Origin: Gemmatimonadota bacterium
GTDB lineage: Bacteria; Gemmatimonadota; Gemmatimonadetes; Gemmatimonadales; GWC2-71-9
Direction: 5' to 3'
Length of the DNA: 64,000 bases
Assembly (NCBI GenBank): GCA_022563595.1
Contig: JADFNB010000002.1
Location: forward strand, 53,510-117,509
Each line of letters starts with the position of its first letter. Within the stretch, counting starts at the first letter, position 1. A model generated the notes under the pieces. The model was not told the origin of the DNA and did no database searches. It worked only from the letters and a program-made list of their open reading frames with translations. Both the position numbers and the translations under genes were made by a program. Shown in pieces: positions 1-64,000 of the stretch.

Positions 1-1222
1 CGAGGATAGCCGTCCCGATGGCGTAGGTGAACATATACAGCGTGAGAAACGCGAGCACCTTCAGCACGATGTCGGCGCGGACCGGCGACCGGCCGAGCCG
101 TGTCACGATCACTGCGCGCGGATGGAGGATCTTCCGTATCTCCCCGCGCGCATGCTGGGTGACGACCGCCGCCCGCACCACCTTGAACCCGCCTCCGGTC
201 GAGCCTCCCATGGCGCCTACGAACATCAGGCCGAGCAGCAGCACCTGACCGACCGCCGGCCACGCCGCGAAATCGTCGGTGGTGAATCCCGTGGTGCTGT
301 GCACGGCTACGACGTTGAACGCCGCCCGGCGCAGTCCGTCGAGGCTCCATACCCCCTCGCTCAACGAGAGCGCGAAAAACACCACTCCCCCGATACCGAG
401 CGACGACGCGAAGTACCAGCGCCACTCCGGATCGCGGATCCACGCATCGAGCCGCCCCGTCATCATGCGGTAGTGGAGCGTGAAGTTCACGCCAGCCATG
501 AACATGAACAGCATGGTGACCCACTGGATAGTGGCCGAGTAGTAACCCAGGGACGCCGTGCGGGTGGAAAAGCCGCCGGTCGCGAGCGCGCTCAACGCGT
601 GGTTGACCGCGTCGAACGGCGTCATGCCCAGGACCAGGTAGATGACCGCCAGGACCGCCGTGAGCACCGCGTACACGACCCAGAGGAGACGCGCGGTCGT
701 AGCGATCCGCGGCTTCAGCCGGTCGGTAGCGATCCCGGGTGCTTCGGCGCGGAAGAGCTGCGCTCCACCCATCCCGATCAATGGCAGGATCGCCACACCG
801 AGCACGATGATCCCCATTCCCCCCAGCCAGTGCGAGATACTGCGCCAGAGCAGTATGCTGCGCGGCAGCTCCTCGATGACCGGGAAGATCGTGGCCCCGG
901 TGGTCGTGAACCCGGAAACGGACTCGAACACCGCGCCGGTGATGGTCGGGGCTATGCCTGTGAACACGAACGGCAGGCTCCCCATCAGAACGATGGAGAC
1001 CCATCCCAAGCCGACCACCGCGATACCCTCACGCGGATTGATCGAGATCACGCGGGGCGTAGCGAACCACAGTGTCGCGCCGAGGCCGGCGGTAGCGGCG
1101 ATCGACAGGAGCCAGGGCGCCAACTGCCCTTCCGCTATGCCAAAGACCATCGAGGGCAGCATGGCGGCCGCGGTCCACACGAGGAGTGCGCCGACGATGT
1201 GCAGGACCTCGCGGATGTTCAT
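1..1222 (-). CDS. trkH: Potassium uptake protein TrkH (3' end runs off window)
   Basis: Not in ORF track. My own minus-strand translation from the ATG at 1222 reads MNIREVLHIVGALLVW...SGFTTTGATIF...ISHWLGGMGIIVLGVAILP...ALATGGFSTR. It is polytopic with repeated TrkH-type pore-loop motifs and lies directly downstream of trkA. Confidence 0.85.
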   Translation of the reverse strand, partial: MNIREVLHIVGALLVWTAAAMLPSMVFGIAEGQLAPWLLSIAATAGLGATLWFATPRVISINPREGIAVVGLGWVSIVLMGSLPFVFTGIAPTITGAVFESVSGFTTTGATIFPVIEELPRSILLWRSISHWLGGMGIIVLGVAILPLIGMGGAQLFRAEAPGIATDRLKPRIATTARLLWVVYAVLTAVLAVIYLVLGMTPFDAVNHALSALATGGFSTRTASLGYYSATIQWVTMLFMFMAGVNFTLHYRMMTGRLDAWIRDPEWRWYFASSLGIGGVVFFALSLSEGVWSLDGLRRAAFNVVAVHSTTGFTTDDFAAWPAVGQVLLLGLMFVGAMGGSTGGGFKVVRAAVVTQHARGEIRKILHPRAVIVTRLGRSPVRADIVLKVLAFLTLYMFTYAIGTAIL

Positions 1223-1261
1223 GACGAGTGGCGTATGGTGGTCACCGGCGAGGGCGGAGGC

Positions 1262-2608
1262 TCATGAGGGGAACAGCTTCGTGACCTTCGCGACGGCATC
1301 AGCGAGTGCGAACACCACCGCCGTATCGCCCGGTGCCAGGCTGTCACCGCCACGGGGCACGATCACGGTTTCGTTGCGGACGATGGCGGCGATGATCGCG
1401 TTCTTGGGGAAATCGACCTTGGCGAGCGGACGCCCGACGAGGGGGGAACTGGAGGAGACGACGACCGAGATGACCTCCGCATCGCTGTCCTTGAAGGTTG
1501 CCACCCGCGTGATACTGCCACGCCTTACGTAGCGCAGAATCGCGTTCGCAGCACTCAGCCGCGGGCTTACCGCCGCGTCCAACCCGATATGAAGTGCCAG
1601 GGGAACGTAATCGCTCTTGTTGACCAGCGTGATGACCTGCTTCGTGCCGGCATGCTTCGCGACCAGGGAGGAGAGGATGTTCTTCTCATCGTACTCGGTC
1701 AGCGCGACGAAGGCGTCCATCCCGCCCACACCTTCCAGTTCCAGCAGCTCTACGTCGGTGGCATCGCCGTTCAGCACGAGCGCCTTCTCGAGCATCTCGG
1801 CCAGTTCCTGCGCCCGCGCGCGGTCCTCGACCAGGATGACCGCCTGCACGTTGTGCTGCTGGAGCAGCCGGGCGAGATAGATCGTCTCGACGCTCCCGCC
1901 CGCCAACATGACCCGCTTCAGCTCCGCGTGCTCGTGACCACACAATTCCAGTGCCCGTGGAATCTCGTCCTTGTCGGCGACGACGTAGACGTGATCGCCG
2001 ACCCGCACGCGCGTGGCGCCGGTCGGCACCATGGTCTTCCCGTCGCGCTCGATCGCCACGGTGAGCAGTGCCCGCCGTCCCTCCTCGCGCCCGATGTCGG
2101 CGAGTGTCCGGCCGGCGATGGGAGCCGCCTCGGTCACCACCAGCCCCACCAGCTGCACCGCCCCACCCGCGAAATCCGCCACGTCTGTCGCCGCAGTGGA
2201 CTGGAGCAGCCGGAACGTCTCCAGCGCGAGTTCCCGCTCGGGGTTGATCATGAGATCGACGCCGAAGACTTCCGGATGGAGATGGCCGCCCTCGTCGTAG
2301 AATTCCGGGTTGGACACCCGGGCGACCTTGAGGAGGTCGCTGCGGCCGCGTGCCATCATGCACGAGACGAGATTGACCTCATCGATACTCGTGACGGCCA
2401 CCAGCAGGCCGGCGCTCTCGACACCCGCACGCTTGAGCACCAGTGGGCTGGCGCCGCTTCCTTCGACCACCGCCACGTCCAGATGGCTCTGGACGTAGTC
2501 CAGCCGGTCGGCGGCGATGTCGACCACGACCACGTCGTGCTGTTCCGTGGATAGCTTGTCGGCGACGTGATACCCGACTTCACCGGCGCCGACGACGATT
2601 ACCCGCAT
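1262..2608 (-). CDS. trkA: Trk system potassium uptake protein TrkA (two RCK modules)
   Basis: ORF 1262..2704 trimmed to the internal MRVIVVGAGEVGYHV start (Rossmann GAGEVG). There is a second NAD-binding-like half (KRVMLAGGSVET) and two RCK_C-like segments. Adjacent to trkH. Confidence 0.9.
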   Translation of the reverse strand: MRVIVVGAGEVGYHVADKLSTEQHDVVVVDIAADRLDYVQSHLDVAVVEGSGASPLVLKRAGVESAGLLVAVTSIDEVNLVSCMMARGRSDLLKVARVSNPEFYDEGGHLHPEVFGVDLMINPERELALETFRLLQSTAATDVADFAGGAVQLVGLVVTEAAPIAGRTLADIGREEGRRALLTVAIERDGKTMVPTGATRVRVGDHVYVVADKDEIPRALELCGHEHAELKRVMLAGGSVETIYLARLLQQHNVQAVILVEDRARAQELAEMLEKALVLNGDATDVELLELEGVGGMDAFVALTEYDEKNILSSLVAKHAGTKQVITLVNKSDYVPLALHIGLDAAVSPRLSAANAILRYVRRGSITRVATFKDSDAEVISVVVSSSSPLVGRPLAKVDFPKNAIIAAIVRNETVIVPRGGDSLAPGDTAVVFALADAVAKVTKLFPS

Positions 2609-2723
2609 GGCGGCCTGTCCTCCCCCGGCGCAATCCGCGAAGCGGTGCGCAATATAGTCCCCGCCGCTCGCCAGAGCGAATGTACGTATAGCACCCCAGC
2701 CCAAGCCATGCGCGGTGGATCCG

Positions 2724-3593
2724 TCACGTGAGCAGGGCGCGCTGTTCCCGCTGGCGGCGGGCGAGGTCGTATGTCTCCGCCAACTCGCCGCCTGCGAGAA
2801 AGACGAAACACGTGTAGTAGACCCAGAGCACGAAGAGGAGCAACGCGATGGCGTTGCTGTTCGAGATCACGCGGTCAAACGTGGCGAACTCACCCAGATA
2901 GACCGTGTACAACCGTTTCGCCAACTCGAACGAGAGGGATGCGGCGACGGCAGCCACGAGCGCGGTGTCCCACCGCACACGACGGGCCGGCGCCACACGG
3001 TATACGATGTAGAACAGCGCGACGCCGAACGCGAACGTGGACACGCCCGCGAGGAACCGCCCGAGCCACGGCGATTGGAGGACCAACACGCCCATCAGAG
3101 TGTTCGCCGTGACGATGAGCGCGGCCCCCACGGCCAGCAGCAGGTCGATCCCCTTCCCGACCAGCCACGGCCGTGTTTCCTCCGTGTCGAATACGTCGTT
3201 CAGTGCCACGCGTACCGAGCCGAACAGCCGGAGCGAGAACCAGACGAACAGCGGCAGGCCGTAGAGCGACAACTGGACCCGGCTTTCGACTACCCCCGTG
3301 ATGAATCCTTCCGCCGTACCGAACGGATCGGCGTCACCATGCTCGGGGAGGAACCGGGCTATCAACGTCCGGACGTCGGCCAGCGGGACATCGCTGCTTC
3401 CCACGATGTAGCCAAACACCGAAGCGGCGAGGAGCACGAACGGGAGGAGCCACAGCAGCGCGTCGAACGTGAGGGCGCTGGCGAGGAAGGGGATGTTGTC
3501 CTCATACGCTCCCACGAACACCCGGCGAACGAAGCCCAGGCGGGAAAACGCCCACCCGCGCGGCGCAGGCCGGCGCGGCGCGGCAGTCGTCAA
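2724..3593 (-). CDS. YihY/BrkB family inner membrane protein
   Basis: 289 aa with an N-terminus typical of the family (NIPFLASALTFDALLWLLPFVLL) and multiple TM segments. Confidence 0.75.
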   Translation of the reverse strand: MTTAAPRRPAPRGWAFSRLGFVRRVFVGAYEDNIPFLASALTFDALLWLLPFVLLAASVFGYIVGSSDVPLADVRTLIARFLPEHGDADPFGTAEGFITGVVESRVQLSLYGLPLFVWFSLRLFGSVRVALNDVFDTEETRPWLVGKGIDLLLAVGAALIVTANTLMGVLVLQSPWLGRFLAGVSTFAFGVALFYIVYRVAPARRVRWDTALVAAVAASLSFELAKRLYTVYLGEFATFDRVISNSNAIALLLFVLWVYYTCFVFLAGGELAETYDLARRQREQRALLT

Positions 3594-3598
3594 GGCGG

Positions 3599-4027
3599 CT
3601 ACTCGTCTGCCTTGTCGTCGGCTCCGCCGCGGTGGTCGCCGCGCTCCGCCCGTGCATCCTCCAAGCGGCGCTCCAGCTCGTCCCGCGCCGACCGCACCGC
3701 GGCCTTGCCGGCATCGATCGCCTCCCGCGCCGACTCTTTCCGATCGTCCAGGTGCGCCCGCGCCCGCTCCAATCCGGCTTCGACGCTCGCCTTGGTCCGC
3801 TCGTAACCCCCCTCGACCGCGTCCTGGAGATCCTCGAGGCGATCCTCGGCCGCGTCACGCAGGCGGCGCGCGCGCGCGCGCAGGTCCTCGCGCAGCTCCT
3901 CACCGCTCCGCGGTGCCAGCAGAAGCGCCAAGCCGGCACCGAATGCGACCCCGGTCAGAAACGCACCGATCCCCCCACTCGACCGCTCGATCACCACCAC
4001 CGGTTGATCCTCATGGCGCTGTACCAT
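3599..4027 (-). CDS. YtxH-like protein (one TM helix plus a charged helical tail)
   Basis: 142 aa. GAFLTGVAFGAGLALLLAPRSGEELREDL is followed by an Arg/Glu/Asp/Ala-rich helical region. Confidence 0.6.
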   Translation of the reverse strand: MVQRHEDQPVVVIERSSGGIGAFLTGVAFGAGLALLLAPRSGEELREDLRARARRLRDAAEDRLEDLQDAVEGGYERTKASVEAGLERARAHLDDRKESAREAIDAGKAAVRSARDELERRLEDARAERGDHRGGADDKADE

Positions 4028-4125
4028 CGTTCCTCCTCATCTCCCCAGCCGAGCCGACGCCCACGGGGAGGGCGACGACGCGCTCGGGATATCTCCCTGA
4101 AAGTTAGTGTGGGCCGAAAAGGCCG

Positions 4126-4899
4126 TCAAAGAACCATGCACAGACCATCGTACGCAGGCTCGATCCCTTCGGGAAGGCGGGCGAGGAGCGCCTCATGGCT
4201 GGACCTGTGCGTCAGGTGGGTGAGAAACGTGCGTTCCGCGCCGACCTGCCGTGCCACCTCGATCGCCTCGGGAATCGACAGGTGTGTGGGATGGGGTCGC
4301 TCGAAGAGGGCGTTGAGGACGAGGATGCGGACCCCCCGGAGCTGCTCCACCACCGGCGCCGGCACCGACTTGGCATCCGTGACATACCCTACCGGTCCGA
4401 TACGATAGCCGTAGACCGGCAGCTCTCCGTGCAGCAACGGCAGCGGGAGCACCTGCATGCCGGCAATCGTCACCGCCGCGCCGGGCGTGAGTGGCCGCGG
4501 CATCAGTTGCGGAATAGAGGTGCCGGCCGGCGCGGTGATCCGGTCGTCGAAGATGTATGGGAAATGGTGCGCGAGCCGGGTCAGCGTGTCGGGGGGACCG
4601 TAGATCGGGAGCTGCCCGCGCCGGACGGACAGTGCCCGCAGGTCGTCGATCCCGTGCACGTGATCGGCGTGGTCGTGGGTGTAGAGCACCGCGTCCACGC
4701 TCGGGATCTGCGCACCCAGGAGCTGAATCCGCAGCTCTGGTGGCGTGTCGATCAGGATTCTCTTGCCCTCGTCCCCCTCCACCACCGCCGCCACCCGGGT
4801 GCGCCGATCGCGGGGATCGGAGGAGGTGCATACCTCGCACGTACACCCGACTACCGGGACGCCGAACGAGGTTCCGGAGCCCAGAACGATGAGCCGCAC
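4126..4899 (-). CDS. MBL-fold metallo-hydrolase (PhnP-like)
   Basis: 257 aa with the HxHxDH motif (YTHDHADHVHG) and an N-terminal Cys cluster (GCTCEVC). Confidence 0.8.
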   Translation of the reverse strand: MRLIVLGSGTSFGVPVVGCTCEVCTSSDPRDRRTRVAAVVEGDEGKRILIDTPPELRIQLLGAQIPSVDAVLYTHDHADHVHGIDDLRALSVRRGQLPIYGPPDTLTRLAHHFPYIFDDRITAPAGTSIPQLMPRPLTPGAAVTIAGMQVLPLPLLHGELPVYGYRIGPVGYVTDAKSVPAPVVEQLRGVRILVLNALFERPHPTHLSIPEAIEVARQVGAERTFLTHLTHRSSHEALLARLPEGIEPAYDGLCMVL

Positions 4900-4902
4900 C
4901 GC

Positions 4903-6363
4903 TCAGATAGCCTCGACCTTCAGGAGGTTCGTCGTACCCGGCACCTCGAACGGTACACCGGCCGTGACGACCACCATGTCGCCCTTCTTGCCGAGCCCGT
5001 CTTCGACGAGGATCCGCCGCGCGATGTCCAGCATGCCGTCGTAACTCGGCACGCAGTCGGCGAGCGCCGGCACAACACCCCATACGAGCGCGAGCTGGCA
5101 GCAGGTGGCGAGTTCCGTGCTGAGCGCGAGGATGGGTACCGCCGGGCGGTGCAGCGAGATCTTGCGCGGCGTGAAGCCGCTCTTGGTGAAGCAAACGATA
5201 GCCGGTACATCCAACATCTCCGCGGCCACCGTCGTCGCCAGCGCGATGGCGTCCTCTACGTTGCGCTCGCTCGCGGGCCCCGCGTCCGTCCGCCGGCGGC
5301 GGTGCAGTTCATCGTGGGTGGTGAGGACCGAACGCTCGATCTCCTCGATTATCCGCGCCATCGCCTGCACCGACTCGACCGGATACGAACCGACCGCCGT
5401 CTCCGCCGACAGCATCACCGCGTCCGTACCGTCCAGGATCGCGTTGGCGACGTCGGATGCTTCGGCCCGTGTCGGCCGGGGATGCTCGATCATCGACTCC
5501 AGCATCTGGGTGGCCGTGATCACGGCACGTCCGCTCCGGATCGCCAGACGGATCAGGCGCTTCTGCTCGAGCGGCACCTGCTCGTACGGCAGCTCGACGC
5601 CCAAGTCACCGCGCGCCACCATGACCGCGTCGGCCGCTTCGACGATCTCCGTGAGCTGAGCCAGCGCCGCAGCGCGCTCGATCTTGGCCACCAACCGGAC
5701 GTGGCTGGGCACCAGACCACGCACCTCGTTCACGTCCGCCGCCTGGCTCACGAACGAGATTCCGACGTAGTCCACGCCCTTCTCGACTGCCAGCGCGACG
5801 TCCTCGCGGTCCTTCACGGTGACGGCCGGCACTTTTACCCTGACGTCGGGGAGATTGATACCCTTGTGCCCCTTCAGGATTCCGCCGTGACGGACGCGAC
5901 CGTGCACCCGTGTCCCGGCAACGCGCTCGACCTCGACCACCAGAAGGCCGTCATCTAGGAGAATCCGCGATCCGGGCTCGACATCCCGGGCCAGCGCGGC
6001 GTACGTGGTCGGGATCTCGGCTTTTCCGGCCTCCCCTTCCGGCGCGAACACCACCGCGGCGTCCTGTTCCAGGCGGCGCGGCGCATCGAGCGCCCCGACC
6101 CTGATCCGCGGCCCCTGGAGGTCCACCAGCACGCCCACGTACTTGCCGCGTTCGCCGGCCACCTGTCGAATCAGGTCGATCATCTCGCGACGGAGGTCCG
6201 GGGTGCCATGGGAGCTATTGACGCGCACTACGTCCACGCCCGCATCGATCATGCGACCCAGGATCTCGGCGTTGGCCGACGCAGGACCGATCGTCGCGAC
6301 GATCTTGGTGCGCCGGAACCGCGGGTCGTAGCTAGCGTTCGTCTGCCGGTCTTCGCCGTGCAT
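4903..6363 (-). CDS. pyk: Pyruvate kinase
   Basis: ORF 4903..6408 trimmed to MHGEDRQ. Contains RRTKIVATIGPAS and MVARGDLGVELP. Confidence 0.9.
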   Translation of the reverse strand: MHGEDRQTNASYDPRFRRTKIVATIGPASANAEILGRMIDAGVDVVRVNSSHGTPDLRREMIDLIRQVAGERGKYVGVLVDLQGPRIRVGALDAPRRLEQDAAVVFAPEGEAGKAEIPTTYAALARDVEPGSRILLDDGLLVVEVERVAGTRVHGRVRHGGILKGHKGINLPDVRVKVPAVTVKDREDVALAVEKGVDYVGISFVSQAADVNEVRGLVPSHVRLVAKIERAAALAQLTEIVEAADAVMVARGDLGVELPYEQVPLEQKRLIRLAIRSGRAVITATQMLESMIEHPRPTRAEASDVANAILDGTDAVMLSAETAVGSYPVESVQAMARIIEEIERSVLTTHDELHRRRRTDAGPASERNVEDAIALATTVAAEMLDVPAIVCFTKSGFTPRKISLHRPAVPILALSTELATCCQLALVWGVVPALADCVPSYDGMLDIARRILVEDGLGKKGDMVVVTAGVPFEVPGTTNLLKVEAI

Positions 6364-6563
6364 CCCAGGCCAGACAGTTACTGAAACAAACCGCGCGCCG
6401 AACGGCACGGGCTGTTGTGTGGAAGATCAGGAATCGTGTTCTCAACACGGATCTGGATAAGTGGACTCCGGCCCGATTGCGCCCGTGTATCCGGGGTGGA
6501 GCAGCCGCAGTTCTCCACCCGTAATGTTGAACAGTGCCGGGAGTTTCGGGCATGCCGTGTGGA

Positions 6564-7796
6564 TTACCGGACAGGCGCTGCCGCAGCCTCGTACTTCCGC
6601 GCCACGTAGTCGTTGAGGATCTCGATGAACTCCCCGACGATCCCGTCGCCCTTCAGTGTGCGGAACAGCTTGCCGTCGACGTAGACCGGTGCCTTGGGCT
6701 CTTCGGCCGTGCCGGGCAGCGAGATACCGATGTCGGCGTGCTTCGACTCGCCCGGCCCGTTCACGATGCACCCCATGACAGCAACGTTGAGATCCTCGAT
6801 ACCGGGATGTTGCTCGCGCCATGCCGGCATCTGCTGCCGCAGGTAGGTGTGGATCTCCTCGGCCATCTCCTGGAAGAAGGTGCTCGTCGTACGACCGCAC
6901 CCCGGGCAGGCCGTGACCTGAGGCGTAAAGCGTCGCAGGTCGAGCGCCTGAAGCACCTGCTGAGCCACCCGGACTTCTTCGGTTCGGTCACCGCCCGGTC
7001 GTGGCGTGAGCGAGACGCGGATCGTATCGCCGATCCCTTGCTGTAGCAGGATCGACAGGCCGGCGGTGCTCGAGATGATCCCTCCGGTGCCCATCCCGGC
7101 CTCGGTGAGGCCGAGGTGGAGCGGGTAGTCCGACTTGGGGGCTAACCGGCAGTAGACGTCGACCAGATCCTCAACGCGTGACATCTTGGCCGAGAGGATG
7201 ATGCGATCGTGGCCCAGTCCCGTCTCTTCCGCGAGCGCCGCCGAGCGGATCGCGCTCTCGATCATCGCATCGAGCATCACGTCGCGGGCGTCGAACGGCT
7301 CCGAACGCTTCGCGTTCTCATCCATCATCTCGGTCAGGAGCGCCTTGTCGAGCGAACCCCAGTTCACGCCGATGCGGACGGGTTTGCCGTGGTCGATCGC
7401 GACTTGGACGATGGTCCGGAAGTTCTCATCGCGGCGTTTGGCGCCCACGTTGCCGGGATTGATACGGTACTTGGCCAGTGAGCGCGCGCATGACGCGTAC
7501 TTGGCGAGCAGCAGGTGTCCGTTGTAATGGAAATCGCCGATGATCGGCACCGTCACGCCGCGGGCCTCGAGCCGGATGACGATCTCGCCGACCACCGCCG
7601 CCGCCGCGTCGTTGTTGACGGTAACGCGCACCATCTCGCTGCCCGTCTCGGCCAGCGCCGCAACCTGCTCGACGGTCTTCTCCACGTCCGCCGTATCGGT
7701 ATTGGTCATCGACTGCACGACAATCGGATGGCACGATCCCACAGGGACCGGGCCGACCCACGTGGTCACGGTCGTGCGGCGCTGCATAATCGGCAT
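6564..7796 (-). CDS. ispG: 4-hydroxy-3-methylbut-2-en-1-yl diphosphate synthase (IspG/GcpE)
   Basis: 410 aa with [20 protein letters not shown] and [10 protein letters not shown] (Fe-S cysteines). Confidence 0.9.
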
Positions 7797-7867
7797 GAGC
7801 CGGGAATATAACGGAATGGTGCTAGGTGGTCACAGCCGGGCGCTGCACTCCGCCCACCCAGCGTCCC

Positions 7868-8230
7868 CTAGGACGGACGCTCCCAATCGATCCCGTACTC
7901 GCTTCCGCAACCCGGGCAGATAGCGGTATCGACATCGGCCACGAGATTCGCGCGGGTTCGGCAGGTCGGACAGACGCCGTACGTTGGCTGAAGCCCGGCG
8001 TCGCTGGCCCGTTTGCCCCTTTGCTCCTCCGGGTCCCGCGTCACCACGACCCAACGCGTCGGCGCGATGTCCGAGAACTCCAGCAACGAGCGATCGACGG
8101 CCACATTGCGCTTGTGGACCTCGAGAAAGACGATGGTGGGTTTCCGGTCGTTGACGACTGAATACCACGCGCCGCGGCGCAGGCCGTGCGCACCCGCTCT
8201 GCGGACCCGCGCCCATTTCTTGGGGGTCAT
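7868..8230 (-). CDS. Hypothetical protein with C-terminal zinc ribbon
   Basis: 120 aa with CPTC...(x16)...CPGC near the C-terminus. Coding-like composition; no family recognised. Confidence 0.5.
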   Translation of the reverse strand: MTPKKWARVRRAGAHGLRRGAWYSVVNDRKPTIVFLEVHKRNVAVDRSLLEFSDIAPTRWVVVTRDPEEQRGKRASDAGLQPTYGVCPTCRTRANLVADVDTAICPGCGSEYGIDWERPS

Positions 8231-8248
8231 GGCACAACCTCTCGGCCG

Positions 8249-8434
8249 CTACCGCGTAAGCAGGCCAGCAGCAACTCCCACCGGAATGACGATGTAGAGA
8301 ACGACATCACGGACCAGATAGAATACGATGAACAGGACTACCAGCTTCCATCCGCGTTTTCTGACGAGCCCCTTCCAGCCAAGAGCCCGCCGTTCCTCGC
8401 GCAGCGTCCGGACGAACGTCCTGATCCGCTTCAT
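8249..8434 (-). CDS. Small hypothetical membrane protein
   Basis: 61 aa with a basic N-terminus followed by one or two hydrophobic helices (LVVLFIVFYLV, VIPVGVAAGLL). Sits just after the nrdJ terminator hairpin. Confidence 0.4.
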   Translation of the reverse strand: MKRIRTFVRTLREERRALGWKGLVRKRGWKLVVLFIVFYLVRDVVLYIVIPVGVAAGLLTR

Positions 8435-8453
8435 CGTCTTGCTAAGATAATGT

Positions 8454-8481
8454 AAAAGGGGAGCGCTCGGCAGCGCGCCCC
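8454..8481 (-). terminator. Intrinsic terminator downstream of nrdJ
   Basis: Minus strand reads GGGGCGCGCT-GCCG-AGCGCTCCCC followed by TTTT. The stem is 10 bp with one mismatch. It lies 26 nt after the nrdJ stop. Confidence 0.6.
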
Positions 8482-8506
8482 TGCGTGGCTCCGTTCCTCC
8501 TCACGT

Positions 8507-10972
8507 TCAGCCGCACTCGCTGTATCCGCAGACATGGCACTTGACACACCCTTCCGCGAACTCGAGTTGTGCCGAGCAATCGGGACAGCTGCCGGCGTGC
8601 TGCCCGGCATTCAGGGCGTGTACCGAGAGAAGCTCGCCCTCCACGCCGGGCGCCCGGCTCCGGACGACCGCTGCGACAGGATGCTCGACCGGTTGCTCGA
8701 GCAGATCCTGCTGGATGCCCTGTTTGTCGTGAATCCAGCGCTCGATAGCGATGCCGATGGCGTCGGGGACCGACAGCACCTTGTTCGGCCCGAGTCCTGT
8801 CGCCCGATCTGACGAGATACCCCGAAGCTGGCGGTGGATTTCGGTAATCGGGATCCCCGAGCGCAACGCGAGCGAGATCAAGCGGCCGATGGCTTCGACA
8901 TCCGCCATCAAGGCGCCACCCGCCTTACCGAGACTCATGAACATCTCGAACGGTTGCCCGCGGTCGTCCTCCGTGATCGTGACGTAGAGCGTGCCGAGCG
9001 GTGCATCGACCCGTCGTGTTGATCCCCTGAGCAACTCGGGCCGCGACCGTTTCATGCGGCGCTGAAGGTTCTCGGACTCGACCTCGTGGAGCTGCTGCTT
9101 GGTGCGCATCAGCTCGGCCTCGAGTTCGGCGATGGTGCCCTTGAGGTCGATCTCTTCGGCCGCGGGCCGCACCACCGGCGCGGCATCGTCCTGTACCTTC
9201 CTCGCCGTGCTGCCCGTGGAGAGCACCTGCATCTGTCGGCTTCCGTCGCGATAGACGGTGACGCCCTTGCAGCCCAGCTCGTAGGCCAGCTCGTAGATCT
9301 GCCGGACGTCGTCCTCGGTGGCCTCGTGCGGGAAGTTGCAGGTCTTGCTGATCGCGCTGTCGGTGAAATCCTGATAGGCGGCCTGCATGCGGATGTGCTG
9401 CTCGGGTGTGACCCCGTGTGCCGAGACGAAAACGCGCTGCCATTTCTCGGGGACCTCATCGAAGTGGATGTGTCCCTGCTCCGCGATACGCTTGATCAGA
9501 TCCTCGGTATGCCAGCCTTCGCGTTGCGCAATCGCCACGAAGTCTTCATTCACGTCCGGCATCAACACACCGGCCTGGTTCCGCATGAACGCTATGGCGA
9601 ACAGCGGCTCGATACCGGAGGAACAGCCCGCGATGATCGAGATGGTACCGGTCGGGGCCACGGTGGTGAGGTTGCAGTGCCTGAGCCGGCGCATCGACCG
9701 GACGCGCTCGCCCTCCGGAGTACGGGCACAGGTCGCGTCCGGGCCCCAGATGCTCTCCTTCCACGCCGGGAACAAGCCGCGCTGCTCGGCGAGCCGCTCG
9801 CTCTCGACTTTCGCCTCCTCGTCGACGAACTGCATGAGCCGCCGCCCAAACTCCACCGCCTCGTTCGAGTTGTACGGGATCCCGAGCTTGATCAGTGCAT
9901 CCGCCCACCCCATGACCCCGAGCCCGACGCGGCGGATCTTCTGAGCGAGCTTCGCGATCTCGGGCAGCGGATACCTGTTGGCGTCGATGACGTTGTCGAG
10001 GAAGTGCGTGCACAGATGGACGGTGTTCCGGAGACCATCCCAGTCCATTGCCCCGTTCTCGACGCACAGCCCAACGTTGATCGAGCCGAGGTTGCACACG
10101 TCGTACGACAGGAGCGGCTGCTCACCGCACGGGTTGGTCGCCTCGTAGCTCCCGAGTTGCGGCACGGGGTTGTAATGGTTCGCCTGGTCGATGAAGAACA
10201 CACCGGGTTCCCCGGTCTTCCAGGCGCCGTGGATGATCTTCGCGAATACATCCCGGGCGTCCATCGCCCCGACGACATCACCGGTGCCCGGATGGATCAG
10301 GTCGTAGTCCGTGCCCTCCCGCTCGGCGCGCATGAACGCGTCCGTGATCGCAACCGAGATGTTGAAGTTGGTGATCTGGGAGATGTCATCCTTGCACGCG
10401 ATGAATTCCAGGATATCCGGATGATCGACCCGCAGGATACCCATGTTGGCCCCGCGCCGCGTGCCACCTTGCTTCACGACGTCCGTGGATGCGTCGTAGA
10501 GCGACATGAACGACACCGGTCCCGAAGCGACGCCCATCGTGGAGCGGACGATGTCGTTTCTGGGGCGTAAACGGGAAAAACTGAACCCGGTGCCACCGCC
10601 GGACTGATGGACCAGCGCCATGTTGCGGAGCGTGTCGTAGATGCCGCTCTCCCCGTTGGACAGCGCGTCCTCGACGGGCAGCACGAAACAGGCGGAGAGC
10701 TGGCCAAGCGGGCGACCCGCATTCATCAAGGTGGGAGAATTGGGCATCCACGCGCGGCTCGCCATCAGCTCGTAGAAGGTCTCGGCTATGGCTTCGACCG
10801 CCTTCGCACTCGCCCCATAGTCGGCGTCGGGCGCAGCTATCGCCCGCGCTACGCGCCAAAACAGCTCTTCGGGTTCCTCCACCGGCCTCCCGTGCTCATC
10901 CTTGACCAGGTAGCGCAGCTCGAGAACCGTGCGTGCGTTGTCACTGAGCTGGAGCGGGATGCCGGTAGCCAT
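8507..10972 (-). CDS. nrdJ: Adenosylcobalamin-dependent (class II) ribonucleotide reductase
   Basis: ORF 8507..11101 trimmed to [22 protein letters not shown]. Contains the TNPCGEQPL active-site loop and a C-terminal Cys4-type finger (CPDC...CVKCHVCG). Confidence 0.9.
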
Positions 10973-11209
10973 GAAAGCCTTTTCCCCTAGGCTGAGGTGT
11001 TGAACGGTATCGTGTATGAATTCAAGCGTGCGGCGTACGGGCCGCCCGACCTGCACGTGAGCGCGGGGTGACAAGGTAGGAGGGTCCGATACCCCGCGCA
11101 AGTGAGCGGGAACGGCCCGGTTTCCCGAGCCTCCCGACCTTCAACATCACATACCTGTATGAACGGAATTCGGGTGTCGCCGGATCTCGCCTGCCCGGTG
11201 GCGCAGCGC
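10973..11209 (-). promoter_or_regulatory. Structured 237-nt leader/promoter region of nrdJ
   Basis: Perfect 8-bp stem GCGCGGGG(11061-11068)/CCCCGCGC(11092-11099). Second hairpin CGGGAA(11107-11112)/TTCCCG(11122-11127). Near-palindrome CATACCTGTATG (11150-11161). Octamer TGTATGAA occurs twice (11013-11020 and 11156-11163). Confidence 0.35.
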
Positions 11210-13156
11210 TCAGCGCTGACGAGGAAAGAACTGGACCTGGAGCCAGGCGTCCACCGCCGTGTCGGCCTTTACGGCAGGCTGGTAGCTCTGGCTCATGGCG
11301 TAACGGAGCGCGAGGATGGTGAATCTGGGGTCGCTCGACCCCCGTGCCACGGTGCGTGACTTCGCCCGCCCGTCGGTACCCACCTGAACCAAGACGATCA
11401 CCGGGGTCGGGTTCGGCCCGACCTGTGCGCCGTCCGGTATCGGCACGGACGGATCGGTCAGGAGCCGCGGACGCCGGTCGAAGCAGGCGCTGTCCAGGTT
11501 GTAGTTCTCCTGGGTCGGGCGGTCGCACTGCGCCCGGGCCGGCGGGGTCCTCGGTGGGGCGGGGTCGCCGATCGTCGTTTCGACGGTCTGTGTTGGACGA
11601 GTCCGCACCATCCGCTCGAGGTCGACGGTGACAATCTGGGAATCGCCGCGCGCTATGTAGATCGCTCCCTCGTAGGCGTGGTAATTGGCGGCCGTCACCA
11701 AGAGCTGGTATGTCCCCGTCTGTAACCTGATCTGGTTTGAGGATCTGGGCGTATCGTCGATGATGTACCGCGCGCCGCGCGGGGCGCCGTTGACGACCAG
11801 CCATCCGCTGTCCGGCAGCGCCGCGGTCAGCGAAGCGGCTGTGTCGGCCGACGCCGAATCCGCGAGCCGCGCCGAATCCGCCAGCGCGAGGGCAGCCGAA
11901 TCGACCGACGTGGGCCCGGACTGCAACGGTCCTGCGGGCGCGGGCTCCTCCACCTGGACGTAGTTGGTGTAGTAGTAGTAGCCGCCGCCACCGCCAAGCC
12001 CAAGCATCACGAGGAAACTGGCCGCTATCAGGCCGCCGCGCCGTTTCTTCGGCTTGGCCGGCGGTGGCGGCGGCTCCGCCCGAGGCATCGGCGTTGTGGG
12101 CGTGCTGGGACGGGCAAGCGCTGCCGTGGCCTGCTGGGTCGGGGTGGTCTCGACCGCGCTGAGCGCGACCGTCGGGGCACTCGCCATATCTTCCGCGGGC
12201 GGCAAGACCTGGGACACACGGCCCTTCAGCTCCTCGATGAGTTCTTCGGCACTCTGGAACCGTTCCTCCGCCGTCTTCGCCATCATCCGGCGGATCGACT
12301 GGAACAGCTCGCGTTGCTCACTGGACTGGAGAGGCGGCTCCTCGAGTTCCTCCATGATGTGCTTATAGCCGATCGAGAAGGCGTCTTCCCCGTCGAACGG
12401 CACGCGTCCCGTCAGGCACTGATACGCAAGCACGCCGAGCGAATAGATATCGCTTCTGCCGTCGAGCTTCTGTGCGCGCGCCTGCTCGGGGCTCATATAG
12501 TGCGGTGTCCCGATCGACATGCCGGTACCGGTGAGCCGCGTGCCCGACGCGGCCTTGGCAATGCCGAAGTCCGTCAGGACCGCGTGCCCGATCTCATCGA
12601 ACATGATGTTGTCGGGCTTGATGTCGCGGTGCACGATCCCCCGTTTGTGCGCGTACCCGAGCGCGGCCGCGGTCTGGATCAACAGCTCGCGGATCTCCTG
12701 CGGCGGAAGCACACCCCGCTTCTCCAGCATCTCCGACAGAGAGCTGCCACGCAGGAACTTCATCACGAAGTAGATCACGCGGCCCGAGCGGCCGACGCGA
12801 TAGATGGGGATGATGGAGGGGTGCTCGAGTTTTGCGGCCGTGCGCGCTTCACGCTGGAACCGTTCGACGAACTCGGCGTCGAACGCGAGGGAGAACGGGA
12901 GGACTTTGACCGCGACTTCGCGGTCGAGTTGCTTGTCCAAGGCCTTGTACACGACGGCCATCCCGCCGCGTCCAAGTTCCTCGAGGATCTCGTACTCGTC
13001 CTTCAGGGCGGCCCGAACGGCCTCGACTTCGGTCTTATCGGCAGGCGCCTCGGTACTCACCCGGCCCAACGGCGTCTGGGCGGCGAGGTCCAGGCCACAG
13101 GACGGGCAGAACTTGCTGCTCTGTTGTACCTCCGTACCGCAACGCGAGCAAAACAC
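11210..13156 (-). CDS. Ser/Thr protein kinase: N-terminal zinc ribbon, TM segment, PEGA-like and TonB-C-like C-terminal domains
   Basis: GTG start. Begins FCSRCGTEVQQSSKFCPSCG. Kinase motifs HRDIKPDNIMF, DFGIAKA and GTPHYMSPEQ. TM segment LIAASFLVMLGLGGGG. PEGA-like GWLVVNGAPRGARYIIDD. Confidence 0.9.
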   Translation of the reverse strand: MFCSRCGTEVQQSSKFCPSCGLDLAAQTPLGRVSTEAPADKTEVEAVRAALKDEYEILEELGRGGMAVVYKALDKQLDREVAVKVLPFSLAFDAEFVERFQREARTAAKLEHPSIIPIYRVGRSGRVIYFVMKFLRGSSLSEMLEKRGVLPPQEIRELLIQTAAALGYAHKRGIVHRDIKPDNIMFDEIGHAVLTDFGIAKAASGTRLTGTGMSIGTPHYMSPEQARAQKLDGRSDIYSLGVLAYQCLTGRVPFDGEDAFSIGYKHIMEELEEPPLQSSEQRELFQSIRRMMAKTAEERFQSAEELIEELKGRVSQVLPPAEDMASAPTVALSAVETTPTQQATAALARPSTPTTPMPRAEPPPPPAKPKKRRGGLIAASFLVMLGLGGGGGYYYYTNYVQVEEPAPAGPLQSGPTSVDSAALALADSARLADSASADTAASLTAALPDSGWLVVNGAPRGARYIIDDTPRSSNQIRLQTGTYQLLVTAANYHAYEGAIYIARGDSQIVTVDLERMVRTRPTQTVETTIGDPAPPRTPPARAQCDRPTQENYNLDSACFDRRPRLLTDPSVPIPDGAQVGPNPTPVIVLVQVGTDGRAKSRTVARGSSDPRFTILALRYAMSQSYQPAVKADTAVDAWLQVQFFPRQR

Positions 13157-13337
13157 GCGTCTTCTCCCTCAGTAACCGGCTACCTGTCCGTGCGCCAGGA
13201 CAGTGTCAAGCGCTCACTTGAATGTTACACGAACGGGGCTCCACGCGTGTGACCGATGTCACTCATGCGGCCAGATGAACGTGAGAGCGGTCCCTACCTC
13301 GGGGGTGGGTCATCCCCGCCGTTAGCCTGGCGTTCGG

Positions 13338-16169
13338 TCAGAAGGAGGAGCCGATCGCCAGGTATTCCCGCGCGTCCCCCTTGCTCACACCCAGCCCGTC
13401 GGCCAGGGCAACCGCGGCGCCAATGCGGATGCGCAGGCGGAAGTCGAAGCCGGCGAAGAGATCAAACACCCCCTCCGCCCCCACGTCGCGGTACGGCGTG
13501 AGGCGGGCCGGGCCGCCGGCCACCCACCCACCGCCCGTTTCCACGAAGGCCGTGAGCGATACGCGGTCCACGCCGAGCGGCAGCTTCCAGATCGACCGAC
13601 CGACGAGCCACAAAGGGATCCGCAGCTCCAGCGCCCCGGTCACCACCCGCGTGAAGCGCTCACGGTTGGCCGGGTACCCCCGTAGGGGAAAGGTGCGTCG
13701 CGACCCGCCGAGTTCCAGGCCGGGCACCAGCTCCAGCCGCCCGCTGGATTCTCCACCGACCGCGAAGAGGCTGGGCGTAGGACCGCCGCTCACCGCGCCT
13801 TTGACCCGGGCGGCGAGGACCCAACGCGCGAACCCGGGCAGCGGCAGCGCAAGGTAGCCGATCAGTGTACCGCGCCATTCATCGGACCAGCCCGAACCGC
13901 CAAGCTCCCAGCGGCGGCGATACAACACGCCTGCCGAGAGGCCGTCTTCAGCCGATATACTGAGGGCTGCGCGCCGGGCATACCGGCCGCTGACGGAGAT
14001 CACCCCGCCGGCGAAATCACGGGAGGCGAACCCCAGTCCCGGAGGTACCGATCCGTCGTTGAACAACGCATCCTGCTCGATCTCGGCACCCGCTCGGACC
14101 GCTACCGACGTCCGCCACCGACGCCAGCGCCACGTCAGTCCCAGCCGCCCGAACCGTTCACGCAGCGCTAGCGGGACCGTGTCGCCCGCCGTGGTAAGTC
14201 CCCGCCCGCCGAACTCCCAGGTCTGATCCGCCCCGGCGTCCACGCCGAGCGCCCGCCACCAGCTGAGCCGCACGGATGCGGCCGCCTCCCACCGGCTGGT
14301 GCTCGGCGAGTAGGCCACGAAGGCGCTGTAACCGAACCGCCCAATCAGATCGCGCGCGCTCGTCGCCGCGCCGAAGAACCGGCCGGCGGTTCCCTCTCTG
14401 TGGCCCAGCGGTGTCCAGTAGCGCGGCACCAGGGTCGGCCACGGGTTGTACGAGCCATGAGAGACGGTGACCGGCGCGGCGGGTTCCACGACGGGTGAAC
14501 GGTCTTGCACCGTCTGGACCGGCACGGCCATGATCACGGGCTCATCGAGCGCCACAATGGCGTGCCCGTCGAAGAGCATCGTGCTGTAAACCAGCGTGCC
14601 GTCGGGAGCGAGACCGGCGTCACGGGCGCCGGCAGGTTCATCCGTGAGACGCACGACCTCCCGCGCCCCGAGGCGGTAGCCGAAGATCTGGGGCAGTCCG
14701 TAGCGCTCCGACGTGAACAGCAACATCGCGCCGTCCGGCGACCATGTCGGATCGCCGTCCAGCGCGGCGTCGTCGGTCACCATGATCAGGCGCTCCGGGG
14801 CTCTGGCGGGATAGATGACGATGTCCCAGCGCCCATGCAGGTGGCGCGCGGCGGCCACCAGCCGACCGTCGGGTGAGCGCGCCACACGCCCCCAATCGGC
14901 CGCGGGCGGCGCCGGCAACGGCTCCGGCCGCTGGGAGGTCGGCCCGTAGCCGACCAGTGTGCGCGTTCCCGGCCCGGATGCGACCACACCGACCGTTCCC
15001 TGATCCCACCCGAACGGGGCACGGAGACGGGCGCCTCGCGTGCGGCGTTCCCAGCTCCCGCCCGGAATCCAGCGATAGAGGTCGCCATACACCTCGACCG
15101 GCGACGTCAAGTCCAGCTGGGTCAGGTATACGGTGTCGCCGACCCACACGAGATCGACCTGCCCATTGACGGAATGTCGCGCGCCGATCCGGCCAGTCGT
15201 GCGGTCGACCACCACCACGCGCGACGGGTTCCGCCCGTCGATGTGCACGTACGCCAACCGACTGCCGTCGGACGAGAGCCGGGGATGCGGCACCACGCGC
15301 AGACCGCGCACCAGCACCCGACCGCGCGGGCCGGCCCGTTCGGGGGTCCAGCGGTCCCGCAGCGCCGCCCACGCTTCATCGACCCCATCGGCACCGGCGC
15401 TCCTGAGCGGGCCGGAGATCGCGATGGGCCACAGCTGGCGTGAGGTGCGCTCGACGAATCGCGGGATGACGGAATCGCCATGCCGTTCGGCGGCCCCTTG
15501 AAAGAACCGGGATCCCCACGCGTAGGGCCGGAACCCGGCGGGCCAGACCGACGTGCCGAACGTCGCATCGTTGGGAGCCGGCCACTGCCCGGCCCCCGCC
15601 ATGCTCGTCAGGAGCTGACCGTGAAACCCGCCACGGATGCGACCCGCGGTGGTGAACCTCGACTCGTAATAGGTGGCAAGCCCCTCCGCGACCCACGACG
15701 GCTGATAGGCGTTCGGGAAGAACGCGGGGTTCCGCCCCAGCACCCAGCGTGGCACACGCCAAACCCCGTCCCCGCGATCGAGATGGAAGACGTGGACCAG
15801 CTCGTGCGTGGTTACCAGCCGCAGCCAGTCGTCGTATACGTCGAGGGAGATGGTTCCCGCGGGCGCGGGAAGGTAGAGCGTGATCCGGTTGGTCGGAAAG
15901 AAGGTCGCGATGCCGTTGGAGAAGTCCACGTTGTCGAGCAGCGCGATGTCGATGCGTCCGCGCGGCGGGCGGAGTTCGCTGGCCAACAGTTCCCACGCGC
16001 GCTCCGCCTCCCGCACGAGCCGCTCCGCCCAGGGAGCCAGCTCACGGCGTGCATGAATGCGGAAGTGCTCGCTGGTCCACGTCTCCCAGGGCCCGCTCGG
16101 ATCGACCTGGGCACCGAGTGGCAGGGCGGCCGCGACGAGCAGCCCGGCAGCCGCGACGAGCCTGCTCAC
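13338..16169 (-). CDS. Secreted tripartite protein: HExxH zincin-like domain, PD40/TolB-like beta-propeller repeats, C-terminal OMP beta-barrel
   Basis: ORF trimmed to the GTG at 16169 (GTGA overlap with the amidase stop). Signal-like VSRLVAAAGLLVAAALPLGAQ. Contains HELVHVFH...WVAEGLATYYE and repeats SPDGRLVAA, SPDGAMLLFTSER and APDGTLVYS. The tail has alternating beta-strand character and ends in IGSSF. Confidence 0.7.
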   Translation of the reverse strand: MSRLVAAAGLLVAAALPLGAQVDPSGPWETWTSEHFRIHARRELAPWAERLVREAERAWELLASELRPPRGRIDIALLDNVDFSNGIATFFPTNRITLYLPAPAGTISLDVYDDWLRLVTTHELVHVFHLDRGDGVWRVPRWVLGRNPAFFPNAYQPSWVAEGLATYYESRFTTAGRIRGGFHGQLLTSMAGAGQWPAPNDATFGTSVWPAGFRPYAWGSRFFQGAAERHGDSVIPRFVERTSRQLWPIAISGPLRSAGADGVDEAWAALRDRWTPERAGPRGRVLVRGLRVVPHPRLSSDGSRLAYVHIDGRNPSRVVVVDRTTGRIGARHSVNGQVDLVWVGDTVYLTQLDLTSPVEVYGDLYRWIPGGSWERRTRGARLRAPFGWDQGTVGVVASGPGTRTLVGYGPTSQRPEPLPAPPAADWGRVARSPDGRLVAAARHLHGRWDIVIYPARAPERLIMVTDDAALDGDPTWSPDGAMLLFTSERYGLPQIFGYRLGAREVVRLTDEPAGARDAGLAPDGTLVYSTMLFDGHAIVALDEPVIMAVPVQTVQDRSPVVEPAAPVTVSHGSYNPWPTLVPRYWTPLGHREGTAGRFFGAATSARDLIGRFGYSAFVAYSPSTSRWEAAASVRLSWWRALGVDAGADQTWEFGGRGLTTAGDTVPLALRERFGRLGLTWRWRRWRTSVAVRAGAEIEQDALFNDGSVPPGLGFASRDFAGGVISVSGRYARRAALSISAEDGLSAGVLYRRRWELGGSGWSDEWRGTLIGYLALPLPGFARWVLAARVKGAVSGGPTPSLFAVGGESSGRLELVPGLELGGSRRTFPLRGYPANRERFTRVVTGALELRIPLWLVGRSIWKLPLGVDRVSLTAFVETGGGWVAGGPARLTPYRDVGAEGVFDLFAGFDFRLRIRIGAAVALADGLGVSKGDAREYLAIGSSF

Positions 16170-18115
16170 CGCCGGCGCCGTGCGCGCCCCGCCAAAAACG
16201 CCTCGATCCCCCGCACGATCCCCCGGGCGTAGCGCCACTGCCCCGCATCACTCCCCAACACGGCCTCCTGCTCCGGGACCATCATGAACAGCCCTTCGGT
16301 AAGGATCGCCGGCATCCATGTCGCACGTACCAGGGCCAGATCGCCACGGCCCATCCCGAGATCCCGAGCCCCGAGCTGCCGGACGAGCGCCCGGTTCACC
16401 TCGCGTGCCAGGGGAGCGCTGCGGGGGTGGAAATAGTACACGCTGGTGCCGTTGTTCACGAACGGGTTCACCCCATCCGGCAGCGCGTTGGCATGGATCG
16501 AGACCAGTACCTCGGCGCCGGCCTGCTCGGCACGCTGCACGCGCGCCACCAACCCGAGGGGCCGGTCGTCCGATCGGACCATCACTACGCGCGCGCCCTC
16601 GTCCTGGAGCAGCCTTCGCGCCTTCCGCGCCACCGCGAGCACGACGTCCGCCTCGTATGTCCCGGTCGGACCTGTAGCGCCCAGCGGCGGATGACCGGCA
16701 TCCAGCGCGATCACGCGGCCGCGCAGCGGGCGGCGGAGCTCGATAACTGGGGGCCGGCGGATCTCCACCAGGAGATCGTCACCACTCCACCGGGTGCGGT
16801 AGCCCCAGACCGGCTCGGCCAGGTGCACCTCCACCACCGTCTCGTCCTCGGCCGGCGCGTGAAACTCGATCAGCCGAACCAGCGGATCGGTACCGCCGTA
16901 CTGGATCCAGTCCGCGTCGGCACCCACGTTGTACAGTGTGACGGCGAGTCGCTCCTCGTCTTCGTCTACGCGGAACGGCACGCGCCCCGGCAGCGGGATG
17001 CGCAGCGTCACCGATCCCTCTCCCGGATAGAGACGCAGCGGTTGCATCCGGCCCCCGGGAGCAGGCGTGCCGGGTCGCAACGGCTGGATGTCCGTGACAT
17101 CGACCCATGCCACCGCGTTGCGCGACAGCTGCAGGCGCACCTGATCGTTCCACCGGCCGCTCACCGCTGCCGTCGTTCCGTTGGGAAAAAACCAATGATA
17201 GGTACCGCGCGGCGTGGGGCGTCCCGCCAGCATCCCGTCCGTGACACCCGTCCCCGCCGTATCGTCGTTCACGACCGCCACGGGCGGATGGCGGGTATCC
17301 ACCACGCCTAGCCGAAGCGGCCAACGCGCCCGGGCCGTGTCGTCCGCCTCGATCACCTCGAGCCAGATCCACCGCGAGTCGGCGGGCTCGCTGGGAAACG
17401 CCGGTGACAGGACGTGCCCGGGATCGGGACCCAGCGGACCGACCCACCGCGCGACGTAGCGATCGGCTGACCCGGCGGAGGCCGGCGGCGGGACGGTCCC
17501 GAAGGCCCGTTCGCCCCACGGGACCTGCTCGCTGGCAAGCTCACGAACGAACACGATCACACTCGAATCGGGGAGCCGCGCTTGCACTGCGGCACCGGGC
17601 GAGGCCCGCGCCACCAGCACCACGCCCTCGCCGGGGCGCACCCAGCGGTCACCGACAGGGGAGAGTGCAGTCGTGTCAATCCACGGACCGGTGCGTGGCG
17701 CGCGAAACCGCGGCACGAGCGGTGCATGAAAAACGAGGCGGTCGTTCTCCCGGCCCGCTCGTGCGACCAGCTCGAAGCCGGCGATCGTGTCGTCGGGCAG
17801 CGGCACCCATGCCAGCCACGCCCCATTGGGGTAGACCGGCACCTCGGTTCCGTTGACCGCGAGCATGGCCCCACCGCGCCCGACCGAACCGAACAGGAAG
17901 GTCGAGTCGCGGCTCGCGATCGGGGACACGGCACGCAATCCCGTGCCGGTATCGGCAAGTCGGGGGTAAACGACGGTGATCCGCAGTTGACCGCTCGTGT
18001 CGACCGGAGGCGGCGGAAGTGGCGGCAATGCGCGTGGCGGCCCCGACCGCCAGAAGCATCCCGCCAGCACAATGGCGGACACCACGGGCACGCTGAATCC
18101 GGGCGACCGCGTCAT
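16166..18115 (-). CDS. Lipoprotein N-acetylmuramoyl-L-alanine amidase (Amidase_3 C-terminal domain)
   Basis: 649 aa with lipobox VLAGC at the N-terminus. The C-terminal domain contains VIALDAGHPP, LVSIHANALPDG and AILTEGLFMM. Confidence 0.85.
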   Translation of the reverse strand: MTRSPGFSVPVVSAIVLAGCFWRSGPPRALPPLPPPPVDTSGQLRITVVYPRLADTGTGLRAVSPIASRDSTFLFGSVGRGGAMLAVNGTEVPVYPNGAWLAWVPLPDDTIAGFELVARAGRENDRLVFHAPLVPRFRAPRTGPWIDTTALSPVGDRWVRPGEGVVLVARASPGAAVQARLPDSSVIVFVRELASEQVPWGERAFGTVPPPASAGSADRYVARWVGPLGPDPGHVLSPAFPSEPADSRWIWLEVIEADDTARARWPLRLGVVDTRHPPVAVVNDDTAGTGVTDGMLAGRPTPRGTYHWFFPNGTTAAVSGRWNDQVRLQLSRNAVAWVDVTDIQPLRPGTPAPGGRMQPLRLYPGEGSVTLRIPLPGRVPFRVDEDEERLAVTLYNVGADADWIQYGGTDPLVRLIEFHAPAEDETVVEVHLAEPVWGYRTRWSGDDLLVEIRRPPVIELRRPLRGRVIALDAGHPPLGATGPTGTYEADVVLAVARKARRLLQDEGARVVMVRSDDRPLGLVARVQRAEQAGAEVLVSIHANALPDGVNPFVNNGTSVYYFHPRSAPLAREVNRALVRQLGARDLGMGRGDLALVRATWMPAILTEGLFMMVPEQEAVLGSDAGQWRYARGIVRGIEAFLAGRARRRR

Positions 18116-18123
18116 AGGCGCGG

Positions 18124-18153
18124 AACCTACACAGAATCAAGAACCTACGTCAA
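18124..18153 (-). promoter_or_regulatory. Candidate sigma70-like promoter of the amidase operon (possibly leaderless)
   Basis: Minus strand reads TTGACG-N18-TAGGTT. The -10 element ends 8 nt before the ATG at 18115, and there is no SD in between. Confidence 0.3.
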
Positions 18154-18164
18154 TTTCTCACTGG

Positions 18165-18193
18165 TTGACCGGTTATTTTTCGGGGTGTACATT
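18165..18193 (+). promoter_or_regulatory. Candidate sigma70-like promoter of the FHA/kinase operon
   Basis: TTGACC (18165-18170), 17-nt spacer, TACATT (18188-18193). An AAGGAG SD lies at 18213-18218 before the GTG at 18231. Confidence 0.4.
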
Positions 18194-18230
18194 GGCCTCG
18201 CCTCATCATTACAAGGAGCCGTAGCACGGC

Positions 18231-19076
18231 GTGACTCGCTGCGATCATTGCGGTACAGAGAACGATGATACGTCGACATACTGTGCAGACTGTGGGAAAA
18301 CCCTGGAAACCAGGAGTTCCGGCTTGACGGGACCTTCGCGTCCGGCGGCGGCGCCCGATGATCGTGCGTCCGGTGCCATCTGTCAGCAGTGCGGACAGCC
18401 GCTCGTGCGGCGGCGCTCCCGGCCGCTCACCAGTCCGGTTTACCTGCTTCAGCTCGATGAGTCCGGGACCGAGATCGACCGCCACAAGCTCGAGCGGGAA
18501 GAGACCTCGATCGGGCGCGTGGACGCCGACATCAAGTTCCCCGACGACCCGTTCATATCGCCAGTCCATGCGCAGCTCAGCGTGCGTGGCAGCGAGCTGT
18601 ACCTCCGCGACCTCGGGAGCCGCAACGGGACCTGGTACTTCATCGAGGAACCATACCGGCTGCAAGACGGCGACCTCATCCTCTTGGGATCGCAGGTCAT
18701 CCGATTCCGGCGGCTGGGATATCCCGGTCCCCAGCCTCCCGAACATGACGCGACCCGCCGGCTCGGTAGCCTGGTCCCCGGCGCGGACATCGCGAGCCTG
18801 ACTCAGCTCCGCAGCGACTCGAGTGCACGGGACGTGCTGCACCTGTCGCCGGGACGCAGCGTCGTCATCGGTCGCGAGGAGGGCGACTGGATCTTCCCGT
18901 ACGACCCGTCTTTGAGCGGTCGGCACGCGGAAATCCGCTCAGAGGACGCCGATTTCATCGCCATCGACCTGGAGAGCCGCAACGGTGTGGCGATAGGCGT
19001 GCGGGGTGAGGTTCGCGTGCAGCCCGGGACGCGGCTGCTCATCGGTGACAAGCTTCTCAGGGTGGAGCTGGCGTGA
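18231..19076 (+). CDS. Zinc-ribbon protein with two FHA domains
   Basis: Begins TRCDHCGTENDDTSTYCADCG. FHA 1 is TSIGRVDADIKFPDDPFISPVHAQL...GSRNGTW. FHA 2 is VVIGREEGDWIFPYDPSLSGRHAEI...ESRNGV. Confidence 0.85.
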   Translation: MTRCDHCGTENDDTSTYCADCGKTLETRSSGLTGPSRPAAAPDDRASGAICQQCGQPLVRRRSRPLTSPVYLLQLDESGTEIDRHKLEREETSIGRVDADIKFPDDPFISPVHAQLSVRGSELYLRDLGSRNGTWYFIEEPYRLQDGDLILLGSQVIRFRRLGYPGPQPPEHDATRRLGSLVPGADIASLTQLRSDSSARDVLHLSPGRSVVIGREEGDWIFPYDPSLSGRHAEIRSEDADFIAIDLESRNGVAIGVRGEVRVQPGTRLLIGDKLLRVELA

Positions 19077-20779
19077 AGGTCTGCGCGACCTGTGGGAACG
19101 AGTTCCCGGACGAGCAGAAGTTCTGTCCGAATGACGGCTCCCCACTCCGCTCGACCACCGCGGGCAACCTCATCGGCAGCATCATCGCCGAACGCTATCA
19201 CATCTCCAAGAAGCTCGGCGAAGGCGGAATGGGCGCAGTCTACCTGGGCGAGCACGTCAAGATGGGCCGCAAGAGCGCCATCAAGGTCATGTCGCAGTCG
19301 ATGGCGCACGATCACGACGCCATCGCCCGCTTCAATCGCGAAGCGGCGAACGCGGCCCGCATCAACCACCCCAACGTCTGCGCGATCTACGACTTCGGCG
19401 AGACACCCGACGGGACGATCTACCTCGCCATGGAGTTCATCGAGGGCGAGACGCTCACCGATCTGATCCATCGGGAGGGGCAGCTGCCGCCGCAGCGCGC
19501 CGCGGACATTTTGCGGCAGACGGGCGACGCGCTAGAGGCAGCGCACGATCTCGGGATCGTGCATCGCGACCTCAAGCCCGACAACATCATGATCGCTAAG
19601 GGCCGGGGCGGCACGGACGTCGTGAAGGTCGTCGACTTCGGGATCGCCAAGGCCATGGGCGGGGAGGAGGGACAGAACGTCACGAAGACCGGTCTCGTGG
19701 TCGGGACACCCGAGTACATGAGTCCGGAACAGCTTTCGGGCGACGTGCTCGACGGCCGCAGCGACATCTACTCCGTGGCGCTCGTCTTCTACCGTATGCT
19801 CACCGGGTTGCTGCCCTTCCAGGCGGACAGCGCCCAGGAGACGATGATCAAGCGATTGACCGACGACCCGCTGCCGCTGAACCAGGCCCGGCCTGATATG
19901 ACCTTCCCGGCGGCATTGCAACAGGTGATGAACAGAGCGTTGCAGCGGATGCCGGGAGACCGCTACGGGAGCGCCGCGGCCTTCGCGGAGGACGCGCTCC
20001 GGGCGGTGGAGGAGATGCCTAGCACCCCGGCACCGGACACAGAGGCGGCGACTCAGCTCATGGATGCCGCAGCGGTCACCGCCCAGATCGCCCAGACCCG
20101 CCTGACAGGGCAACCGGCGGCTCCTACCGAGCCGGTGGATACGATCGCCACGCCGACGCCCACGACACCACAGCCGGCACCTTCACCGGTAGCGCCCCCT
20201 AAGAAAAAGCTGCCCATGACGGCGATCGCGGCAGTGGCGGTGATCCTGGTCGGCGTGGGGGTCGGGACGGTCGTGATGCGGGGCGGCGGCGGCGACACGC
20301 TGGGCCTGGATTCGATCCAGACCGGGGGCGTGGTGCCGGGTGTGACCGAGGACACCGCGCAGCAATCCGGGGGCGGTCAACCTTCCGATTCTGGGACCAC
20401 GCAAACGGTGGCGGCCAACGGTCGCCAACAGCCGGTCGATACAGGACGCCAGGTGATCGCGCCACCCGAAACCACCATAACCACGCCGCCGCCGCCGACC
20501 GTCGACAGCGCGGCCCTTCACGCCGAGCTGGACGACTTGTTCGATCAAGTGTGGGTAGACGCGACGCGAGCGGGGGCCGGGCAACGGGCCGAAGAGATCC
20601 TCGGATTGTCCGGCCTCCCTAGGAATCTGCTGGCCGACGCGGCGGCGATCGCGGCAAACGTGCAACAGGACCAGGGCAACCTTAACAGGGCATGTGAGCT
20701 GATGAGGCAAGCGCGGAACCGGATGCCCAGTAGGGACTCGTACGGAAAATCGCTCGTTCAGTGGGGTTGCTCGCCGTGA
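19073..20779 (+). CDS. Membrane Ser/Thr protein kinase with N-terminal zinc-ribbon-like motif
   Basis: GTGA overlap with the upstream gene. Begins KVCATCGNEFPDEQKFCPNDG. Kinase motifs HRDLKPDNIMI, DFGIAKA and GTPEYMSPEQ. A Pro-rich linker is followed by a TM segment (AIAAVAVILVGVGVGTVVM) and an extracytoplasmic tail. Confidence 0.9.
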   Translation: MKVCATCGNEFPDEQKFCPNDGSPLRSTTAGNLIGSIIAERYHISKKLGEGGMGAVYLGEHVKMGRKSAIKVMSQSMAHDHDAIARFNREAANAARINHPNVCAIYDFGETPDGTIYLAMEFIEGETLTDLIHREGQLPPQRAADILRQTGDALEAAHDLGIVHRDLKPDNIMIAKGRGGTDVVKVVDFGIAKAMGGEEGQNVTKTGLVVGTPEYMSPEQLSGDVLDGRSDIYSVALVFYRMLTGLLPFQADSAQETMIKRLTDDPLPLNQARPDMTFPAALQQVMNRALQRMPGDRYGSAAAFAEDALRAVEEMPSTPAPDTEAATQLMDAAAVTAQIAQTRLTGQPAAPTEPVDTIATPTPTTPQPAPSPVAPPKKKLPMTAIAAVAVILVGVGVGTVVMRGGGGDTLGLDSIQTGGVVPGVTEDTAQQSGGGQPSDSGTTQTVAANGRQQPVDTGRQVIAPPETTITTPPPPTVDSAALHAELDDLFDQVWVDATRAGAGQRAEEILGLSGLPRNLLADAAAIAANVQQDQGNLNRACELMRQARNRMPSRDSYGKSLVQWGCSP

Positions 20780-21801
20780 GCTTGTTCGGGTCAAAGAAAC
20801 CGTCTGTCACGATCTCGGTCTTCGGCAAGACCGACGTCGGGAAGACGCGCGATCATAACGAAGATTGCTTCCTGGTCGCGAACCTCACGACGAGGACGGC
20901 GTCGCTCAAGCCCGAGATACGCGAGCACACCGTGGGCGACAAGGGCTCCCTCTTCATGGTAGCCGACGGTATGGGCGGGGCGGCGGCCGGCGAGGTTGCG
21001 AGCCAGTTGGCGACCGATACTATGTACGAACACCTGATATCGACCTGGTGTGACGACGACGAGAGCACGCCGCAGCAGTTCGCCTACCGCCTCAAGGAAG
21101 CGGTCGAACGGGCGAACGAACAGATTCACGAGTACGCGAAGCAGCGTCCCGAGATGCGGGGAATGGGTACCACGACGACCGCGGTCGGCGTGCTGGGCGA
21201 CCACCTGTACCTCACGCAGGTCGGCGACTCACGGGCATACCTGGTGCGCGCCGGGCGGGCGGTGCAGATCACGAAGGACCAGTCATTGATGCAGCGTCTC
21301 GTCGACGCCGGTGAACTCACCGAAGAGGAGGCCGAGAAGAGCGAGCGGCGGAACATCATTCTCCAGGCGCTCGGACCCGAGGCTAAGGTACGTGTGGACC
21401 TCACCTCCCAACAGCTCCGCAAGGGCGACACAGTCGTCTTGTGCTCCGACGGGCTCTCGGGGCAGGTGCAGCGGAACGAGATTGGTGCGATCGTGTCCAA
21501 CGACGACAAGGATCTCATCGAGATCTGCACCGAACTGATCGGCCTGGCGAACGAGCGTGGCGGCCCCGACAACATCACGGTGGTGGTCGCTCGGATAGGC
21601 GGCGACGGCCTCGACGATGGCGGCGGCAAGGACCCGGTAGGCCACCAGATCTATCCATTGCTCGATACCGAATCCACGACCGAGCCGGTGCCGGTCTACA
21701 AGGGCAGCCCGCCACCCGAGCCCAAGGGTGCGGCACACGCAATACTGGTCACCGCAGCCGCGGTGATCGCGCTCGCCGCGGCGATTCTCTTGCTCACCTA
21801 G
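20776..21801 (+). CDS. PP2C-family Ser/Thr phosphatase with C-terminal TM anchor
   Basis: GTG at 20776 overlaps the kinase stop (GTGA). Contains TDVGKTRDHNEDCF, MVADGMGG, LCSDGLSG and GGPDNITVVV. C-terminal helix AILVTAAAVIALAAAILLL. Confidence 0.9.
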   Translation: MSLFGSKKPSVTISVFGKTDVGKTRDHNEDCFLVANLTTRTASLKPEIREHTVGDKGSLFMVADGMGGAAAGEVASQLATDTMYEHLISTWCDDDESTPQQFAYRLKEAVERANEQIHEYAKQRPEMRGMGTTTTAVGVLGDHLYLTQVGDSRAYLVRAGRAVQITKDQSLMQRLVDAGELTEEEAEKSERRNIILQALGPEAKVRVDLTSQQLRKGDTVVLCSDGLSGQVQRNEIGAIVSNDDKDLIEICTELIGLANERGGPDNITVVVARIGGDGLDDGGGKDPVGHQIYPLLDTESTTEPVPVYKGSPPPEPKGAAHAILVTAAAVIALAAAILLLT

Positions 21802-21809
21802 CGTCCTCC

Positions 21810-23234
21810 GTGAAGATACAGATCAAGGTCCTGGGGGGAGCGAGAGCCGGCATGACGGGCGTGTTCTCCCAGGCGCGCGTAGTGATCGGCCGGCACCCCA
21901 ATTCCGACCTGCCGTTCGATCCCGACCGGGACCTGGACGTCTCGGGACGGCACGCCGAGCTTCTCCGCGAGGGCAACGCGTGGTACGTGCATGACCTAGG
22001 CAGCCGCAACGGCACCTTCGTCAACGGCCACCGCATCACGCACCACACCAAGCTCGACGATACCGATCAGATCCGCTTCGGCGAGGATGGCCCGCGCCTC
22101 GAGATCCATCTGGTGGGCGACGGGACACCCGACCGGCGACCCGCCCCGGCGGCCGGCGCGCCGACACCCACACCACGTGAGATGGCGGGCACGCCGCGCC
22201 CGGCCGCGCGGCGGGCGGGCAGCACGACCCAGCGAATTCGGATCGAGGTCGGGCGGCAGACCCGGAAGCTGCGGGCCGCGACCGGGGTAATCCTGTTCGT
22301 CCTCGTCGCGGTCAGCGCGTTCTTCATCGTCGGCAACCGCCGGCAGCAGCAGCGGCGCGAGCGTGACGTGCAGGCGATGCAGCTGCGCATCGACAGCATC
22401 CTCCGAGCCTCCGAAGAGGCTGTGGCGATGTTGCAGGGTCAGGTGGAAGGGCTCGCCGACGCGCTCCGAGGCTCGCAGTACGACGTACAACGCCTGCAGA
22501 GCAGCCTGGAGGCCGCGCGGGCGAGTGGCAGCGACGCCGAAGTCGAATCGCTCCGCCGGCAACTCGCCGTCGCGACGACAACCTTCAGGGCTCAGCAGCT
22601 CGCCGCGCAAGTCGACTACCGCGCCATCAACGAGGCGAACCAGTTCGCCGTGGCGATGATCTGGGTGGAGTTCGGCCAGAACGACATCGCCACCGGGACG
22701 GCGTTTGCGGTGACGAGCGACGGCAAACTGATAACCAACCGTCATGTCGTGGCCGGGGAGGACGGCTCACGCCGGCCGATACGCATTGCAGTCCAGTTCA
22801 ACGCCTCTGAACAGGTGTGGCAGGCGCGCCTGCTCACGATAGACCAGGACGTAGACCTCGCCGTCATTCAGGTGGACCGTATCCGCGGCGGGGTTCCCAC
22901 CGTTCAGGGGATCGGGACGGGCACGGCCGTGCCGGCTACCGGCGACCCGGTGGCGGTCATCGGGTTCCCGTTGGGCGATGATCTGCCGATGCGGTCCGCT
23001 GGGGAGGCGAACCTTATACGGAGCACCTTCACGGCGGGGACGGTGAGCAAGGTGATCCCCGATCTCATCCAGATCGACGGTTACGGAGCCCCGGGCTTGA
23101 GCGGCAGCCCCGTGTTCGACCGCGACGGGAACGTCGTCGCCGTGCTGTACGGTGCGCAACCCGGCACGAACGGCCGGATCGTGTTCAGCGTACCGCTCGA
23201 CTTCGTCACCGACCTGCTGCAGCAGACCAACTGA
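21810..23234 (+). CDS. FHA domain / TM / coiled-coil / trypsin-like (S1) serine protease fusion
   Basis: ORF 21441..23234 trimmed to the GTG at 21810, 9 nt after the PP2C stop. FHA segment is VVIGRHPNSDLPFDPDRDLDVSGRHAEL...GSRNGTF. TM segment VILFVLVAVSAFFIV. A heptad-like Gln/Leu/Ala-rich stretch follows. Catalytic triad context is NRHVV, DLAVIQV and GLSGSPV. Confidence 0.85.
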   Translation: MKIQIKVLGGARAGMTGVFSQARVVIGRHPNSDLPFDPDRDLDVSGRHAELLREGNAWYVHDLGSRNGTFVNGHRITHHTKLDDTDQIRFGEDGPRLEIHLVGDGTPDRRPAPAAGAPTPTPREMAGTPRPAARRAGSTTQRIRIEVGRQTRKLRAATGVILFVLVAVSAFFIVGNRRQQQRRERDVQAMQLRIDSILRASEEAVAMLQGQVEGLADALRGSQYDVQRLQSSLEAARASGSDAEVESLRRQLAVATTTFRAQQLAAQVDYRAINEANQFAVAMIWVEFGQNDIATGTAFAVTSDGKLITNRHVVAGEDGSRRPIRIAVQFNASEQVWQARLLTIDQDVDLAVIQVDRIRGGVPTVQGIGTGTAVPATGDPVAVIGFPLGDDLPMRSAGEANLIRSTFTAGTVSKVIPDLIQIDGYGAPGLSGSPVFDRDGNVVAVLYGAQPGTNGRIVFSVPLDFVTDLLQQTN

Positions 23235-23255
23235 CTGTGATTACGCGCGGCCCCG

Positions 23256-24689
23256 CTACCCGCTGCGCATCCGGGCCTGGACCCAGCGGGCGGCGGCGTG
23301 CTGCATCAACGGCTGCCCGTGCCACGCGCAGAGCACCGGAACGTTCCCGGGGATCTGCGTGAGAAGCCGGGGGTGGCCGAACAGCACGACGAGGCGCGCG
23401 CCCGGAACCAAGCGTCGCAACTGGGCGGTCGAACGGTCGCCGAGTCCAGCCCGCCCCTTCCACGAACGCGGTTCGGCATAGACCAAGACGACGCGCGAGC
23501 CCGCCGGTCCCAGTCCGACATCCGCACGGCGCAGGGCCTGTTCGAGCAGGTCGCGCGGCCCCACCGCGTAGGGCCCGCCTATGTCGTCATCCACGACGGC
23601 GATCTCGAGCGGCGGGTCCAGGTCGAGGGTCGTGCCACGCAGCACGTGGACGGCGATGTCGGCGACCGCGTCCGCGAAGGCACGGTGCGCGTCGGGTGCG
23701 GATGCGGAAGCGGCCGGCACACTCGGGGCCTGCGCCAGTTCGTCCGCCGCGAGCGCGACGCGCCCGAGAGCATCGTCGATCCGCATGCGGCGCGCTCGAT
23801 CGCGCGCGTCCTCGTCGAGCCGGGCGATCACGGCGGCGTGGTCGCGCGGGTAGAGCAGTGCGTCGCATCCTGCCCTGAGCGCGTCGCTCGCCGCATCCGC
23901 TTCCCCGCCGCCGCGAAGCGCTCCCTCCATGATCAGCGCGTCGGTCACGACCAGCCCGTCGAATCCCATCTCCGAGCGCAGGTACCGGATGATCCGGGCG
24001 GAGAGCGTAGCCGGTACTCCCGAATCCCAGGCACTGTATGCGACGTGGGCGGTCATGACGGAGCGGACCCCCGAGGCGACGGCCGCGGCAAACGGCACCA
24101 GGTCGGTGCGCGCGAGGTCCTCTTTGGCGGCAAGGACGCGCGGCAGCGTCTCGTGGCTATCGGCGGTCGTGCGTCCGTGTCCCGGATAGTGTTTTGCGCA
24201 GGCGGCCACGCCCCCCTCCTGTGCCGCCCGAATCCAGGCGGCGACGTGCCGGCCGACCCGGTCCGGGACATCCCCGAAGCTGCGGGTCTGCACTATCGGG
24301 TTATCGGGTTCTCCGTCCAGATCCGCCACCGGCGCGTACACCCAGTTGATCCCTACGCGACGTGCGTCGGCTGCCGTAACCGCGCCGCACCGGCTCGTGA
24401 GGTCCAGATCGTCGAGGAACCCGAGGGCCGCTGGCGGCGGCAGGTGGGTGAGTCCTTCGAACTGCTGCCCGCCGCCGCGCTCGAAGTCCGACGCTATCAG
24501 GAGCGGGTGTGCACTCGCCGCCTGGATTTCCTGCGTGAGAGCGCGCGCGGCATCCGCCTCGCCTCCAAACAGGATGTAGCCACCGACGCCTAGCGCCACC
24601 GTGGCGTCGATCTTCTCGCGCTCGTGCGCAAACCCGCTCGACGCCCGCCATCGCAGCGCCGGGAACACGAGGCGGGCTACCGGATTCAT
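23256..24689 (-). CDS. nagZ: Beta-N-acetylhexosaminidase (GH3, NagZ-like)
   Basis: ORF trimmed to MNPVARLVFPAL (ATGA overlap with the anmK stop). Contains KHYPGHGRTTADSHETLP and VMTAHV. Confidence 0.85.
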   Translation of the reverse strand: MNPVARLVFPALRWRASSGFAHEREKIDATVALGVGGYILFGGEADAARALTQEIQAASAHPLLIASDFERGGGQQFEGLTHLPPPAALGFLDDLDLTSRCGAVTAADARRVGINWVYAPVADLDGEPDNPIVQTRSFGDVPDRVGRHVAAWIRAAQEGGVAACAKHYPGHGRTTADSHETLPRVLAAKEDLARTDLVPFAAAVASGVRSVMTAHVAYSAWDSGVPATLSARIIRYLRSEMGFDGLVVTDALIMEGALRGGGEADAASDALRAGCDALLYPRDHAAVIARLDEDARDRARRMRIDDALGRVALAADELAQAPSVPAASASAPDAHRAFADAVADIAVHVLRGTTLDLDPPLEIAVVDDDIGGPYAVGPRDLLEQALRRADVGLGPAGSRVVLVYAEPRSWKGRAGLGDRSTAQLRRLVPGARLVVLFGHPRLLTQIPGNVPVLCAWHGQPLMQHAAARWVQARMRSG

Positions 24690-25810
24690 GCAGGCGTAAT
24701 CCTGCCGAGAACGCGCCGTCCGGCCGCGCCGGTGGCCGCCGGGACGTTGCCGACACGACCGCGCATAGTGAGCCAGCCGAGAAAGGCGAACGATACGGCC
24801 TCTTTCGCGTCCCCATCGAAGAAGAGATCGGAGAACAACGTGACCGTACATCCCGGCAGCGCGTCGCGCAGCGCGTCGACCAGCGTCGGATTGCGGGCGC
24901 CCCCACCCGAGATAACCACCTGGCCGATCTCGTCTGATGGCAACCACCGCCGGAACTGATCCGCAATCGACTCGATGGTGAGCGCTAGCGCCGTCGCGAC
25001 GATATCGTCGTCACTCGCCTGCGTCCGGGACGCGCGAACCACGCGTGCCAAGTCGGCTGCATAGGCGTCGCCGAATCGCTCACGTCCGGTACTCTTCGGC
25101 GGCCGCCGATCGAAGTACGGGGCTTGGAGCAATCTCTGTACGACGGTCCGGTCGGCCGTCCCGCGTGCCGCACGTGCGCCGTCCCGATCGAACCGGACGT
25201 CCCTATCACACGACCGGACCACGGCATCGACCACCGCCACGCCGGGCCCGGTGTCGAATGCGATCACGCCGTCGAGATCGCCGTCCCGCGGCACCCAGGT
25301 CACGTTGGCGATCCCGCCGATATTGAGCAGCGTCCGCGGCCGGCCGTCGGCCGCGAACAGTACCGCATCCGCGAGCGGCACGAGCGGAGCGCCCTGCCCA
25401 CCGGCCGCCACGTCCCGACTCCTGAAGTCGCTCACCACCGGAACACCAATCCGCTCGGCGACCACCGCCGGGTCACCCAACTGGAGCGATGCACGAGGGG
25501 GCTCGTGCCACACCGTCTGGCCGTGGGACGCGACGAACGCCACGTCTCGCGCCCTCGTGTGGGTCCGCTCGAGCAGCGCGGCGGCGGCGGCGGCAAACAG
25601 TCGGCCCAGCTCCACGTGAAGCAGCGCGCAGTCGCGGGTGGTGCCCCCGGTCGTCACCTCGCGGATGCGCGCCTCGTCTTCCGCGTCATAGGGTACCGTC
25701 AGGAACCCGACCAGCTCGACGTCGGGCCGATCTCCCGTGAACCGGACGAGCGCGGCATCGACGCCGTCCAGGGACGTGCCCGACATGAGACCGATGGCGA
25801 GCTGGCTCAC
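24686..25810 (-). CDS. anmK: Anhydro-N-acetylmuramic acid kinase
   Basis: ORF trimmed to the GTG at 25810 (GTGA overlap with the murQ stop). Contains IGLMSGTSLDGVDAAL and NIGGIANVT. Confidence 0.85.
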   Translation of the reverse strand: MSQLAIGLMSGTSLDGVDAALVRFTGDRPDVELVGFLTVPYDAEDEARIREVTTGGTTRDCALLHVELGRLFAAAAAALLERTHTRARDVAFVASHGQTVWHEPPRASLQLGDPAVVAERIGVPVVSDFRSRDVAAGGQGAPLVPLADAVLFAADGRPRTLLNIGGIANVTWVPRDGDLDGVIAFDTGPGVAVVDAVVRSCDRDVRFDRDGARAARGTADRTVVQRLLQAPYFDRRPPKSTGRERFGDAYAADLARVVRASRTQASDDDIVATALALTIESIADQFRRWLPSDEIGQVVISGGGARNPTLVDALRDALPGCTVTLFSDLFFDGDAKEAVSFAFLGWLTMRGRVGNVPAATGAAGRRVLGRITPA

Positions 25811-26736
25811 GATACGATTGGCGGCGGGTCGCCGATCACACGCCTGATTATCCCTCCGGCGCCATCGAGCAATGCGGCGGCCTCGTCGGCCTGTACGTTG
25901 CGCCGTACCATGACTATCGCGAGCTTCACGCTTGCGTCGGCGCGATCGATCGCGTCGCGCGCGGTCGCACGATCGACCCCGCATACCTCCATGACGATGC
26001 GCTCGCCGCGATCGTGCAGCTTGGCGCTCAGCGCGCGGAGATCGACCATCAGATTGCCGTACGTCTTCCCCAGCCGAATCATCGCGGCGGTGGTAATGGT
26101 GTTGAGCACGAGCTTGGTCGCCGTACCTGCTTTGAGCCTGGTCGATCCGGTCAGCACTTCGGGACCTACATCGAGGACGATCACGACATCACAGCTATCG
26201 GCGAGGTCGGGTGGTGGATCAGCACATGTTATGAGCACGGTGGCGGCACCGAGGGTTCGCGCGCGTTCCAACGCCGCCTGCACGTACGGGGTCGATCCGC
26301 TGGCGGCGATCCCAATCACGACGTCCTCGCTCCCCACCGCCCGCTCGTCCATTGCCGAGCGTGCCGCCACGGTATCGTCCTCGGCCCCTTCCCGGCTGGC
26401 GACGAGCGCCTGCGGACCGCCGGCGATCACGCCTATCACCATCTCCGGCGGCGTGCCGAAGGTGGGCGGGCACTCCGCCGCATCGAGGACTCCCAGCCGC
26501 CCGCTGGTGCCGGCCCCTACGTAGATGAGCCGACCACCCGACCGGAAGGCGCGAACAGTGAGATCGACGGCCACAGCGATCTCCACACGCGCACCGTGCA
26601 CCGCCAGGGGCACCCGACGGTCCTGCTCGTTCATCAGATCCACGATCTCGAGCGAGGAGGCGACGTCTATGTCGATGCTACGCGCGTTCCGGCGTTCGGT
26701 GAGACGCGAGTCGAGAAAATCGGGTTTATGCATCAC
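25807..26736 (-). CDS. murQ: N-acetylmuramic acid 6-phosphate etherase
   Basis: 309 aa with a SIS domain: LIYVGAGTSGRLGVLDAAECPPTFG and GIAASGSTPYV. Confidence 0.9.
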   Translation of the reverse strand: MMHKPDFLDSRLTERRNARSIDIDVASSLEIVDLMNEQDRRVPLAVHGARVEIAVAVDLTVRAFRSGGRLIYVGAGTSGRLGVLDAAECPPTFGTPPEMVIGVIAGGPQALVASREGAEDDTVAARSAMDERAVGSEDVVIGIAASGSTPYVQAALERARTLGAATVLITCADPPPDLADSCDVVIVLDVGPEVLTGSTRLKAGTATKLVLNTITTAAMIRLGKTYGNLMVDLRALSAKLHDRGERIVMEVCGVDRATARDAIDRADASVKLAIVMVRRNVQADEAAALLDGAGGIIRRVIGDPPPIVS

Positions 26737-26784
26737 CGCTGCTAAGTTATCTTGCCGACCCCCATCCTAGCCAACGAGATCGCG

Positions 26785-28497
26785 ATGCCACGTCGCCGAC
26801 CGATCGTCAGGATCCTGGCCCTCGTCACCCTCGCCGGTGCCGCATGCGCGCGCGGCTTGGCGCCGGGTACCTGGCAGCTCGCCCCGGCGGCCGAGCCGGC
26901 CACCGGGACGGCGGCGATGGTCGTCTCCGGTAGCCCCATAGCGAGCGACGTCGGTTTGGAGGTTCTGCGCCGCGGCGGCAACGCCGTGGACGCCGCGGTG
27001 GCCGTGGGATTCGCGCTCGCGGTCGTACACCCCGCCGCCGGCAACATCGGCGGTGGCGGCTTCATGGTCATCCGCTTCGGCGACGGCGAGGTCACGGCCC
27101 TCGACTACCGCGAGATGGCTCCCGGAGCGGCCACCCGCGGCATGTACCTCGACCCGGCCGGAGAGGTAACCGACCAGGGCGTGACCGGACATCTCGCCTC
27201 CGGCGTGCCGGGCGCCGTAGCCGGGATGATCGAGGCACACTCCCGTTTCGGGCGTCTTCCGCTGCAAGACGTCATGGCGCCGGCTGTCACACTTGCGCGC
27301 GACGGGTTCTTCCTCGACCGGTACCGGTCCGAGGGTCTGGCAAGGGCTGCGCCGCGACTGCGCGGCTTCGAGGCCTCCCGCTCGCAGTTCCTGGTGGACG
27401 GGGAAGCGCCGCCTCCCGGCACGCTGCTCGTCCAGCGCGATCTGGCGCGTACGCTCCAGGCTATCGCGGACAGTGGGGCCCGTGTGTTCTACGAGGGTTA
27501 CATCGCCGATCTGATCGTGGCGGAGATGGAGCGCGGCGGGGGACTGATCTCCAAGGCCGACCTCGCGGCCTATCGGCCGTACTGGCGCCGGCCCATCGAG
27601 TTCGAGTATCGCGGGCATACCATCTATTCGATGCCTCCGTCCTCCTCAGGCGGGATCACGATCGCCCTGATCCTGAACATCCTCGAAGGGTTCGACCCGC
27701 TACCCGACTTCGGTACACCCGCACACTTCCATCTCCTCGCCGAGGCGATGCGTCGCGCGTTCGTCGATCGCAACCACTACCTCGGAGATCCGGCGTTCGT
27801 GCGGATACCCGTCGACCGACTCATCGACGACGCCTACGCCGCGCAGCGTCGCCGCACCATCGACCCGGAGCGCGCCACGCCGTCCCCTGACGTGACGCCC
27901 GGGATACGCGAAGGCAACCACACCACGCATTACTCCGTGGTGGATGCGGAAGGGAACGCGGTGAGCGTGAGCACCACGATCAATTCGGGCTACGGCGGCG
28001 CCGTCACCGTAACGGGTGCCGGGTTCCTGCTCAACAACGAGATGGACGACTTCACATCGGCTCCCGGCAAGCCCAACATGTATGGGTTGGTTCAGGGCGA
28101 GGCGAACGCGATCGCGCCGCACAAACGGATGCTGTCAGCCATGGCCCCGACGATAGTCGTGGATCCCGACGGGAATCTCCTGATGGTTCTCGGTACGCCC
28201 GGCGGTCCTACGATCATCACGACCGTGGCACAGGTCATCTCGAATGTCATCGATCATGGGATGTCGATCGCGGCTGCCGTCGCCGCGCCCCGCATCCACC
28301 ACCAGCACCAACCCGATTCCCTGTCGTATGAATCGGGCGGCCTCTTCGCCGCGGCGATCGAGCGTCTCGAGAGCATGGGACACCAACTGCGGGAACGTGA
28401 CGGGTACAGCGGGGACGTTGCGGCGATCTACGTGGACGGTGACCGGCTGATCGGAGTGGCGGACCCGCGACGTGGAGGCGGGGCGTCGGGATATTGA
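26785..28497 (+). CDS. ggt: Gamma-glutamyltransferase
   Basis: Trimmed to MPRRRPIVRILALVTLAGAAC (signal/lipobox-like). Contains GGGGFMVI, the catalytic Thr context HTTHYSVVDAEGNAVS, and GTPGGPTIIT. Confidence 0.9.
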   Translation: MPRRRPIVRILALVTLAGAACARGLAPGTWQLAPAAEPATGTAAMVVSGSPIASDVGLEVLRRGGNAVDAAVAVGFALAVVHPAAGNIGGGGFMVIRFGDGEVTALDYREMAPGAATRGMYLDPAGEVTDQGVTGHLASGVPGAVAGMIEAHSRFGRLPLQDVMAPAVTLARDGFFLDRYRSEGLARAAPRLRGFEASRSQFLVDGEAPPPGTLLVQRDLARTLQAIADSGARVFYEGYIADLIVAEMERGGGLISKADLAAYRPYWRRPIEFEYRGHTIYSMPPSSSGGITIALILNILEGFDPLPDFGTPAHFHLLAEAMRRAFVDRNHYLGDPAFVRIPVDRLIDDAYAAQRRRTIDPERATPSPDVTPGIREGNHTTHYSVVDAEGNAVSVSTTINSGYGGAVTVTGAGFLLNNEMDDFTSAPGKPNMYGLVQGEANAIAPHKRMLSAMAPTIVVDPDGNLLMVLGTPGGPTIITTVAQVISNVIDHGMSIAAAVAAPRIHHQHQPDSLSYESGGLFAAAIERLESMGHQLRERDGYSGDVAAIYVDGDRLIGVADPRRGGGASGY

Positions 28498-28504
28498 TGC
28501 TGCC

Positions 28505-28533
28505 GTTGGGGCGCGAAGGCAGTGCGCCCCAAC
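28505..28533. terminator. Perfect 10-bp hairpin between convergent ggt and lipoprotein genes
   Basis: GTTGGGGCGC (28505-28514), 9-nt loop, GCGCCCCAAC (28524-28533). There is no clean U-tract on either strand. Confidence 0.4.
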
Positions 28534-28549
28534 GTCATTCATTGCGGCG

Positions 28550-29326
28550 TCAATCGTTGCCGGGGGCTATTTCGACCGTAAACGGCGCGGTCAACACGAT
28601 CCGGATCGGCGCGCCCTCGGGCAGGACGATGTCGATGTCGCGTGTCGCCGCGGCTATGCCGGCGCCGGCCGCCGCTCCGGCGGCTGCGCCCACCACGGTT
28701 CCCGTACGGTTGCCGCCGATGATCCGGCCGGCGATGGCACCGACCACAGCACCGGCACCCACCTTGGCGGCATCACCGGCCGTGATGCCGCGACCCTTCA
28801 TGAAGGAACCGATACTGTCGGTCCGGGCCTGGATCTCGAATGTGTTCCCGCCGAACTGCACCCGGTTGAACGTCAGCACCAGACGCCCTTCCCCTCCCGG
28901 ATGCTCCGCGGGCGCGATATCGGAGATCGTTCCCATGAAGACAGCCGCCGGTGGGATCACGACCCGCCCTTCCGCGTCGAGCACCGCCTCGGCGTTGGTC
29001 GCCACAACCAGCTCGCCCTTTTCGTTATGTCTCGACGTCAGCGTGTCCGCGGCGGCAAGCATGATCACCGCACCCTCGGGAGCGACGATGGCGACGATTT
29101 CGGGCTCCGGTTCCGGGACCGGAGGCGGAACGTCCCGCCGGGGGCGCACCGGGGACGACCTGGGTTCTACCTGTTCCGGTTGGTCGGTCAGCGCCACAAC
29201 GGATTCGGCCGGCGCGAGGCTCAGATCGCGCGCCGTCTCGTCGCCAGCCGGTTCGGCATCGCCCGCACAGGCGGTGACGCCCACAGCGAGCAGTAGGGTG
29301 AGATAGGGATAAGGTGAGCGCAGCAT
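28550..29326 (-). CDS. Lipoprotein with C-terminal glycine-zipper segment
   Basis: Trimmed to MLRSPYPYLTLLLAVGVTAC (lipobox VTAC). The C-terminal part contains GAGAVVGAIAGRIIGG...GAAAGAAAGAGIAAA. Confidence 0.6.
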   Translation of the reverse strand: MLRSPYPYLTLLLAVGVTACAGDAEPAGDETARDLSLAPAESVVALTDQPEQVEPRSSPVRPRRDVPPPVPEPEPEIVAIVAPEGAVIMLAAADTLTSRHNEKGELVVATNAEAVLDAEGRVVIPPAAVFMGTISDIAPAEHPGGEGRLVLTFNRVQFGGNTFEIQARTDSIGSFMKGRGITAGDAAKVGAGAVVGAIAGRIIGGNRTGTVVGAAAGAAAGAGIAAATRDIDIVLPEGAPIRIVLTAPFTVEIAPGND

Positions 29327-29444
29327 GATGAGGTCTCCTCCGGAACGGCTCTCCCCGAACATCGGGGAGATACGACGGAATACTCATCCGGAGACGTGCC
29401 GCCCGCAAGCGCCCGTCCCTCCGCCTCCCGAGCTGTGCGGGGCG

Positions 29445-30173
29445 CTACAGTCGCGAGCGGAGAAACTCGGGAGTGAGATCCTCCAGACGCGAAGCGAGGA
29501 TCGTGAAGTAGCCAGTCGCGAGGAGCACGCCGACCAGAACCAACACCGCACCTGAGAGCTTGGTGACCACCGGGATGAAGCGACGGTAGCGCTGGAACCA
29601 CGACGTGAAGCTCTCGACCGCGAGCGCGGCTACGAGGAACGGCAGGCCCAGGCCGAGGGAATAGGTCAGCAAGAGAACGACACCCCGCCCCAGCGTAGCC
29701 GTGGCCGCCGTATAGGAGAGTACGGCGCCGAGAATCGGTCCGATGCACGGACTCCATCCCGCCCCGAAAGCCAACCCGACGAGCGCACTGCCCAGATATC
29801 CGAGCGGTTTGTCCTGGATCTGGAACCGTCGTTCGCGCGCGAAAACTCCGAACCGAAAGACGCCCAACAGGTACAACCCGAACACCACGATGAGGGCGCC
29901 GCCCGCCCGCTCCAGCCACACGCGGTGCTCCCGCAGGAGGGCTCCCACCGCGGTCGCCGACGCGCCCAAGAGCACGAAGATGACGGTGAATCCCAGTATG
30001 AACATGACGGCATGCGTCAGCGCGACCCAACGCCGCGTGCCGACCTCGTCGAGCGACAACCCCGTGATGAACGAGATGTAGCTCGGCACGAGTGGAAGCA
30101 CACAGGGCGACAGGAAGCTGAGCAGCCCCGCGAAGAACGCGACCGGTATACCGATGGATTCAGCGTCAATCAT
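29445..30173 (-). CDS. ccdA: Cytochrome c biogenesis / thiol-disulfide transporter CcdA (DsbD family)
   Basis: 242 aa, polytopic, with LSFLSPCVLPLVP and GWSPCIGP. Confidence 0.85.
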   Translation of the reverse strand: MIDAESIGIPVAFFAGLLSFLSPCVLPLVPSYISFITGLSLDEVGTRRWVALTHAVMFILGFTVIFVLLGASATAVGALLREHRVWLERAGGALIVVFGLYLLGVFRFGVFARERRFQIQDKPLGYLGSALVGLAFGAGWSPCIGPILGAVLSYTAATATLGRGVVLLLTYSLGLGLPFLVAALAVESFTSWFQRYRRFIPVVTKLSGAVLVLVGVLLATGYFTILASRLEDLTPEFLRSRL

Positions 30174-30212
30174 ATCCGACCATCCTAACGGCGGCGGGCA
30201 TGGCGAGGTTCC

Positions 30213-31157
30213 CTACGCGGCCCGCGAAGCTGCCTGAAAGAACCCGATGAGCTTGTAGACGAGCTTCGCGGCCAGGAAATCCGCAGCGACGTTCCCCGGG
30301 ATCGGCGCGAGTTCCACCACATCACACCCAACCACGTTCCGCTCGCGAAACACGCGTTCCAGCAGCCGGAGCGTAGGGTACCAGCCACCACCCCCGGGCT
30401 CGGGTGTGCCGGTCGACGGCACGATCGCCGGATCGAAGTAGTCGACATCGATCGTTACATACACATCCGGTCCGAGCGCGGCGACGGCCCGGTCGATCCA
30501 CGCGTCGCCTTCAAGCTCGTGCCCGAAGATGACCGGAATATGCTCGTCGCGGATCAACCGGCGTTCCTCGGCCGTGACCGACCGAATTCCCACAGGGACG
30601 AGATTCACGTGCTGCCTAACACGATACATGACGCACGCGTGCGAGAGCGGTGTCCCTTCATACTCTGCCCTGAGATCGGCGTGGGCATCGAGCTGCAGCA
30701 CCGAGAGAGGGCGTTCACCGAGGCGGTCGGCGTGCGCGAGGATGGGTGGGGCCGACACGCTGTGCTCGCCACCGAGCATGATCACGAACTTGCCGGTGCC
30801 GATCAGCGTGTCGCAGGCGTCCCGCAGCTCGTCCAATGCTTCCTTGGGGCCGGCGCCCGAGAGTTCGAGTGCCGGCAGAGTGTGGATTCCAACCGCGTAG
30901 GGCTCGGCATCGAGCGCGTGGTCGTACACTTCGAGGTACCGGGAGGCGTGCAGCAGTCCACGCGGCCCGAAGCGCGTGCCCGGAACGTAGGACACGGTCG
31001 CCTCGTAGGGGACCGGCAGGATCGCTACGCGGGCCCGCCCGAAATCGGTATGCTCGGCCGGCAACCCCAGGAAGTTCTCGCCGGGAGCCCAGGGAAGGTC
31101 GCGCAACTCCAGCGGCAGGTCACCCGCCACACCGCCCAGCCCACGGAACTCGTTCAT
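30213..31157 (-). CDS. speB: Agmatinase (arginase/ureohydrolase family)
   Basis: Trimmed to MNEFRGL (ATGA overlap with the pdaD stop). Mn-binding motifs GGEHSVS, LQLDAHADL and TIDVDYFDP. Confidence 0.85.
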   Translation of the reverse strand: MNEFRGLGGVAGDLPLELRDLPWAPGENFLGLPAEHTDFGRARVAILPVPYEATVSYVPGTRFGPRGLLHASRYLEVYDHALDAEPYAVGIHTLPALELSGAGPKEALDELRDACDTLIGTGKFVIMLGGEHSVSAPPILAHADRLGERPLSVLQLDAHADLRAEYEGTPLSHACVMYRVRQHVNLVPVGIRSVTAEERRLIRDEHIPVIFGHELEGDAWIDRAVAALGPDVYVTIDVDYFDPAIVPSTGTPEPGGGGWYPTLRLLERVFRERNVVGCDVVELAPIPGNVAADFLAAKLVYKLIGFFQAASRAA

Positions 31158-31699
31158 GCGCAGAACACGAGCGCGCTGACCACGGTTACCCACCGGCCGT
31201 CGTCCTGCGCCTCGGCCGTACAGCTCACGTTCGTGGAGTTCACGATCTCGCCTGAGACGAGCCACTGCTCTTTCCGCTCGTCCCACGCCTGCTCCGGATC
31301 AAACGGCACCCCGAGCACGGTGGCGAGCATGCTCGCGGCGAGATCTTCCGCATAGTCTCCCGCCGGGTCCTTCCGCTGCCCGAAGGCATGATGCTCCGAG
31401 ATGTAGCCATGATGGTCGGGGGCGGCGGGAATGGCCAGGCCGATGGATGCGGCAGCCAGGCGCGACGGCTCGTTGGTCTGCGCCTCGGCGACCACAGCGA
31501 AGACCACCTGGCCCGGCATCAGATTCTTCAGGCCGTCATCGCACGACACCAGCTCACAGTGTGGTGGAAAGATGCTGCTCACCCGAACCAGGTTGAACTG
31601 CGCAATACGTGCCTCGCGGAGAGCCTGCTCGAAGCTGGTCAGCTTCTCCTTGTGGCGCCCAACGCCCTTCGTGAGAAAGGCCTGGGTTGGCATGAACAT
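31154..31699 (-). CDS. pdaD: Pyruvoyl-dependent arginine decarboxylase
   Basis: Trimmed to MFMPTQAFLTKGVG. Self-cleavage context LVRVSSIFPP. Followed by agmatinase. Confidence 0.8.
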   Translation of the reverse strand: MFMPTQAFLTKGVGRHKEKLTSFEQALREARIAQFNLVRVSSIFPPHCELVSCDDGLKNLMPGQVVFAVVAEAQTNEPSRLAAASIGLAIPAAPDHHGYISEHHAFGQRKDPAGDYAEDLAASMLATVLGVPFDPEQAWDERKEQWLVSGEIVNSTNVSCTAEAQDDGRWVTVVSALVFCA

Positions 31700-31718
31700 A
31701 CGCGGATCGATCACCAGT

Positions 31719-32219
31719 CTACTCCCGGCTCGGCACCGATGTGGTCTGCAGGGTCGCCGCATCCCGACCCTGGCACTCGCCGCATACCCCGTAGATCTCC
31801 AGGCGGTGATGGTGCAGCCGAAACCCGTGTTCCTCGGCGGTGAGCGCGCTCATGCGCTCGAGCCGATCACTGGAGAACTCCACCACACGCCCGCATCCTG
31901 AGCAGATGAGATGGCCGTGTTGACTCTGGGCAGCCAGCGGCTCGTAGCGCTTGAACCCCTCGCCGAAGTCGTGCTCCTCGATCAACCCGGCCGTCGCCAG
32001 GAGTTCCAGCGTGCGGTAGATCGTGGCTTTGCCCACCTGCTCGCTGCGAATAGCCAGTCCGCGCTCGATATCCCCGACCGACAGGTGTTCGTCGGAGAAG
32101 AAGATCATCGAGGCCACGACCTCGCGCTGGTGTGTGACCGGCAGGTTGTGGTCCTGCAAGTAGCGCCGGAAGACGTCCAGGAGTGCCTGTCCGTCAATCG
32201 GCGGCGGTGGATTCGTCAT
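31719..32219 (-). CDS. Fur-family metalloregulator
   Basis: Trimmed to MTNPPPP. Winged-helix segment is ATIYRTLELLATAGL. Metal sites are HGHLICSGCG and HHHRLEIYGVCGEC. Confidence 0.8.
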   Translation of the reverse strand: MTNPPPPIDGQALLDVFRRYLQDHNLPVTHQREVVASMIFFSDEHLSVGDIERGLAIRSEQVGKATIYRTLELLATAGLIEEHDFGEGFKRYEPLAAQSQHGHLICSGCGRVVEFSSDRLERMSALTAEEHGFRLHHHRLEIYGVCGECQGRDAATLQTTSVPSRE

Positions 32220-32655
32220 CTGGCAGGTACCACAAGTCCGGGGCGATCTCGATGGGTGGCTCCGCCTCGCCCGCACGTTCCTGGACGCCGCGAATGACAT
32301 CCGGCACCACGTCATCCGGGCTCTCGCCGACTTCCTCGAGCGTCACCTGGGTCCGTCCACGCTCGCGCCCCCGCACCGTCAACATGTAGCTCGCCGTGTA
32401 CACGCGCACACGCCCCTCGGCCACACGGCGCGCCACCACCGCTGTTCCCCATTCTTGCTCGTCCCGGCGCACCGGGGGGAACAGCCAGATGCGCTCGATC
32501 CTTTGGGTCGGCATGGCGTCGGCAACGGCGTCCGCCACGCGTACCCACCCGAGGCCCAACCCCGCCGTCCGGACCGCCGCGGAGCCCCCCCAACCGAGGC
32601 CACCCACCGCAGCGGTCAGGCCGCGCGTGACAGGACCCGCCGGGTCTTCGCTCAT
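32194..32655 (-). CDS. Hypothetical protein
   Basis: Trimmed to MSEDPAGP. No recognisable family. Its 3' end overlaps the predicted Fur start by 26 nt, so one of the two boundaries is uncertain. Confidence 0.35.
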   Translation of the reverse strand: MSEDPAGPVTRGLTAAVGGLGWGGSAAVRTAGLGLGWVRVADAVADAMPTQRIERIWLFPPVRRDEQEWGTAVVARRVAEGRVRVYTASYMLTVRGRERGRTQVTLEEVGESPDDVVPDVIRGVQERAGEAEPPIEIAPDLWYLPDDESTAAD

Positions 32656-32843
32656 TGTCTTGGCTCCGTGGGCGCCGCGCATCCCATCGCGAGCTGACCG
32701 TCGGCCGCCGTCGGATCAGGGGCGGTGCAACACCGTGATGGTTGGGCTGCGTCTAATTGGTTCACGCCTGCCGGTGCGGTTGAGGCGGACGCAAGATACC
32801 GGCGTTGAGAATCGGTTTCAACCCGAGGGGTGCCCAGGGTCGA

Positions 32844-35264
32844 TCAAAGGAGCGAGACCGGATCGCGATCGACGACGACCCGAACGGCGGCCCCGTGTTT
32901 CGTATGCGGCGCCCGCCGCGCTGCGTACCGGATGATGCGGCCCAGCAGGGACCGGTTGGTCGCGCGCAGGAGCAGGTGCCAACGCCACCGCCGTTTGATT
33001 CGGGCGATCGGTGCCGGCGCCGGACCGATCAGGTCGACCTCACCCGCGCTCCGCCGCTCGAGGAGCGAGCGCAGCCAATCGGCGACATCGACCGCGGCGC
33101 CGGCCACAACGTCCTGATCGGTACCGCTAACGACGATATTGGCTAGCCCGACGTGCGGCGGGTACGGGGGGGAGCGCCGCTGCTCCAGCTCGTGCTCGGC
33201 AAACGTCTCGAAGTCGTGTGCCGCAGCCGCCGTCAGCGCGACGTGCTGGGGACTGCGGGTCTGCACGATCACCTCTCCACCGCGCGGGCCCCGTCCGGCC
33301 CGACCAGCGACTTGTGCGACGAGCTGGAAGGTACGCTCCGCTGCCCGGAAGTCGGGCAGGTGGAGGCCCGTGTCCGCATCGACTACGCCAACCAGCGTGA
33401 CCCCTGGGAAATCGAGACCTTTGGCGATCATCTGTGTGCCGAAGAGGATATCGACCTCGCCGCGATGCACGCTATCGAGGATGCGCTGATGAGACCACTT
33501 CCGCGCAGTGGTGTCCGCGTCCATCCTGACCAGCCGGGCCTGCGGGTACCGGGTCTCCAGCCAGCGCTCGAGGTGCTGCGTGCCGACCCCCCTTGTCTGC
33601 TGTGTCGGGTGCCCGCAAAGCCCGCATACCGGCGGGATAGCCTCGCAGTGGCCGCAGTAGTGGCACCGCAGCCCAGCCGGCGTCTGATGGACCGTCAGGG
33701 CGATACTGCAGTTCGGGCACTCGGTCACGGCGCCGCAGGCCGTGCATTGCAGGTAATGAGCGAAGCCACGGCGGTTGAGCAACAGGAACACCTGCTGGCC
33801 CGCCGCGAGACGCGCCTCGACCGCCTGATCGAGGTCCCGCGACCACGGAACCGGCCCGCTCTCCCGCACCCGCTCCGCCGTACGCAGGTCGACCAGACGG
33901 ACGGCGGGCAGCGGCAGGTCGGCCACGCGATCGGGAAGACGCACGACGACGATCCTCTCGCGGGCCGCCCAGGTTTCGAGTGACGGCGTCGCGCTCGCGA
34001 GGATGACCCGGGCACCCTGTATCCGCGCCCGCGCCATCGCAACCGCGCGCGCGTGGTACCGCGGCGCCTGGCCGTGCTTGTAGCTGGCATCGTGCTCCTC
34101 GTCGACGACTATCGCTGCGAGATGCCGCACCGGCGCAAAGACGGCCGATCGCGCACCGACGACGACGCGTCGCGTGCCGTCGAGCACGGCCCGCCACGCA
34201 TCGGCACGCTCGGCGTCCGACAGCGCGCTGTGCAGTACCGCCACATCGTCTCCGAACACGCCGCGCACCCGGGCGATTGTCTGGGGCGTGAGCGCTATCT
34301 CGGGCACGAGCACGATGGCGCCGCGGCCGGCGGCGACCTCCTCGCGGATAGCTTCCAGGTACGCCGCCGTCTTGCCGCTCCCGGTCACACCGAACAGCAG
34401 GCCGGCGCCGCCGGGCGGCAGCTCGGTCAACCGGGCTATGGCCTGCTGCTGAGCCGATGTCGGTGTGCCCGGGGGCTGGGACGCGACTCCGGAGAAGGGA
34501 TCGCGCAGGCGGGTGCGCTTCTCTATGCTAGCGAGACCGCGCGCCACCAGCCCCCGCAAGACGGCCGGCGAGAAGCCGAGCCGGTGGACACAGTGGCGCC
34601 AGGTCGCTTCTCCCCCCAAGGCGTCGAGCGCGTCGTACGCCACCCGCTGCTGCCTGGCCCGCCCGAAGGCTTGGTCTCGGGCCAGCAGCGATGGCAGCGA
34701 GCGCGTGAGCACGATGACTCGTTCGGTTCCCGCCGCCGGCCCGAGATCGGGCGGCTCGGTCTCCAACGAGACCGTCCCGGCGCGGGCGAGCCGTTGCAAC
34801 GCGTCCCAAACCGGGCGCTTCAGCGATCGCGCCAGCCGTGCAGCGCTCGCCCGGCCGCCGAGCCGTTCCAGCGCCTCCAGCACGTCGCGGCTGGCGCCAC
34901 CCGGCGCCGTCTCCGGGGCGCGTACCTCGGCTACGAGACGCGAGCTTCCCCACAACGCCGCCGGCAGGATGGCCCGCAGCGTGATGCCGATCGGGGTTGC
35001 GTAGTACTGCGATACCCAGTGCGCCAGCTCGAGCAGCGCCGGTGGGACTATCGCTTCCGTGTCCGGCACCAGGAGCACCGGTTTCAGGCCGTCACCGTTG
35101 TCTTCGTCTAGCGCCGTGACCACCCCGACGAGCGCGCGGGTCCTGACGGGTACCACGACTCGGGTACCGGGGATGACGCGGTCGGCGAGCCCGCGCGGGA
35201 CGCGATAGCGGTAGGGCTGCGCCGCCGGAAGTGGCAGCGCGACGGAACAGGTCTCTGGAATCAC
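32844..35264 (-). CDS. priA: Primosomal protein N' (replication restart helicase PriA)
   Basis: Trimmed to the GTG at 35264 (GTGA overlap with the methyltransferase stop). Walker A is LFGVTGSGKT. DEEH box is VVDEEHDASYK. Zn-binding Cys cluster is CTACGAVTECPNC...CHYCGHC...CGLCG. Confidence 0.9.
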   Translation of the reverse strand: MIPETCSVALPLPAAQPYRYRVPRGLADRVIPGTRVVVPVRTRALVGVVTALDEDNGDGLKPVLLVPDTEAIVPPALLELAHWVSQYYATPIGITLRAILPAALWGSSRLVAEVRAPETAPGGASRDVLEALERLGGRASAARLARSLKRPVWDALQRLARAGTVSLETEPPDLGPAAGTERVIVLTRSLPSLLARDQAFGRARQQRVAYDALDALGGEATWRHCVHRLGFSPAVLRGLVARGLASIEKRTRLRDPFSGVASQPPGTPTSAQQQAIARLTELPPGGAGLLFGVTGSGKTAAYLEAIREEVAAGRGAIVLVPEIALTPQTIARVRGVFGDDVAVLHSALSDAERADAWRAVLDGTRRVVVGARSAVFAPVRHLAAIVVDEEHDASYKHGQAPRYHARAVAMARARIQGARVILASATPSLETWAARERIVVVRLPDRVADLPLPAVRLVDLRTAERVRESGPVPWSRDLDQAVEARLAAGQQVFLLLNRRGFAHYLQCTACGAVTECPNCSIALTVHQTPAGLRCHYCGHCEAIPPVCGLCGHPTQQTRGVGTQHLERWLETRYPQARLVRMDADTTARKWSHQRILDSVHRGEVDILFGTQMIAKGLDFPGVTLVGVVDADTGLHLPDFRAAERTFQLVAQVAGRAGRGPRGGEVIVQTRSPQHVALTAAAAHDFETFAEHELEQRRSPPYPPHVGLANIVVSGTDQDVVAGAAVDVADWLRSLLERRSAGEVDLIGPAPAPIARIKRRWRWHLLLRATNRSLLGRIIRYAARRAPHTKHGAAVRVVVDRDPVSLL

Positions 35265-36010
35265 GCGTACGGCCAGCGCGTGCCTCTGATCATGGACAAT
35301 CCGAGGACGCGGGTGCGGGCCAGTTTTCGCAGGGATCGCATCTCGCGGCCCAACACAATGCCTACGCCGCGCCAGCGCGCCGCCCGCCACCCACGAATCA
35401 GGAGGCCGAGCCACTCGGGCGCGATCCAGCGGCCATCGTGCGCGGCGTCCTCCACGGTCAGCTCCACGAGCCCCGCCTCACGCATGTAGTTCTTCCACTC
35501 GACCAGCAGATGCGGGCGGATGCCGAGCTTCGCGACATCCGCCGCGTCCGCAGGGGCGGGCGTGCTGAACCACGACGGGACGAGCACCACAACGACGCTC
35601 ATCGGCCGTGCGACGCGGGCGGCCTGCGCGAATACCTCCCGCCCGTCCGCACCGGAGAGGTACAGCATGTTGACCACGGTGAGATCGAACACATCGGCCT
35701 CGTGGGGCAGGTTCTCGGCGTCACTCGCCTGCAAAGTGACGAGCCGGGCGAGATCCGCGTCACGTGCCGCGGCGTCGGCCGTCTCGATCGCCCGCGCATC
35801 CGGATCCACACCCTCTATCCGCGTACCGAACCGTTCCGCCCACCACAGCACCGAGCGTCCCGAACCACATCCGACCCACAACGCCTCGCAGCCCGGCGCG
35901 CCGTCGGCGAGCCTTGCGATGCGTTCGTCAATGGACTCGGCGACTTCCGCCCACGGCTGGAGGATAGCCATCAGAGTCGACGGCGAGAGCCGGCCGGCTC
36001 CGACGGTCAT
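35261..36010 (-). CDS. Class I SAM-dependent methyltransferase
   Basis: Trimmed to MTVGAGRLS. Motif I is LWVGCGSGRS, followed by an acidic loop (VDPD). Confidence 0.7.
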   Translation of the reverse strand: MTVGAGRLSPSTLMAILQPWAEVAESIDERIARLADGAPGCEALWVGCGSGRSVLWWAERFGTRIEGVDPDARAIETADAAARDADLARLVTLQASDAENLPHEADVFDLTVVNMLYLSGADGREVFAQAARVARPMSVVVVLVPSWFSTPAPADAADVAKLGIRPHLLVEWKNYMREAGLVELTVEDAAHDGRWIAPEWLGLLIRGWRAARWRGVGIVLGREMRSLRKLARTRVLGLSMIRGTRWPYA

Positions 36011-36020
36011 GGTGTGACGC

Positions 36021-36935
36021 TCACATCGCCTCCAAGTGCGCCACGGCCGCCGCCGCGACGCGCTCCGGCGCGTAGCCACCCTCGAGCACCGACCCGATCG
36101 GCGCGCCGAGTCCGCGCCAGCGTCGCACCCACCCGGCATAATCCTCCGGCTCCAGCGTGAAACCGCCGAGGGGGTCGCCCGCCATAGCGTCGAACCCTGC
36201 GGAGATGAGGATCAGTTGCGGCGGCCACCGCTCGGTGGCGCGGGCAACCGCATCATCCAGCTCGGCGACGTAACGTGCGCGGTCGAGCCCCGGAGGCAGC
36301 GGGACGTTGAACACGTTCCCTACCCCGTGCTCCTCTGCACGGCCGGTCCCTGGATACCACGGCCACTGATGGAGCGACACGTAGCGAACACGGGGCTCCC
36401 CCTCGACGATCGCCTGCGTGCCGTTGCCATGGTGGACGTCCCAATCGACGATCAACACGCGATCGAGGTCCAACTCGTGGATTGCCGCCAGCGCCGCCAT
36501 GGCGACGTTGCTTACCAGGCAGAACCCCATCGCCCGCGTCGCCGCCGCGTGATGCCCCGGCGGCCGAACGGCCGCAAACGCCGGAACGCCGGCGAGCGCC
36601 GACCGCATGACCGCCACAGCAGCGCCGGCAGCGTGGAGCGCGGCCACGTAGCTGTTCGGGCTCACTACCGTATCGGAATCGATGACGGCACCACCACCAT
36701 CCGCCAGTCGTTGGAGGGTGTCGAGGTAATCCCGCGGATGTACGCGTTCCAGCGCAGCCGCGTCAGCGGCGGGAGCCTCGCAGTCGACGACCCGCTCCGC
36801 GATCGGTCCGGCTTGAAGCGCGGCGAGAATGGCGCGCACCCGCTCCGGCGATTCCGGATGGGTCGGACCGGTAGCGTGCAGCAGCGAACTCGGATGCGAG
36901 TACACGCGAATCGGAGGGACGGAGACGTCAGGCAT
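36021..36935 (-). CDS. Histone deacetylase-family (acetoin utilisation / acetylpolyamine amidohydrolase-like) protein
   Basis: Trimmed to MPDVSVPPIRVYSHP. Contains RPPGHHA, DWDVHHGNGTQ and GFDAMAGDPLG. Confidence 0.85.
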   Translation of the reverse strand: MPDVSVPPIRVYSHPSSLLHATGPTHPESPERVRAILAALQAGPIAERVVDCEAPAADAAALERVHPRDYLDTLQRLADGGGAVIDSDTVVSPNSYVAALHAAGAAVAVMRSALAGVPAFAAVRPPGHHAAATRAMGFCLVSNVAMAALAAIHELDLDRVLIVDWDVHHGNGTQAIVEGEPRVRYVSLHQWPWYPGTGRAEEHGVGNVFNVPLPPGLDRARYVAELDDAVARATERWPPQLILISAGFDAMAGDPLGGFTLEPEDYAGWVRRWRGLGAPIGSVLEGGYAPERVAAAAVAHLEAM

Positions 36936-36957
36936 TGGGGGGAGCGCACCGGCTCGC

Positions 36958-37236
36958 TCAGTTGCGGGCGTCCTGGATCGTTCGGCTGATGCGGCTGATC
37001 TCGCGTCGCAGCGCGGCGCGCGCCTCATCGAGTTCACCGAGTCGCACGAGGTGGCGGCGCCACAACAGGGTGACGCCCACGGCACCGGCCGCAAACACGA
37101 CGCTCCAAACGAGGAACGCCGGTCGGGCCAGCCAAACGCCGGCCAGGGCGAGCAACACGGCGTCGAGCAGCAGAAACCCCGCCGCGAAGATCAAGAGCGC
37201 CCGGCCGGACCGCCGACCACCCACACCCGGAGTCAC
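36958..37236 (-). CDS. Small membrane protein (2 TM) with C-terminal helical tail
   Basis: GTG at 37236 overlaps the upstream stop (GTGA). Contains LLIFAAGFLLLDAVLLALAGVWL and FLVWSVVFAAGAVGVTLLW, followed by LGELDEARAALRREISRI. Confidence 0.5.
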   Translation of the reverse strand: MTPGVGGRRSGRALLIFAAGFLLLDAVLLALAGVWLARPAFLVWSVVFAAGAVGVTLLWRRHLVRLGELDEARAALRREISRISRTIQDARN

Positions 37237-37496
37237 CGCACCGGCCGTCGCCGGATCGGGAGCACGATCATCGGTGCCCCGTCCGGGAGATTCAAGTCCG
37301 CGACGCGGCACCGCTCGTCGAGCATCAAGGCGCCGCGGTACTTGACCTCGTATATCGACGGATCCGGCTGCCACCCCAGCGCGAGCCGGAGGGCCTGCTG
37401 TTTGAGTTCGGCGATAGTCATCTCCGCTCCGGCGACGACAGTGACCGTATCCCACGCGTCGGTGACCGTCACGCGCAGCTTCGTCGTGGCCGTCAC
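37233..37496 (-). CDS. Small soluble protein with ubiquitin-like (beta-grasp) sequence pattern
   Basis: GTG at 37496 overlaps the upstream stop (GTGA). By eye, KLRVTVTDAWDTVTVVAGAEMTIAELKQQAL...YEVKYRGALMLDERCRVADLNLPDGAPMIVL aligns with the ubiquitin beta1-beta2-alpha1...beta5 pattern. There is no C-terminal GG. Confidence 0.45.
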   Translation of the reverse strand: MTATTKLRVTVTDAWDTVTVVAGAEMTIAELKQQALRLALGWQPDPSIYEVKYRGALMLDERCRVADLNLPDGAPMIVLPIRRRPVR

Positions 37497-37765
37497 GCCC
37501 GCTCCTCGTCGCTCGCCGGCAGTGTCGAATAGAACCGGTCGATGGTCTGGTCGAACAAGAGCGACGATGCACGTACACGCGTTCCCGCCTCGGCTTCGAT
37601 GACGGCGATCGCGATCTCCTCCCCACCCTGCCCCCTGAATGTCGCGTAGGTGGGACCCTCTTGCTCGAGGAACGCGCCAAAATGGGGAACGCGCTCGGCG
37701 AAGAACTCCTTGGCTCGTCGCAACACTTCGTCGCCGGACAACGATGTCATCGTTTCGTGAACCAC
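37493..37765 (-). CDS. Hypothetical small protein
   Basis: The GTG at 37765 is preceded by GGAGGG with 8-nt spacing (alternative ATG at 37750). Sequence begins VVHETMTSLSGDEVLRRAKEFF. No family recognised. Confidence 0.4.
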   Translation of the reverse strand: MVHETMTSLSGDEVLRRAKEFFAERVPHFGAFLEQEGPTYATFRGQGGEEIAIAVIEAEAGTRVRASSLLFDQTIDRFYSTLPASDEERA

Positions 37766-37964
37766 ATCGATCTCCCTCCGGTGCCGCTTGCCAAACGGCA
37801 GGCACCACACCCGCAAAGCTAACGCCATCCGCCTCTTTCCAACCAGCCCGCCATTCCAGCCACCGGTCGGAAGCCCACACGCAGGACGGTCACGAGAATC
37901 CGATCGACGGGCCGTGCGATGGCGGGAGGCGGACGGCCGGCGGCGCTGGCGGCGGCAAGATGCG

Positions 37965-38651
37965 CTACGGCGTGACCGGTGTAACGACGGCACTCGCCTC
38001 GCTCGCGCGGTGCACGCGGCGGAACAGATCACGGAGCCCGGGTTTGCGGCGGATCACGAGGACGAGTTCGCCGGGTGGAGGCTCGGGAACGTCCTCTAGC
38101 GTGAGGAAGATCGGCAGCGGCGCAGCGGGAACCGTGACCGTATAGCGGGCGCCATGCCATACCAGCTCGTGCCGGTCGGGCCGAGTTCGCACCACGTGGT
38201 CGATGAACACATCGTCATCGACACGATACACTCCCGTCACGATCCGCTCCGCGACCAGATGGAACGTCGGCTCGAACGGCTCACCCTCGAGGCGCGCGAA
38301 GTTCTGTTCCGCAGCCCAGTCGTACTGCTCGAGGTCATCCGCGTCGGCCTGCCACTCGAGATGGTGACGCAGTTCGTGCGTCAGGGTGTCCCACGCTTCG
38401 TCGCGCCAGACGAAGTTCTCCTGCCGCCGCGCCAACGCGCCAAACGATCCGTGGTAGAGCACGACCCGCGAGACGAGCGTATCCGCGTCACCATGTACCG
38501 GAATGCACTCGCCGAGCGTGTACACATCCGCGAGCAGCGGATGCGGAATCGTCTTGGGGCTGACGTCGATCGCGGCGATCCCCTCGAGATAATGATCGGG
38601 GATCTCACGGACGAGCTGGCGAACCAGTTGCTGGAAGTCGTCCCGGGTCAT
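37965..38651 (-). CDS. Minimal zincin-like metallopeptidase family protein with C-terminal extension
   Basis: 228 aa. The HELRHHLE (HExxH) motif lies in an N-terminal ~120-aa module (LGECIP...VLYHGSF...). The C-terminal ~90 aa is unassigned. Confidence 0.65.
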   Translation of the reverse strand: MTRDDFQQLVRQLVREIPDHYLEGIAAIDVSPKTIPHPLLADVYTLGECIPVHGDADTLVSRVVLYHGSFGALARRQENFVWRDEAWDTLTHELRHHLEWQADADDLEQYDWAAEQNFARLEGEPFEPTFHLVAERIVTGVYRVDDDVFIDHVVRTRPDRHELVWHGARYTVTVPAAPLPIFLTLEDVPEPPPGELVLVIRRKPGLRDLFRRVHRASEASAVVTPVTP

Positions 38652-38669
38652 TGGAGAGATAGACAGACG

Positions 38670-38698
38670 GTCATATTGCAGGATAGTCAGACTGACAA
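38670..38698 (-). promoter_or_regulatory. Candidate sigma70-like promoter for the metallopeptidase-to-priA gene chain
   Basis: Minus strand reads TTGTCA (38698-38693), 17-nt spacer, TATGAC (38675-38670). The ATG is 18 nt downstream with no SD. Locally lower GC. Confidence 0.4.
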
Positions 38699-38732
38699 CC
38701 TGGCCACCCTACCACCTTCCCGTCCCGCCGCT

Positions 38733-40265
38733 CTACTCCACCCGCCGGGCGAGCCACCGATTCGCGAGCAGCAGCAGGACGAGAACGACGGCCCACTGGG
38801 CCAGCACCGTGCCGACGTTCTCGATGCCAAACGGGGAGAGCCAGCCTTCCGGATCCCATCCACGGGCTTGGAACAACCACCACCCCATGAGGATCACGGC
38901 TTGGAGCGGTACGAGCGTTGTGATGATGACGTCCCACCACGGGCCGATGTGGATGTCGGAATCCGCGTGATTGAGTTGCTCCGCCCGGAAACGGCGAATC
39001 CCCGACGTGATCACGGCGATCGCGAAGAACAGTCCGGAGAGCATGAGCGCGACGGCCCAAACCCAGTCCTGGTTGTGGAAGACTCGAATGGAAATGGCCG
39101 ACGGAAGCCCCAGCAGGAATCCCACGCCTCCGACGATCTGTACGGATCGTCTTCGTTCGATACCGGCATCCGTCAGGACACGGGTCGCGAGCTCGATCAT
39201 GGCGATGAGACTCGTGAACGCCGCGAAGGACAGGGCGGTGAAGAACAACACCATGAACAACCGGCCGAAGGGGATCCGCGCGAACAGCTGTGGCATCCAA
39301 ATGAAGGTCAGCCCCTCGCTGCGGACCTGGAAGATCGTCGTTTGCACGAGGTCCGGTGTCAGCGCCTGACCGCTCTGCACTGCGGCGGCGAGTTCGGGAT
39401 AGGCTCCGAGTGCCGTGGGATCGGTGGTGAGGTTTTGGACGAGCGTCGGCACGACTGAGAACACGGTGCATAGCACCATCACGCCGGCGAGGAGCGACAC
39501 CACGTTGTTGGCGGCCGGGACGATGAAGGCGTTGAGCGCCGTGTCCTCGCGCTCGCGCAGATAGGCGGCGTAGACGAGGACCAGCCCCCAGCCGGCCCCG
39601 GTATCCCACGCGTTCTGGGTCAGCGCAGCCAGCCAGATCTTCGCGTTGGCAAGCGCACTCCAGTCTACGGTGAAGAGATAGCGCAATCCATCCCCGGCTC
39701 CGGGGAGCGTGACCGCCCGAACCGTGAGAATCACCACGAGGACGAGCAGCGACGGAATCAGGATCTTCGCGACGCCCTCGATCGCGCGAACGCCTCGCGA
39801 GATGACGAACACGCCGAGCGCCATCGCAAATCCGTGCGTCGCGACGGGCCAGAGCGAACCGGTGTACGACTCCCAGAACGCTCCGAGCGTCGTTCCCGGG
39901 ATCTCGCCCGTGACGGATGCGATTGCGTAGCGGAAGGTCCAGCCGGCGACCACCGAGTAGTAGAACATGATGGCCGTGGCGACGAACGCGACAAAGGCGC
40001 CCATCCACGCCCAGCGGGGCCCCATCATCTTCACGAACGCCCGCACAGGGCCGGAGCGCGTCTTCCGGCCCATCCCGAACTCGACCAGGATCAGGGGGAT
40101 AGACCACAGGAACAGAAACACGACCCATGCAAGCAGGAACTCGCCGCCGCCGTTCTGGGCCGCGATGCGGGGAAAGCGCCAGATGTTGCCGGTACCGACC
40201 GCCATTCCGAGCATGACGAGCAGCATGGCCCACCGGGACGAAAACGCTGCGCGTTGTTCGCTCAC
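38733..40265 (-). CDS. Sodium-dependent transporter, SNF (neurotransmitter:sodium symporter) family
   Basis: 510 aa, GTG start. Contains GTGNIWRFPRIAAQNGGGEFLL and has about 11-12 TM segments. Confidence 0.9.
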   Translation of the reverse strand: MSEQRAAFSSRWAMLLVMLGMAVGTGNIWRFPRIAAQNGGGEFLLAWVVFLFLWSIPLILVEFGMGRKTRSGPVRAFVKMMGPRWAWMGAFVAFVATAIMFYYSVVAGWTFRYAIASVTGEIPGTTLGAFWESYTGSLWPVATHGFAMALGVFVISRGVRAIEGVAKILIPSLLVLVVILTVRAVTLPGAGDGLRYLFTVDWSALANAKIWLAALTQNAWDTGAGWGLVLVYAAYLREREDTALNAFIVPAANNVVSLLAGVMVLCTVFSVVPTLVQNLTTDPTALGAYPELAAAVQSGQALTPDLVQTTIFQVRSEGLTFIWMPQLFARIPFGRLFMVLFFTALSFAAFTSLIAMIELATRVLTDAGIERRRSVQIVGGVGFLLGLPSAISIRVFHNQDWVWAVALMLSGLFFAIAVITSGIRRFRAEQLNHADSDIHIGPWWDVIITTLVPLQAVILMGWWLFQARGWDPEGWLSPFGIENVGTVLAQWAVVLVLLLLANRWLARRVE

Positions 40266-40446
40266 GCATCCCCCTTCTCTATCTCGTCAGGATTTGCGGG
40301 TGGACGGGCCCTGCGATCGGCTATCACGCCCTCGTCGCGCCCGGCAGCCGGGCCGACCCGCTGCTGAAGATAGGGCTGGCTCGCGGCGAGCAGAAGCGGG
40401 ACGTGTGAAGGGGCTCTCAGACGGCGAGACGGCTAGGGCCGCATAC

Positions 40447-40739
40447 TCATCTCCGCATCCGAACGGTTCCCAGCGTTTCGTCCAGCCATTCATTGATCGG
40501 GGGCACTCTGGCCTCGAGCGGGGGCACGTGCCCCGCCCCGTCGATCAGCACGAGCCTCTTCGGCTCGGAGAGCAGGTTCCACAGCGGCAGGGCCCGGGTG
40601 TACCACGGGTGCTCCTCATCGCTCCGGCCGTTGAGGAGCAGCGTAGGCGCCCCGCTATAGGGGGCGAAGTTGATGTTGCTCACCTCAGGGAGCGTGGGCT
40701 GCAGGAGCTCGTCGATCCCACCGCGAGCGCGCGGTCGTT
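40447..40739 (-). pseudogene. C-terminal remnant of an alpha/beta-hydrolase gene
   Basis: The frame is open from the TAA at 40737-40739 and encodes only the last ~95 aa of the fold (PTLLLNGRSDEE...LIDGAGHVPP, i.e. the catalytic His region). There is no nucleophile-elbow part, and the rSAM gene ends 62 nt upstream. Confidence 0.5.
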
Positions 40740-40801
40740 AGCCGGCGACGCCTGTCACCGCACTACCCCTCCTCAGCGGCTGGGGGGAACGCATCGCGAC
40801 G

Positions 40802-42547
40802 CTATTGGTTGGCTGACTCGCAGAAGGTCGGTGGCTCGTACGTCCAGCCGCGGCGTAACCGGCGCTCCTCGCGGCGCATCTTGAACCGCACGTACCGCCC
40901 GGCGATCGAGCTGGCGATTCTCGCGCGGAGACCGAATTCCCGCTGCAGCTCTTTCAAGATGCCGCCGATCTTCTGTTTGAGCTGCGGATCGCGGCGAAAC
41001 CGCTGCTTCGCCGCCCAGAGCAGTGCGGCCATGCTCCCGGGCAGAACGCGGGCCTCCCATCGAATCCGACTCCTGATGCGCAGGTCGGGATGAAACTTAT
41101 AGCGCTTCCATCCTTGCAGCATCGTCCGCGCCACCCGCACGATACTTGGACCGTTGATCTCAAAATCTCGATGGAAGGCTTTCAGGAGGAACTCCTGTTC
41201 CTGGCCGGGTGCGAAGTGAGGATGTTTATGCGCGAATCGGGCCTGTCCATGTCGATCGGCCTCGGGGCACTCGTCCCGGTCGAGCAACGTGCCGTTGCGC
41301 ACGTGCTCCTCGTAGAGCGGCGTTCCCCCAATCGGCGTGTACAGCATGAACTGATGGAACTCCGTATCGTGACTCACCGCGTAGTCGATTACGGCGTCAA
41401 TGTTTTCCGGGGTGTGATCCTCGAGACCGATGATCGTCGATCCCAACACGCGAATGCCGTGCGACTGGAGCGTGCGTACCAGCTCGCGCGTGTCTGTGCC
41501 TCTGAGCTTGCGGTAGGAGGCGTGCTCCCCCTCGAGTCCCAACCAGACCCACGAGATGCCCAAGGCCACGAGCTGTTCGATGGTGTATTGGCGCAGAACA
41601 TTGGCGGAACTGAACACGTATAGGGCCCAAGGCTTATCGTGCTCGACCATCAGATCCAGTAACCGTAGCGCGCGTTTCTTATATAGGAGAAAGTTCTCGT
41701 CCATCACAAAGAACGACTTCACCTGAAGCGCGTCCGCCAGCTCGCACATAACCTCGAACAGCTCGTCACCCGTCTCGTAGAAGTGGATGAATTTGCCCTT
41801 CCCGCCGAACATCGCCGAGGTCGCACAGAAGTTGCAGCCCATGGGACACCCAACCGACGGGATCAGCGTGGCCGCCGTGTCGCCCGGCTTCTGCCGCAGC
41901 GCGATGCCCATCACCCGAGTCCCGATCCCAGACGGGATGTGCGGATGGCGTATGGGCCGGTGCTCGTCCTCACCGAGGAAACGACGCATCCAGCGCACCC
42001 CCTCCCCGATCACGATGTGGTCCGCATCGATCTCGGCAGCGAGGTTGGGCAGATTCACCACGTGGCCGCCCACAACGATCGTGGCCTCTGGAAGGTGCTC
42101 GCGCACCAACTCGCACATCTTCCGCACCTTGCCCACGTTCGGCTGGATCGCCGAGATCCCGACGATATCGTACCGGTTGGTGCTGATCTCCTGAACGAAC
42201 CGCTCCAGGGAGGGGAAGTCGAGCAGCGTGGACGGGGCGTCGAGGTTGGCCTGGATCAGCATGATACCGCACGACCGGTGAAACATCCGAAGCGAGAACG
42301 CACCCTGCACGCGCGAGACCTGATTGTGATACAACTCCATCGGGTTGATGGCCCGGCTCCCGTACGCATCATCTCGGGCGTAGGGACCGAACACGCTGGT
42401 CAAGAGCACACGCGCGCGGGATCCCCGGGGGTGCCGGGGGTGCTCGAACCGAAGCGCCATGTCCGCCGAGCTCACCGATTCCTGTTGCGGGACGGCGAGA
42501 TCGGACATGGCGGGTTCCGGAACGGCGTGCTCCCTTGTAACAGTCAT
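40802..42547 (-). CDS. Cobalamin-binding-domain radical SAM enzyme (class B rSAM)
   Basis: Trimmed to MTVTREH, preceded by a GGAGGT SD. The N-terminal B12-binding-like region contains DIVGISAIQPNVGKVRKMCELVREHLPEATIVVGGHV. The CxxxCxxC motif is VGCPMGCNFC. The C-terminal tail is long and basic. Confidence 0.85.
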   Translation of the reverse strand: MTVTREHAVPEPAMSDLAVPQQESVSSADMALRFEHPRHPRGSRARVLLTSVFGPYARDDAYGSRAINPMELYHNQVSRVQGAFSLRMFHRSCGIMLIQANLDAPSTLLDFPSLERFVQEISTNRYDIVGISAIQPNVGKVRKMCELVREHLPEATIVVGGHVVNLPNLAAEIDADHIVIGEGVRWMRRFLGEDEHRPIRHPHIPSGIGTRVMGIALRQKPGDTAATLIPSVGCPMGCNFCATSAMFGGKGKFIHFYETGDELFEVMCELADALQVKSFFVMDENFLLYKKRALRLLDLMVEHDKPWALYVFSSANVLRQYTIEQLVALGISWVWLGLEGEHASYRKLRGTDTRELVRTLQSHGIRVLGSTIIGLEDHTPENIDAVIDYAVSHDTEFHQFMLYTPIGGTPLYEEHVRNGTLLDRDECPEADRHGQARFAHKHPHFAPGQEQEFLLKAFHRDFEINGPSIVRVARTMLQGWKRYKFHPDLRIRSRIRWEARVLPGSMAALLWAAKQRFRRDPQLKQKIGGILKELQREFGLRARIASSIAGRYVRFKMRREERRLRRGWTYEPPTFCESANQ

Positions 42548-42559
42548 CACAGATACCTC

Positions 42560-42571
42560 CAGAGATCTCTG
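42560..42571. promoter_or_regulatory. Perfect 12-bp palindrome abutting the rSAM Shine-Dalgarno
   Basis: CAGAGATCTCTG is its own reverse complement. It shares one base with the SD (CCTCC on the plus strand, 42556-42560). Confidence 0.3.
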
Positions 42572-42806
42572 CAATTGGTATCCCACCGCGCTAAAGGTCA
42601 AGGCACCTGCGCCACATAAAGCCGAGTATACATGTCGGTAATCCCCGGATTCCTCCGACCGTAGTTCGTGATTCGCTCTGTCGTGGACATCATCTTCGCG
42701 ATCCCGTTGCTCGTCGCACCGGAACGGTTCGGCCACCGCATCGCAAAGCCGCACATCGGTCCTGTTACTGCGCGTCTCGTGGGTGCAGCATTGCTTGCTA
42801 TCGCCG

Positions 42807-44222
42807 TCACGCTGCCGGCCCGATCTCCACCTTGATCTGCCGCCATTGCCCCTGCCGGAATCGTATCATGCTCAGCACCGAGCGCGTGACGTGGCCGAGC
42901 ACGATCGCGAGCCAGATATGCCACGCCCGCAGTCCCCAGACCGACTGGATCACGGCGCACATCCCGAGCGGTACCACGATTTGGGAGACGATCGAGATGT
43001 AGAGTGGACTCTTGGTGTCGCCCGTTCCCTGCAAACCGCCCGTGTACGCGAGCGCCACCGTAACAAAGAGTCCTGAGACACTCAGGTATGCCAACAGCTG
43101 CGTGCCGATATCCATCACTAGCGGGTCTTCCATGCCGAAAAAGCCAAGGAGTACGCGAGGGAAAAACAAGAAGATCAGTCCAACGCTGACTGCAACGCCC
43201 AGGCCGATGCGCGCGGCCACGTGCACGCCCTGGATCGCTCGCTCGGGATGTCCCGCTCCCAGATTCTGCCCCGCCACCGCGGCAGCGGCGGCCATCAGTC
43301 CGACCGACGTCCAAGTGATCAAGGAAAAGAGTTGGGTGTAGCCGACCGTGTATGCGGCCTGCGCCTGCCCGCTCGCAGCGAGCGACCCGACAAACGCGAG
43401 CAGCACCACGCCCCCGATGTTCATCGCGATCCCCTGGAGTCCGGTCGGGATGCCGAACCGGAAGAGCGCGCGAATGATCGACCAGTCAGGTCTCCAACTC
43501 ATGCCACGACGGAACTGAACCACCCAGGTATGCGAAAAGAACAACCGGTACGCCGCCACGAGCGCGATCACTCCACCCGCGATCACCGTTCCCATGGCGG
43601 CACCCGTCGTCCCGAATCCCGGAATGGGGCCGAACCCTCGGATGAGGATGACATTCAGCACGAGGTTCAGCACCGTGAGTGCGATGCCGTACCGCAGTGG
43701 CGTGCGGGCGTCTCCCGCCGCGCGTAGCGCCCCACCTAGCATGAAGAACATCATCATCCCGAAACTGAACACGAACAGGATGCGCAGGTACGGCAGCGCT
43801 TCGGCGCGCACCTCGGCGGTGGCATTGACCAGCCCCAGTAACGGTGGCGCAAGGAAATACCCAACAGGTGCCAGTATCACCACGGTCATGAGCACGGCGG
43901 TCAGGAATGCCTGGTAGACCGTCCGGTTGACCTTGTCGGGTTCGTTGGCGCCTGCGAACCGCGCCACGAGAATACCCATACCCGAGAAGAGCGACATGAT
44001 GAACACCACAACCACCAGGAAGATCTGCCACGAGACCCCGATCGCCGCATTGCCCGTGTAGCCCACGTAGTGTCCGACCATCACGTGATCCACAATGCCC
44101 TGGAGCCCGCCGATGACGTTCTGCAGCATCGTGGGCCAGGCGAGCTTCCAGACCGCGCGGCCAATCGGACCTTCGACGATCGATCGGTCGAATGACTTGA
44201 TGGGCTTGGTTTCGTCGGGCAT
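42807..44222 (-). CDS. MATE-family (MOP superfamily) efflux transporter
   Basis: Trimmed to MPDETKPIKSF. Contains LAWPTMLQNVIGGLQGIVDHVMVGHYVG and has 12 TM-like segments. Confidence 0.85.
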   Translation of the reverse strand: MPDETKPIKSFDRSIVEGPIGRAVWKLAWPTMLQNVIGGLQGIVDHVMVGHYVGYTGNAAIGVSWQIFLVVVVFIMSLFSGMGILVARFAGANEPDKVNRTVYQAFLTAVLMTVVILAPVGYFLAPPLLGLVNATAEVRAEALPYLRILFVFSFGMMMFFMLGGALRAAGDARTPLRYGIALTVLNLVLNVILIRGFGPIPGFGTTGAAMGTVIAGGVIALVAAYRLFFSHTWVVQFRRGMSWRPDWSIIRALFRFGIPTGLQGIAMNIGGVVLLAFVGSLAASGQAQAAYTVGYTQLFSLITWTSVGLMAAAAAVAGQNLGAGHPERAIQGVHVAARIGLGVAVSVGLIFLFFPRVLLGFFGMEDPLVMDIGTQLLAYLSVSGLFVTVALAYTGGLQGTGDTKSPLYISIVSQIVVPLGMCAVIQSVWGLRAWHIWLAIVLGHVTRSVLSMIRFRQGQWRQIKVEIGPAA

Positions 44223-44363
44223 TGGCCTGGCAGAATGTAAGTGCGCAGCGTCGAGTCGCATACGAGCAACTCAAACTTCGCGCGGTCGGCCCCTTCTAAT
44301 GGCGCGGGCGGGTCGAGGCGGCGCGGCCATAGTAGCGCCGCAAGACTTGGCCTTCAATAAGAG

Positions 44364-44388
44364 CGCCCGGGGAATGCCGGGCGTTTTT
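44364..44388. terminator. Hairpin plus T5 tract between the IPCT/DIPPS-like gene and the MATE gene
   Basis: CGCCCGG (44364-44370), loop GGAATG, CCGGGCG (44377-44383), then TTTTT on the plus strand. The minus-strand reading has AAAAA before the stem and CTCTTATT after it. Confidence 0.5.
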
Positions 44389-44503
44389 CGTTGAGGAGGG
44401 CCTCGATCACAAGCGGGCGCGTCAGCTGGCTTCGGTCGTCACGTTGCGCGACGGGCCGCAGCACAGGCTCGCTAGTCGGCTGGCTCGGACGAGATACGAG
44501 AGC

Positions 44504-45967
44504 CTATGGCACCCGTAAGAGCTGTTCTGCTTTCCGGCCAGCTTCAGATCGGGGCGTCACGGCACTTGTCCCGGGACGAGAGGCCCGCCCGCGACGAATC
44601 GGCGCTCCGGCGGAACTCGGGCTCAGACCCCAACCGCGCACCATGACCGCAGCAACGACTGCATGGGAGAAGAGGCCAACGGCGATCAGGGCTTGGAAGG
44701 GGAAACCAGCAATGGCTCCCGTGGCGATGACCAACACACGCAGATCGCGGTGCTTGAGACGGTCGAGAACGTCGTGAGGATAGGCTCCCTTGTACTGCAA
44801 GGAGAACTCCTTGGTGACGTAGCTGACGAGAATGAACCCGGTCGCTGCAACCAGTCCGGCAATCCACGGCACGGATCCCGGGACCTGCCTGGTGTAGGCC
44901 GCGACGATCGCCACGGTGATGACCAGGTCCCCGTAACGATCCAGCATCGTGTCTAGCCACGCACCTCGCGGCGTGGCGAGGCCCTTGAGTCTCGCGATCT
45001 CCCCGTCACAACCGTCGATGACGGATGCTGCCAGTATCAGCACACCTCCCAAGGCTTGTGCGACGTAGCCACCGAGAGCGAGAAACGCTGCACCGATCAC
45101 GGTGGTCAAGAACGAAACCACCGTGATCTGGTTGGGCGTCACATTGGTTCGCGCTAGGTAGCCCGACAGGCGTGTTGACAGCGGACGATTGATCCACGCC
45201 GATACGAAGCCGTCCTGGCTACCTTTGTCCAGCGACGCTCGCAGTAGCCGCCCGGCTTCGGCTAGCGCGTCCGGCGTGTCTACATCCAGCCAGCGGCAAC
45301 CGGTGACGTCCACGGCGCGTACCAGACCACGACCTGCCAGGTCGGCGATCGCGTGCGACAGGGCATAGAGGCTGGAGTCGTGGACCCTGTCCAGCACCGC
45401 GAAGATCGCCGGGCTGCACAGAAAGGCTCCGGTGTCAATGGCATCCCACTCACCGAGATCCTTGCCGATGGCTTGGACGCGCCCGTCGACGCAACAAACC
45501 TTCGTCGCGTCGTCCAGGTCGAAGACCTGCTGCCGATCGCGGTCAACTGCCACGCATACCTCACCCCCGGCGGGAGGATCTTCCAGGAGCTTCCGCAGGA
45601 TCTCCGGGTCAAGGATATGATCGGCCATCAGGAGGAGGAATTGTCTGTTGCCGATGCAGCCCGCTGCCGCACTAGTGCTCGCGCCATTACCCAGATGCCA
45701 GTTCTTGGCGTCTACGCACCTGACGCCGACATCGAGACGCTCGGCGAAGGCTGCCACGTGGGTGCGGACTTCCTCTCCTCGGTGTCCAACCACCACAACG
45801 AACTGCCGCACGCCAACTGTCACGCAGGCACGCATGCATCGCTCGACGAGCGACTGGCCCCACACGGGAACCAGAGGCTTCGGCTCCCCATTCATCCGCA
45901 TACCGCGGCCAGCTGCTAGGATGACGGCGGTCGGCACCTCTGCGCCGTCCGATCGGTGTTGAGTCAC
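44504..45967 (-). CDS. Bifunctional nucleotidyltransferase / CDP-alcohol phosphotransferase (IPCT/DIPPS-type architecture)
   Basis: GTG at 45967 (GTGA overlap with the IMPase stop). N-terminal AVILAAGRGMRMNGEPKPL. The C-terminal polytopic domain carries a complete CDP-OH-P motif, DGCDGEIARLKGLATPRGAWLDTMLD, which fits D-x2-DG-x2-AR-x8-G-x3-D-x3-D. Confidence 0.8.
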   Translation of the reverse strand: MTQHRSDGAEVPTAVILAAGRGMRMNGEPKPLVPVWGQSLVERCMRACVTVGVRQFVVVVGHRGEEVRTHVAAFAERLDVGVRCVDAKNWHLGNGASTSAAAGCIGNRQFLLLMADHILDPEILRKLLEDPPAGGEVCVAVDRDRQQVFDLDDATKVCCVDGRVQAIGKDLGEWDAIDTGAFLCSPAIFAVLDRVHDSSLYALSHAIADLAGRGLVRAVDVTGCRWLDVDTPDALAEAGRLLRASLDKGSQDGFVSAWINRPLSTRLSGYLARTNVTPNQITVVSFLTTVIGAAFLALGGYVAQALGGVLILAASVIDGCDGEIARLKGLATPRGAWLDTMLDRYGDLVITVAIVAAYTRQVPGSVPWIAGLVAATGFILVSYVTKEFSLQYKGAYPHDVLDRLKHRDLRVLVIATGAIAGFPFQALIAVGLFSHAVVAAVMVRGWGLSPSSAGAPIRRGRASRPGTSAVTPRSEAGRKAEQLLRVP

Positions 45968-46779
45968 GCCAGTGCCTGCACAATCTCATCCGCCAACTCC
46001 CGAGTGGACGCGGCGATAACGGAGCATCTGTCTGTCAGGCCCCCTGCTGGCGGGAGGGCCTGGCCCTCCGGACCAACCACACAGCCGCCAGCCTCCTCCA
46101 CTACCAGGGCGGCTGCGAAGAAGCTCTCGGGTGTGAGTCGTTGTCGAATGTCGATATGGGCGTCGAGGGCGCCGCTCGCGACCAACGATAGGGCACGTGA
46201 CGCACAACCAAAGCAGCGGACGCCTCGGGCCCGCTCCATAATGGAGCCCAGCTCGGACGAGGGCGCATAGTGGTTTAGCTCGACTGAGATCATCGCTTTT
46301 GCAATCCGGGTTACGCCAGAAGTTCGCAGGCGCGCATCTCCGCGGTAGGCTCCCCCACCCCGGTGGCCGAGTACCGGCATCGACTTCTCCAGGTCACCGA
46401 CCAGGGCCCACTCCACCCTGCCCACCGCAAGGGGTCCCTCTGCGGGCAGCACAGCCACACATACCGCCGACGGACCGACCGCGCACGCATAGTTGTCGGA
46501 GCCATCTACTGGATCAAGGATGAACCGGTGCTTAGGTGGGCCTTGTCCAAGATCAATCACGCCGGATTCCTCAGACAGCAGCAAGCTCTCCGGCGCTTCC
46601 CGCTGAAGGAATAAAACAGCGCGCCGCTCCGCCGTCAAATCGAACGGCCGGGACAGATCACCTTTCGGGTTGATTCCGGGCGGTCGGCCGGTTGCGCCAT
46701 CGGGGGTGGCCAAGGCCTCTCGCACCGCGGCGTGGAGACCTAGAAGGAGCTGACCCAGTGGTTCGGAGTGAAGCGGCAT
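45964..46779 (-). CDS. Inositol monophosphatase-family phosphatase
   Basis: 271 aa with LLLSEESG and FILDPVDGSDNY (DPxDG[ST]xN). Confidence 0.85.
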   Translation of the reverse strand: MPLHSEPLGQLLLGLHAAVREALATPDGATGRPPGINPKGDLSRPFDLTAERRAVLFLQREAPESLLLSEESGVIDLGQGPPKHRFILDPVDGSDNYACAVGPSAVCVAVLPAEGPLAVGRVEWALVGDLEKSMPVLGHRGGGAYRGDARLRTSGVTRIAKAMISVELNHYAPSSELGSIMERARGVRCFGCASRALSLVASGALDAHIDIRQRLTPESFFAAALVVEEAGGCVVGPEGQALPPAGGLTDRCSVIAASTRELADEIVQALA

Positions 46780-47073
46780 GGGGCCCTACCTTGGTTGCGC
46801 AGTGGCGATCGCACTCCTACATCTGTGCCCCACCTTCACGCCGCCGACACGTTCTTTACATAAGGGTCAGGGCTCTACCCGTCCGCAAGCCAGCATAGCG
46901 TGGGGCCACGTCGACCCGCGACGTTGCCCCTTTCACGTAGTTCACACAGCAGAGGGTGCTAATCTTAGTTGAGAATTGAGGCGGCCCCAACCTGCTGGTA
47001 GACTTCAAGTAGGTGATGGAAGAAGAGACACCGAAAGACACCAGAGAACGGAGACGAACCACATTAAGGATGC

Positions 47074-47101
47074 CACCCCTTGCCCGGGAGGGCAAGGGGT
47101 G
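47074..47101. other. Perfect 12-bp stem / 4-nt loop hairpin in the low-GC spacer
   Basis: CACCCCTTGCCC (47074-47085), GGGA, GGGCAAGGGGTG (47090-47101). There is no U-tract on either side. Confidence 0.6.
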
Positions 47102-47102
47102 A

Positions 47103-47330
47103 CGGAAGTCGAAGACGCTGGGCGAGCCTGACGTGGTGAACCGTGGAGGACTATACGAAGCGATGGAACTGGACAGCCGACTGGAGTTGATTCGGAGCCT
47201 GATGCCCCTGGGTTTGATCGCTCTCTACGGAGGAACTCGAGCGGGAACTCGTCAGCTTGGCCGGTGCACCGCACAACCGCAAGCTGGAGGGTCGTAAGCA
47301 CTACCTACCAAACACGCTCACGGGCGCCCT
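47103..47330 (+). mobile_element. Frameshifted N-terminal relic of a DDE-transposase-like gene
   Basis: One frame reads ...MELDSRLELIRSLMPLGLIALY. After a frame shift it continues EELERELVSLAGAPHNRKLEGRKHY. From memory this resembles the helical N-terminus (LIP-LGL...E-EV--LAG-RY-R) of some IS transposases. No catalytic region is present. Confidence 0.3.
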
Positions 47331-47440
47331 CCGAGCGCGGCCTCGAGCCCGCGACCATTCCGCACAGCGACCTAGCACATCATCGTCCCGCCGCATACCT
47401 TCGGTATCGACTAGTCTGTCGCCCACCTAGGAGAATCGCG

Positions 47441-49471
47441 ATGTCCCGGTCTCACAAGTACCTCGGCGTCGTCGGCGTGGTAGCAGGTTTGACGCTGTCC
47501 GTAAACACAGCCTCGGCGCAGCTCCCGCCAGCCAGCCCCGAGCAGGAAGCGGCGGGCGCGCGTGTTGCGTCCGTCGTGTTCGCCGAGCCCACCATCATTG
47601 CTGAGCGCGGCGACACTGTCACCCTCGCGCCGTCCTTCTTCGATGCGGACGGCAACCGTGTCGAGGGCGCCATGCATCTGTTGTTCGCCCGGGGCAACCA
47701 ATTGCGGCGGGTCGGCTCCATGCTCGACCAGAGTGGCCGATTCCTGGCCAACAGGCCGGGCACGAGTACGGTGATCGCGCTCGTTCGCGTTGCCGAGGAT
47801 GGAGATTCGTATCGAGGCATTGACGGTATCAAACAGGTGGGCACGATCCGGGTCACGGTCCGGGACTATCCAGCGTCCAGGATCGCGATCGCCGAACCTG
47901 CGTACGCGCCCTACGCCGGGACCTCGTTCAAGATGCACGGCACCGTATGGACAGATCACGACACGGAGCACAGCTCGGCCACGATCGAATGGCGGAGCGA
48001 GAACCCATCGGTGGCCACGGTGACACCGAGCGGCGTGTTGTCGCTCAACCAGCCTGGTACCGTAACGCTCGTTGCCAGCACCGAGAACGGTATATCCGAA
48101 CCATTGCAATTGCAGGTCGTCGCAAACCCGGTTCGGACGCTCGACATCAGCCCGACCATGGCGGCGGCGCGCGCCGGCGACGTCGTGATGTTCGATGTCA
48201 ACGCACTCGACGGCCGGGGCCGTGCGATCGATGACGTCGCGCTCTCCTATTCGGTGTTTGGGCTCGATTCCATGGGCGGCCAGCTCTTCGAGGACGGCAG
48301 CTTCGTCGCCGAGAATCCAGGCGCCTATCGCGTCGTCGTGAACATGGGCGACCTCGCATCGAGTGCCATAGTCGAAGTCGCTCTACGCCCGAACCCGTGG
48401 GAGATCAACCTCGTCGATCACGGCGCCGTGGCGCACGTCGCGACCAGCGACCTCTGGGTCTTCGAGGGCAACGACGGTCGTGACTACGCCTACACTGGTA
48501 CCCATGCGAAGGGCGGGGGGGAGCGCTTGTTCGTCTGGGACGTGACCGATCCCGCCAACCTCGTCATGGTGGATTCCGTGGTGGTGAACGCCCGTGTGGT
48601 GAACGACGTCAAGGTGAGCGACGACGCGTCGTGGGCCATCATCACACGTGAGGGTGCAAGCGACCGCAAGAATGGCATCGTCGTGCTGGACCTCGCGGAC
48701 CCAGCGCACCCCACGATCATTGCCGAATTCACGGACTCCCTCACCTCCGGCATTCACAACGTGTGGATCAACGGGGATGTCGTCTATGCCGTCAACGACG
48801 GCACGTCGGCGATGCACATCCTCGATCTGAGTGATCCCGCCAACCCGCGGCACGTCCGCCGCTGGGAGCTGCGTCCCGGTGACACCAACAAATCCCTGCA
48901 CGACGTGTGGGCCGATGGGCAGTACGCCTATCTCTCGTATTGGGATGATGGTCTCGTGATTCTCGACGTCGGCGCGGGCACGCATGGCGGCACGCCGGCC
49001 GATCCGCAGTTCGTTTCGAGTATCGCGTACGGCATGGGCAACACGCACGCGGCGTGGCGCGCAGGCAAGTATGTCTTCCTCGGTGACGAGATCGGCACGC
49101 CCGACGGCATGCGCGGTTACGTCCACGTCATCGACGTCGAGGATATCGACAACCCGACAGAGGTTGCCAAGTACGAGGTGCCTGAGGCCGGCGCGCACAA
49201 CATCTGGGTCGAGGACGGTCTCCTGTACATCGCGTACTACCAGGGCGGCCTGCGGATCGTCGACATCACTGGTGAACTACGCGGCGATCTCTACCGACAG
49301 GGCCGCGAGTTGGCGTTCTACAGAACCTCCGCCGGCGAAGGAGAGGCGATTACACCCCACCAGCCAATGGCCTGGGGTCCGCAGCCGTACAAGGGCAACA
49401 TTTTCGTGAGCGACATGAACAGTGGGCTATGGGTCATCAAGTTCGCGCAGCCGCAAGTCCTGACGCCGTAG
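47441..49471 (+). CDS. Secreted protein with Big_2-like Ig domains and LVIVD-repeat beta-propeller
   Basis: Trimmed to MSRSHKYLGVVGVVAGLTLSVNTASAQ, with an AGGAGA SD at 47428-47433. Big_2-like NPSVATVTPSGVLSLNQPGTVTLVAS. LVIVD-type repeats GLVILDV, GLRIVDI and GLWVIKF. Confidence 0.8.
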   Translation: MSRSHKYLGVVGVVAGLTLSVNTASAQLPPASPEQEAAGARVASVVFAEPTIIAERGDTVTLAPSFFDADGNRVEGAMHLLFARGNQLRRVGSMLDQSGRFLANRPGTSTVIALVRVAEDGDSYRGIDGIKQVGTIRVTVRDYPASRIAIAEPAYAPYAGTSFKMHGTVWTDHDTEHSSATIEWRSENPSVATVTPSGVLSLNQPGTVTLVASTENGISEPLQLQVVANPVRTLDISPTMAAARAGDVVMFDVNALDGRGRAIDDVALSYSVFGLDSMGGQLFEDGSFVAENPGAYRVVVNMGDLASSAIVEVALRPNPWEINLVDHGAVAHVATSDLWVFEGNDGRDYAYTGTHAKGGGERLFVWDVTDPANLVMVDSVVVNARVVNDVKVSDDASWAIITREGASDRKNGIVVLDLADPAHPTIIAEFTDSLTSGIHNVWINGDVVYAVNDGTSAMHILDLSDPANPRHVRRWELRPGDTNKSLHDVWADGQYAYLSYWDDGLVILDVGAGTHGGTPADPQFVSSIAYGMGNTHAAWRAGKYVFLGDEIGTPDGMRGYVHVIDVEDIDNPTEVAKYEVPEAGAHNIWVEDGLLYIAYYQGGLRIVDITGELRGDLYRQGRELAFYRTSAGEGEAITPHQPMAWGPQPYKGNIFVSDMNSGLWVIKFAQPQVLTP

Positions 49472-49479
49472 ACAATCAG

Positions 49480-50586
49480 ATGACGTTTGGACGACGGCTG
49501 CTGATGATTCTGGGCGGGGCGAGCCTGCTCGCATCCCCCTCCGTCGCGCAGGACAACGGACCCACCGCTCGATACTGGGTGTACGTCGCGAACGAATCGT
49601 CGGATCTCGTTTCGCGAGTACGCTTCGGTCCTGATGGGTTGACCGAAGAGAAGACGATTCCCGTCGGTGCGCGCCCCGCGGATCTGGACGGGGCGCATGG
49701 GATTGCCGTCGCAGCGAACGGCAAGTTCTGGTATGTGTCGATCGCGCACGGTGCGCCCTATGGCTCGATCTGGAAGATGGAGTCGGGGACCGACGTGTTC
49801 GTGGATTCTGTGACGGTGGGTCTCTTCCCAGCCACCATGTCCCTGACGCCCGACGCGTCGAGTCTCTTCGTCGTCAATTTCAATCTCCATGGCAACATCA
49901 TGCCGAGTTGGGTCTCCAGCGTGTTCACGCCGTTCATGAACGAGACGGCACAGATCGAAACGTGTATCATGCCGCACGGCAGCCGCATCACGCGCGACGG
50001 CATGACCCACTACTCGACGTGCATGATGAGCGACCAACTCGTCGAGATCTCCACCACCGGACATCGCGTCACGCGTCGTTTCCGCCTCACCGACGGGCAC
50101 GAGGCCCTCATGGATCTGGCGGAGACCGCCAATCGCGCGATGGGTGCCGGGCGGTGCAAGCCAACGTGGGTCGTCTTGGATCCTGAAGACGAACATCTCT
50201 ACGTCCCGTGCAACGGGCGGAAGGAAGTGTTGGAGATCGATCGCAGCACCATGACTGTGCGCCGGCGGTTTGCGACAGGCGCGGGACCCTACAATGCCGA
50301 TGTCAGTGCGGACGGTCGATACCTGGTCGTGACACTCAAAGGGGCGCAGGCGGTCGCGGTGTTCGACCTGGAGACCGGGAAGGAGACGCGTATCGAGACC
50401 TCCCAGCCCGTCACCCACGGCGTCGTCATTTCTCCAGATTCACGGTACGCGTTCGTGTCGAATGAAGCGGTCGGTGCGACACGCGGGACGGTCGACGTAT
50501 TCGATCTCGCGTCCAAGACGCGTGTCGCTTCAGTCGCAGTGCAGTACCAGCCGGGTGGGATTGGGTTCTGGAAGATGGAGCAGTGA
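49480..50586 (+). CDS. Secreted YVTN-type beta-propeller repeat protein
   Basis: Trimmed to MTFGRRLLMILGGASLLASPSVAQ. Repeats include VSADGRYLVVTLKGAQAVAVFD and ISPDSRYAFVSNEAVG...VDVFD. Confidence 0.75.
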   Translation: MTFGRRLLMILGGASLLASPSVAQDNGPTARYWVYVANESSDLVSRVRFGPDGLTEEKTIPVGARPADLDGAHGIAVAANGKFWYVSIAHGAPYGSIWKMESGTDVFVDSVTVGLFPATMSLTPDASSLFVVNFNLHGNIMPSWVSSVFTPFMNETAQIETCIMPHGSRITRDGMTHYSTCMMSDQLVEISTTGHRVTRRFRLTDGHEALMDLAETANRAMGAGRCKPTWVVLDPEDEHLYVPCNGRKEVLEIDRSTMTVRRRFATGAGPYNADVSADGRYLVVTLKGAQAVAVFDLETGKETRIETSQPVTHGVVISPDSRYAFVSNEAVGATRGTVDVFDLASKTRVASVAVQYQPGGIGFWKMEQ

Positions 50587-50686
50587 CCCGCTGCGTGGCG
50601 ATCCCACGCTACGCCAAGGTGGTGCGCCAAATCGGTCTGCAGTAGAGGATGCGGCGCGTGGTGCCCTGTCCCACCCAGACGCAGGC

Positions 50687-51109
50687 TCACGACGGCACCA
50701 CGCTAAACCCCGCGATCGCGAAATTGCGGTCGAACGTGAACGCCACGTCCATGCCACGCGCACGCATGATCGCGAAGCTCACCGCATCGGTCAGCGGAAA
50801 CGCCTGATCGCAATACCGCTGAATCCAGTCCGCAAACGCGGCCGCCTGGACGGCTTTGTCGGCGAAGACCTCGTCGATGAGCGGATCCGCCAGCAGGGTT
50901 TCCAGATGCTCGGCGGCTCTGATGGGTCCAATGGCGTGAAGGAGGTGCAGGTGCAGCTCGGCCAGGATCAGGTCCGTCACGATGAGCCGCGCGCGCTCGG
51001 CCCGCAGTCGGCATAGCGTTCGCGCAGCGTCCGCGTGGTACCGATCTCGGCGGTGAAAGGCGGCGAGCCACGCCCCCGTGTCCACCAGGACGCGATCCCT
51101 CAGTCGCAT
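50687..51109 (-). CDS. vapC: PIN-domain toxin VapC
   Basis: Trimmed to MRLRDRVLVDTGAW. Acidic PIN residues lie in VDTG, LAELH, LTDAVS and TFDRNF. Overlaps the antitoxin gene by 10 nt. Confidence 0.85.
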   Translation of the reverse strand: MRLRDRVLVDTGAWLAAFHRRDRYHADAARTLCRLRAERARLIVTDLILAELHLHLLHAIGPIRAAEHLETLLADPLIDEVFADKAVQAAAFADWIQRYCDQAFPLTDAVSFAIMRARGMDVAFTFDRNFAIAGFSVVPS

Positions 51110-51378
51110 TCCTCCGCATGGGGTTCGACCACGCGGCGAGTGGGACATCCCGCCGCCGCGTATTCGTCGTGCCGCGTCGAGAGGTCGGCCGGCACGTCCG
51201 GGGCATCGAAGCCGCCGATCAGCCCGAGCACCGGGTCGTGCGACCCGACCTCATCGACCGCCCAGCGCCGTACGGCCTCCCGGACCGTCTCCGCCATGGA
51301 TAGACCTTGCCGCCGGGCCAGCCCTTTCAATAAGGAACGGTCGCGCTGATCGAGGTACAGCTGAAATGGCTTCTTCAT
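51100..51378 (-). CDS. vapB: Ribbon-helix-helix (CopG-like) antitoxin VapB
   Basis: Start trimmed to the ATG at 51378; the track start at 51384 is a TTG. Begins MKKPFQLYLDQRDRSLLKGLARRQGLSMAETVREAV, an RHH pattern. The tail is acidic. Confidence 0.75.
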   Translation of the reverse strand: MKKPFQLYLDQRDRSLLKGLARRQGLSMAETVREAVRRWAVDEVGSHDPVLGLIGGFDAPDVPADLSTRHDEYAAAGCPTRRVVEPHAEECD

Positions 51379-51407
51379 GTACAAGTATTAATGTAGCATA
51401 ATACATG
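51376..51407. promoter_or_regulatory. AT-rich nested inverted repeats at the vapB start (putative autoregulatory operator)
   Basis: Inverted pairs are CATGTA (51376-51381)/TACATG (51402-51407) and GTATTA (51385-51390)/TAATAC (51399-51404). ATGTA is also directly repeated. I counted 10 G+C in the 40 nt at 51371-51410. Confidence 0.35.
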
Positions 51408-51551
51408 AAAACGCAACCCAGCTGCGGCTGCGGCCGCTCCCATGCACCGCGCGATGGCTTCACTCTCGCTTGACACCGTCCGATGAGCCTGCCTCTCTTA
51501 GGGTCCACCTTCGCCCTGGCTCCTCGAATGACCACATCTGGACAGTCGATC

Positions 51552-53285
51552 ATGACGCGACCTCTCCTCCGCACCCTGGTCGTCGGGGCGGCCCTGATGC
51601 CGCTCCTCATCTTTCCAAAAGCCGGCACGGCCCAGTTTCGGGAGTCACCGCCTCCACCGGCGTACGCGCTCCGGAACGTGACGGTCGTTCATGCCGATGG
51701 CCGCCGAGAGGCGGGCGTGAACCTCGTCGTCCGCGGCGGGCTGATCGCGTCCTGGGGACCGGACGTCGAGATCCCCGGTGATGCGCGGGTGCTCGAGGGC
51801 GATTCCCTCTTCGTGTATCCCGGTCTGGTGGACGCACAGGGCAAGGCGGAGGTCGAGTTCCCGGAGATCGAGCGGAGTGACAGCGTGCGATCCTGGGACG
51901 GGCCGCGGAACCTCCAGGGGTTCCTGGCCCATCGCCGCGTTGCCGACTACCTCACCCACACCGGAGAGGACGGAAAGGAGCAGCGCGCCGCAGGCATCGT
52001 CGCCGCGGGGATCCATGCCGACGGGGCGCTGGCCGCGGGTCTTGGGATCGCGATCCTGTATCGCACTGATGTCGATCGGCCCTGGGAGCTGATCGCGAAC
52101 GACAACATCGGGCTCGCCATGGCGTTCCAGAGCGGCAAAGGCGTCTATCCGGGAACGCTGTTCGGTATCATCGCCTTCATGCGACAGGCGTTCGAGGATG
52201 CCGCACGCGACGGGATGATCCGCGAAGCCTACGCGCGCAGTCCGGAGGGGCTCGGGGTGCCGAGCGTCGATCCGGACTACACCGTGCTGCGGCGCGTGAT
52301 GGCGGGCGAGATCCCGGTCTACTTCACGGCCAATCGCGCCGAGGACATCAGACGCGTTCTCGCGCTATCCGATGAATACGGCTTCCGGCCGGTCATCGTC
52401 GGCGGGCACGAGGCCTGGCGGGTCGCCGGGGAACTCGCCCGACGTGACATCACCGTCCTGATCGACGGCGACTTCCCGGAGCGGGACAAGTGGAAGGTCG
52501 AGGAAGAGCCGGAGAGCGGTGAGGAGGAGGAGGAGGCAGAGCCTGATTCGGCGCAGGCGGAAGCCGCCCGCGCGGAACAAGCCGAGGTCGCGGAGCCGCA
52601 GGAACTCGAGCCAGCGGCCGCGCGTGAGCAGAAGCGTCTCGAGGACATTTGGTCCAATGCCGGCCGTCTCGAGGCCGCGCGAGTGACGTTTGCCATCACG
52701 ACGGGAGGCGGCGACGCCGACCTGCGCGAGGCGGCCCGCAAGGCAATCGAGTACGGTCTCAGCGAGGCGGCCGCTCTCCGGGCTCTCACCATCACTCCGG
52801 CCGCGCTGCTCGGGATTCCGCACGTGCCACGACTGGGTGAGGGGCTGGCCGCCACGTTCGTGGCACTGACCGGTCCCCTGTTCGACGAGGATGCGGAAGT
52901 CAAGTATACCTTCGTCGAGGGCAACTACGAGGAAGGTGCTGCCGGTGGTGCGGGTGGGGACGCGCCGGCCGTCGTCGTGACGGGAGACTGGACCATCACA
53001 ATGGACGCCAGCGGCCAGGAATTCATCTTCGAGGCGAGCCTCGACATGAAGCCGGACGGATCCTTCCGCGGCACCGCCAGGAACGATCAAGTCGGCTCGG
53101 CCACGATACGCGGCAAGGTCTCCGGCAACGACATCAGCTTTACGCTCAACATCAACGCGGGGGGACAACAATTCGAGTTGTCAGCGGAAGGCACCGTCGA
53201 GGCCGACCGCATGTCGGGAAGCGGCGAGAGTCCGTTTGGCAGCTTCACGTTCTCCGGCCGCAAGACCCCCGGAGGTGTCCGATGA
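51552..53285 (+). CDS. Amidohydrolase-family protein lacking the HxH metal motif
   Basis: Trimmed to MTRPLLRTLVVGAALMPLL (signal peptide). The N-terminal barrel-like segment reads RNVTVVHADG...VYPGLVDAQG, with AQG where HxH is expected. There is an acidic linker (EEEPESGEEEEEAEPD) and an extra C-terminal beta-rich domain. Confidence 0.75.
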   Translation: MTRPLLRTLVVGAALMPLLIFPKAGTAQFRESPPPPAYALRNVTVVHADGRREAGVNLVVRGGLIASWGPDVEIPGDARVLEGDSLFVYPGLVDAQGKAEVEFPEIERSDSVRSWDGPRNLQGFLAHRRVADYLTHTGEDGKEQRAAGIVAAGIHADGALAAGLGIAILYRTDVDRPWELIANDNIGLAMAFQSGKGVYPGTLFGIIAFMRQAFEDAARDGMIREAYARSPEGLGVPSVDPDYTVLRRVMAGEIPVYFTANRAEDIRRVLALSDEYGFRPVIVGGHEAWRVAGELARRDITVLIDGDFPERDKWKVEEEPESGEEEEEAEPDSAQAEAARAEQAEVAEPQELEPAAAREQKRLEDIWSNAGRLEAARVTFAITTGGGDADLREAARKAIEYGLSEAAALRALTITPAALLGIPHVPRLGEGLAATFVALTGPLFDEDAEVKYTFVEGNYEEGAAGGAGGDAPAVVVTGDWTITMDASGQEFIFEASLDMKPDGSFRGTARNDQVGSATIRGKVSGNDISFTLNINAGGQQFELSAEGTVEADRMSGSGESPFGSFTFSGRKTPGGVR

Positions 53286-56074
53286 ACCGCGTCAGTACAA
53301 CAACCTCACGAGGCCGAGTGATGCGGGAAACGTGGATGGTCGCGCTGGCACTTGCGGCAGGGATCGTGCCCGCCAGTGCGCAGGAACGCCCCAACTACGA
53401 CGTCCAACTTCCGGCAGGACAGGGAAGCTACCCCACCGGAGACCTCTTCATCGCCAATCTGGATACGGTCTGGACCGCGGCGGGCGCGCCGATTGCGGGC
53501 GCGTCGATCCTCATTCGGGACGGCATCATCCGCGCGATCGGCACGGGTCTGCGGGCGCCGAACCACGTGACGGTGATCGACGGAACGGGCCTCCACGCCA
53601 TGCCTGGCATCGTCGACGAACACTCGCACGTCGCCATGGCGGCAACCAACGAAGGGTCCGCTCCGATCGTCCCCGAGGTGCGCGTCCTGGACGCGCTGAA
53701 CGCCGAGAGTTTCGGGATCTACCAGGCGCTCTCCGGTGGTGTCACGACCGCGCGTATCATGCACGGAAGCGCCAACCCGATCGGCGGGCAGAGCGCGGTG
53801 ATCAAGATGCGATGGGGCATGGATCGGGCCGAGCAACTGTTGATTCCCGGCGCGCCCCGGTTTGTGAAGTTTGCGCTGGGCGAGAACGTCACGCGCAAGC
53901 GCAGCCCACGAAACGACGCCAGTCGGTTCCCACGCTCACGGCCTGGCGTCGAGGCCACCTACGTCGAGGCCTTCACCGCGGCGCAGGCCTATCGTGACGA
54001 GTGGGCCCGGTACGAGAGGAACCGCAGGGCGTTTCGTGTCCCGCCGCGCCGCGACCTCCGGCTCGAGGCGTTGGTGGACATCATGGAGAGCAGGATCCGA
54101 ATCCACGCGCACTCGTATCGCAGCGACGAGATCCTGATGCTCATGCGGGTGGCGGAGCGGTTCGGATTTCGGATCGACGTGTTCACGCACGTGCTCGAAG
54201 GTTATCGGGTGGCAGATGAAATGGCCGCACACGGCGCCGCCGGCTCCACCTTCAGCGATAATTGGCAGTACAAGCGGGAGGCATTCGACGCCATCCCGCA
54301 CAACGCCGCCATCATGCACGAGCATGGTGTGCTCACCAGCCTGAACTCGGACATCCCGTCGCGCCAACCCTTCATGCACCTGGAGATCGCGAGACCGGTG
54401 AAGTACGGTGGCGTATCGCAACTCGACGCGCTGCGCATGTTGACGCTGAATCCCGCCAGGATGATGTACATCGACGACGTGGTGGGATCGCTGGAAGAAG
54501 GGAAGCAGGCCGACGTCGTTCTCCTGACGGCGTCGCCCTTCAACAGCTACGCGCGGGTCGACAAGACGATCGTGGACGGCATCGTCTACTACGATGCGGC
54601 GGACGAAGCCGGCACGCGGGACGAACCGTTCAACCCGTTCCCGGATGGTGCGACGACGACGACGACCGCTCTCGCGGGATCGACCCGGCCGACCGTGGCC
54701 AATGGCGAGGTGACGGCGCCGGGAGGCCAGGGACCGATCGTCGCCCTCGTAGGGGGCACCGTACATCCCGTATCCGGACCGGCGATCGCCAACGGTACCG
54801 TGATCATCGAAGGTGAGCAGATTCGGGCGGTCGGTAGCGCCGCCGAGGTCAGCATTCCCGCCAGCGCCAATCGGATCGACGTCAGCGGGAAGCATGTCTA
54901 TCCCGGCATGATCGACCCGCTCACGACGATCGGGCTCTTCGAGTTCGGCCAGGTGGGCCAGGCGAGCGATCAGAGCGAGGTGGGCCTCTACAATCCGCAC
55001 ATCCGAGCCATCGTCGGCGTGATGCCGCACTACCCGAGCCTGAATGTCGCGCGGGCGAACGGCATTACGACGGTGCTGACCACGCAAACCTCCGGGATGA
55101 TCTCGGGCACAGCGGCGGTCATCGGCTTCAACGACGGCGACACCTGGGAGCAGGTGGCGGTCAAACCCGAAGCGGTGCTCGTCGTAGATTTCCCCGCGCC
55201 CCGCGAAGGCGACGGCCAGACCGAGAACTGGCGCAAGCTCCACGACGACGGCGATCTCCACGGCGGTGTCGCCCGCACCGAGTCCCCGTTCGTGCTCGCG
55301 GCCGAATCAGAAGCGAGACGGCGCGCGCAGGACTCGGAAGAGGACGAGGAACCGCAACCGGAGCTCAAGGGCGAGCGCATGAAAGGGTTGGTCGAACTGT
55401 TCCGGCGCGCGCGCGCCTACGCGTCGAGCCCGTCGCTGAGTGACGATCCCACCGCGCCGTTTGAGGTAAACGTATGGGGCGGCGAGGCCGTGCTGCTCGA
55501 CGCCATGGTCCCGGCCATGCGCGGTGAGATGCCCGTGTACTTCAGGGCCCAAACCGAATGGCAGATTCGCACGCTGTTCGTGTTCGCCGACAGCTTCCCC
55601 GCGCTCCGGCCAATCGTGGTCGGTGGGACCGAGGCGTGGAAGGTCGCGGACGAGCTGGCGACGCGCAGGATCCCCGTGATCATCACGTCCGCCTACAGCC
55701 CGACGGGGAACAGAGACGAATCGATCACCGCGAACTACCGCAATGCGAGCGCCCTGGAGGCAGCCGGCATCCTGTTCGCGTTCGCCACCGGGAGCGACGG
55801 CAACGTACGGAACCTGCCGTATCATGCGGCGCACTCCGTCGCGTACGGGTTGACGCCCGAAAGCGGACTCCGTGCTGTCACCTTGAACGCTGCGGAGATC
55901 CTGGGAATCCAAGCCGGCCGGCTGGAGCCGGGTGCTCGGGCGGACGTGATCGTGACCGACGGCGATCCGCTCCAGATTCTTACCAACGTGGAGATGATGT
56001 GGGTCGGGGGCCGTCAGGTCGATCCGAAAGACAACAAGCACCAGCGGTTGTACGAGGAGTTCAGGAACCGGTAG
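53282..56074 (+). CDS. Large amidohydrolase-family protein (metal site intact)
   Basis: The ATG at 53282 overlaps the upstream stop (ATGA); an alternative start is MRETWMVALALAAG at 53321. Contains AMPGIVDEHSHVAM (HxH), HAHSYR and a second amidohydrolase-like half (YPGMIDP). Confidence 0.8.
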   Translation: MNRVSTTTSRGRVMRETWMVALALAAGIVPASAQERPNYDVQLPAGQGSYPTGDLFIANLDTVWTAAGAPIAGASILIRDGIIRAIGTGLRAPNHVTVIDGTGLHAMPGIVDEHSHVAMAATNEGSAPIVPEVRVLDALNAESFGIYQALSGGVTTARIMHGSANPIGGQSAVIKMRWGMDRAEQLLIPGAPRFVKFALGENVTRKRSPRNDASRFPRSRPGVEATYVEAFTAAQAYRDEWARYERNRRAFRVPPRRDLRLEALVDIMESRIRIHAHSYRSDEILMLMRVAERFGFRIDVFTHVLEGYRVADEMAAHGAAGSTFSDNWQYKREAFDAIPHNAAIMHEHGVLTSLNSDIPSRQPFMHLEIARPVKYGGVSQLDALRMLTLNPARMMYIDDVVGSLEEGKQADVVLLTASPFNSYARVDKTIVDGIVYYDAADEAGTRDEPFNPFPDGATTTTTALAGSTRPTVANGEVTAPGGQGPIVALVGGTVHPVSGPAIANGTVIIEGEQIRAVGSAAEVSIPASANRIDVSGKHVYPGMIDPLTTIGLFEFGQVGQASDQSEVGLYNPHIRAIVGVMPHYPSLNVARANGITTVLTTQTSGMISGTAAVIGFNDGDTWEQVAVKPEAVLVVDFPAPREGDGQTENWRKLHDDGDLHGGVARTESPFVLAAESEARRRAQDSEEDEEPQPELKGERMKGLVELFRRARAYASSPSLSDDPTAPFEVNVWGGEAVLLDAMVPAMRGEMPVYFRAQTEWQIRTLFVFADSFPALRPIVVGGTEAWKVADELATRRIPVIITSAYSPTGNRDESITANYRNASALEAAGILFAFATGSDGNVRNLPYHAAHSVAYGLTPESGLRAVTLNAAEILGIQAGRLEPGARADVIVTDGDPLQILTNVEMMWVGGRQVDPKDNKHQRLYEEFRNR

Positions 56075-56448
56075 AACCGCCCGACAGCCCGCCGGATACG
56101 CCCGGCTGCCGCGCCGCAGGTGTGCGAGGCAGGCAATACGGTCGTGGCGGACGAAGATGAACTACTCGCGGCGGTCGCGTCGGCACCCGCGGGCAACGTA
56201 ATCGCAGTTGACGGCATGAGCACCGTCTCGACCAGCAACGTACAGATCGCGACCGACAACGTCACCCCCACCTGCGCAACTGCCGGCGCCGGGATCGATC
56301 TTCAGAACGGGCGGCATCTCGAGACGTTTGCAAACGGCGTCGTGGTGAGCCATCTCGTCATCGACGCGGATGAGCTCCGGCTCGAGCGCGACGGCCTCGA
56401 CCCGTCGGCCGTCGGCCCCGCGCAAACTGGTGATCCGTCCGCCGTAGG
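56075..56448 (+). pseudogene. Possible fragment of a right-handed beta-helix (pectin-lyase-fold) protein gene
   Basis: The frame is open directly from the preceding stop. NTVVADEDELLAAVASAPAGNVIAVDGMSTV...IATDNVT...VVVSHLVIDA resembles the N-terminal cap and first coils of such proteins. There is no signal peptide, and it runs antisense into the kinase gene. Confidence 0.3.
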
Positions 56449-58341
56449 TCACCGCCCCGCGAGCAACGCGTCGACTTCCTGCCGGCCCTCGAGCAAGTGT
56501 TCGATGTCTTCGGAGAGGTCGGACGCGGCCGCCAGATCGGCGGTCACGCTCTCGATCGTGCCTGCACCGGCCCGCATCCGGAGCAAATCGAGCCGCAGGG
56601 TCTCCAGCGCGGTGACCGCCTCGGAGAGCCCACGTTGCGCGCCGTCGCGGAGCTCCCGGAGGTCACCGGTCAGCTGGTCGCGTTGCTGGGCAGGTCCCGG
56701 TCGGGCCGGTCCTTCCACGTCAGCGATCGCCGCGTCGAGCTGCTCCACCCGTCCCCGCATGCGCTGCGCGTCGGCCTCGAGACGTCGCACCACCTCGGGC
56801 AAGTTGCCCAGCGCCTTCCGCGTCTGCTTGGGAAGCTCTTCGAACAGCCGATCGGCGGCCATGCCGATCGCCAGTGCCGTCGGGCGGTAGGTCGCGGCCA
56901 CGGCGGTCGGGAGGCGCTTCAATCCCAGCCGGCCGATCTTGAACATCAGCCGTCCGATCCATCCCTTCCAGAGCCTGAGCCAACGCTCGCCGGCGATGTC
57001 GCGTCGCCGGCCGTGCCGATACGCGGCGATTGAGGCGCCGAGGAGGCCGGCGGTGCCGAGCAGCCACCCAAGACCTTCCACTACCGGCCCCGAGCCGAAT
57101 GTTGCGACGAGAACGATGGCAAGCGCTGCGCCCCCGAGCCCAACCGCCGCAGCGATCCGGGCCACACGTTCTACCAGCTTCGGATGCCGACCGTACTCGA
57201 ACTCCAGCTCCTCCCGCCGGCGCTCGTGCGCCGTCTTGAGCGCGAGCACGGTTTCGTCCTGGCCATACCCGGTCTTGAGGAGCTGTCGGGCGCGCTGCGC
57301 CATCCCGCCGAACGACGCGAGCGCGAACGCCACGAGGACGCCGAGCGCTACCACTCCCGCGACCGCGCTTCCGCCTGCTGCGGCGAGCAACAGCGGTGCC
57401 TCGATGAACAGGAGCAATAGCCCGAGCGCGGAGGAGTTCGCGATCTCCTGGTTCTTCTTCAGGAACACCCGCAGCGCGACCGGCAGCTCGGTACGACGCT
57501 CGAAGGTGTTGCCGAGCGCCTCGGCGAGGGCCTCTCCATCAGCGAAGCGGTGGGTCGGCTCTTTGGCCAGGCAACGGTCGACGATCTTGGCGAGCTTGGC
57601 CGGCACCTCCGGCTCCACCGATCGGACGGGCGGCGCCTCTTCGGTGATGTGCTTGGCGAGGATCGCGGAGATCGACGGTCCTTCGAACGGGAGCTTGCCG
57701 GTCAGCGCGAGGTAGCCGACCACGCCAAGCGAGTACAGGTCGCTGCGCCCATCGACTGCTTCACCGCTCGCCTGCTCGGGACTCATGAACTCCGCCGTCC
57801 CCAGTACTTCGCCGGCGCTGGTCATGCCCGGTCCCTCACGCACGTGCGCAATCCCGAAATCGGTGACCAGCGCCCGGCCCGACCCGGCTTCGAGGAGGAT
57901 GTTGTCCGGCTTCACGTCGCGGTGCACGACCCCTTGAGCGTGCGCGTACGCCAGAGCCCATGCTACCTCGCGGAGGACGCGCGCGGATTCGGCGAAGGGG
58001 ATCGGTCCCGTAGTACGGATGCGTTGGCCGAGCGTCTCGCCGTTGATGTACGCCATGACGAAGAACACGAAATCGTCGATCTCGTCCACGGCGAAGATCG
58101 GCACGATGTTGGGATGCGAGAGCTTGGCGGCGGTGCGCGCCTCGCGGAGGAAGCGATCGCGCAGCGAGGCTTGAGTTGCGAGCGTGGGTGGAAGCAACTT
58201 CAGCGCAACGGGTCGGTCGAGGGCGACCTCGTGCGCGAGGTACACGATCCCCATCCCGCCGCGGCCGAGCTCCCGATCGAGCGAGTATCGACCCACAAGC
58301 GACTCCTGGAGGGCCAAGAACTCGGCGGTGCCTTCCTCCAT
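56449..58341 (-). CDS. Membrane Ser/Thr protein kinase with C-terminal coiled-coil region
   Basis: Trimmed to MEEGTAEFLALQ. Kinase motifs HRDVKPDNILL, DFGIAHV and GTAEFMSPEQ. Several TM segments follow, then a helical Arg/Leu/Glu/Asp-rich tail. Confidence 0.9.
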   Translation of the reverse strand: MEEGTAEFLALQESLVGRYSLDRELGRGGMGIVYLAHEVALDRPVALKLLPPTLATQASLRDRFLREARTAAKLSHPNIVPIFAVDEIDDFVFFVMAYINGETLGQRIRTTGPIPFAESARVLREVAWALAYAHAQGVVHRDVKPDNILLEAGSGRALVTDFGIAHVREGPGMTSAGEVLGTAEFMSPEQASGEAVDGRSDLYSLGVVGYLALTGKLPFEGPSISAILAKHITEEAPPVRSVEPEVPAKLAKIVDRCLAKEPTHRFADGEALAEALGNTFERRTELPVALRVFLKKNQEIANSSALGLLLLFIEAPLLLAAAGGSAVAGVVALGVLVAFALASFGGMAQRARQLLKTGYGQDETVLALKTAHERRREELEFEYGRHPKLVERVARIAAAVGLGGAALAIVLVATFGSGPVVEGLGWLLGTAGLLGASIAAYRHGRRRDIAGERWLRLWKGWIGRLMFKIGRLGLKRLPTAVAATYRPTALAIGMAADRLFEELPKQTRKALGNLPEVVRRLEADAQRMRGRVEQLDAAIADVEGPARPGPAQQRDQLTGDLRELRDGAQRGLSEAVTALETLRLDLLRMRAGAGTIESVTADLAAASDLSEDIEHLLEGRQEVDALLAGR

Positions 58342-58381
58342 GGGGTTGACGATGCCCCGGCGGGACCGGGACCGCAAGGTG

Positions 58382-58454
58382 CATATAGGACTTCGATCGC
58401 CCCTCCCAAGTAGAGCCGGGTGAGCGGACCATCCAGGGAGCCCGACGTGGCTGG
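58382..58454 (-). promoter_or_regulatory. Conserved upstream element, copy A (includes candidate promoter)
   Basis: By hand alignment 58 of 75 columns are identical to 60636-60709. The minus strand contains TTGGGA (58409-58404), a 16-nt spacer and TATATG (58387-58382). It lies 41 nt upstream of the kinase ATG. Confidence 0.6.
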
Positions 58455-58587
58455 GTAATACCCGGACGAGCGACATGTCGGACGTCGGCCGTGACCACCA
58501 CGGCTTTCGAAACGGCATGGGCTGTGTCGTCGCGTGTTCCGTCGCGTGCAGGCCAGGGTCTAAACCGTCTCTACCGTCCTTACCGTC

Positions 58588-60564
58588 CTATCGCACCAGC
58601 TCAAACAGCACCCCCCGTGTCCGCCCATTCGACACCCGGAACCCCGTCACCGTACCGTCGTCGGAGCGCTCGAACTTCACCGAGCGCAGGAAAAACGCGC
58701 CACCGTTGAAATCGTCCGGCGCCTTAGCGGTGAGTGTTATATCGTCTTCCAACATCCGGTGCTGCGCGACGAGCCCGCTGTCCACCACCGCCAGCGTATA
58801 AAAGGTCTCCAACTCGCTCGAGTAGTAGCGGCCGGCATACGCCTCCAACTCGGCCATCGTGGGCTCGTAGGGCGGGAGGCGCCGCAAGGTCAGCTCGCGA
58901 CCACCCTGCCGGTGGGTCGCCGTATTGACCGAATCCCCGACGTGGTGGAACGTCACCGTGGCCGCGATGTCCTCGTACCTGAAAACCGAATCGGACTCGG
59001 CGACGAGGTCGATCTCCGGCTGGCCGGTCGCCTGTGCGTAGAAGCGGCTGCCGTCCCGCGTGTACGTGATGATCAGACCGACCCCTTCCGCCTCGAAGCG
59101 ACCGGTGTACAGGTCGAGCACCTCGTTGGGTACGCGCACGCCCTCGCCCGGGGCGGGCTCGTCCTCCTCTTCGGGCTCCATGTGCTGCTGGAAGAATGCC
59201 GTCGCCACCTGCCCCGGAATCGCCCCGTTGAAGGCCGCGTGGTTGGACAGCACGACGACGCCCGCGTCGATCTCCGGGTAGTACATCAACATGGCGCGGT
59301 GCGCGATGTCGGCGCCGCCATGGCTGACCTGGCGCAGACCACGCCGCTCGCCGATGAAGAGGCCGAGGGCGTAAGGGATGGTGTCGCCGTCGGTGAGGAC
59401 GCCCCGCGTGGTCATCCGCTCGATCACGTGGGCGTTGCCCACCGTGGGCTGATGAAAGTTGCGGAGCCATTTGGCGAGGTCACCCACGGTCGTGTAGATC
59501 CCGCCGGCGCCGTAGGACGCGGCCAAGTCGCCGGCTTCCCGGAAGCCGCCGCTGTCCGCGTGCACGTACCCCTGCGCGCTGTGCGGTACGATTTGACCAC
59601 GGTCCGCGCGGATCATCGTGTGCGTCATTCCGAGCGGGCCGAAGACGTGTTCCTGCATCCACTGAGGGAACGGCGTCCCCGTGACACGGGTAACCACGTC
59701 GGCGAGGAGGATGTATCCCGTGTTGTTGTAGTTGAACTCCGAGCCGGGCGACGTCTGGAGCGCCGGCTGCCGCTGGACGATCGTCACCGCCATGTCGCGC
59801 GCCAGTTCGTCTTCGCTGTGCCAGCCCGCGATGGGCATCATGTTGTACAGCTCCCGATAGCCGCCGGTGTGGTTCAGCAGGTTCCGCAGGGTCACCAGCT
59901 CGTCGAACGCCGGTAGCTCGGGGATGTGCTCCCGGATGTCGTCGTCCAGCGAGAGGGCACCCCGTTCCGCCAACAGCGTGATGGCGAAGGCGGTGAACTG
60001 CTTCGAGACCGATCCGATGTTCGACACCGTCTCCACGGTGAACGGGATGCCGTGCGTGAGGTTCGCCATCCCGTACGCCTTGGCGAAGCGCAGCTCGCCG
60101 CCCTGCACCACGGCCACGACACCGCCGGGGACGTCGTTCCCCCGATAGGCCACCATCAACTGATCGACGCGCCCCTCCGGCGTCGTTGCCAGCGGTTCCA
60201 CCCCTTCGATCACCAGCGCATACGCGCCCGCGCCGTCCTCGAACGGCGTGATCTCAATGCGGTACGTACCGGCGGCCTCCGTATCGAACTGGAACGGCTC
60301 CGGCCCGCGTGCTGGGCCGTCCCAGCGGCCGACGCGTTTGCCGTCCGGGCCGGTAACCGTGACCACGACGTCCACGGTCTGCTGGTCGGCCTCGCCGTAG
60401 ACGAACTGCTCGGCGGCGAGCGTCAGCTCGTAGGTGTGCTTGCCGTTCGGTTCCAGGTCACCGGAAACGGTCGTCCCCTGCTGGAGGCGTGTGCTGGTTT
60501 GGCCGAGCGCGGTGGATACGAGGACGAGGGACGTGAACAGGAGGGTGGAAAGGAGGCGGCGCAT
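58588..60564 (-). CDS. Secreted serine hydrolase (beta-lactamase / PBP4*-like family) with N-terminal PPC-like domain
   Basis: Trimmed to MRRLLSTLLFTSLVLVSTALGQ. The SxxK motif is IGSVSKQF and the YxN motif is FNYNNTGY. Confidence 0.85.
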   Translation of the reverse strand: MRRLLSTLLFTSLVLVSTALGQTSTRLQQGTTVSGDLEPNGKHTYELTLAAEQFVYGEADQQTVDVVVTVTGPDGKRVGRWDGPARGPEPFQFDTEAAGTYRIEITPFEDGAGAYALVIEGVEPLATTPEGRVDQLMVAYRGNDVPGGVVAVVQGGELRFAKAYGMANLTHGIPFTVETVSNIGSVSKQFTAFAITLLAERGALSLDDDIREHIPELPAFDELVTLRNLLNHTGGYRELYNMMPIAGWHSEDELARDMAVTIVQRQPALQTSPGSEFNYNNTGYILLADVVTRVTGTPFPQWMQEHVFGPLGMTHTMIRADRGQIVPHSAQGYVHADSGGFREAGDLAASYGAGGIYTTVGDLAKWLRNFHQPTVGNAHVIERMTTRGVLTDGDTIPYALGLFIGERRGLRQVSHGGADIAHRAMLMYYPEIDAGVVVLSNHAAFNGAIPGQVATAFFQQHMEPEEEDEPAPGEGVRVPNEVLDLYTGRFEAEGVGLIITYTRDGSRFYAQATGQPEIDLVAESDSVFRYEDIAATVTFHHVGDSVNTATHRQGGRELTLRRLPPYEPTMAELEAYAGRYYSSELETFYTLAVVDSGLVAQHRMLEDDITLTAKAPDDFNGGAFFLRSVKFERSDDGTVTGFRVSNGRTRGVLFELVR

Positions 60565-60635
60565 GGTGGTCTTCCGCTGTTGTGGTCGTGAGAAGGGAGT
60601 CATGGAAAAGCTAGCATGGATGCCGGTCCGCATAC

Positions 60636-60709
60636 CGCATAGGCATCTCGATCGGCCCTCCCAAAATACAGCTGGGTGGGTGGACCGTCCAGGGAGCCTG
60701 ATGTGGTGG
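60636..60709 (-). promoter_or_regulatory. Conserved upstream element, copy B (includes candidate promoter)
   Basis: Counterpart of 58382-58454. The minus strand contains TTGGGA (60664-60659), a 17-nt spacer and TATGCG (60641-60636). It lies 72 nt upstream of the hydrolase ATG. Confidence 0.6.
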
Positions 60710-60817
60710 TCCATCCTCTGGAGGCGGACACCGTCGTCTTCCTGCTACGTTCGCAGACGATGGCGGCCGGTGAGTCAGTGCGTGCGTCTCAGCGCGCCGT
60801 CCATGCGACCCGAGGAC

Positions 60818-60833
60818 GAGAGAGAGAGAGAGA
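60818..60833. repeat. (GA)8 dinucleotide microsatellite
   Basis: GAGAGAGAGAGAGAGA read directly, in the intergenic region between the peptidase and hydrolase genes. Confidence 0.9.
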
Positions 60834-60898
60834 AGAACCTCAGAGAGCTGACCGGTGACTGGTGACACAGGCTGCGGCCCCGACGGGCGTGTCGGTCG

Positions 60899-62371
60899 TC
60901 AGGCAAGAACGGCCTCGACTCGCCGTACTGCGGGTGCGAAAGAGAGTGCCTCACCGGTCACCTCCGCCGCCAGCCGGTCCGCAGGATCGGCCTGACCGCG
61001 ACTCATGAACTGCTGTATGAACGCACCCGCACGTGGGTTCCGATACCAGTCCTCGTCGAACCGGTCCGTCAGGCTGGCGGCTAATGCGGCCTCGAGTTGC
61101 CAGGCGCGCAGGTAACGGGCGGCGTAGAACCCGGGGTCCACGTCACGCAGGTGATCCTGCTCGGGGAACCGGAACAGCGTCGCGTCCGTGAGGTGCTGCG
61201 CGTACACCGCCCCCACCGCCCCCAACCCGTTCGTGAGACCACTGCGATGGAACGCGAGTTCGTAGCGCAACTTCGCCGCGTACCGCCGGAGCATGTACAA
61301 CTCGGAGACCGCCAGCTCGAAGCGCAACGTGTCGACGTCATTGCCGGAAAGATCGGTGTAGCGGCGCAACCACCCGCGGTGCAGCGTCAGGTGATCCCAC
61401 AACATCGCGAACGCCTCGGTCACGGAATTGTCGCCGAGCCATCGCTCGTGAAACGGCCGTTCGGGATCCACCGCGGCAAAATGCATCGCGTGACCCAGCT
61501 CGTGCCAAAAGGTGCGGTAGTCGGTGTGTCCGCCGCTGGGCCGGATGACCAGGTACACCTCTCGAGGCACGTGGACCGGCGCGCAGAACGCTCTCGGCTG
61601 TTTTGCCGAGCGCTCGTCGGTATCGAACTTCACGCGGCCTGCCTGTGTGGCGTCGAGCCCCATCTCCCCCATCTGGCGCACCGCGGTGGCGACTAGCGCG
61701 TCGGGTGGGAAGGCGGCGTCGAAGGTCTCGGCGCGGAACACCCATCCCGTGTCTGCCCGCTCGAGCTCGTCCACCCTAATGCCGAGCCGCCGGCGCACGA
61801 GCCGCGTCAACGCATCGAGATAGAGGTCGGCCGTCTGGCGGAGCAGCGTATCCGCGGCGTCACCGAGCGCGTCGAGCGCGATTCCCGAGAGGGCGGAGAT
61901 GGACGCCACATAGTCCGATCCTAGCCCGAGCCCGCCCACGATCTCGTGCTCGAGCGCAAACCGATCCCGGCGCAAACCGTTCAGTCCTGCCGTACCCACC
62001 CTCGTCAGCTCTCGGTCAAGCGCCAGCCGGAACGCCCGGTCCGGACTGTTGCGGAGTTCGATGGGCGCACGCAGGTAGGATATCTCGCGCCCGTCGACGG
62101 TCAGGGTCGCGCCCTGTTCCCAGGTGAGCTGCCGTTCCTCGAACGGCGCGACAGCCCGTCCGACGCGCAAGCCGACGATCCACTCGACGAGCGCGTCGAT
62201 CCCGGATTCGCGTGCCACGTCCAGCGCCGCATCCCCCGACAACTCGGCATGGCGATCGTAGATGCTCTGGAACTCGGGATCGCGCTTGAGCCCTGCGCCA
62301 GTGAGGTAGTACTCCCGGCCGAGGTCGGCGTGCATCGCTTCGCCGACTGAAACGAGATCATCGACCTTCAC
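60899..62371 (-). CDS. M3-like zinc metallopeptidase (oligoendopeptidase F-like, short form)
   Basis: GTG at 62371 (GTGA overlap with the glyQS stop). Contains FWHELGHAMHF (HExxHxxH) with a downstream Glu (NSVTEAFA). Confidence 0.65.
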   Translation of the reverse strand: MKVDDLVSVGEAMHADLGREYYLTGAGLKRDPEFQSIYDRHAELSGDAALDVARESGIDALVEWIVGLRVGRAVAPFEERQLTWEQGATLTVDGREISYLRAPIELRNSPDRAFRLALDRELTRVGTAGLNGLRRDRFALEHEIVGGLGLGSDYVASISALSGIALDALGDAADTLLRQTADLYLDALTRLVRRRLGIRVDELERADTGWVFRAETFDAAFPPDALVATAVRQMGEMGLDATQAGRVKFDTDERSAKQPRAFCAPVHVPREVYLVIRPSGGHTDYRTFWHELGHAMHFAAVDPERPFHERWLGDNSVTEAFAMLWDHLTLHRGWLRRYTDLSGNDVDTLRFELAVSELYMLRRYAAKLRYELAFHRSGLTNGLGAVGAVYAQHLTDATLFRFPEQDHLRDVDPGFYAARYLRAWQLEAALAASLTDRFDEDWYRNPRAGAFIQQFMSRGQADPADRLAAEVTGEALSFAPAVRRVEAVLA

Positions 62372-63702
62372 CGGTCCAGTCGCTCCACGAGATACGACGC
62401 CAGCTGATTTGCGGCCACCCGATCCTGCTTCAAGGTGTCGCGGTCGCGAACGGTGACCGTGCCGTCATCCATGCTCTGACCATCGACGGTGATCCCGAAC
62501 GGCGTCCCGGCTTCGTCCTGCCGGCGGTACCGCCGGCCGATCGAGCCGCCGTCGTCATAGAACACCGGCATCCGAGCGCGGAGATCGGCCGCTATTTGCC
62601 GCGCCATCTCCGGCATGCCGTCCTTCTTCACGAGCGGAAAGATCCCGGCCTTGATGGGCGCCACGGCGGGCTGGAACCGCAAGACGACGCGCTTCTCGCC
62701 CTCGACCTCCTCCTCGTGATACGCATCCGCGAGAACGACCAACGCGAGTCGGTCGGCCCCGAGCGAGGTCTCGACTACGTAGGGAACGTACCGTTCCTGC
62801 GTGACCGGATCGAGGTACTCCAGCTTCTTCCCGGAATACTCCTGGTGCCTGCTCAGGTCGTAGTTGGTCCGGTTGTGGATGCCCTCGAATTCCTTCCAGC
62901 CGAACGGGAACTCGTACTCGATGTCGAAGGCCGTCTTGGCGTAGTGCGCCAGCTCGTCCGGTTTGTGCTGGTGGAAGCGCAGCTTCTCGGGCGTGATACC
63001 GAGATCCTTCATCCACTGCATGCGTCGCTCTTTCCAGTCCTCGAACCAGCGCTCGTCTTCTCCAGGCTTCACGAAAAACTGCATCTCCATCTGCTCGAAC
63101 TCACGGGTCCGGAAGATGAAGTTCCCGGGCGTGATCTCGTTACGAAATGCCTTACCGATTTGTGCGATTCCGAACGGGATCTTCTGCCGTGAGGACTGCA
63201 TCACGTTGAGAAAGTTCACGTAGATGCCCTGCGCCGTTTCCGGACGCAGGTATACCACCGCGGCGGCATCCTCCACCGGTCCCATGAACGTCTTGAACAT
63301 CAGATTGAATTGGCGCGGCGCCGTCAGGGTGCCCCGGCTGCCGCAGACCGGACACTGGGCGTCCGGCTCTCCCGGAACGCCCTTCAGGCGCTCGTCGTCG
63401 GCACGGAACCGTTTCTTGCACTGCCTGCAGTCGACGAGCGGATCCGTGAAGCCCTCGATGTGTCCGGACGCTTCCCACACCTTCGCGTGCATCAGGATCG
63501 CGGCATCGATCCCTTCGATGTCTTCGCGCTCGTAGACCATGGAACGCCACCAGCGTTCCTTCAGGTTCTTCTTCAGCTCGACCCCTAGGGGACCGAAATC
63601 CCACACCGAGCCCACACCACCGTAGATCTCCGAGGACTGGAAAACGAACCCCCGCCGCTTGGCGAGGGACACGAGCTTGTCCATCAGCGAGCTGTTCGCC
63701 AT
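62368..63702 (-). CDS. glyQS: Glycine--tRNA ligase (dimeric GlyQS type)
   Basis: Trimmed to MANSSLMDKLVSLAKRRGFVFQSSEIYGG. Contains YLRPETAQGIYVNF. Confidence 0.9.
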   Translation of the reverse strand: MANSSLMDKLVSLAKRRGFVFQSSEIYGGVGSVWDFGPLGVELKKNLKERWWRSMVYEREDIEGIDAAILMHAKVWEASGHIEGFTDPLVDCRQCKKRFRADDERLKGVPGEPDAQCPVCGSRGTLTAPRQFNLMFKTFMGPVEDAAAVVYLRPETAQGIYVNFLNVMQSSRQKIPFGIAQIGKAFRNEITPGNFIFRTREFEQMEMQFFVKPGEDERWFEDWKERRMQWMKDLGITPEKLRFHQHKPDELAHYAKTAFDIEYEFPFGWKEFEGIHNRTNYDLSRHQEYSGKKLEYLDPVTQERYVPYVVETSLGADRLALVVLADAYHEEEVEGEKRVVLRFQPAVAPIKAGIFPLVKKDGMPEMARQIAADLRARMPVFYDDGGSIGRRYRRQDEAGTPFGITVDGQSMDDGTVTVRDRDTLKQDRVAANQLASYLVERLDR

Positions 63703-63772
63703 AGAATCACATTCGACGTGTCTTGGGGATGGCCGCGCGTCACGATACGGTGGGAGGAAGTATAGAGGCGGG

Positions 63773-64000
63773 CTACGAGAGCGGCAAGCGAAGTGCACGG
63801 CGCAGGAGTACGACGGCGTGACGCTCCAGGTCGCTCCCCGTCCACGTCGCTTCGTCCGATCCCGTCTCCAGTTCGACTCCCGGCGGGAGAACCGTAGCGC
63901 GCGGGGTTACCAGCGCCGCCGGCACGCCTGCCTCGCGCGCGCGGCGCAGGACCTCGCCGGTTAGTTTCCCCGTGAACGAGGTCTCGTCGAACGCACCCTC
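63773..64000 (-). CDS. Glycerate kinase-like protein, C-terminal 75 aa (5' end outside window)
   Basis: Not in ORF track. My minus-strand translation reads EGAFDETSFTGKLTGEVLRRAREAGVPAALVTPRA...RLPLS*, which resembles the C-terminal part of glycerate kinases. Confidence 0.45.
   Translation of the reverse strand, partial: EGAFDETSFTGKLTGEVLRRAREAGVPAALVTPRATVLPPGVELETGSDEATWTGSDLERHAVVLLRRALRLPLS

Follow-up and report, generated by a model that had tools for sequence, protein, structure and literature searches.

The two genes at 44504..46779 on the minus strand of the analysed DNA, a 64-kb stretch of a high-GC Gemmatimonadota genome referred to below as the window, most likely serve to make CDP-inositol, then di-myo-inositol-phosphate-phosphate (DIPP) and finally di-myo-inositol phosphate (DIP), a reading to which we assign a probability of about 0.7. 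In the proposed pathway the cytoplasmic N-terminal domain of a fusion protein (inositol-1-phosphate cytidylyltransferase, IPCT) would join CTP and L-myo-inositol-1-phosphate into CDP-inositol. The six-helix membrane domain of the same protein (DIPP synthase, DIPPS) would then move the inositol-phosphate group from CDP-inositol onto the hydroxyl of a second inositol-1-phosphate, giving DIPP and CMP. This step would run on the metal site formed by the D-x2-DG-x2-AR...G-x3-D-x3-D signature, with D343 as the likely base. The IMPase-family protein encoded by the overlapping upstream gene would strip the remaining phosphate to leave DIP, an anionic compatible solute that may act in osmotic, pressure or heat protection. 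The supply of inositol-1-phosphate would require a gene for inositol-1-phosphate synthase (MIPS) elsewhere in the genome.

Organisation of the gene pair

Both open reading frames proposed for 44504-46779 in the initial annotation were recovered, on the minus strand and with the same ends. The upstream gene (45964..46779, minus strand) encodes an IMPase-family phosphatase of 271 aa (PF00459), the proposed DIPP phosphatase (DIPP to DIP + Pi), and the downstream gene (44504..45967, minus strand) encodes a bifunctional fusion of 487 aa of the IPCT/DIPPS type (EC 2.7.7.74 / 2.7.8.34), assigned by profile, sequence and fold matches. The GTGA stop/start overlap described earlier is present at 45964..45967 (minus strand) and reads ...ctg gcG TGA ctc..., which suggests translational coupling. 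In the NCBI entry for the identical protein (MCH7873931.1, P0121 in our collection), translation begins 10 codons further in, with the second GTG at codon 11; the product is then 477 aa long and the two genes are separated by 27 nt instead of overlapping. A protein clustering with it at ≥90% identity is assigned by NCBI to a Gemmatimonadota MAG. The long start of 487 aa and translational coupling are favoured from sequence comparison, because the relatives L082 and L090 (61-64% identity) have an ATGA overlap in the corresponding position, preceded by GGAGG at a distance of 8 nt.

A terminator-like GC hairpin (44364..44383, minus strand), detected in a consensus scan only, lies in the 242-nt intergenic space after the fusion gene and is possibly the end of a two-gene operon. 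We do not assign the MATE, B12-radical-SAM and SNF genes that follow downstream to the module, since L082 and L090 lack them next to the pair and the hairpin separates them from it. No Rfam matches, tRNAs or sigma-70-like promoter were found in the region. The low GC3 of the pair suggests that it was probably acquired horizontally.

Domain architecture of the fusion protein

The fusion contains two Pfam domains, NTP_transf_3 at residues 14-146 (2.4e-20) and CDP-OH_P_transf at residues 277-387 (8e-13). The search of the whole protein against NCBIfam gave as top model NF041135, the Thermococcales IPCT/DIPPS equivalog (1.6e-78, 264.6 bits), with residues 13-436 aligned to model positions 2-407 of 419. 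The score falls short of the equivalog cut-off of 580 bits, which was counted against the DIPP route. NF041135 is the sole NCBIfam model for IPCT/DIPPS and is order-specific, built for Thermococcales; the score therefore indicates that the protein is not a close Thermococcales orthologue and does not exclude family membership. The top PDB match by sequence was the A. fulgidus IPCT/DIPPS 4mnd (3.6e-56), and Foldseek with the AlphaFold2 model of the fusion (mean pLDDT 85.9) placed the same structure first (8e-28, TM 0.70/0.83). The IPCT/DIPPS architecture that had been claimed from the sequence is thus borne out by an end-to-end profile match and by 4mnd ranking first in both sequence and fold. 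Identity to the characterised A. fulgidus enzyme is 34-35%, which was likewise counted against the DIPP route.

Compared with that enzyme (AF0263; PDB 4MND, IPCT domain 2XME), the window protein has an identical two-domain order, the eight-residue signature including D-G-C-D-G-E-I-A-R, the motifs D-R-[YF], S-Y and R-D-x-R, and the same set of one juxtamembrane helix and six TM helices. It differs in having two additional invariant basic residues ahead of TM5, R403 and K405, in a disordered C-terminal tail of 35 residues and in the overlap of its gene with that of the partner phosphatase; moreover, AF0263 comes from a hyperthermophilic archaeon, whereas the window belongs to a high-GC Gemmatimonadota bacterium.

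The N-terminal cytidylyltransferase (IPCT) domain (45233..45934, minus strand; residues ~12-245, G20xG22xR24...K30) carries the GxGxR nucleotidyltransferase head reported before, seen here as A-A-G20-R-G22-M-R24 ... K30-P-L, and G20, G22, R24 and K30 are invariant in the alignment. The phmmer matches of this domain were led by the IPCTs of A. fulgidus (2xme, 3.7e-26) and T. maritima (4jd0, 1e-13), with MurU and GlmU ranking lower, and the top Foldseek matches were again 2xme and 4jd0. Judged from its sequence and predicted model, the domain is closest to the solved inositol-1-phosphate cytidylyltransferases.

The membrane CDP-alcohol phosphotransferase (DIPPS) domain occupies 44618..45220 (minus strand; residues ~250-450). 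The model predicts helices at 254-271, 278-298, 301-328, 333-361, 365-392, 407-419 and 423-447, that is, one juxtamembrane helix and six TM helices, and no extra C-terminal TM helices. [quoted passage not shown]

The membrane domain taken alone matches AF2299 (PDB 4O6M) better than it matches the DIPP synthase (135 bits and 40% identity vs 84 bits and 35%), and AF2299 is a paralogue of unknown function crystallised with CDP-glycerol (PMC4634129). The product could accordingly be a different soluble phosphodiester from another donor or acceptor, e.g., one of glycero-phospho-inositol type made from a CDP-polyol and inositol-1-phosphate and then dephosphorylated, and a role of inositol-1-phosphate as acceptor only would explain the linkage to MIPS equally well. 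We regard this as unlikely, since the N-domain of the fusion has its full length and lies closest to genuine IPCTs, that of AF2299 being truncated to a short cytidylyltransferase-like remnant, since the fusions most like AF2299 (L059 and L070) are MIPS-linked, full-length IPCT fusions, and since no glycerol-phosphate cytidylyltransferase gene lies nearby. The similarity to AF2299 was set aside as evidence against DIPPS because all family members, the MIPS-linked ones included, are 36-49% identical to it.

Catalytic signature and acceptor site

The CDP-alcohol phosphotransferase signature D318xxD321G322xxA325R326x8G335xxxD339xxxD343, located in the translation of 44939..45016 (minus strand), reads D318-G-C-D321-G322-E-I-A325-R326-(8 residues)-G335-A-W-L-D339-T-M-L-D343, so that the motif D-x2-DG-x2-AR-x8-G-x3-D-x3-D claimed earlier is exact at residues 318-343. 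In both alignments, A1 and A2, no variation occurs at D318, G319, D321, G322, E323, G335, D339 and D343; C320, A325 and R326 are fully conserved in A1 but not in A2.

The acceptor-pocket residues S382-Y383-x-x-K386 and R407-D408-x-R410 (44738..44824, minus strand) were identified by alignment with MtPgsA1, in which S382/K386 correspond to S132/K135 and R407-D408-x-R410 to R152xxR155. S132, K135 and R155 were predicted to bind inositol phosphate and were tested by point mutation in the PIP-synthase paper (PMC4634129); the reasoning about the acceptor site relies on that paper and on the alignment to PIP synthase made here. The window protein has D343-R-Y, S382-Y and R407-D-L-R410 where AF0263 has D-R-F, S-Y and R-D-E-R. 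The set D-R-[YF]/S-Y/R-D-x-R is also common to AF2299, and therefore these residues mark a type with a soluble donor and a phosphorylated acceptor, not DIPP synthesis specifically.

The weaker NCBIfam matches of the fusion were to archaetidylinositol-phosphate synthase (84 bits), PIPSynth (46 bits) and the BT1523 type (45 bits). The PIP synthases (5D91, 6H53), like AF2299, share with the window protein the membrane fold, the catalytic signature and the acceptor-site R-x-x-R; unlike it, they have no N-domain and use CDP-diacylglycerol as donor, and 6h53/5d91 match it at ~25-27 bits. Their CDP-diacylglycerol contacts M69/L70 and P153 are replaced in the window protein by G319/C320 and D408, which match both A. 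fulgidus enzymes with soluble donors. Because of these replacements and the presence of a nucleotidyltransferase domain, a bacterial PIP synthase or PgsA (46/45 bits vs 264.6 for IPCT/DIPPS) was rejected.

The same end product could be reached with the same gene set by the route originally put forward for archaea and Thermotoga, in which inositol-1-phosphate would be the substrate of the IMPase and the transferase would couple CDP-inositol with free myo-inositol; the partner does look like an ordinary IMPase/FBPase-family protein. Against this free-inositol route, the A. fulgidus enzyme studied by Rodrigues et al. in 2007 reportedly uses inositol-1-phosphate and releases DIPP. The pocket of the window protein also keeps the Arg assigned to the phosphate of the acceptor in the PIP-synthase paper (PMC4634129), and we consider the use of free inositol here very improbable.

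Two classes of fused proteins

Among the best 150 representative clusters of fused NTP-transferase::CDP-AP proteins, the acceptor-site residue set separates 98 clusters of class A from 36 of class B. The window protein belongs to class A, as it keeps R410, S382-Y383 and D343-R344-Y345. Class B proteins have F/Y/I at position 410 and N/D at 344, lack S-Y and carry an insertion of ~20 residues between TM4 and TM5 that is absent from the window protein. In marine Gemmatimonadota class B fusions occur in the context GT4-OEP-[fusion]-MlaC-MMPL, and elsewhere they are fused to an MprF-like LPG_synthase_TM domain; neither the LPG_synthase_TM fusion nor the MlaC/MMPL context is present at the window protein. 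From these features class B is probably of lipid type.

This division bears on the other option of the initial annotation, an inositol lipid made via CDP-inositol, in which the inositol-phosphate group would pass to diacyl-/dialkyl-glycerol or ceramide to give an inositol phospholipid, as with BEPIS of Rhodothermus marinus or the proposed Bacteroides vulgatus-type cluster. Bacteria are known to use the CDP-inositol route (PMC9246714; Jorge et al. 2015, cited in PMC4587543), the class B fusions of Gemmatimonadota and other hosts are in line with it, and an LPG_synthase_TM gene lies 4 kb upstream in the relative L089 (62-64%). The lipid reading is nevertheless disfavoured here, because class B has lost the phosphate-binding Arg and sits in lipid-export contexts, whereas the class A window protein keeps R-D-x-R and S-Y, as does the characterised DIPP synthase. 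In addition, a phosphatase has no obvious place in lipid synthesis, although the IMPase gene overlaps the fusion gene in the window and the two are joined into one protein elsewhere. The model also predicts six TM helices only, and no lipid-transport genes stand next to the pair.

The R. marinus IPCT + BEPIS system and the B. vulgatus-type NTP-transferase/CDP-AP/HAD cluster resemble the window in that CDP-inositol is consumed by a CDP-alcohol phosphotransferase, but they have separate genes, a lipid acceptor and no IMPase. The window protein, in contrast, is fused, phosphatase-coupled and retains the phosphate-binding acceptor residues, and it shows neither the hydrophobic acceptor site nor the lipid context of the BEPIS type, BEPIS being compared by its description. 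Altogether, an inositol lipid as the product appears quite unlikely. The residue rule (R-D-x-R, S-Y, D-R-Y) parts solute-type fusions from the probable lipid-type class and could reduce the mis-annotation of 'DIP synthase' in metagenomes.

The IMPase-family partner

The phosphatase matched Pfam Inositol_P (PF00459) at 8.9e-20, and its fold family is not in doubt. The top NCBIfam model was PRK12676 FBPase/IMPase (4e-36, under its cut-off) and the top PDB match was the M. jannaschii IMPase 1dk4 (9.7e-16). The metal ligands E70, D89 and D92 are retained, and IMPase signature 1, D-P-[IV]-D-G-[ST] with an upstream E-E, was found as D89-P-V-D92-G-S and E70-E71. Signature 2, [WYV]-D-x-[AC]-[GSA], is absent from the protein: the gap-free alignment sets E218-S219 opposite V200-D201 of MJ0109, with S219 standing where MJ0109 has the metal-binding D201 and E218 preceding it. 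The corresponding motif T-[PA]-E-[SN]-[FY] is conserved in 32/32 aligned bacterial partner proteins. As predicted from the alignment, the metal site is non-canonical, and the missing canonical metal-binding Asp was counted against the DIPP route.

Genomic context and phylogeny of relatives

The loci of 62 non-redundant relatives with at least 2.5 kb of upstream sequence were compared. In 27 of them MIPS lies on the same strand no more than 3 kb upstream, and in 30 an IMPase-type gene immediately precedes the fusion; 12 loci have both genes and 17 have neither. Of the 23 relatives at ≥45% identity, 19 have the IMPase. Three-domain IMPase::IPCT::DIPPS proteins also exist (P0052, 753 aa, and P0055), as do IPCT::DIPPS::HAD proteins, although no informative neighbours were found for the HAD-fused member at locus L093. 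These phosphatase fusions would fit a phosphorylated product. The IMPase-family phosphatase joined to the fusion in the initial annotation is therefore supported by its PF00459 match, by a coupling kept across phyla and by outright fusion in some proteins.

The reported absence of an inositol-1-phosphate synthase gene from the window was confirmed, as none was found by tblastn with the MIPS of relative L086 (E ≤ 1e-5) or by the Pfam scan of the other GC3-predicted genes. None stands beside the pair in any examined relative at ≥60% identity, which was counted against the DIPP route. In uncultured Planctomycetota, Acidobacteriota and others (L086, L001, L002, L012), MIPS-IMPase-IPCT/DIPPS operons encode fusions 46-54% identical to that of the window, with the same IMPase subfamily directly upstream and often overlapping; these operons carry MIPS, unlike the window, L082 and L090 loci.

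In hadal and deep-sediment Thaumarchaeota, which are non-thermophiles, a merged IPCT/DIPPS gene adjoins an extra IMPase copy, and this island has been read as a horizontally acquired DIP osmolyte/piezolyte module (PMC7265257, PMC8397731). The relatives collected here include a Marine Group I locus (L076). The Thaumarchaeota fusion is 37% identical to that of the window, and its IMPase keeps the canonical Q-D-M-A-A-G where the bacterial partners have T-P-E-S-F-x-A-A.

The neighbour-joining tree of the membrane domain grouped the window protein with L082 (100% bootstrap) within a 25-taxon bacterial IMPase-linked clade (70% bootstrap). The characterised AF0263 was not placed relative to this clade (29% bootstrap) in this tree, which was built without BEPIS, Thermotoga, Aquifex and Rubrobacter references.

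Distribution of the module

The DIP pathway was initially known from thermophiles, and DIP was long regarded as indicating organisms that live above about 55 °C in hot marine environments. The IVYWREL fraction of the window is 0.409 over 18,310 residues (39 genes), which by the Zeldovich regression corresponds to growth at about 48 °C; this estimate was rejected as unreliable, given the 39 genes covered and the 65% GC of the genome. IPCT/DIPPS genes are already known in non-thermophiles from genomes (PMC7265257, PMC8397731, bioRxiv 10.1101/536078, PMC12262181), the hosts including non-thermophilic, cold deep-sea Thaumarchaeota, Atribacteria and surface-ocean SAR116. In the literature found, DIP synthesis outside thermophiles is a prediction from genomes, and no solute measurement was found.

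The pair is an ordinary further example of the known DIP gene module, and the locus adds Gemmatimonadota to the hosts of DIP genes. The initial annotation had called it noteworthy for this kind of genome, which is overstated, as MAGs from a dozen or more phyla commonly contain close homologues and IPCT/DIPPS in non-thermophiles has been published. We tentatively suggest, at somewhat less than even odds, that DIP or a close inositol phosphodiester is a working compatible solute or piezolyte in a non-thermophilic member of the Gemmatimonadota and, by extension, in many uncultured bacterial phyla, and that the partner represents a dedicated DIPP phosphatase subfamily with a rebuilt metal site (E-S for the canonical Asp). 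In the collected loci the phosphatase-coupled module is spread over Planctomycetota, Acidobacteriota, Zixibacteria, Krumholzibacteriota, Nitrospinota and others, and this spread strengthens the case, as a genome-based prediction, for DIP as a general stress solute and not a speciality of thermophiles.

Gene Pair and Domain Architecture

The two genes lie on the minus strand and encode an IMPase-family phosphatase of 271 aa (45964-46779; Pfam Inositol_P, 8.9e-20) and a nucleotidyltransferase::CDP-alcohol transferase fusion of 487 aa (44504-45967), in which NTP_transf_3 covers residues 14-146 (2.4e-20) and CDP-OH_P_transf residues 277-387 (8e-13). Both ORFs and their domains agree with the initial annotation, as do the GxGxR head (G20-x-G22-x-R24...K30) and the exact D-x2-DG-x2-AR-x8-G-x3-D-x3-D tail, read here as the eight-residue signature D318-G-C-D321-G322-E-I-A325-R326-x8-G335-x3-D339-x3-D343. 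The GTGA overlap reported there is present in the sequence, being common to the phosphatase stop codon and the GTG start of the fusion; for the identical protein MCH7873931.1 (Gemmatimonadota MAG), NCBI sets the start at a GTG ten codons downstream. The long GTG start, with translational coupling to the phosphatase gene, is favoured because two related loci, L082 and L090 (61-64% identity), carry ATGA at the equivalent position, with GGAGG 8 nt upstream. A terminator-like hairpin follows the pair on its 3' side (44364-44383), and the 16-kb stretch with the pair recurs in two other assemblies at 99.85% identity.

[quoted passage not shown] The runner-up models were much weaker (archaetidylinositol-phosphate synthase, 84 bits; PIP synthases, 45-46 bits). 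The top solved structure by sequence was the A. fulgidus IPCT/DIPPS 4mnd over its full length (3.6e-56), and the N-domain matched the IPCT structures 2xme (3.7e-26) and 4jd0 (1e-13) ahead of other nucleotidyltransferases. The AlphaFold2 model, built from 21 sequences (mean pLDDT 85.9), combines a Rossmann-like head with a single juxtamembrane helix and a bundle of six TM helices, and its residues 454-487 are disordered. Foldseek ranked 4mnd first (8e-28, TM 0.70/0.83), followed by AF2299, the A. fulgidus paralogue binding CDP-glycerol, and then by IPCT structures. The IPCT/DIPPS architecture first proposed from the sequence was thus recovered by full-length NCBIfam, 4mnd sequence and Foldseek matches.

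Proposed Pathway and Two Classes of Fusion

For the pair, whose homology, fold, motifs and linkage are established, we infer the following substrates and product. The IPCT domain would convert CTP and inositol-1-phosphate to CDP-inositol, the DIPPS domain would join CDP-inositol to a second inositol-1-phosphate, giving di-myo-inositol-phosphate-phosphate (DIPP), and the phosphatase would remove phosphate from DIPP to yield di-myo-inositol phosphate (DIP). We give this route a probability of about 0.7; another inositol phosphodiester, the older free-inositol route and a lipid product share the remainder.

The lipid product was considered together with a division of the best 150 representative clusters of the exhaustive search. 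Class A (98 clusters), which includes the window fusion, has D343-R-[YF], S382-Y383 and R407-D408-x-R410 (window numbering). It takes in all of the 80-odd proteins from the relatives' loci, the characterised A. fulgidus DIPP synthase (D-R-F, S-Y, R-D-E-R) and AF2299, and some members have a C-terminal HAD phosphatase or an N-terminal IMPase. In an alignment to M. tuberculosis PgsA1, R407xxR410 corresponds to R152xxR155 and S382/K386 to S132/K135; S132, K135 and R155 belong to the set predicted to bind inositol phosphate and probed by point mutation in the PIP-synthase study (PMC4634129), which adds that further C-terminal helices are usual in lipid-acceptor enzymes. The CDP-diacylglycerol contacts of PIP synthase, M69/L70 and P153, are replaced in the fusion by G319/C320 and D408. 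Judging from these residues, the donor of class A is probably soluble and its acceptor phosphorylated.

In class B (36 clusters), the fourth Asp is followed by N or D, S-Y is lacking, an insertion of about 20 residues separates TM4 from TM5, and the phosphate-binding R410 is replaced by F, Y or I. An LPG_synthase_TM (MprF-like) domain is fused to the C-terminus of some members. Glycosyltransferase (GT4) and OEP genes flank one side, and MlaC and MMPL genes the other side, of a class B member from a marine Gemmatimonadota MAG (MBB27322.1; P0317/P0318; locus L091, 10001-11467). We take class B to be the likely lipid type, a candidate CDP-inositol lipid synthase family. Further class B-type fusions are P0280, P0298 and P0305.

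IMPase-Family Phosphatase

The phosphatase is nearest to archaeal-type IMPase/FBPases (PRK12676, 4e-36; M. jannaschii MJ0109, 9.7e-16) and retains E70, D89 and D92. A gap-free alignment places S219, preceded by E218 (both codons at 46123-46128), at the position of the second family signature Asp (MJ0109 D201). All 32 bacterial partners aligned, drawn from loci L001-L086, have T-[PA]-E-[SN]-[FY]-L-A-A instead of the canonical [WV]-D-x-A-A-G, so that a metal-binding Asp is lost, unlike in the thaumarchaeal partner (L076), which keeps Q-D-M-A-A-G. This replacement points to a specialised subfamily.

Distribution and Genomic Context

A word-indexed search gave 1085 homologues at E<=1e-5 and an exhaustive search 496 representative clusters at E<=1e-30. 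They occur in MAGs of Planctomycetota, Acidobacteriota, Gemmatimonadota, Zixibacteria, Krumholzibacteriota, Eisenbacteria, Nitrospinota, Desulfobacterota, Gammaproteobacteria, ANME-1, Thermoplasmata, Marine Group I and others, and many close homologues are already named 'CDP-L-myo-inositol myo-inositolphosphotransferase' in IMG. IPCT/DIPPS genes have been reported, in each case only from genomes, in Thaumarchaeota of hadal and deep-sediment settings, where transcripts were seen at about 2 °C (PMC7265257, PMC8397731, PMC10773090), in Atribacteria of methane-hydrate sediment (bioRxiv 10.1101/536078) and in SAR116 (PMC12262181); our literature search found no report of them in Gemmatimonadota.

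The MIPS (inositol-1-phosphate synthase) of L086, the window IMPase and the fusion were used as tblastn queries against 84 non-redundant loci, 62 of which offered 2.5 kb or more upstream. Among these 62, a MIPS gene on the same strand lay no more than 3 kb upstream in 27, an IMPase-type gene lay directly upstream in 30, both were present in 12 and neither in 17. Of the 23 relatives sharing 45% identity or more with the window fusion, 19 had the IMPase gene, and P0052 (753 aa) and P0055 combine IMPase, IPCT and DIPPS in one protein. As the initial annotation had it, the 64-kb window contains no MIPS gene detectable by tblastn with the L086 query, nor was one found at the loci of the nearest relatives examined. 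Since the flanks of L082 are unlike those of the window, only the two genes themselves form a conserved unit.

At L089, a 62-64% relative, the IMPase gene upstream of the fusion gene is reduced to a remnant (9790-9960, residues ~210-266), and 4-8 kb upstream there is a set of AMP-binding, radical-SAM and LPG_synthase_TM genes. HAD-tailed IPCT::DIPPS-type proteins were also observed (P0198, P0208, P0234, P0247, P0265; L093, 8001-10130), and their C-terminal hydrolase domain looks like a non-homologous phosphatase replacing the IMPase partner. At L093, the sole HAD-type locus examined, the gene is monocistronic with uninformative neighbours.

Origin of the Pair and Neighbouring Genes

The pair stands out by its third-position GC, the window's lowest: GC3 is 0.67 (z = -4.8) for the phosphatase gene and 0.72 (z = -3.3) for the fusion gene, against a mean of 0.81 +/- 0.03 (minimum 0.76) for the 37 other predicted genes. 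Integrase genes stand beside the pair in L082. The pair was likely acquired horizontally, and its GC3 suggests that this was fairly recent; horizontal acquisition of IPCT/DIPPS genes is already described (PMC8397731). L082, the nearest relative on a long contig, also has a mechanosensitive-channel gene just upstream of the pair (8137-8646); though a single case, the channel and integrase neighbours are consistent with a pair of mobile origin that has an osmotic role.

The same strand carries, downstream of the pair (40802-44261), genes for a MATE efflux protein and a B12-binding radical SAM protein; the latter best matches the NCBIfam models for HpnJ and P-methyltransferases, all far under their cut-offs. 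Both genes are kept in the near-identical assemblies and do not adjoin the pair in L082. Divergent from the pair (47264-50586) are genes for two proteins whose N-termini resemble signal peptides, one an LVIVD-repeat/Big_2 protein of 735 aa, the other a beta-propeller (YNCE/lactonase-like) protein of 385 aa. At 50687-51384, a PIN-domain gene overlaps a small ORF upstream of it, an arrangement resembling a VapBC-type toxin-antitoxin pair. A dense eukaryote-like signalling set (11210-13156, 18231-23234 and 56449-58518) comprises three Ser/Thr protein kinase genes, two FHA-domain proteins, one of them fused to a trypsin-like protease, and zinc-ribbon N-termini.
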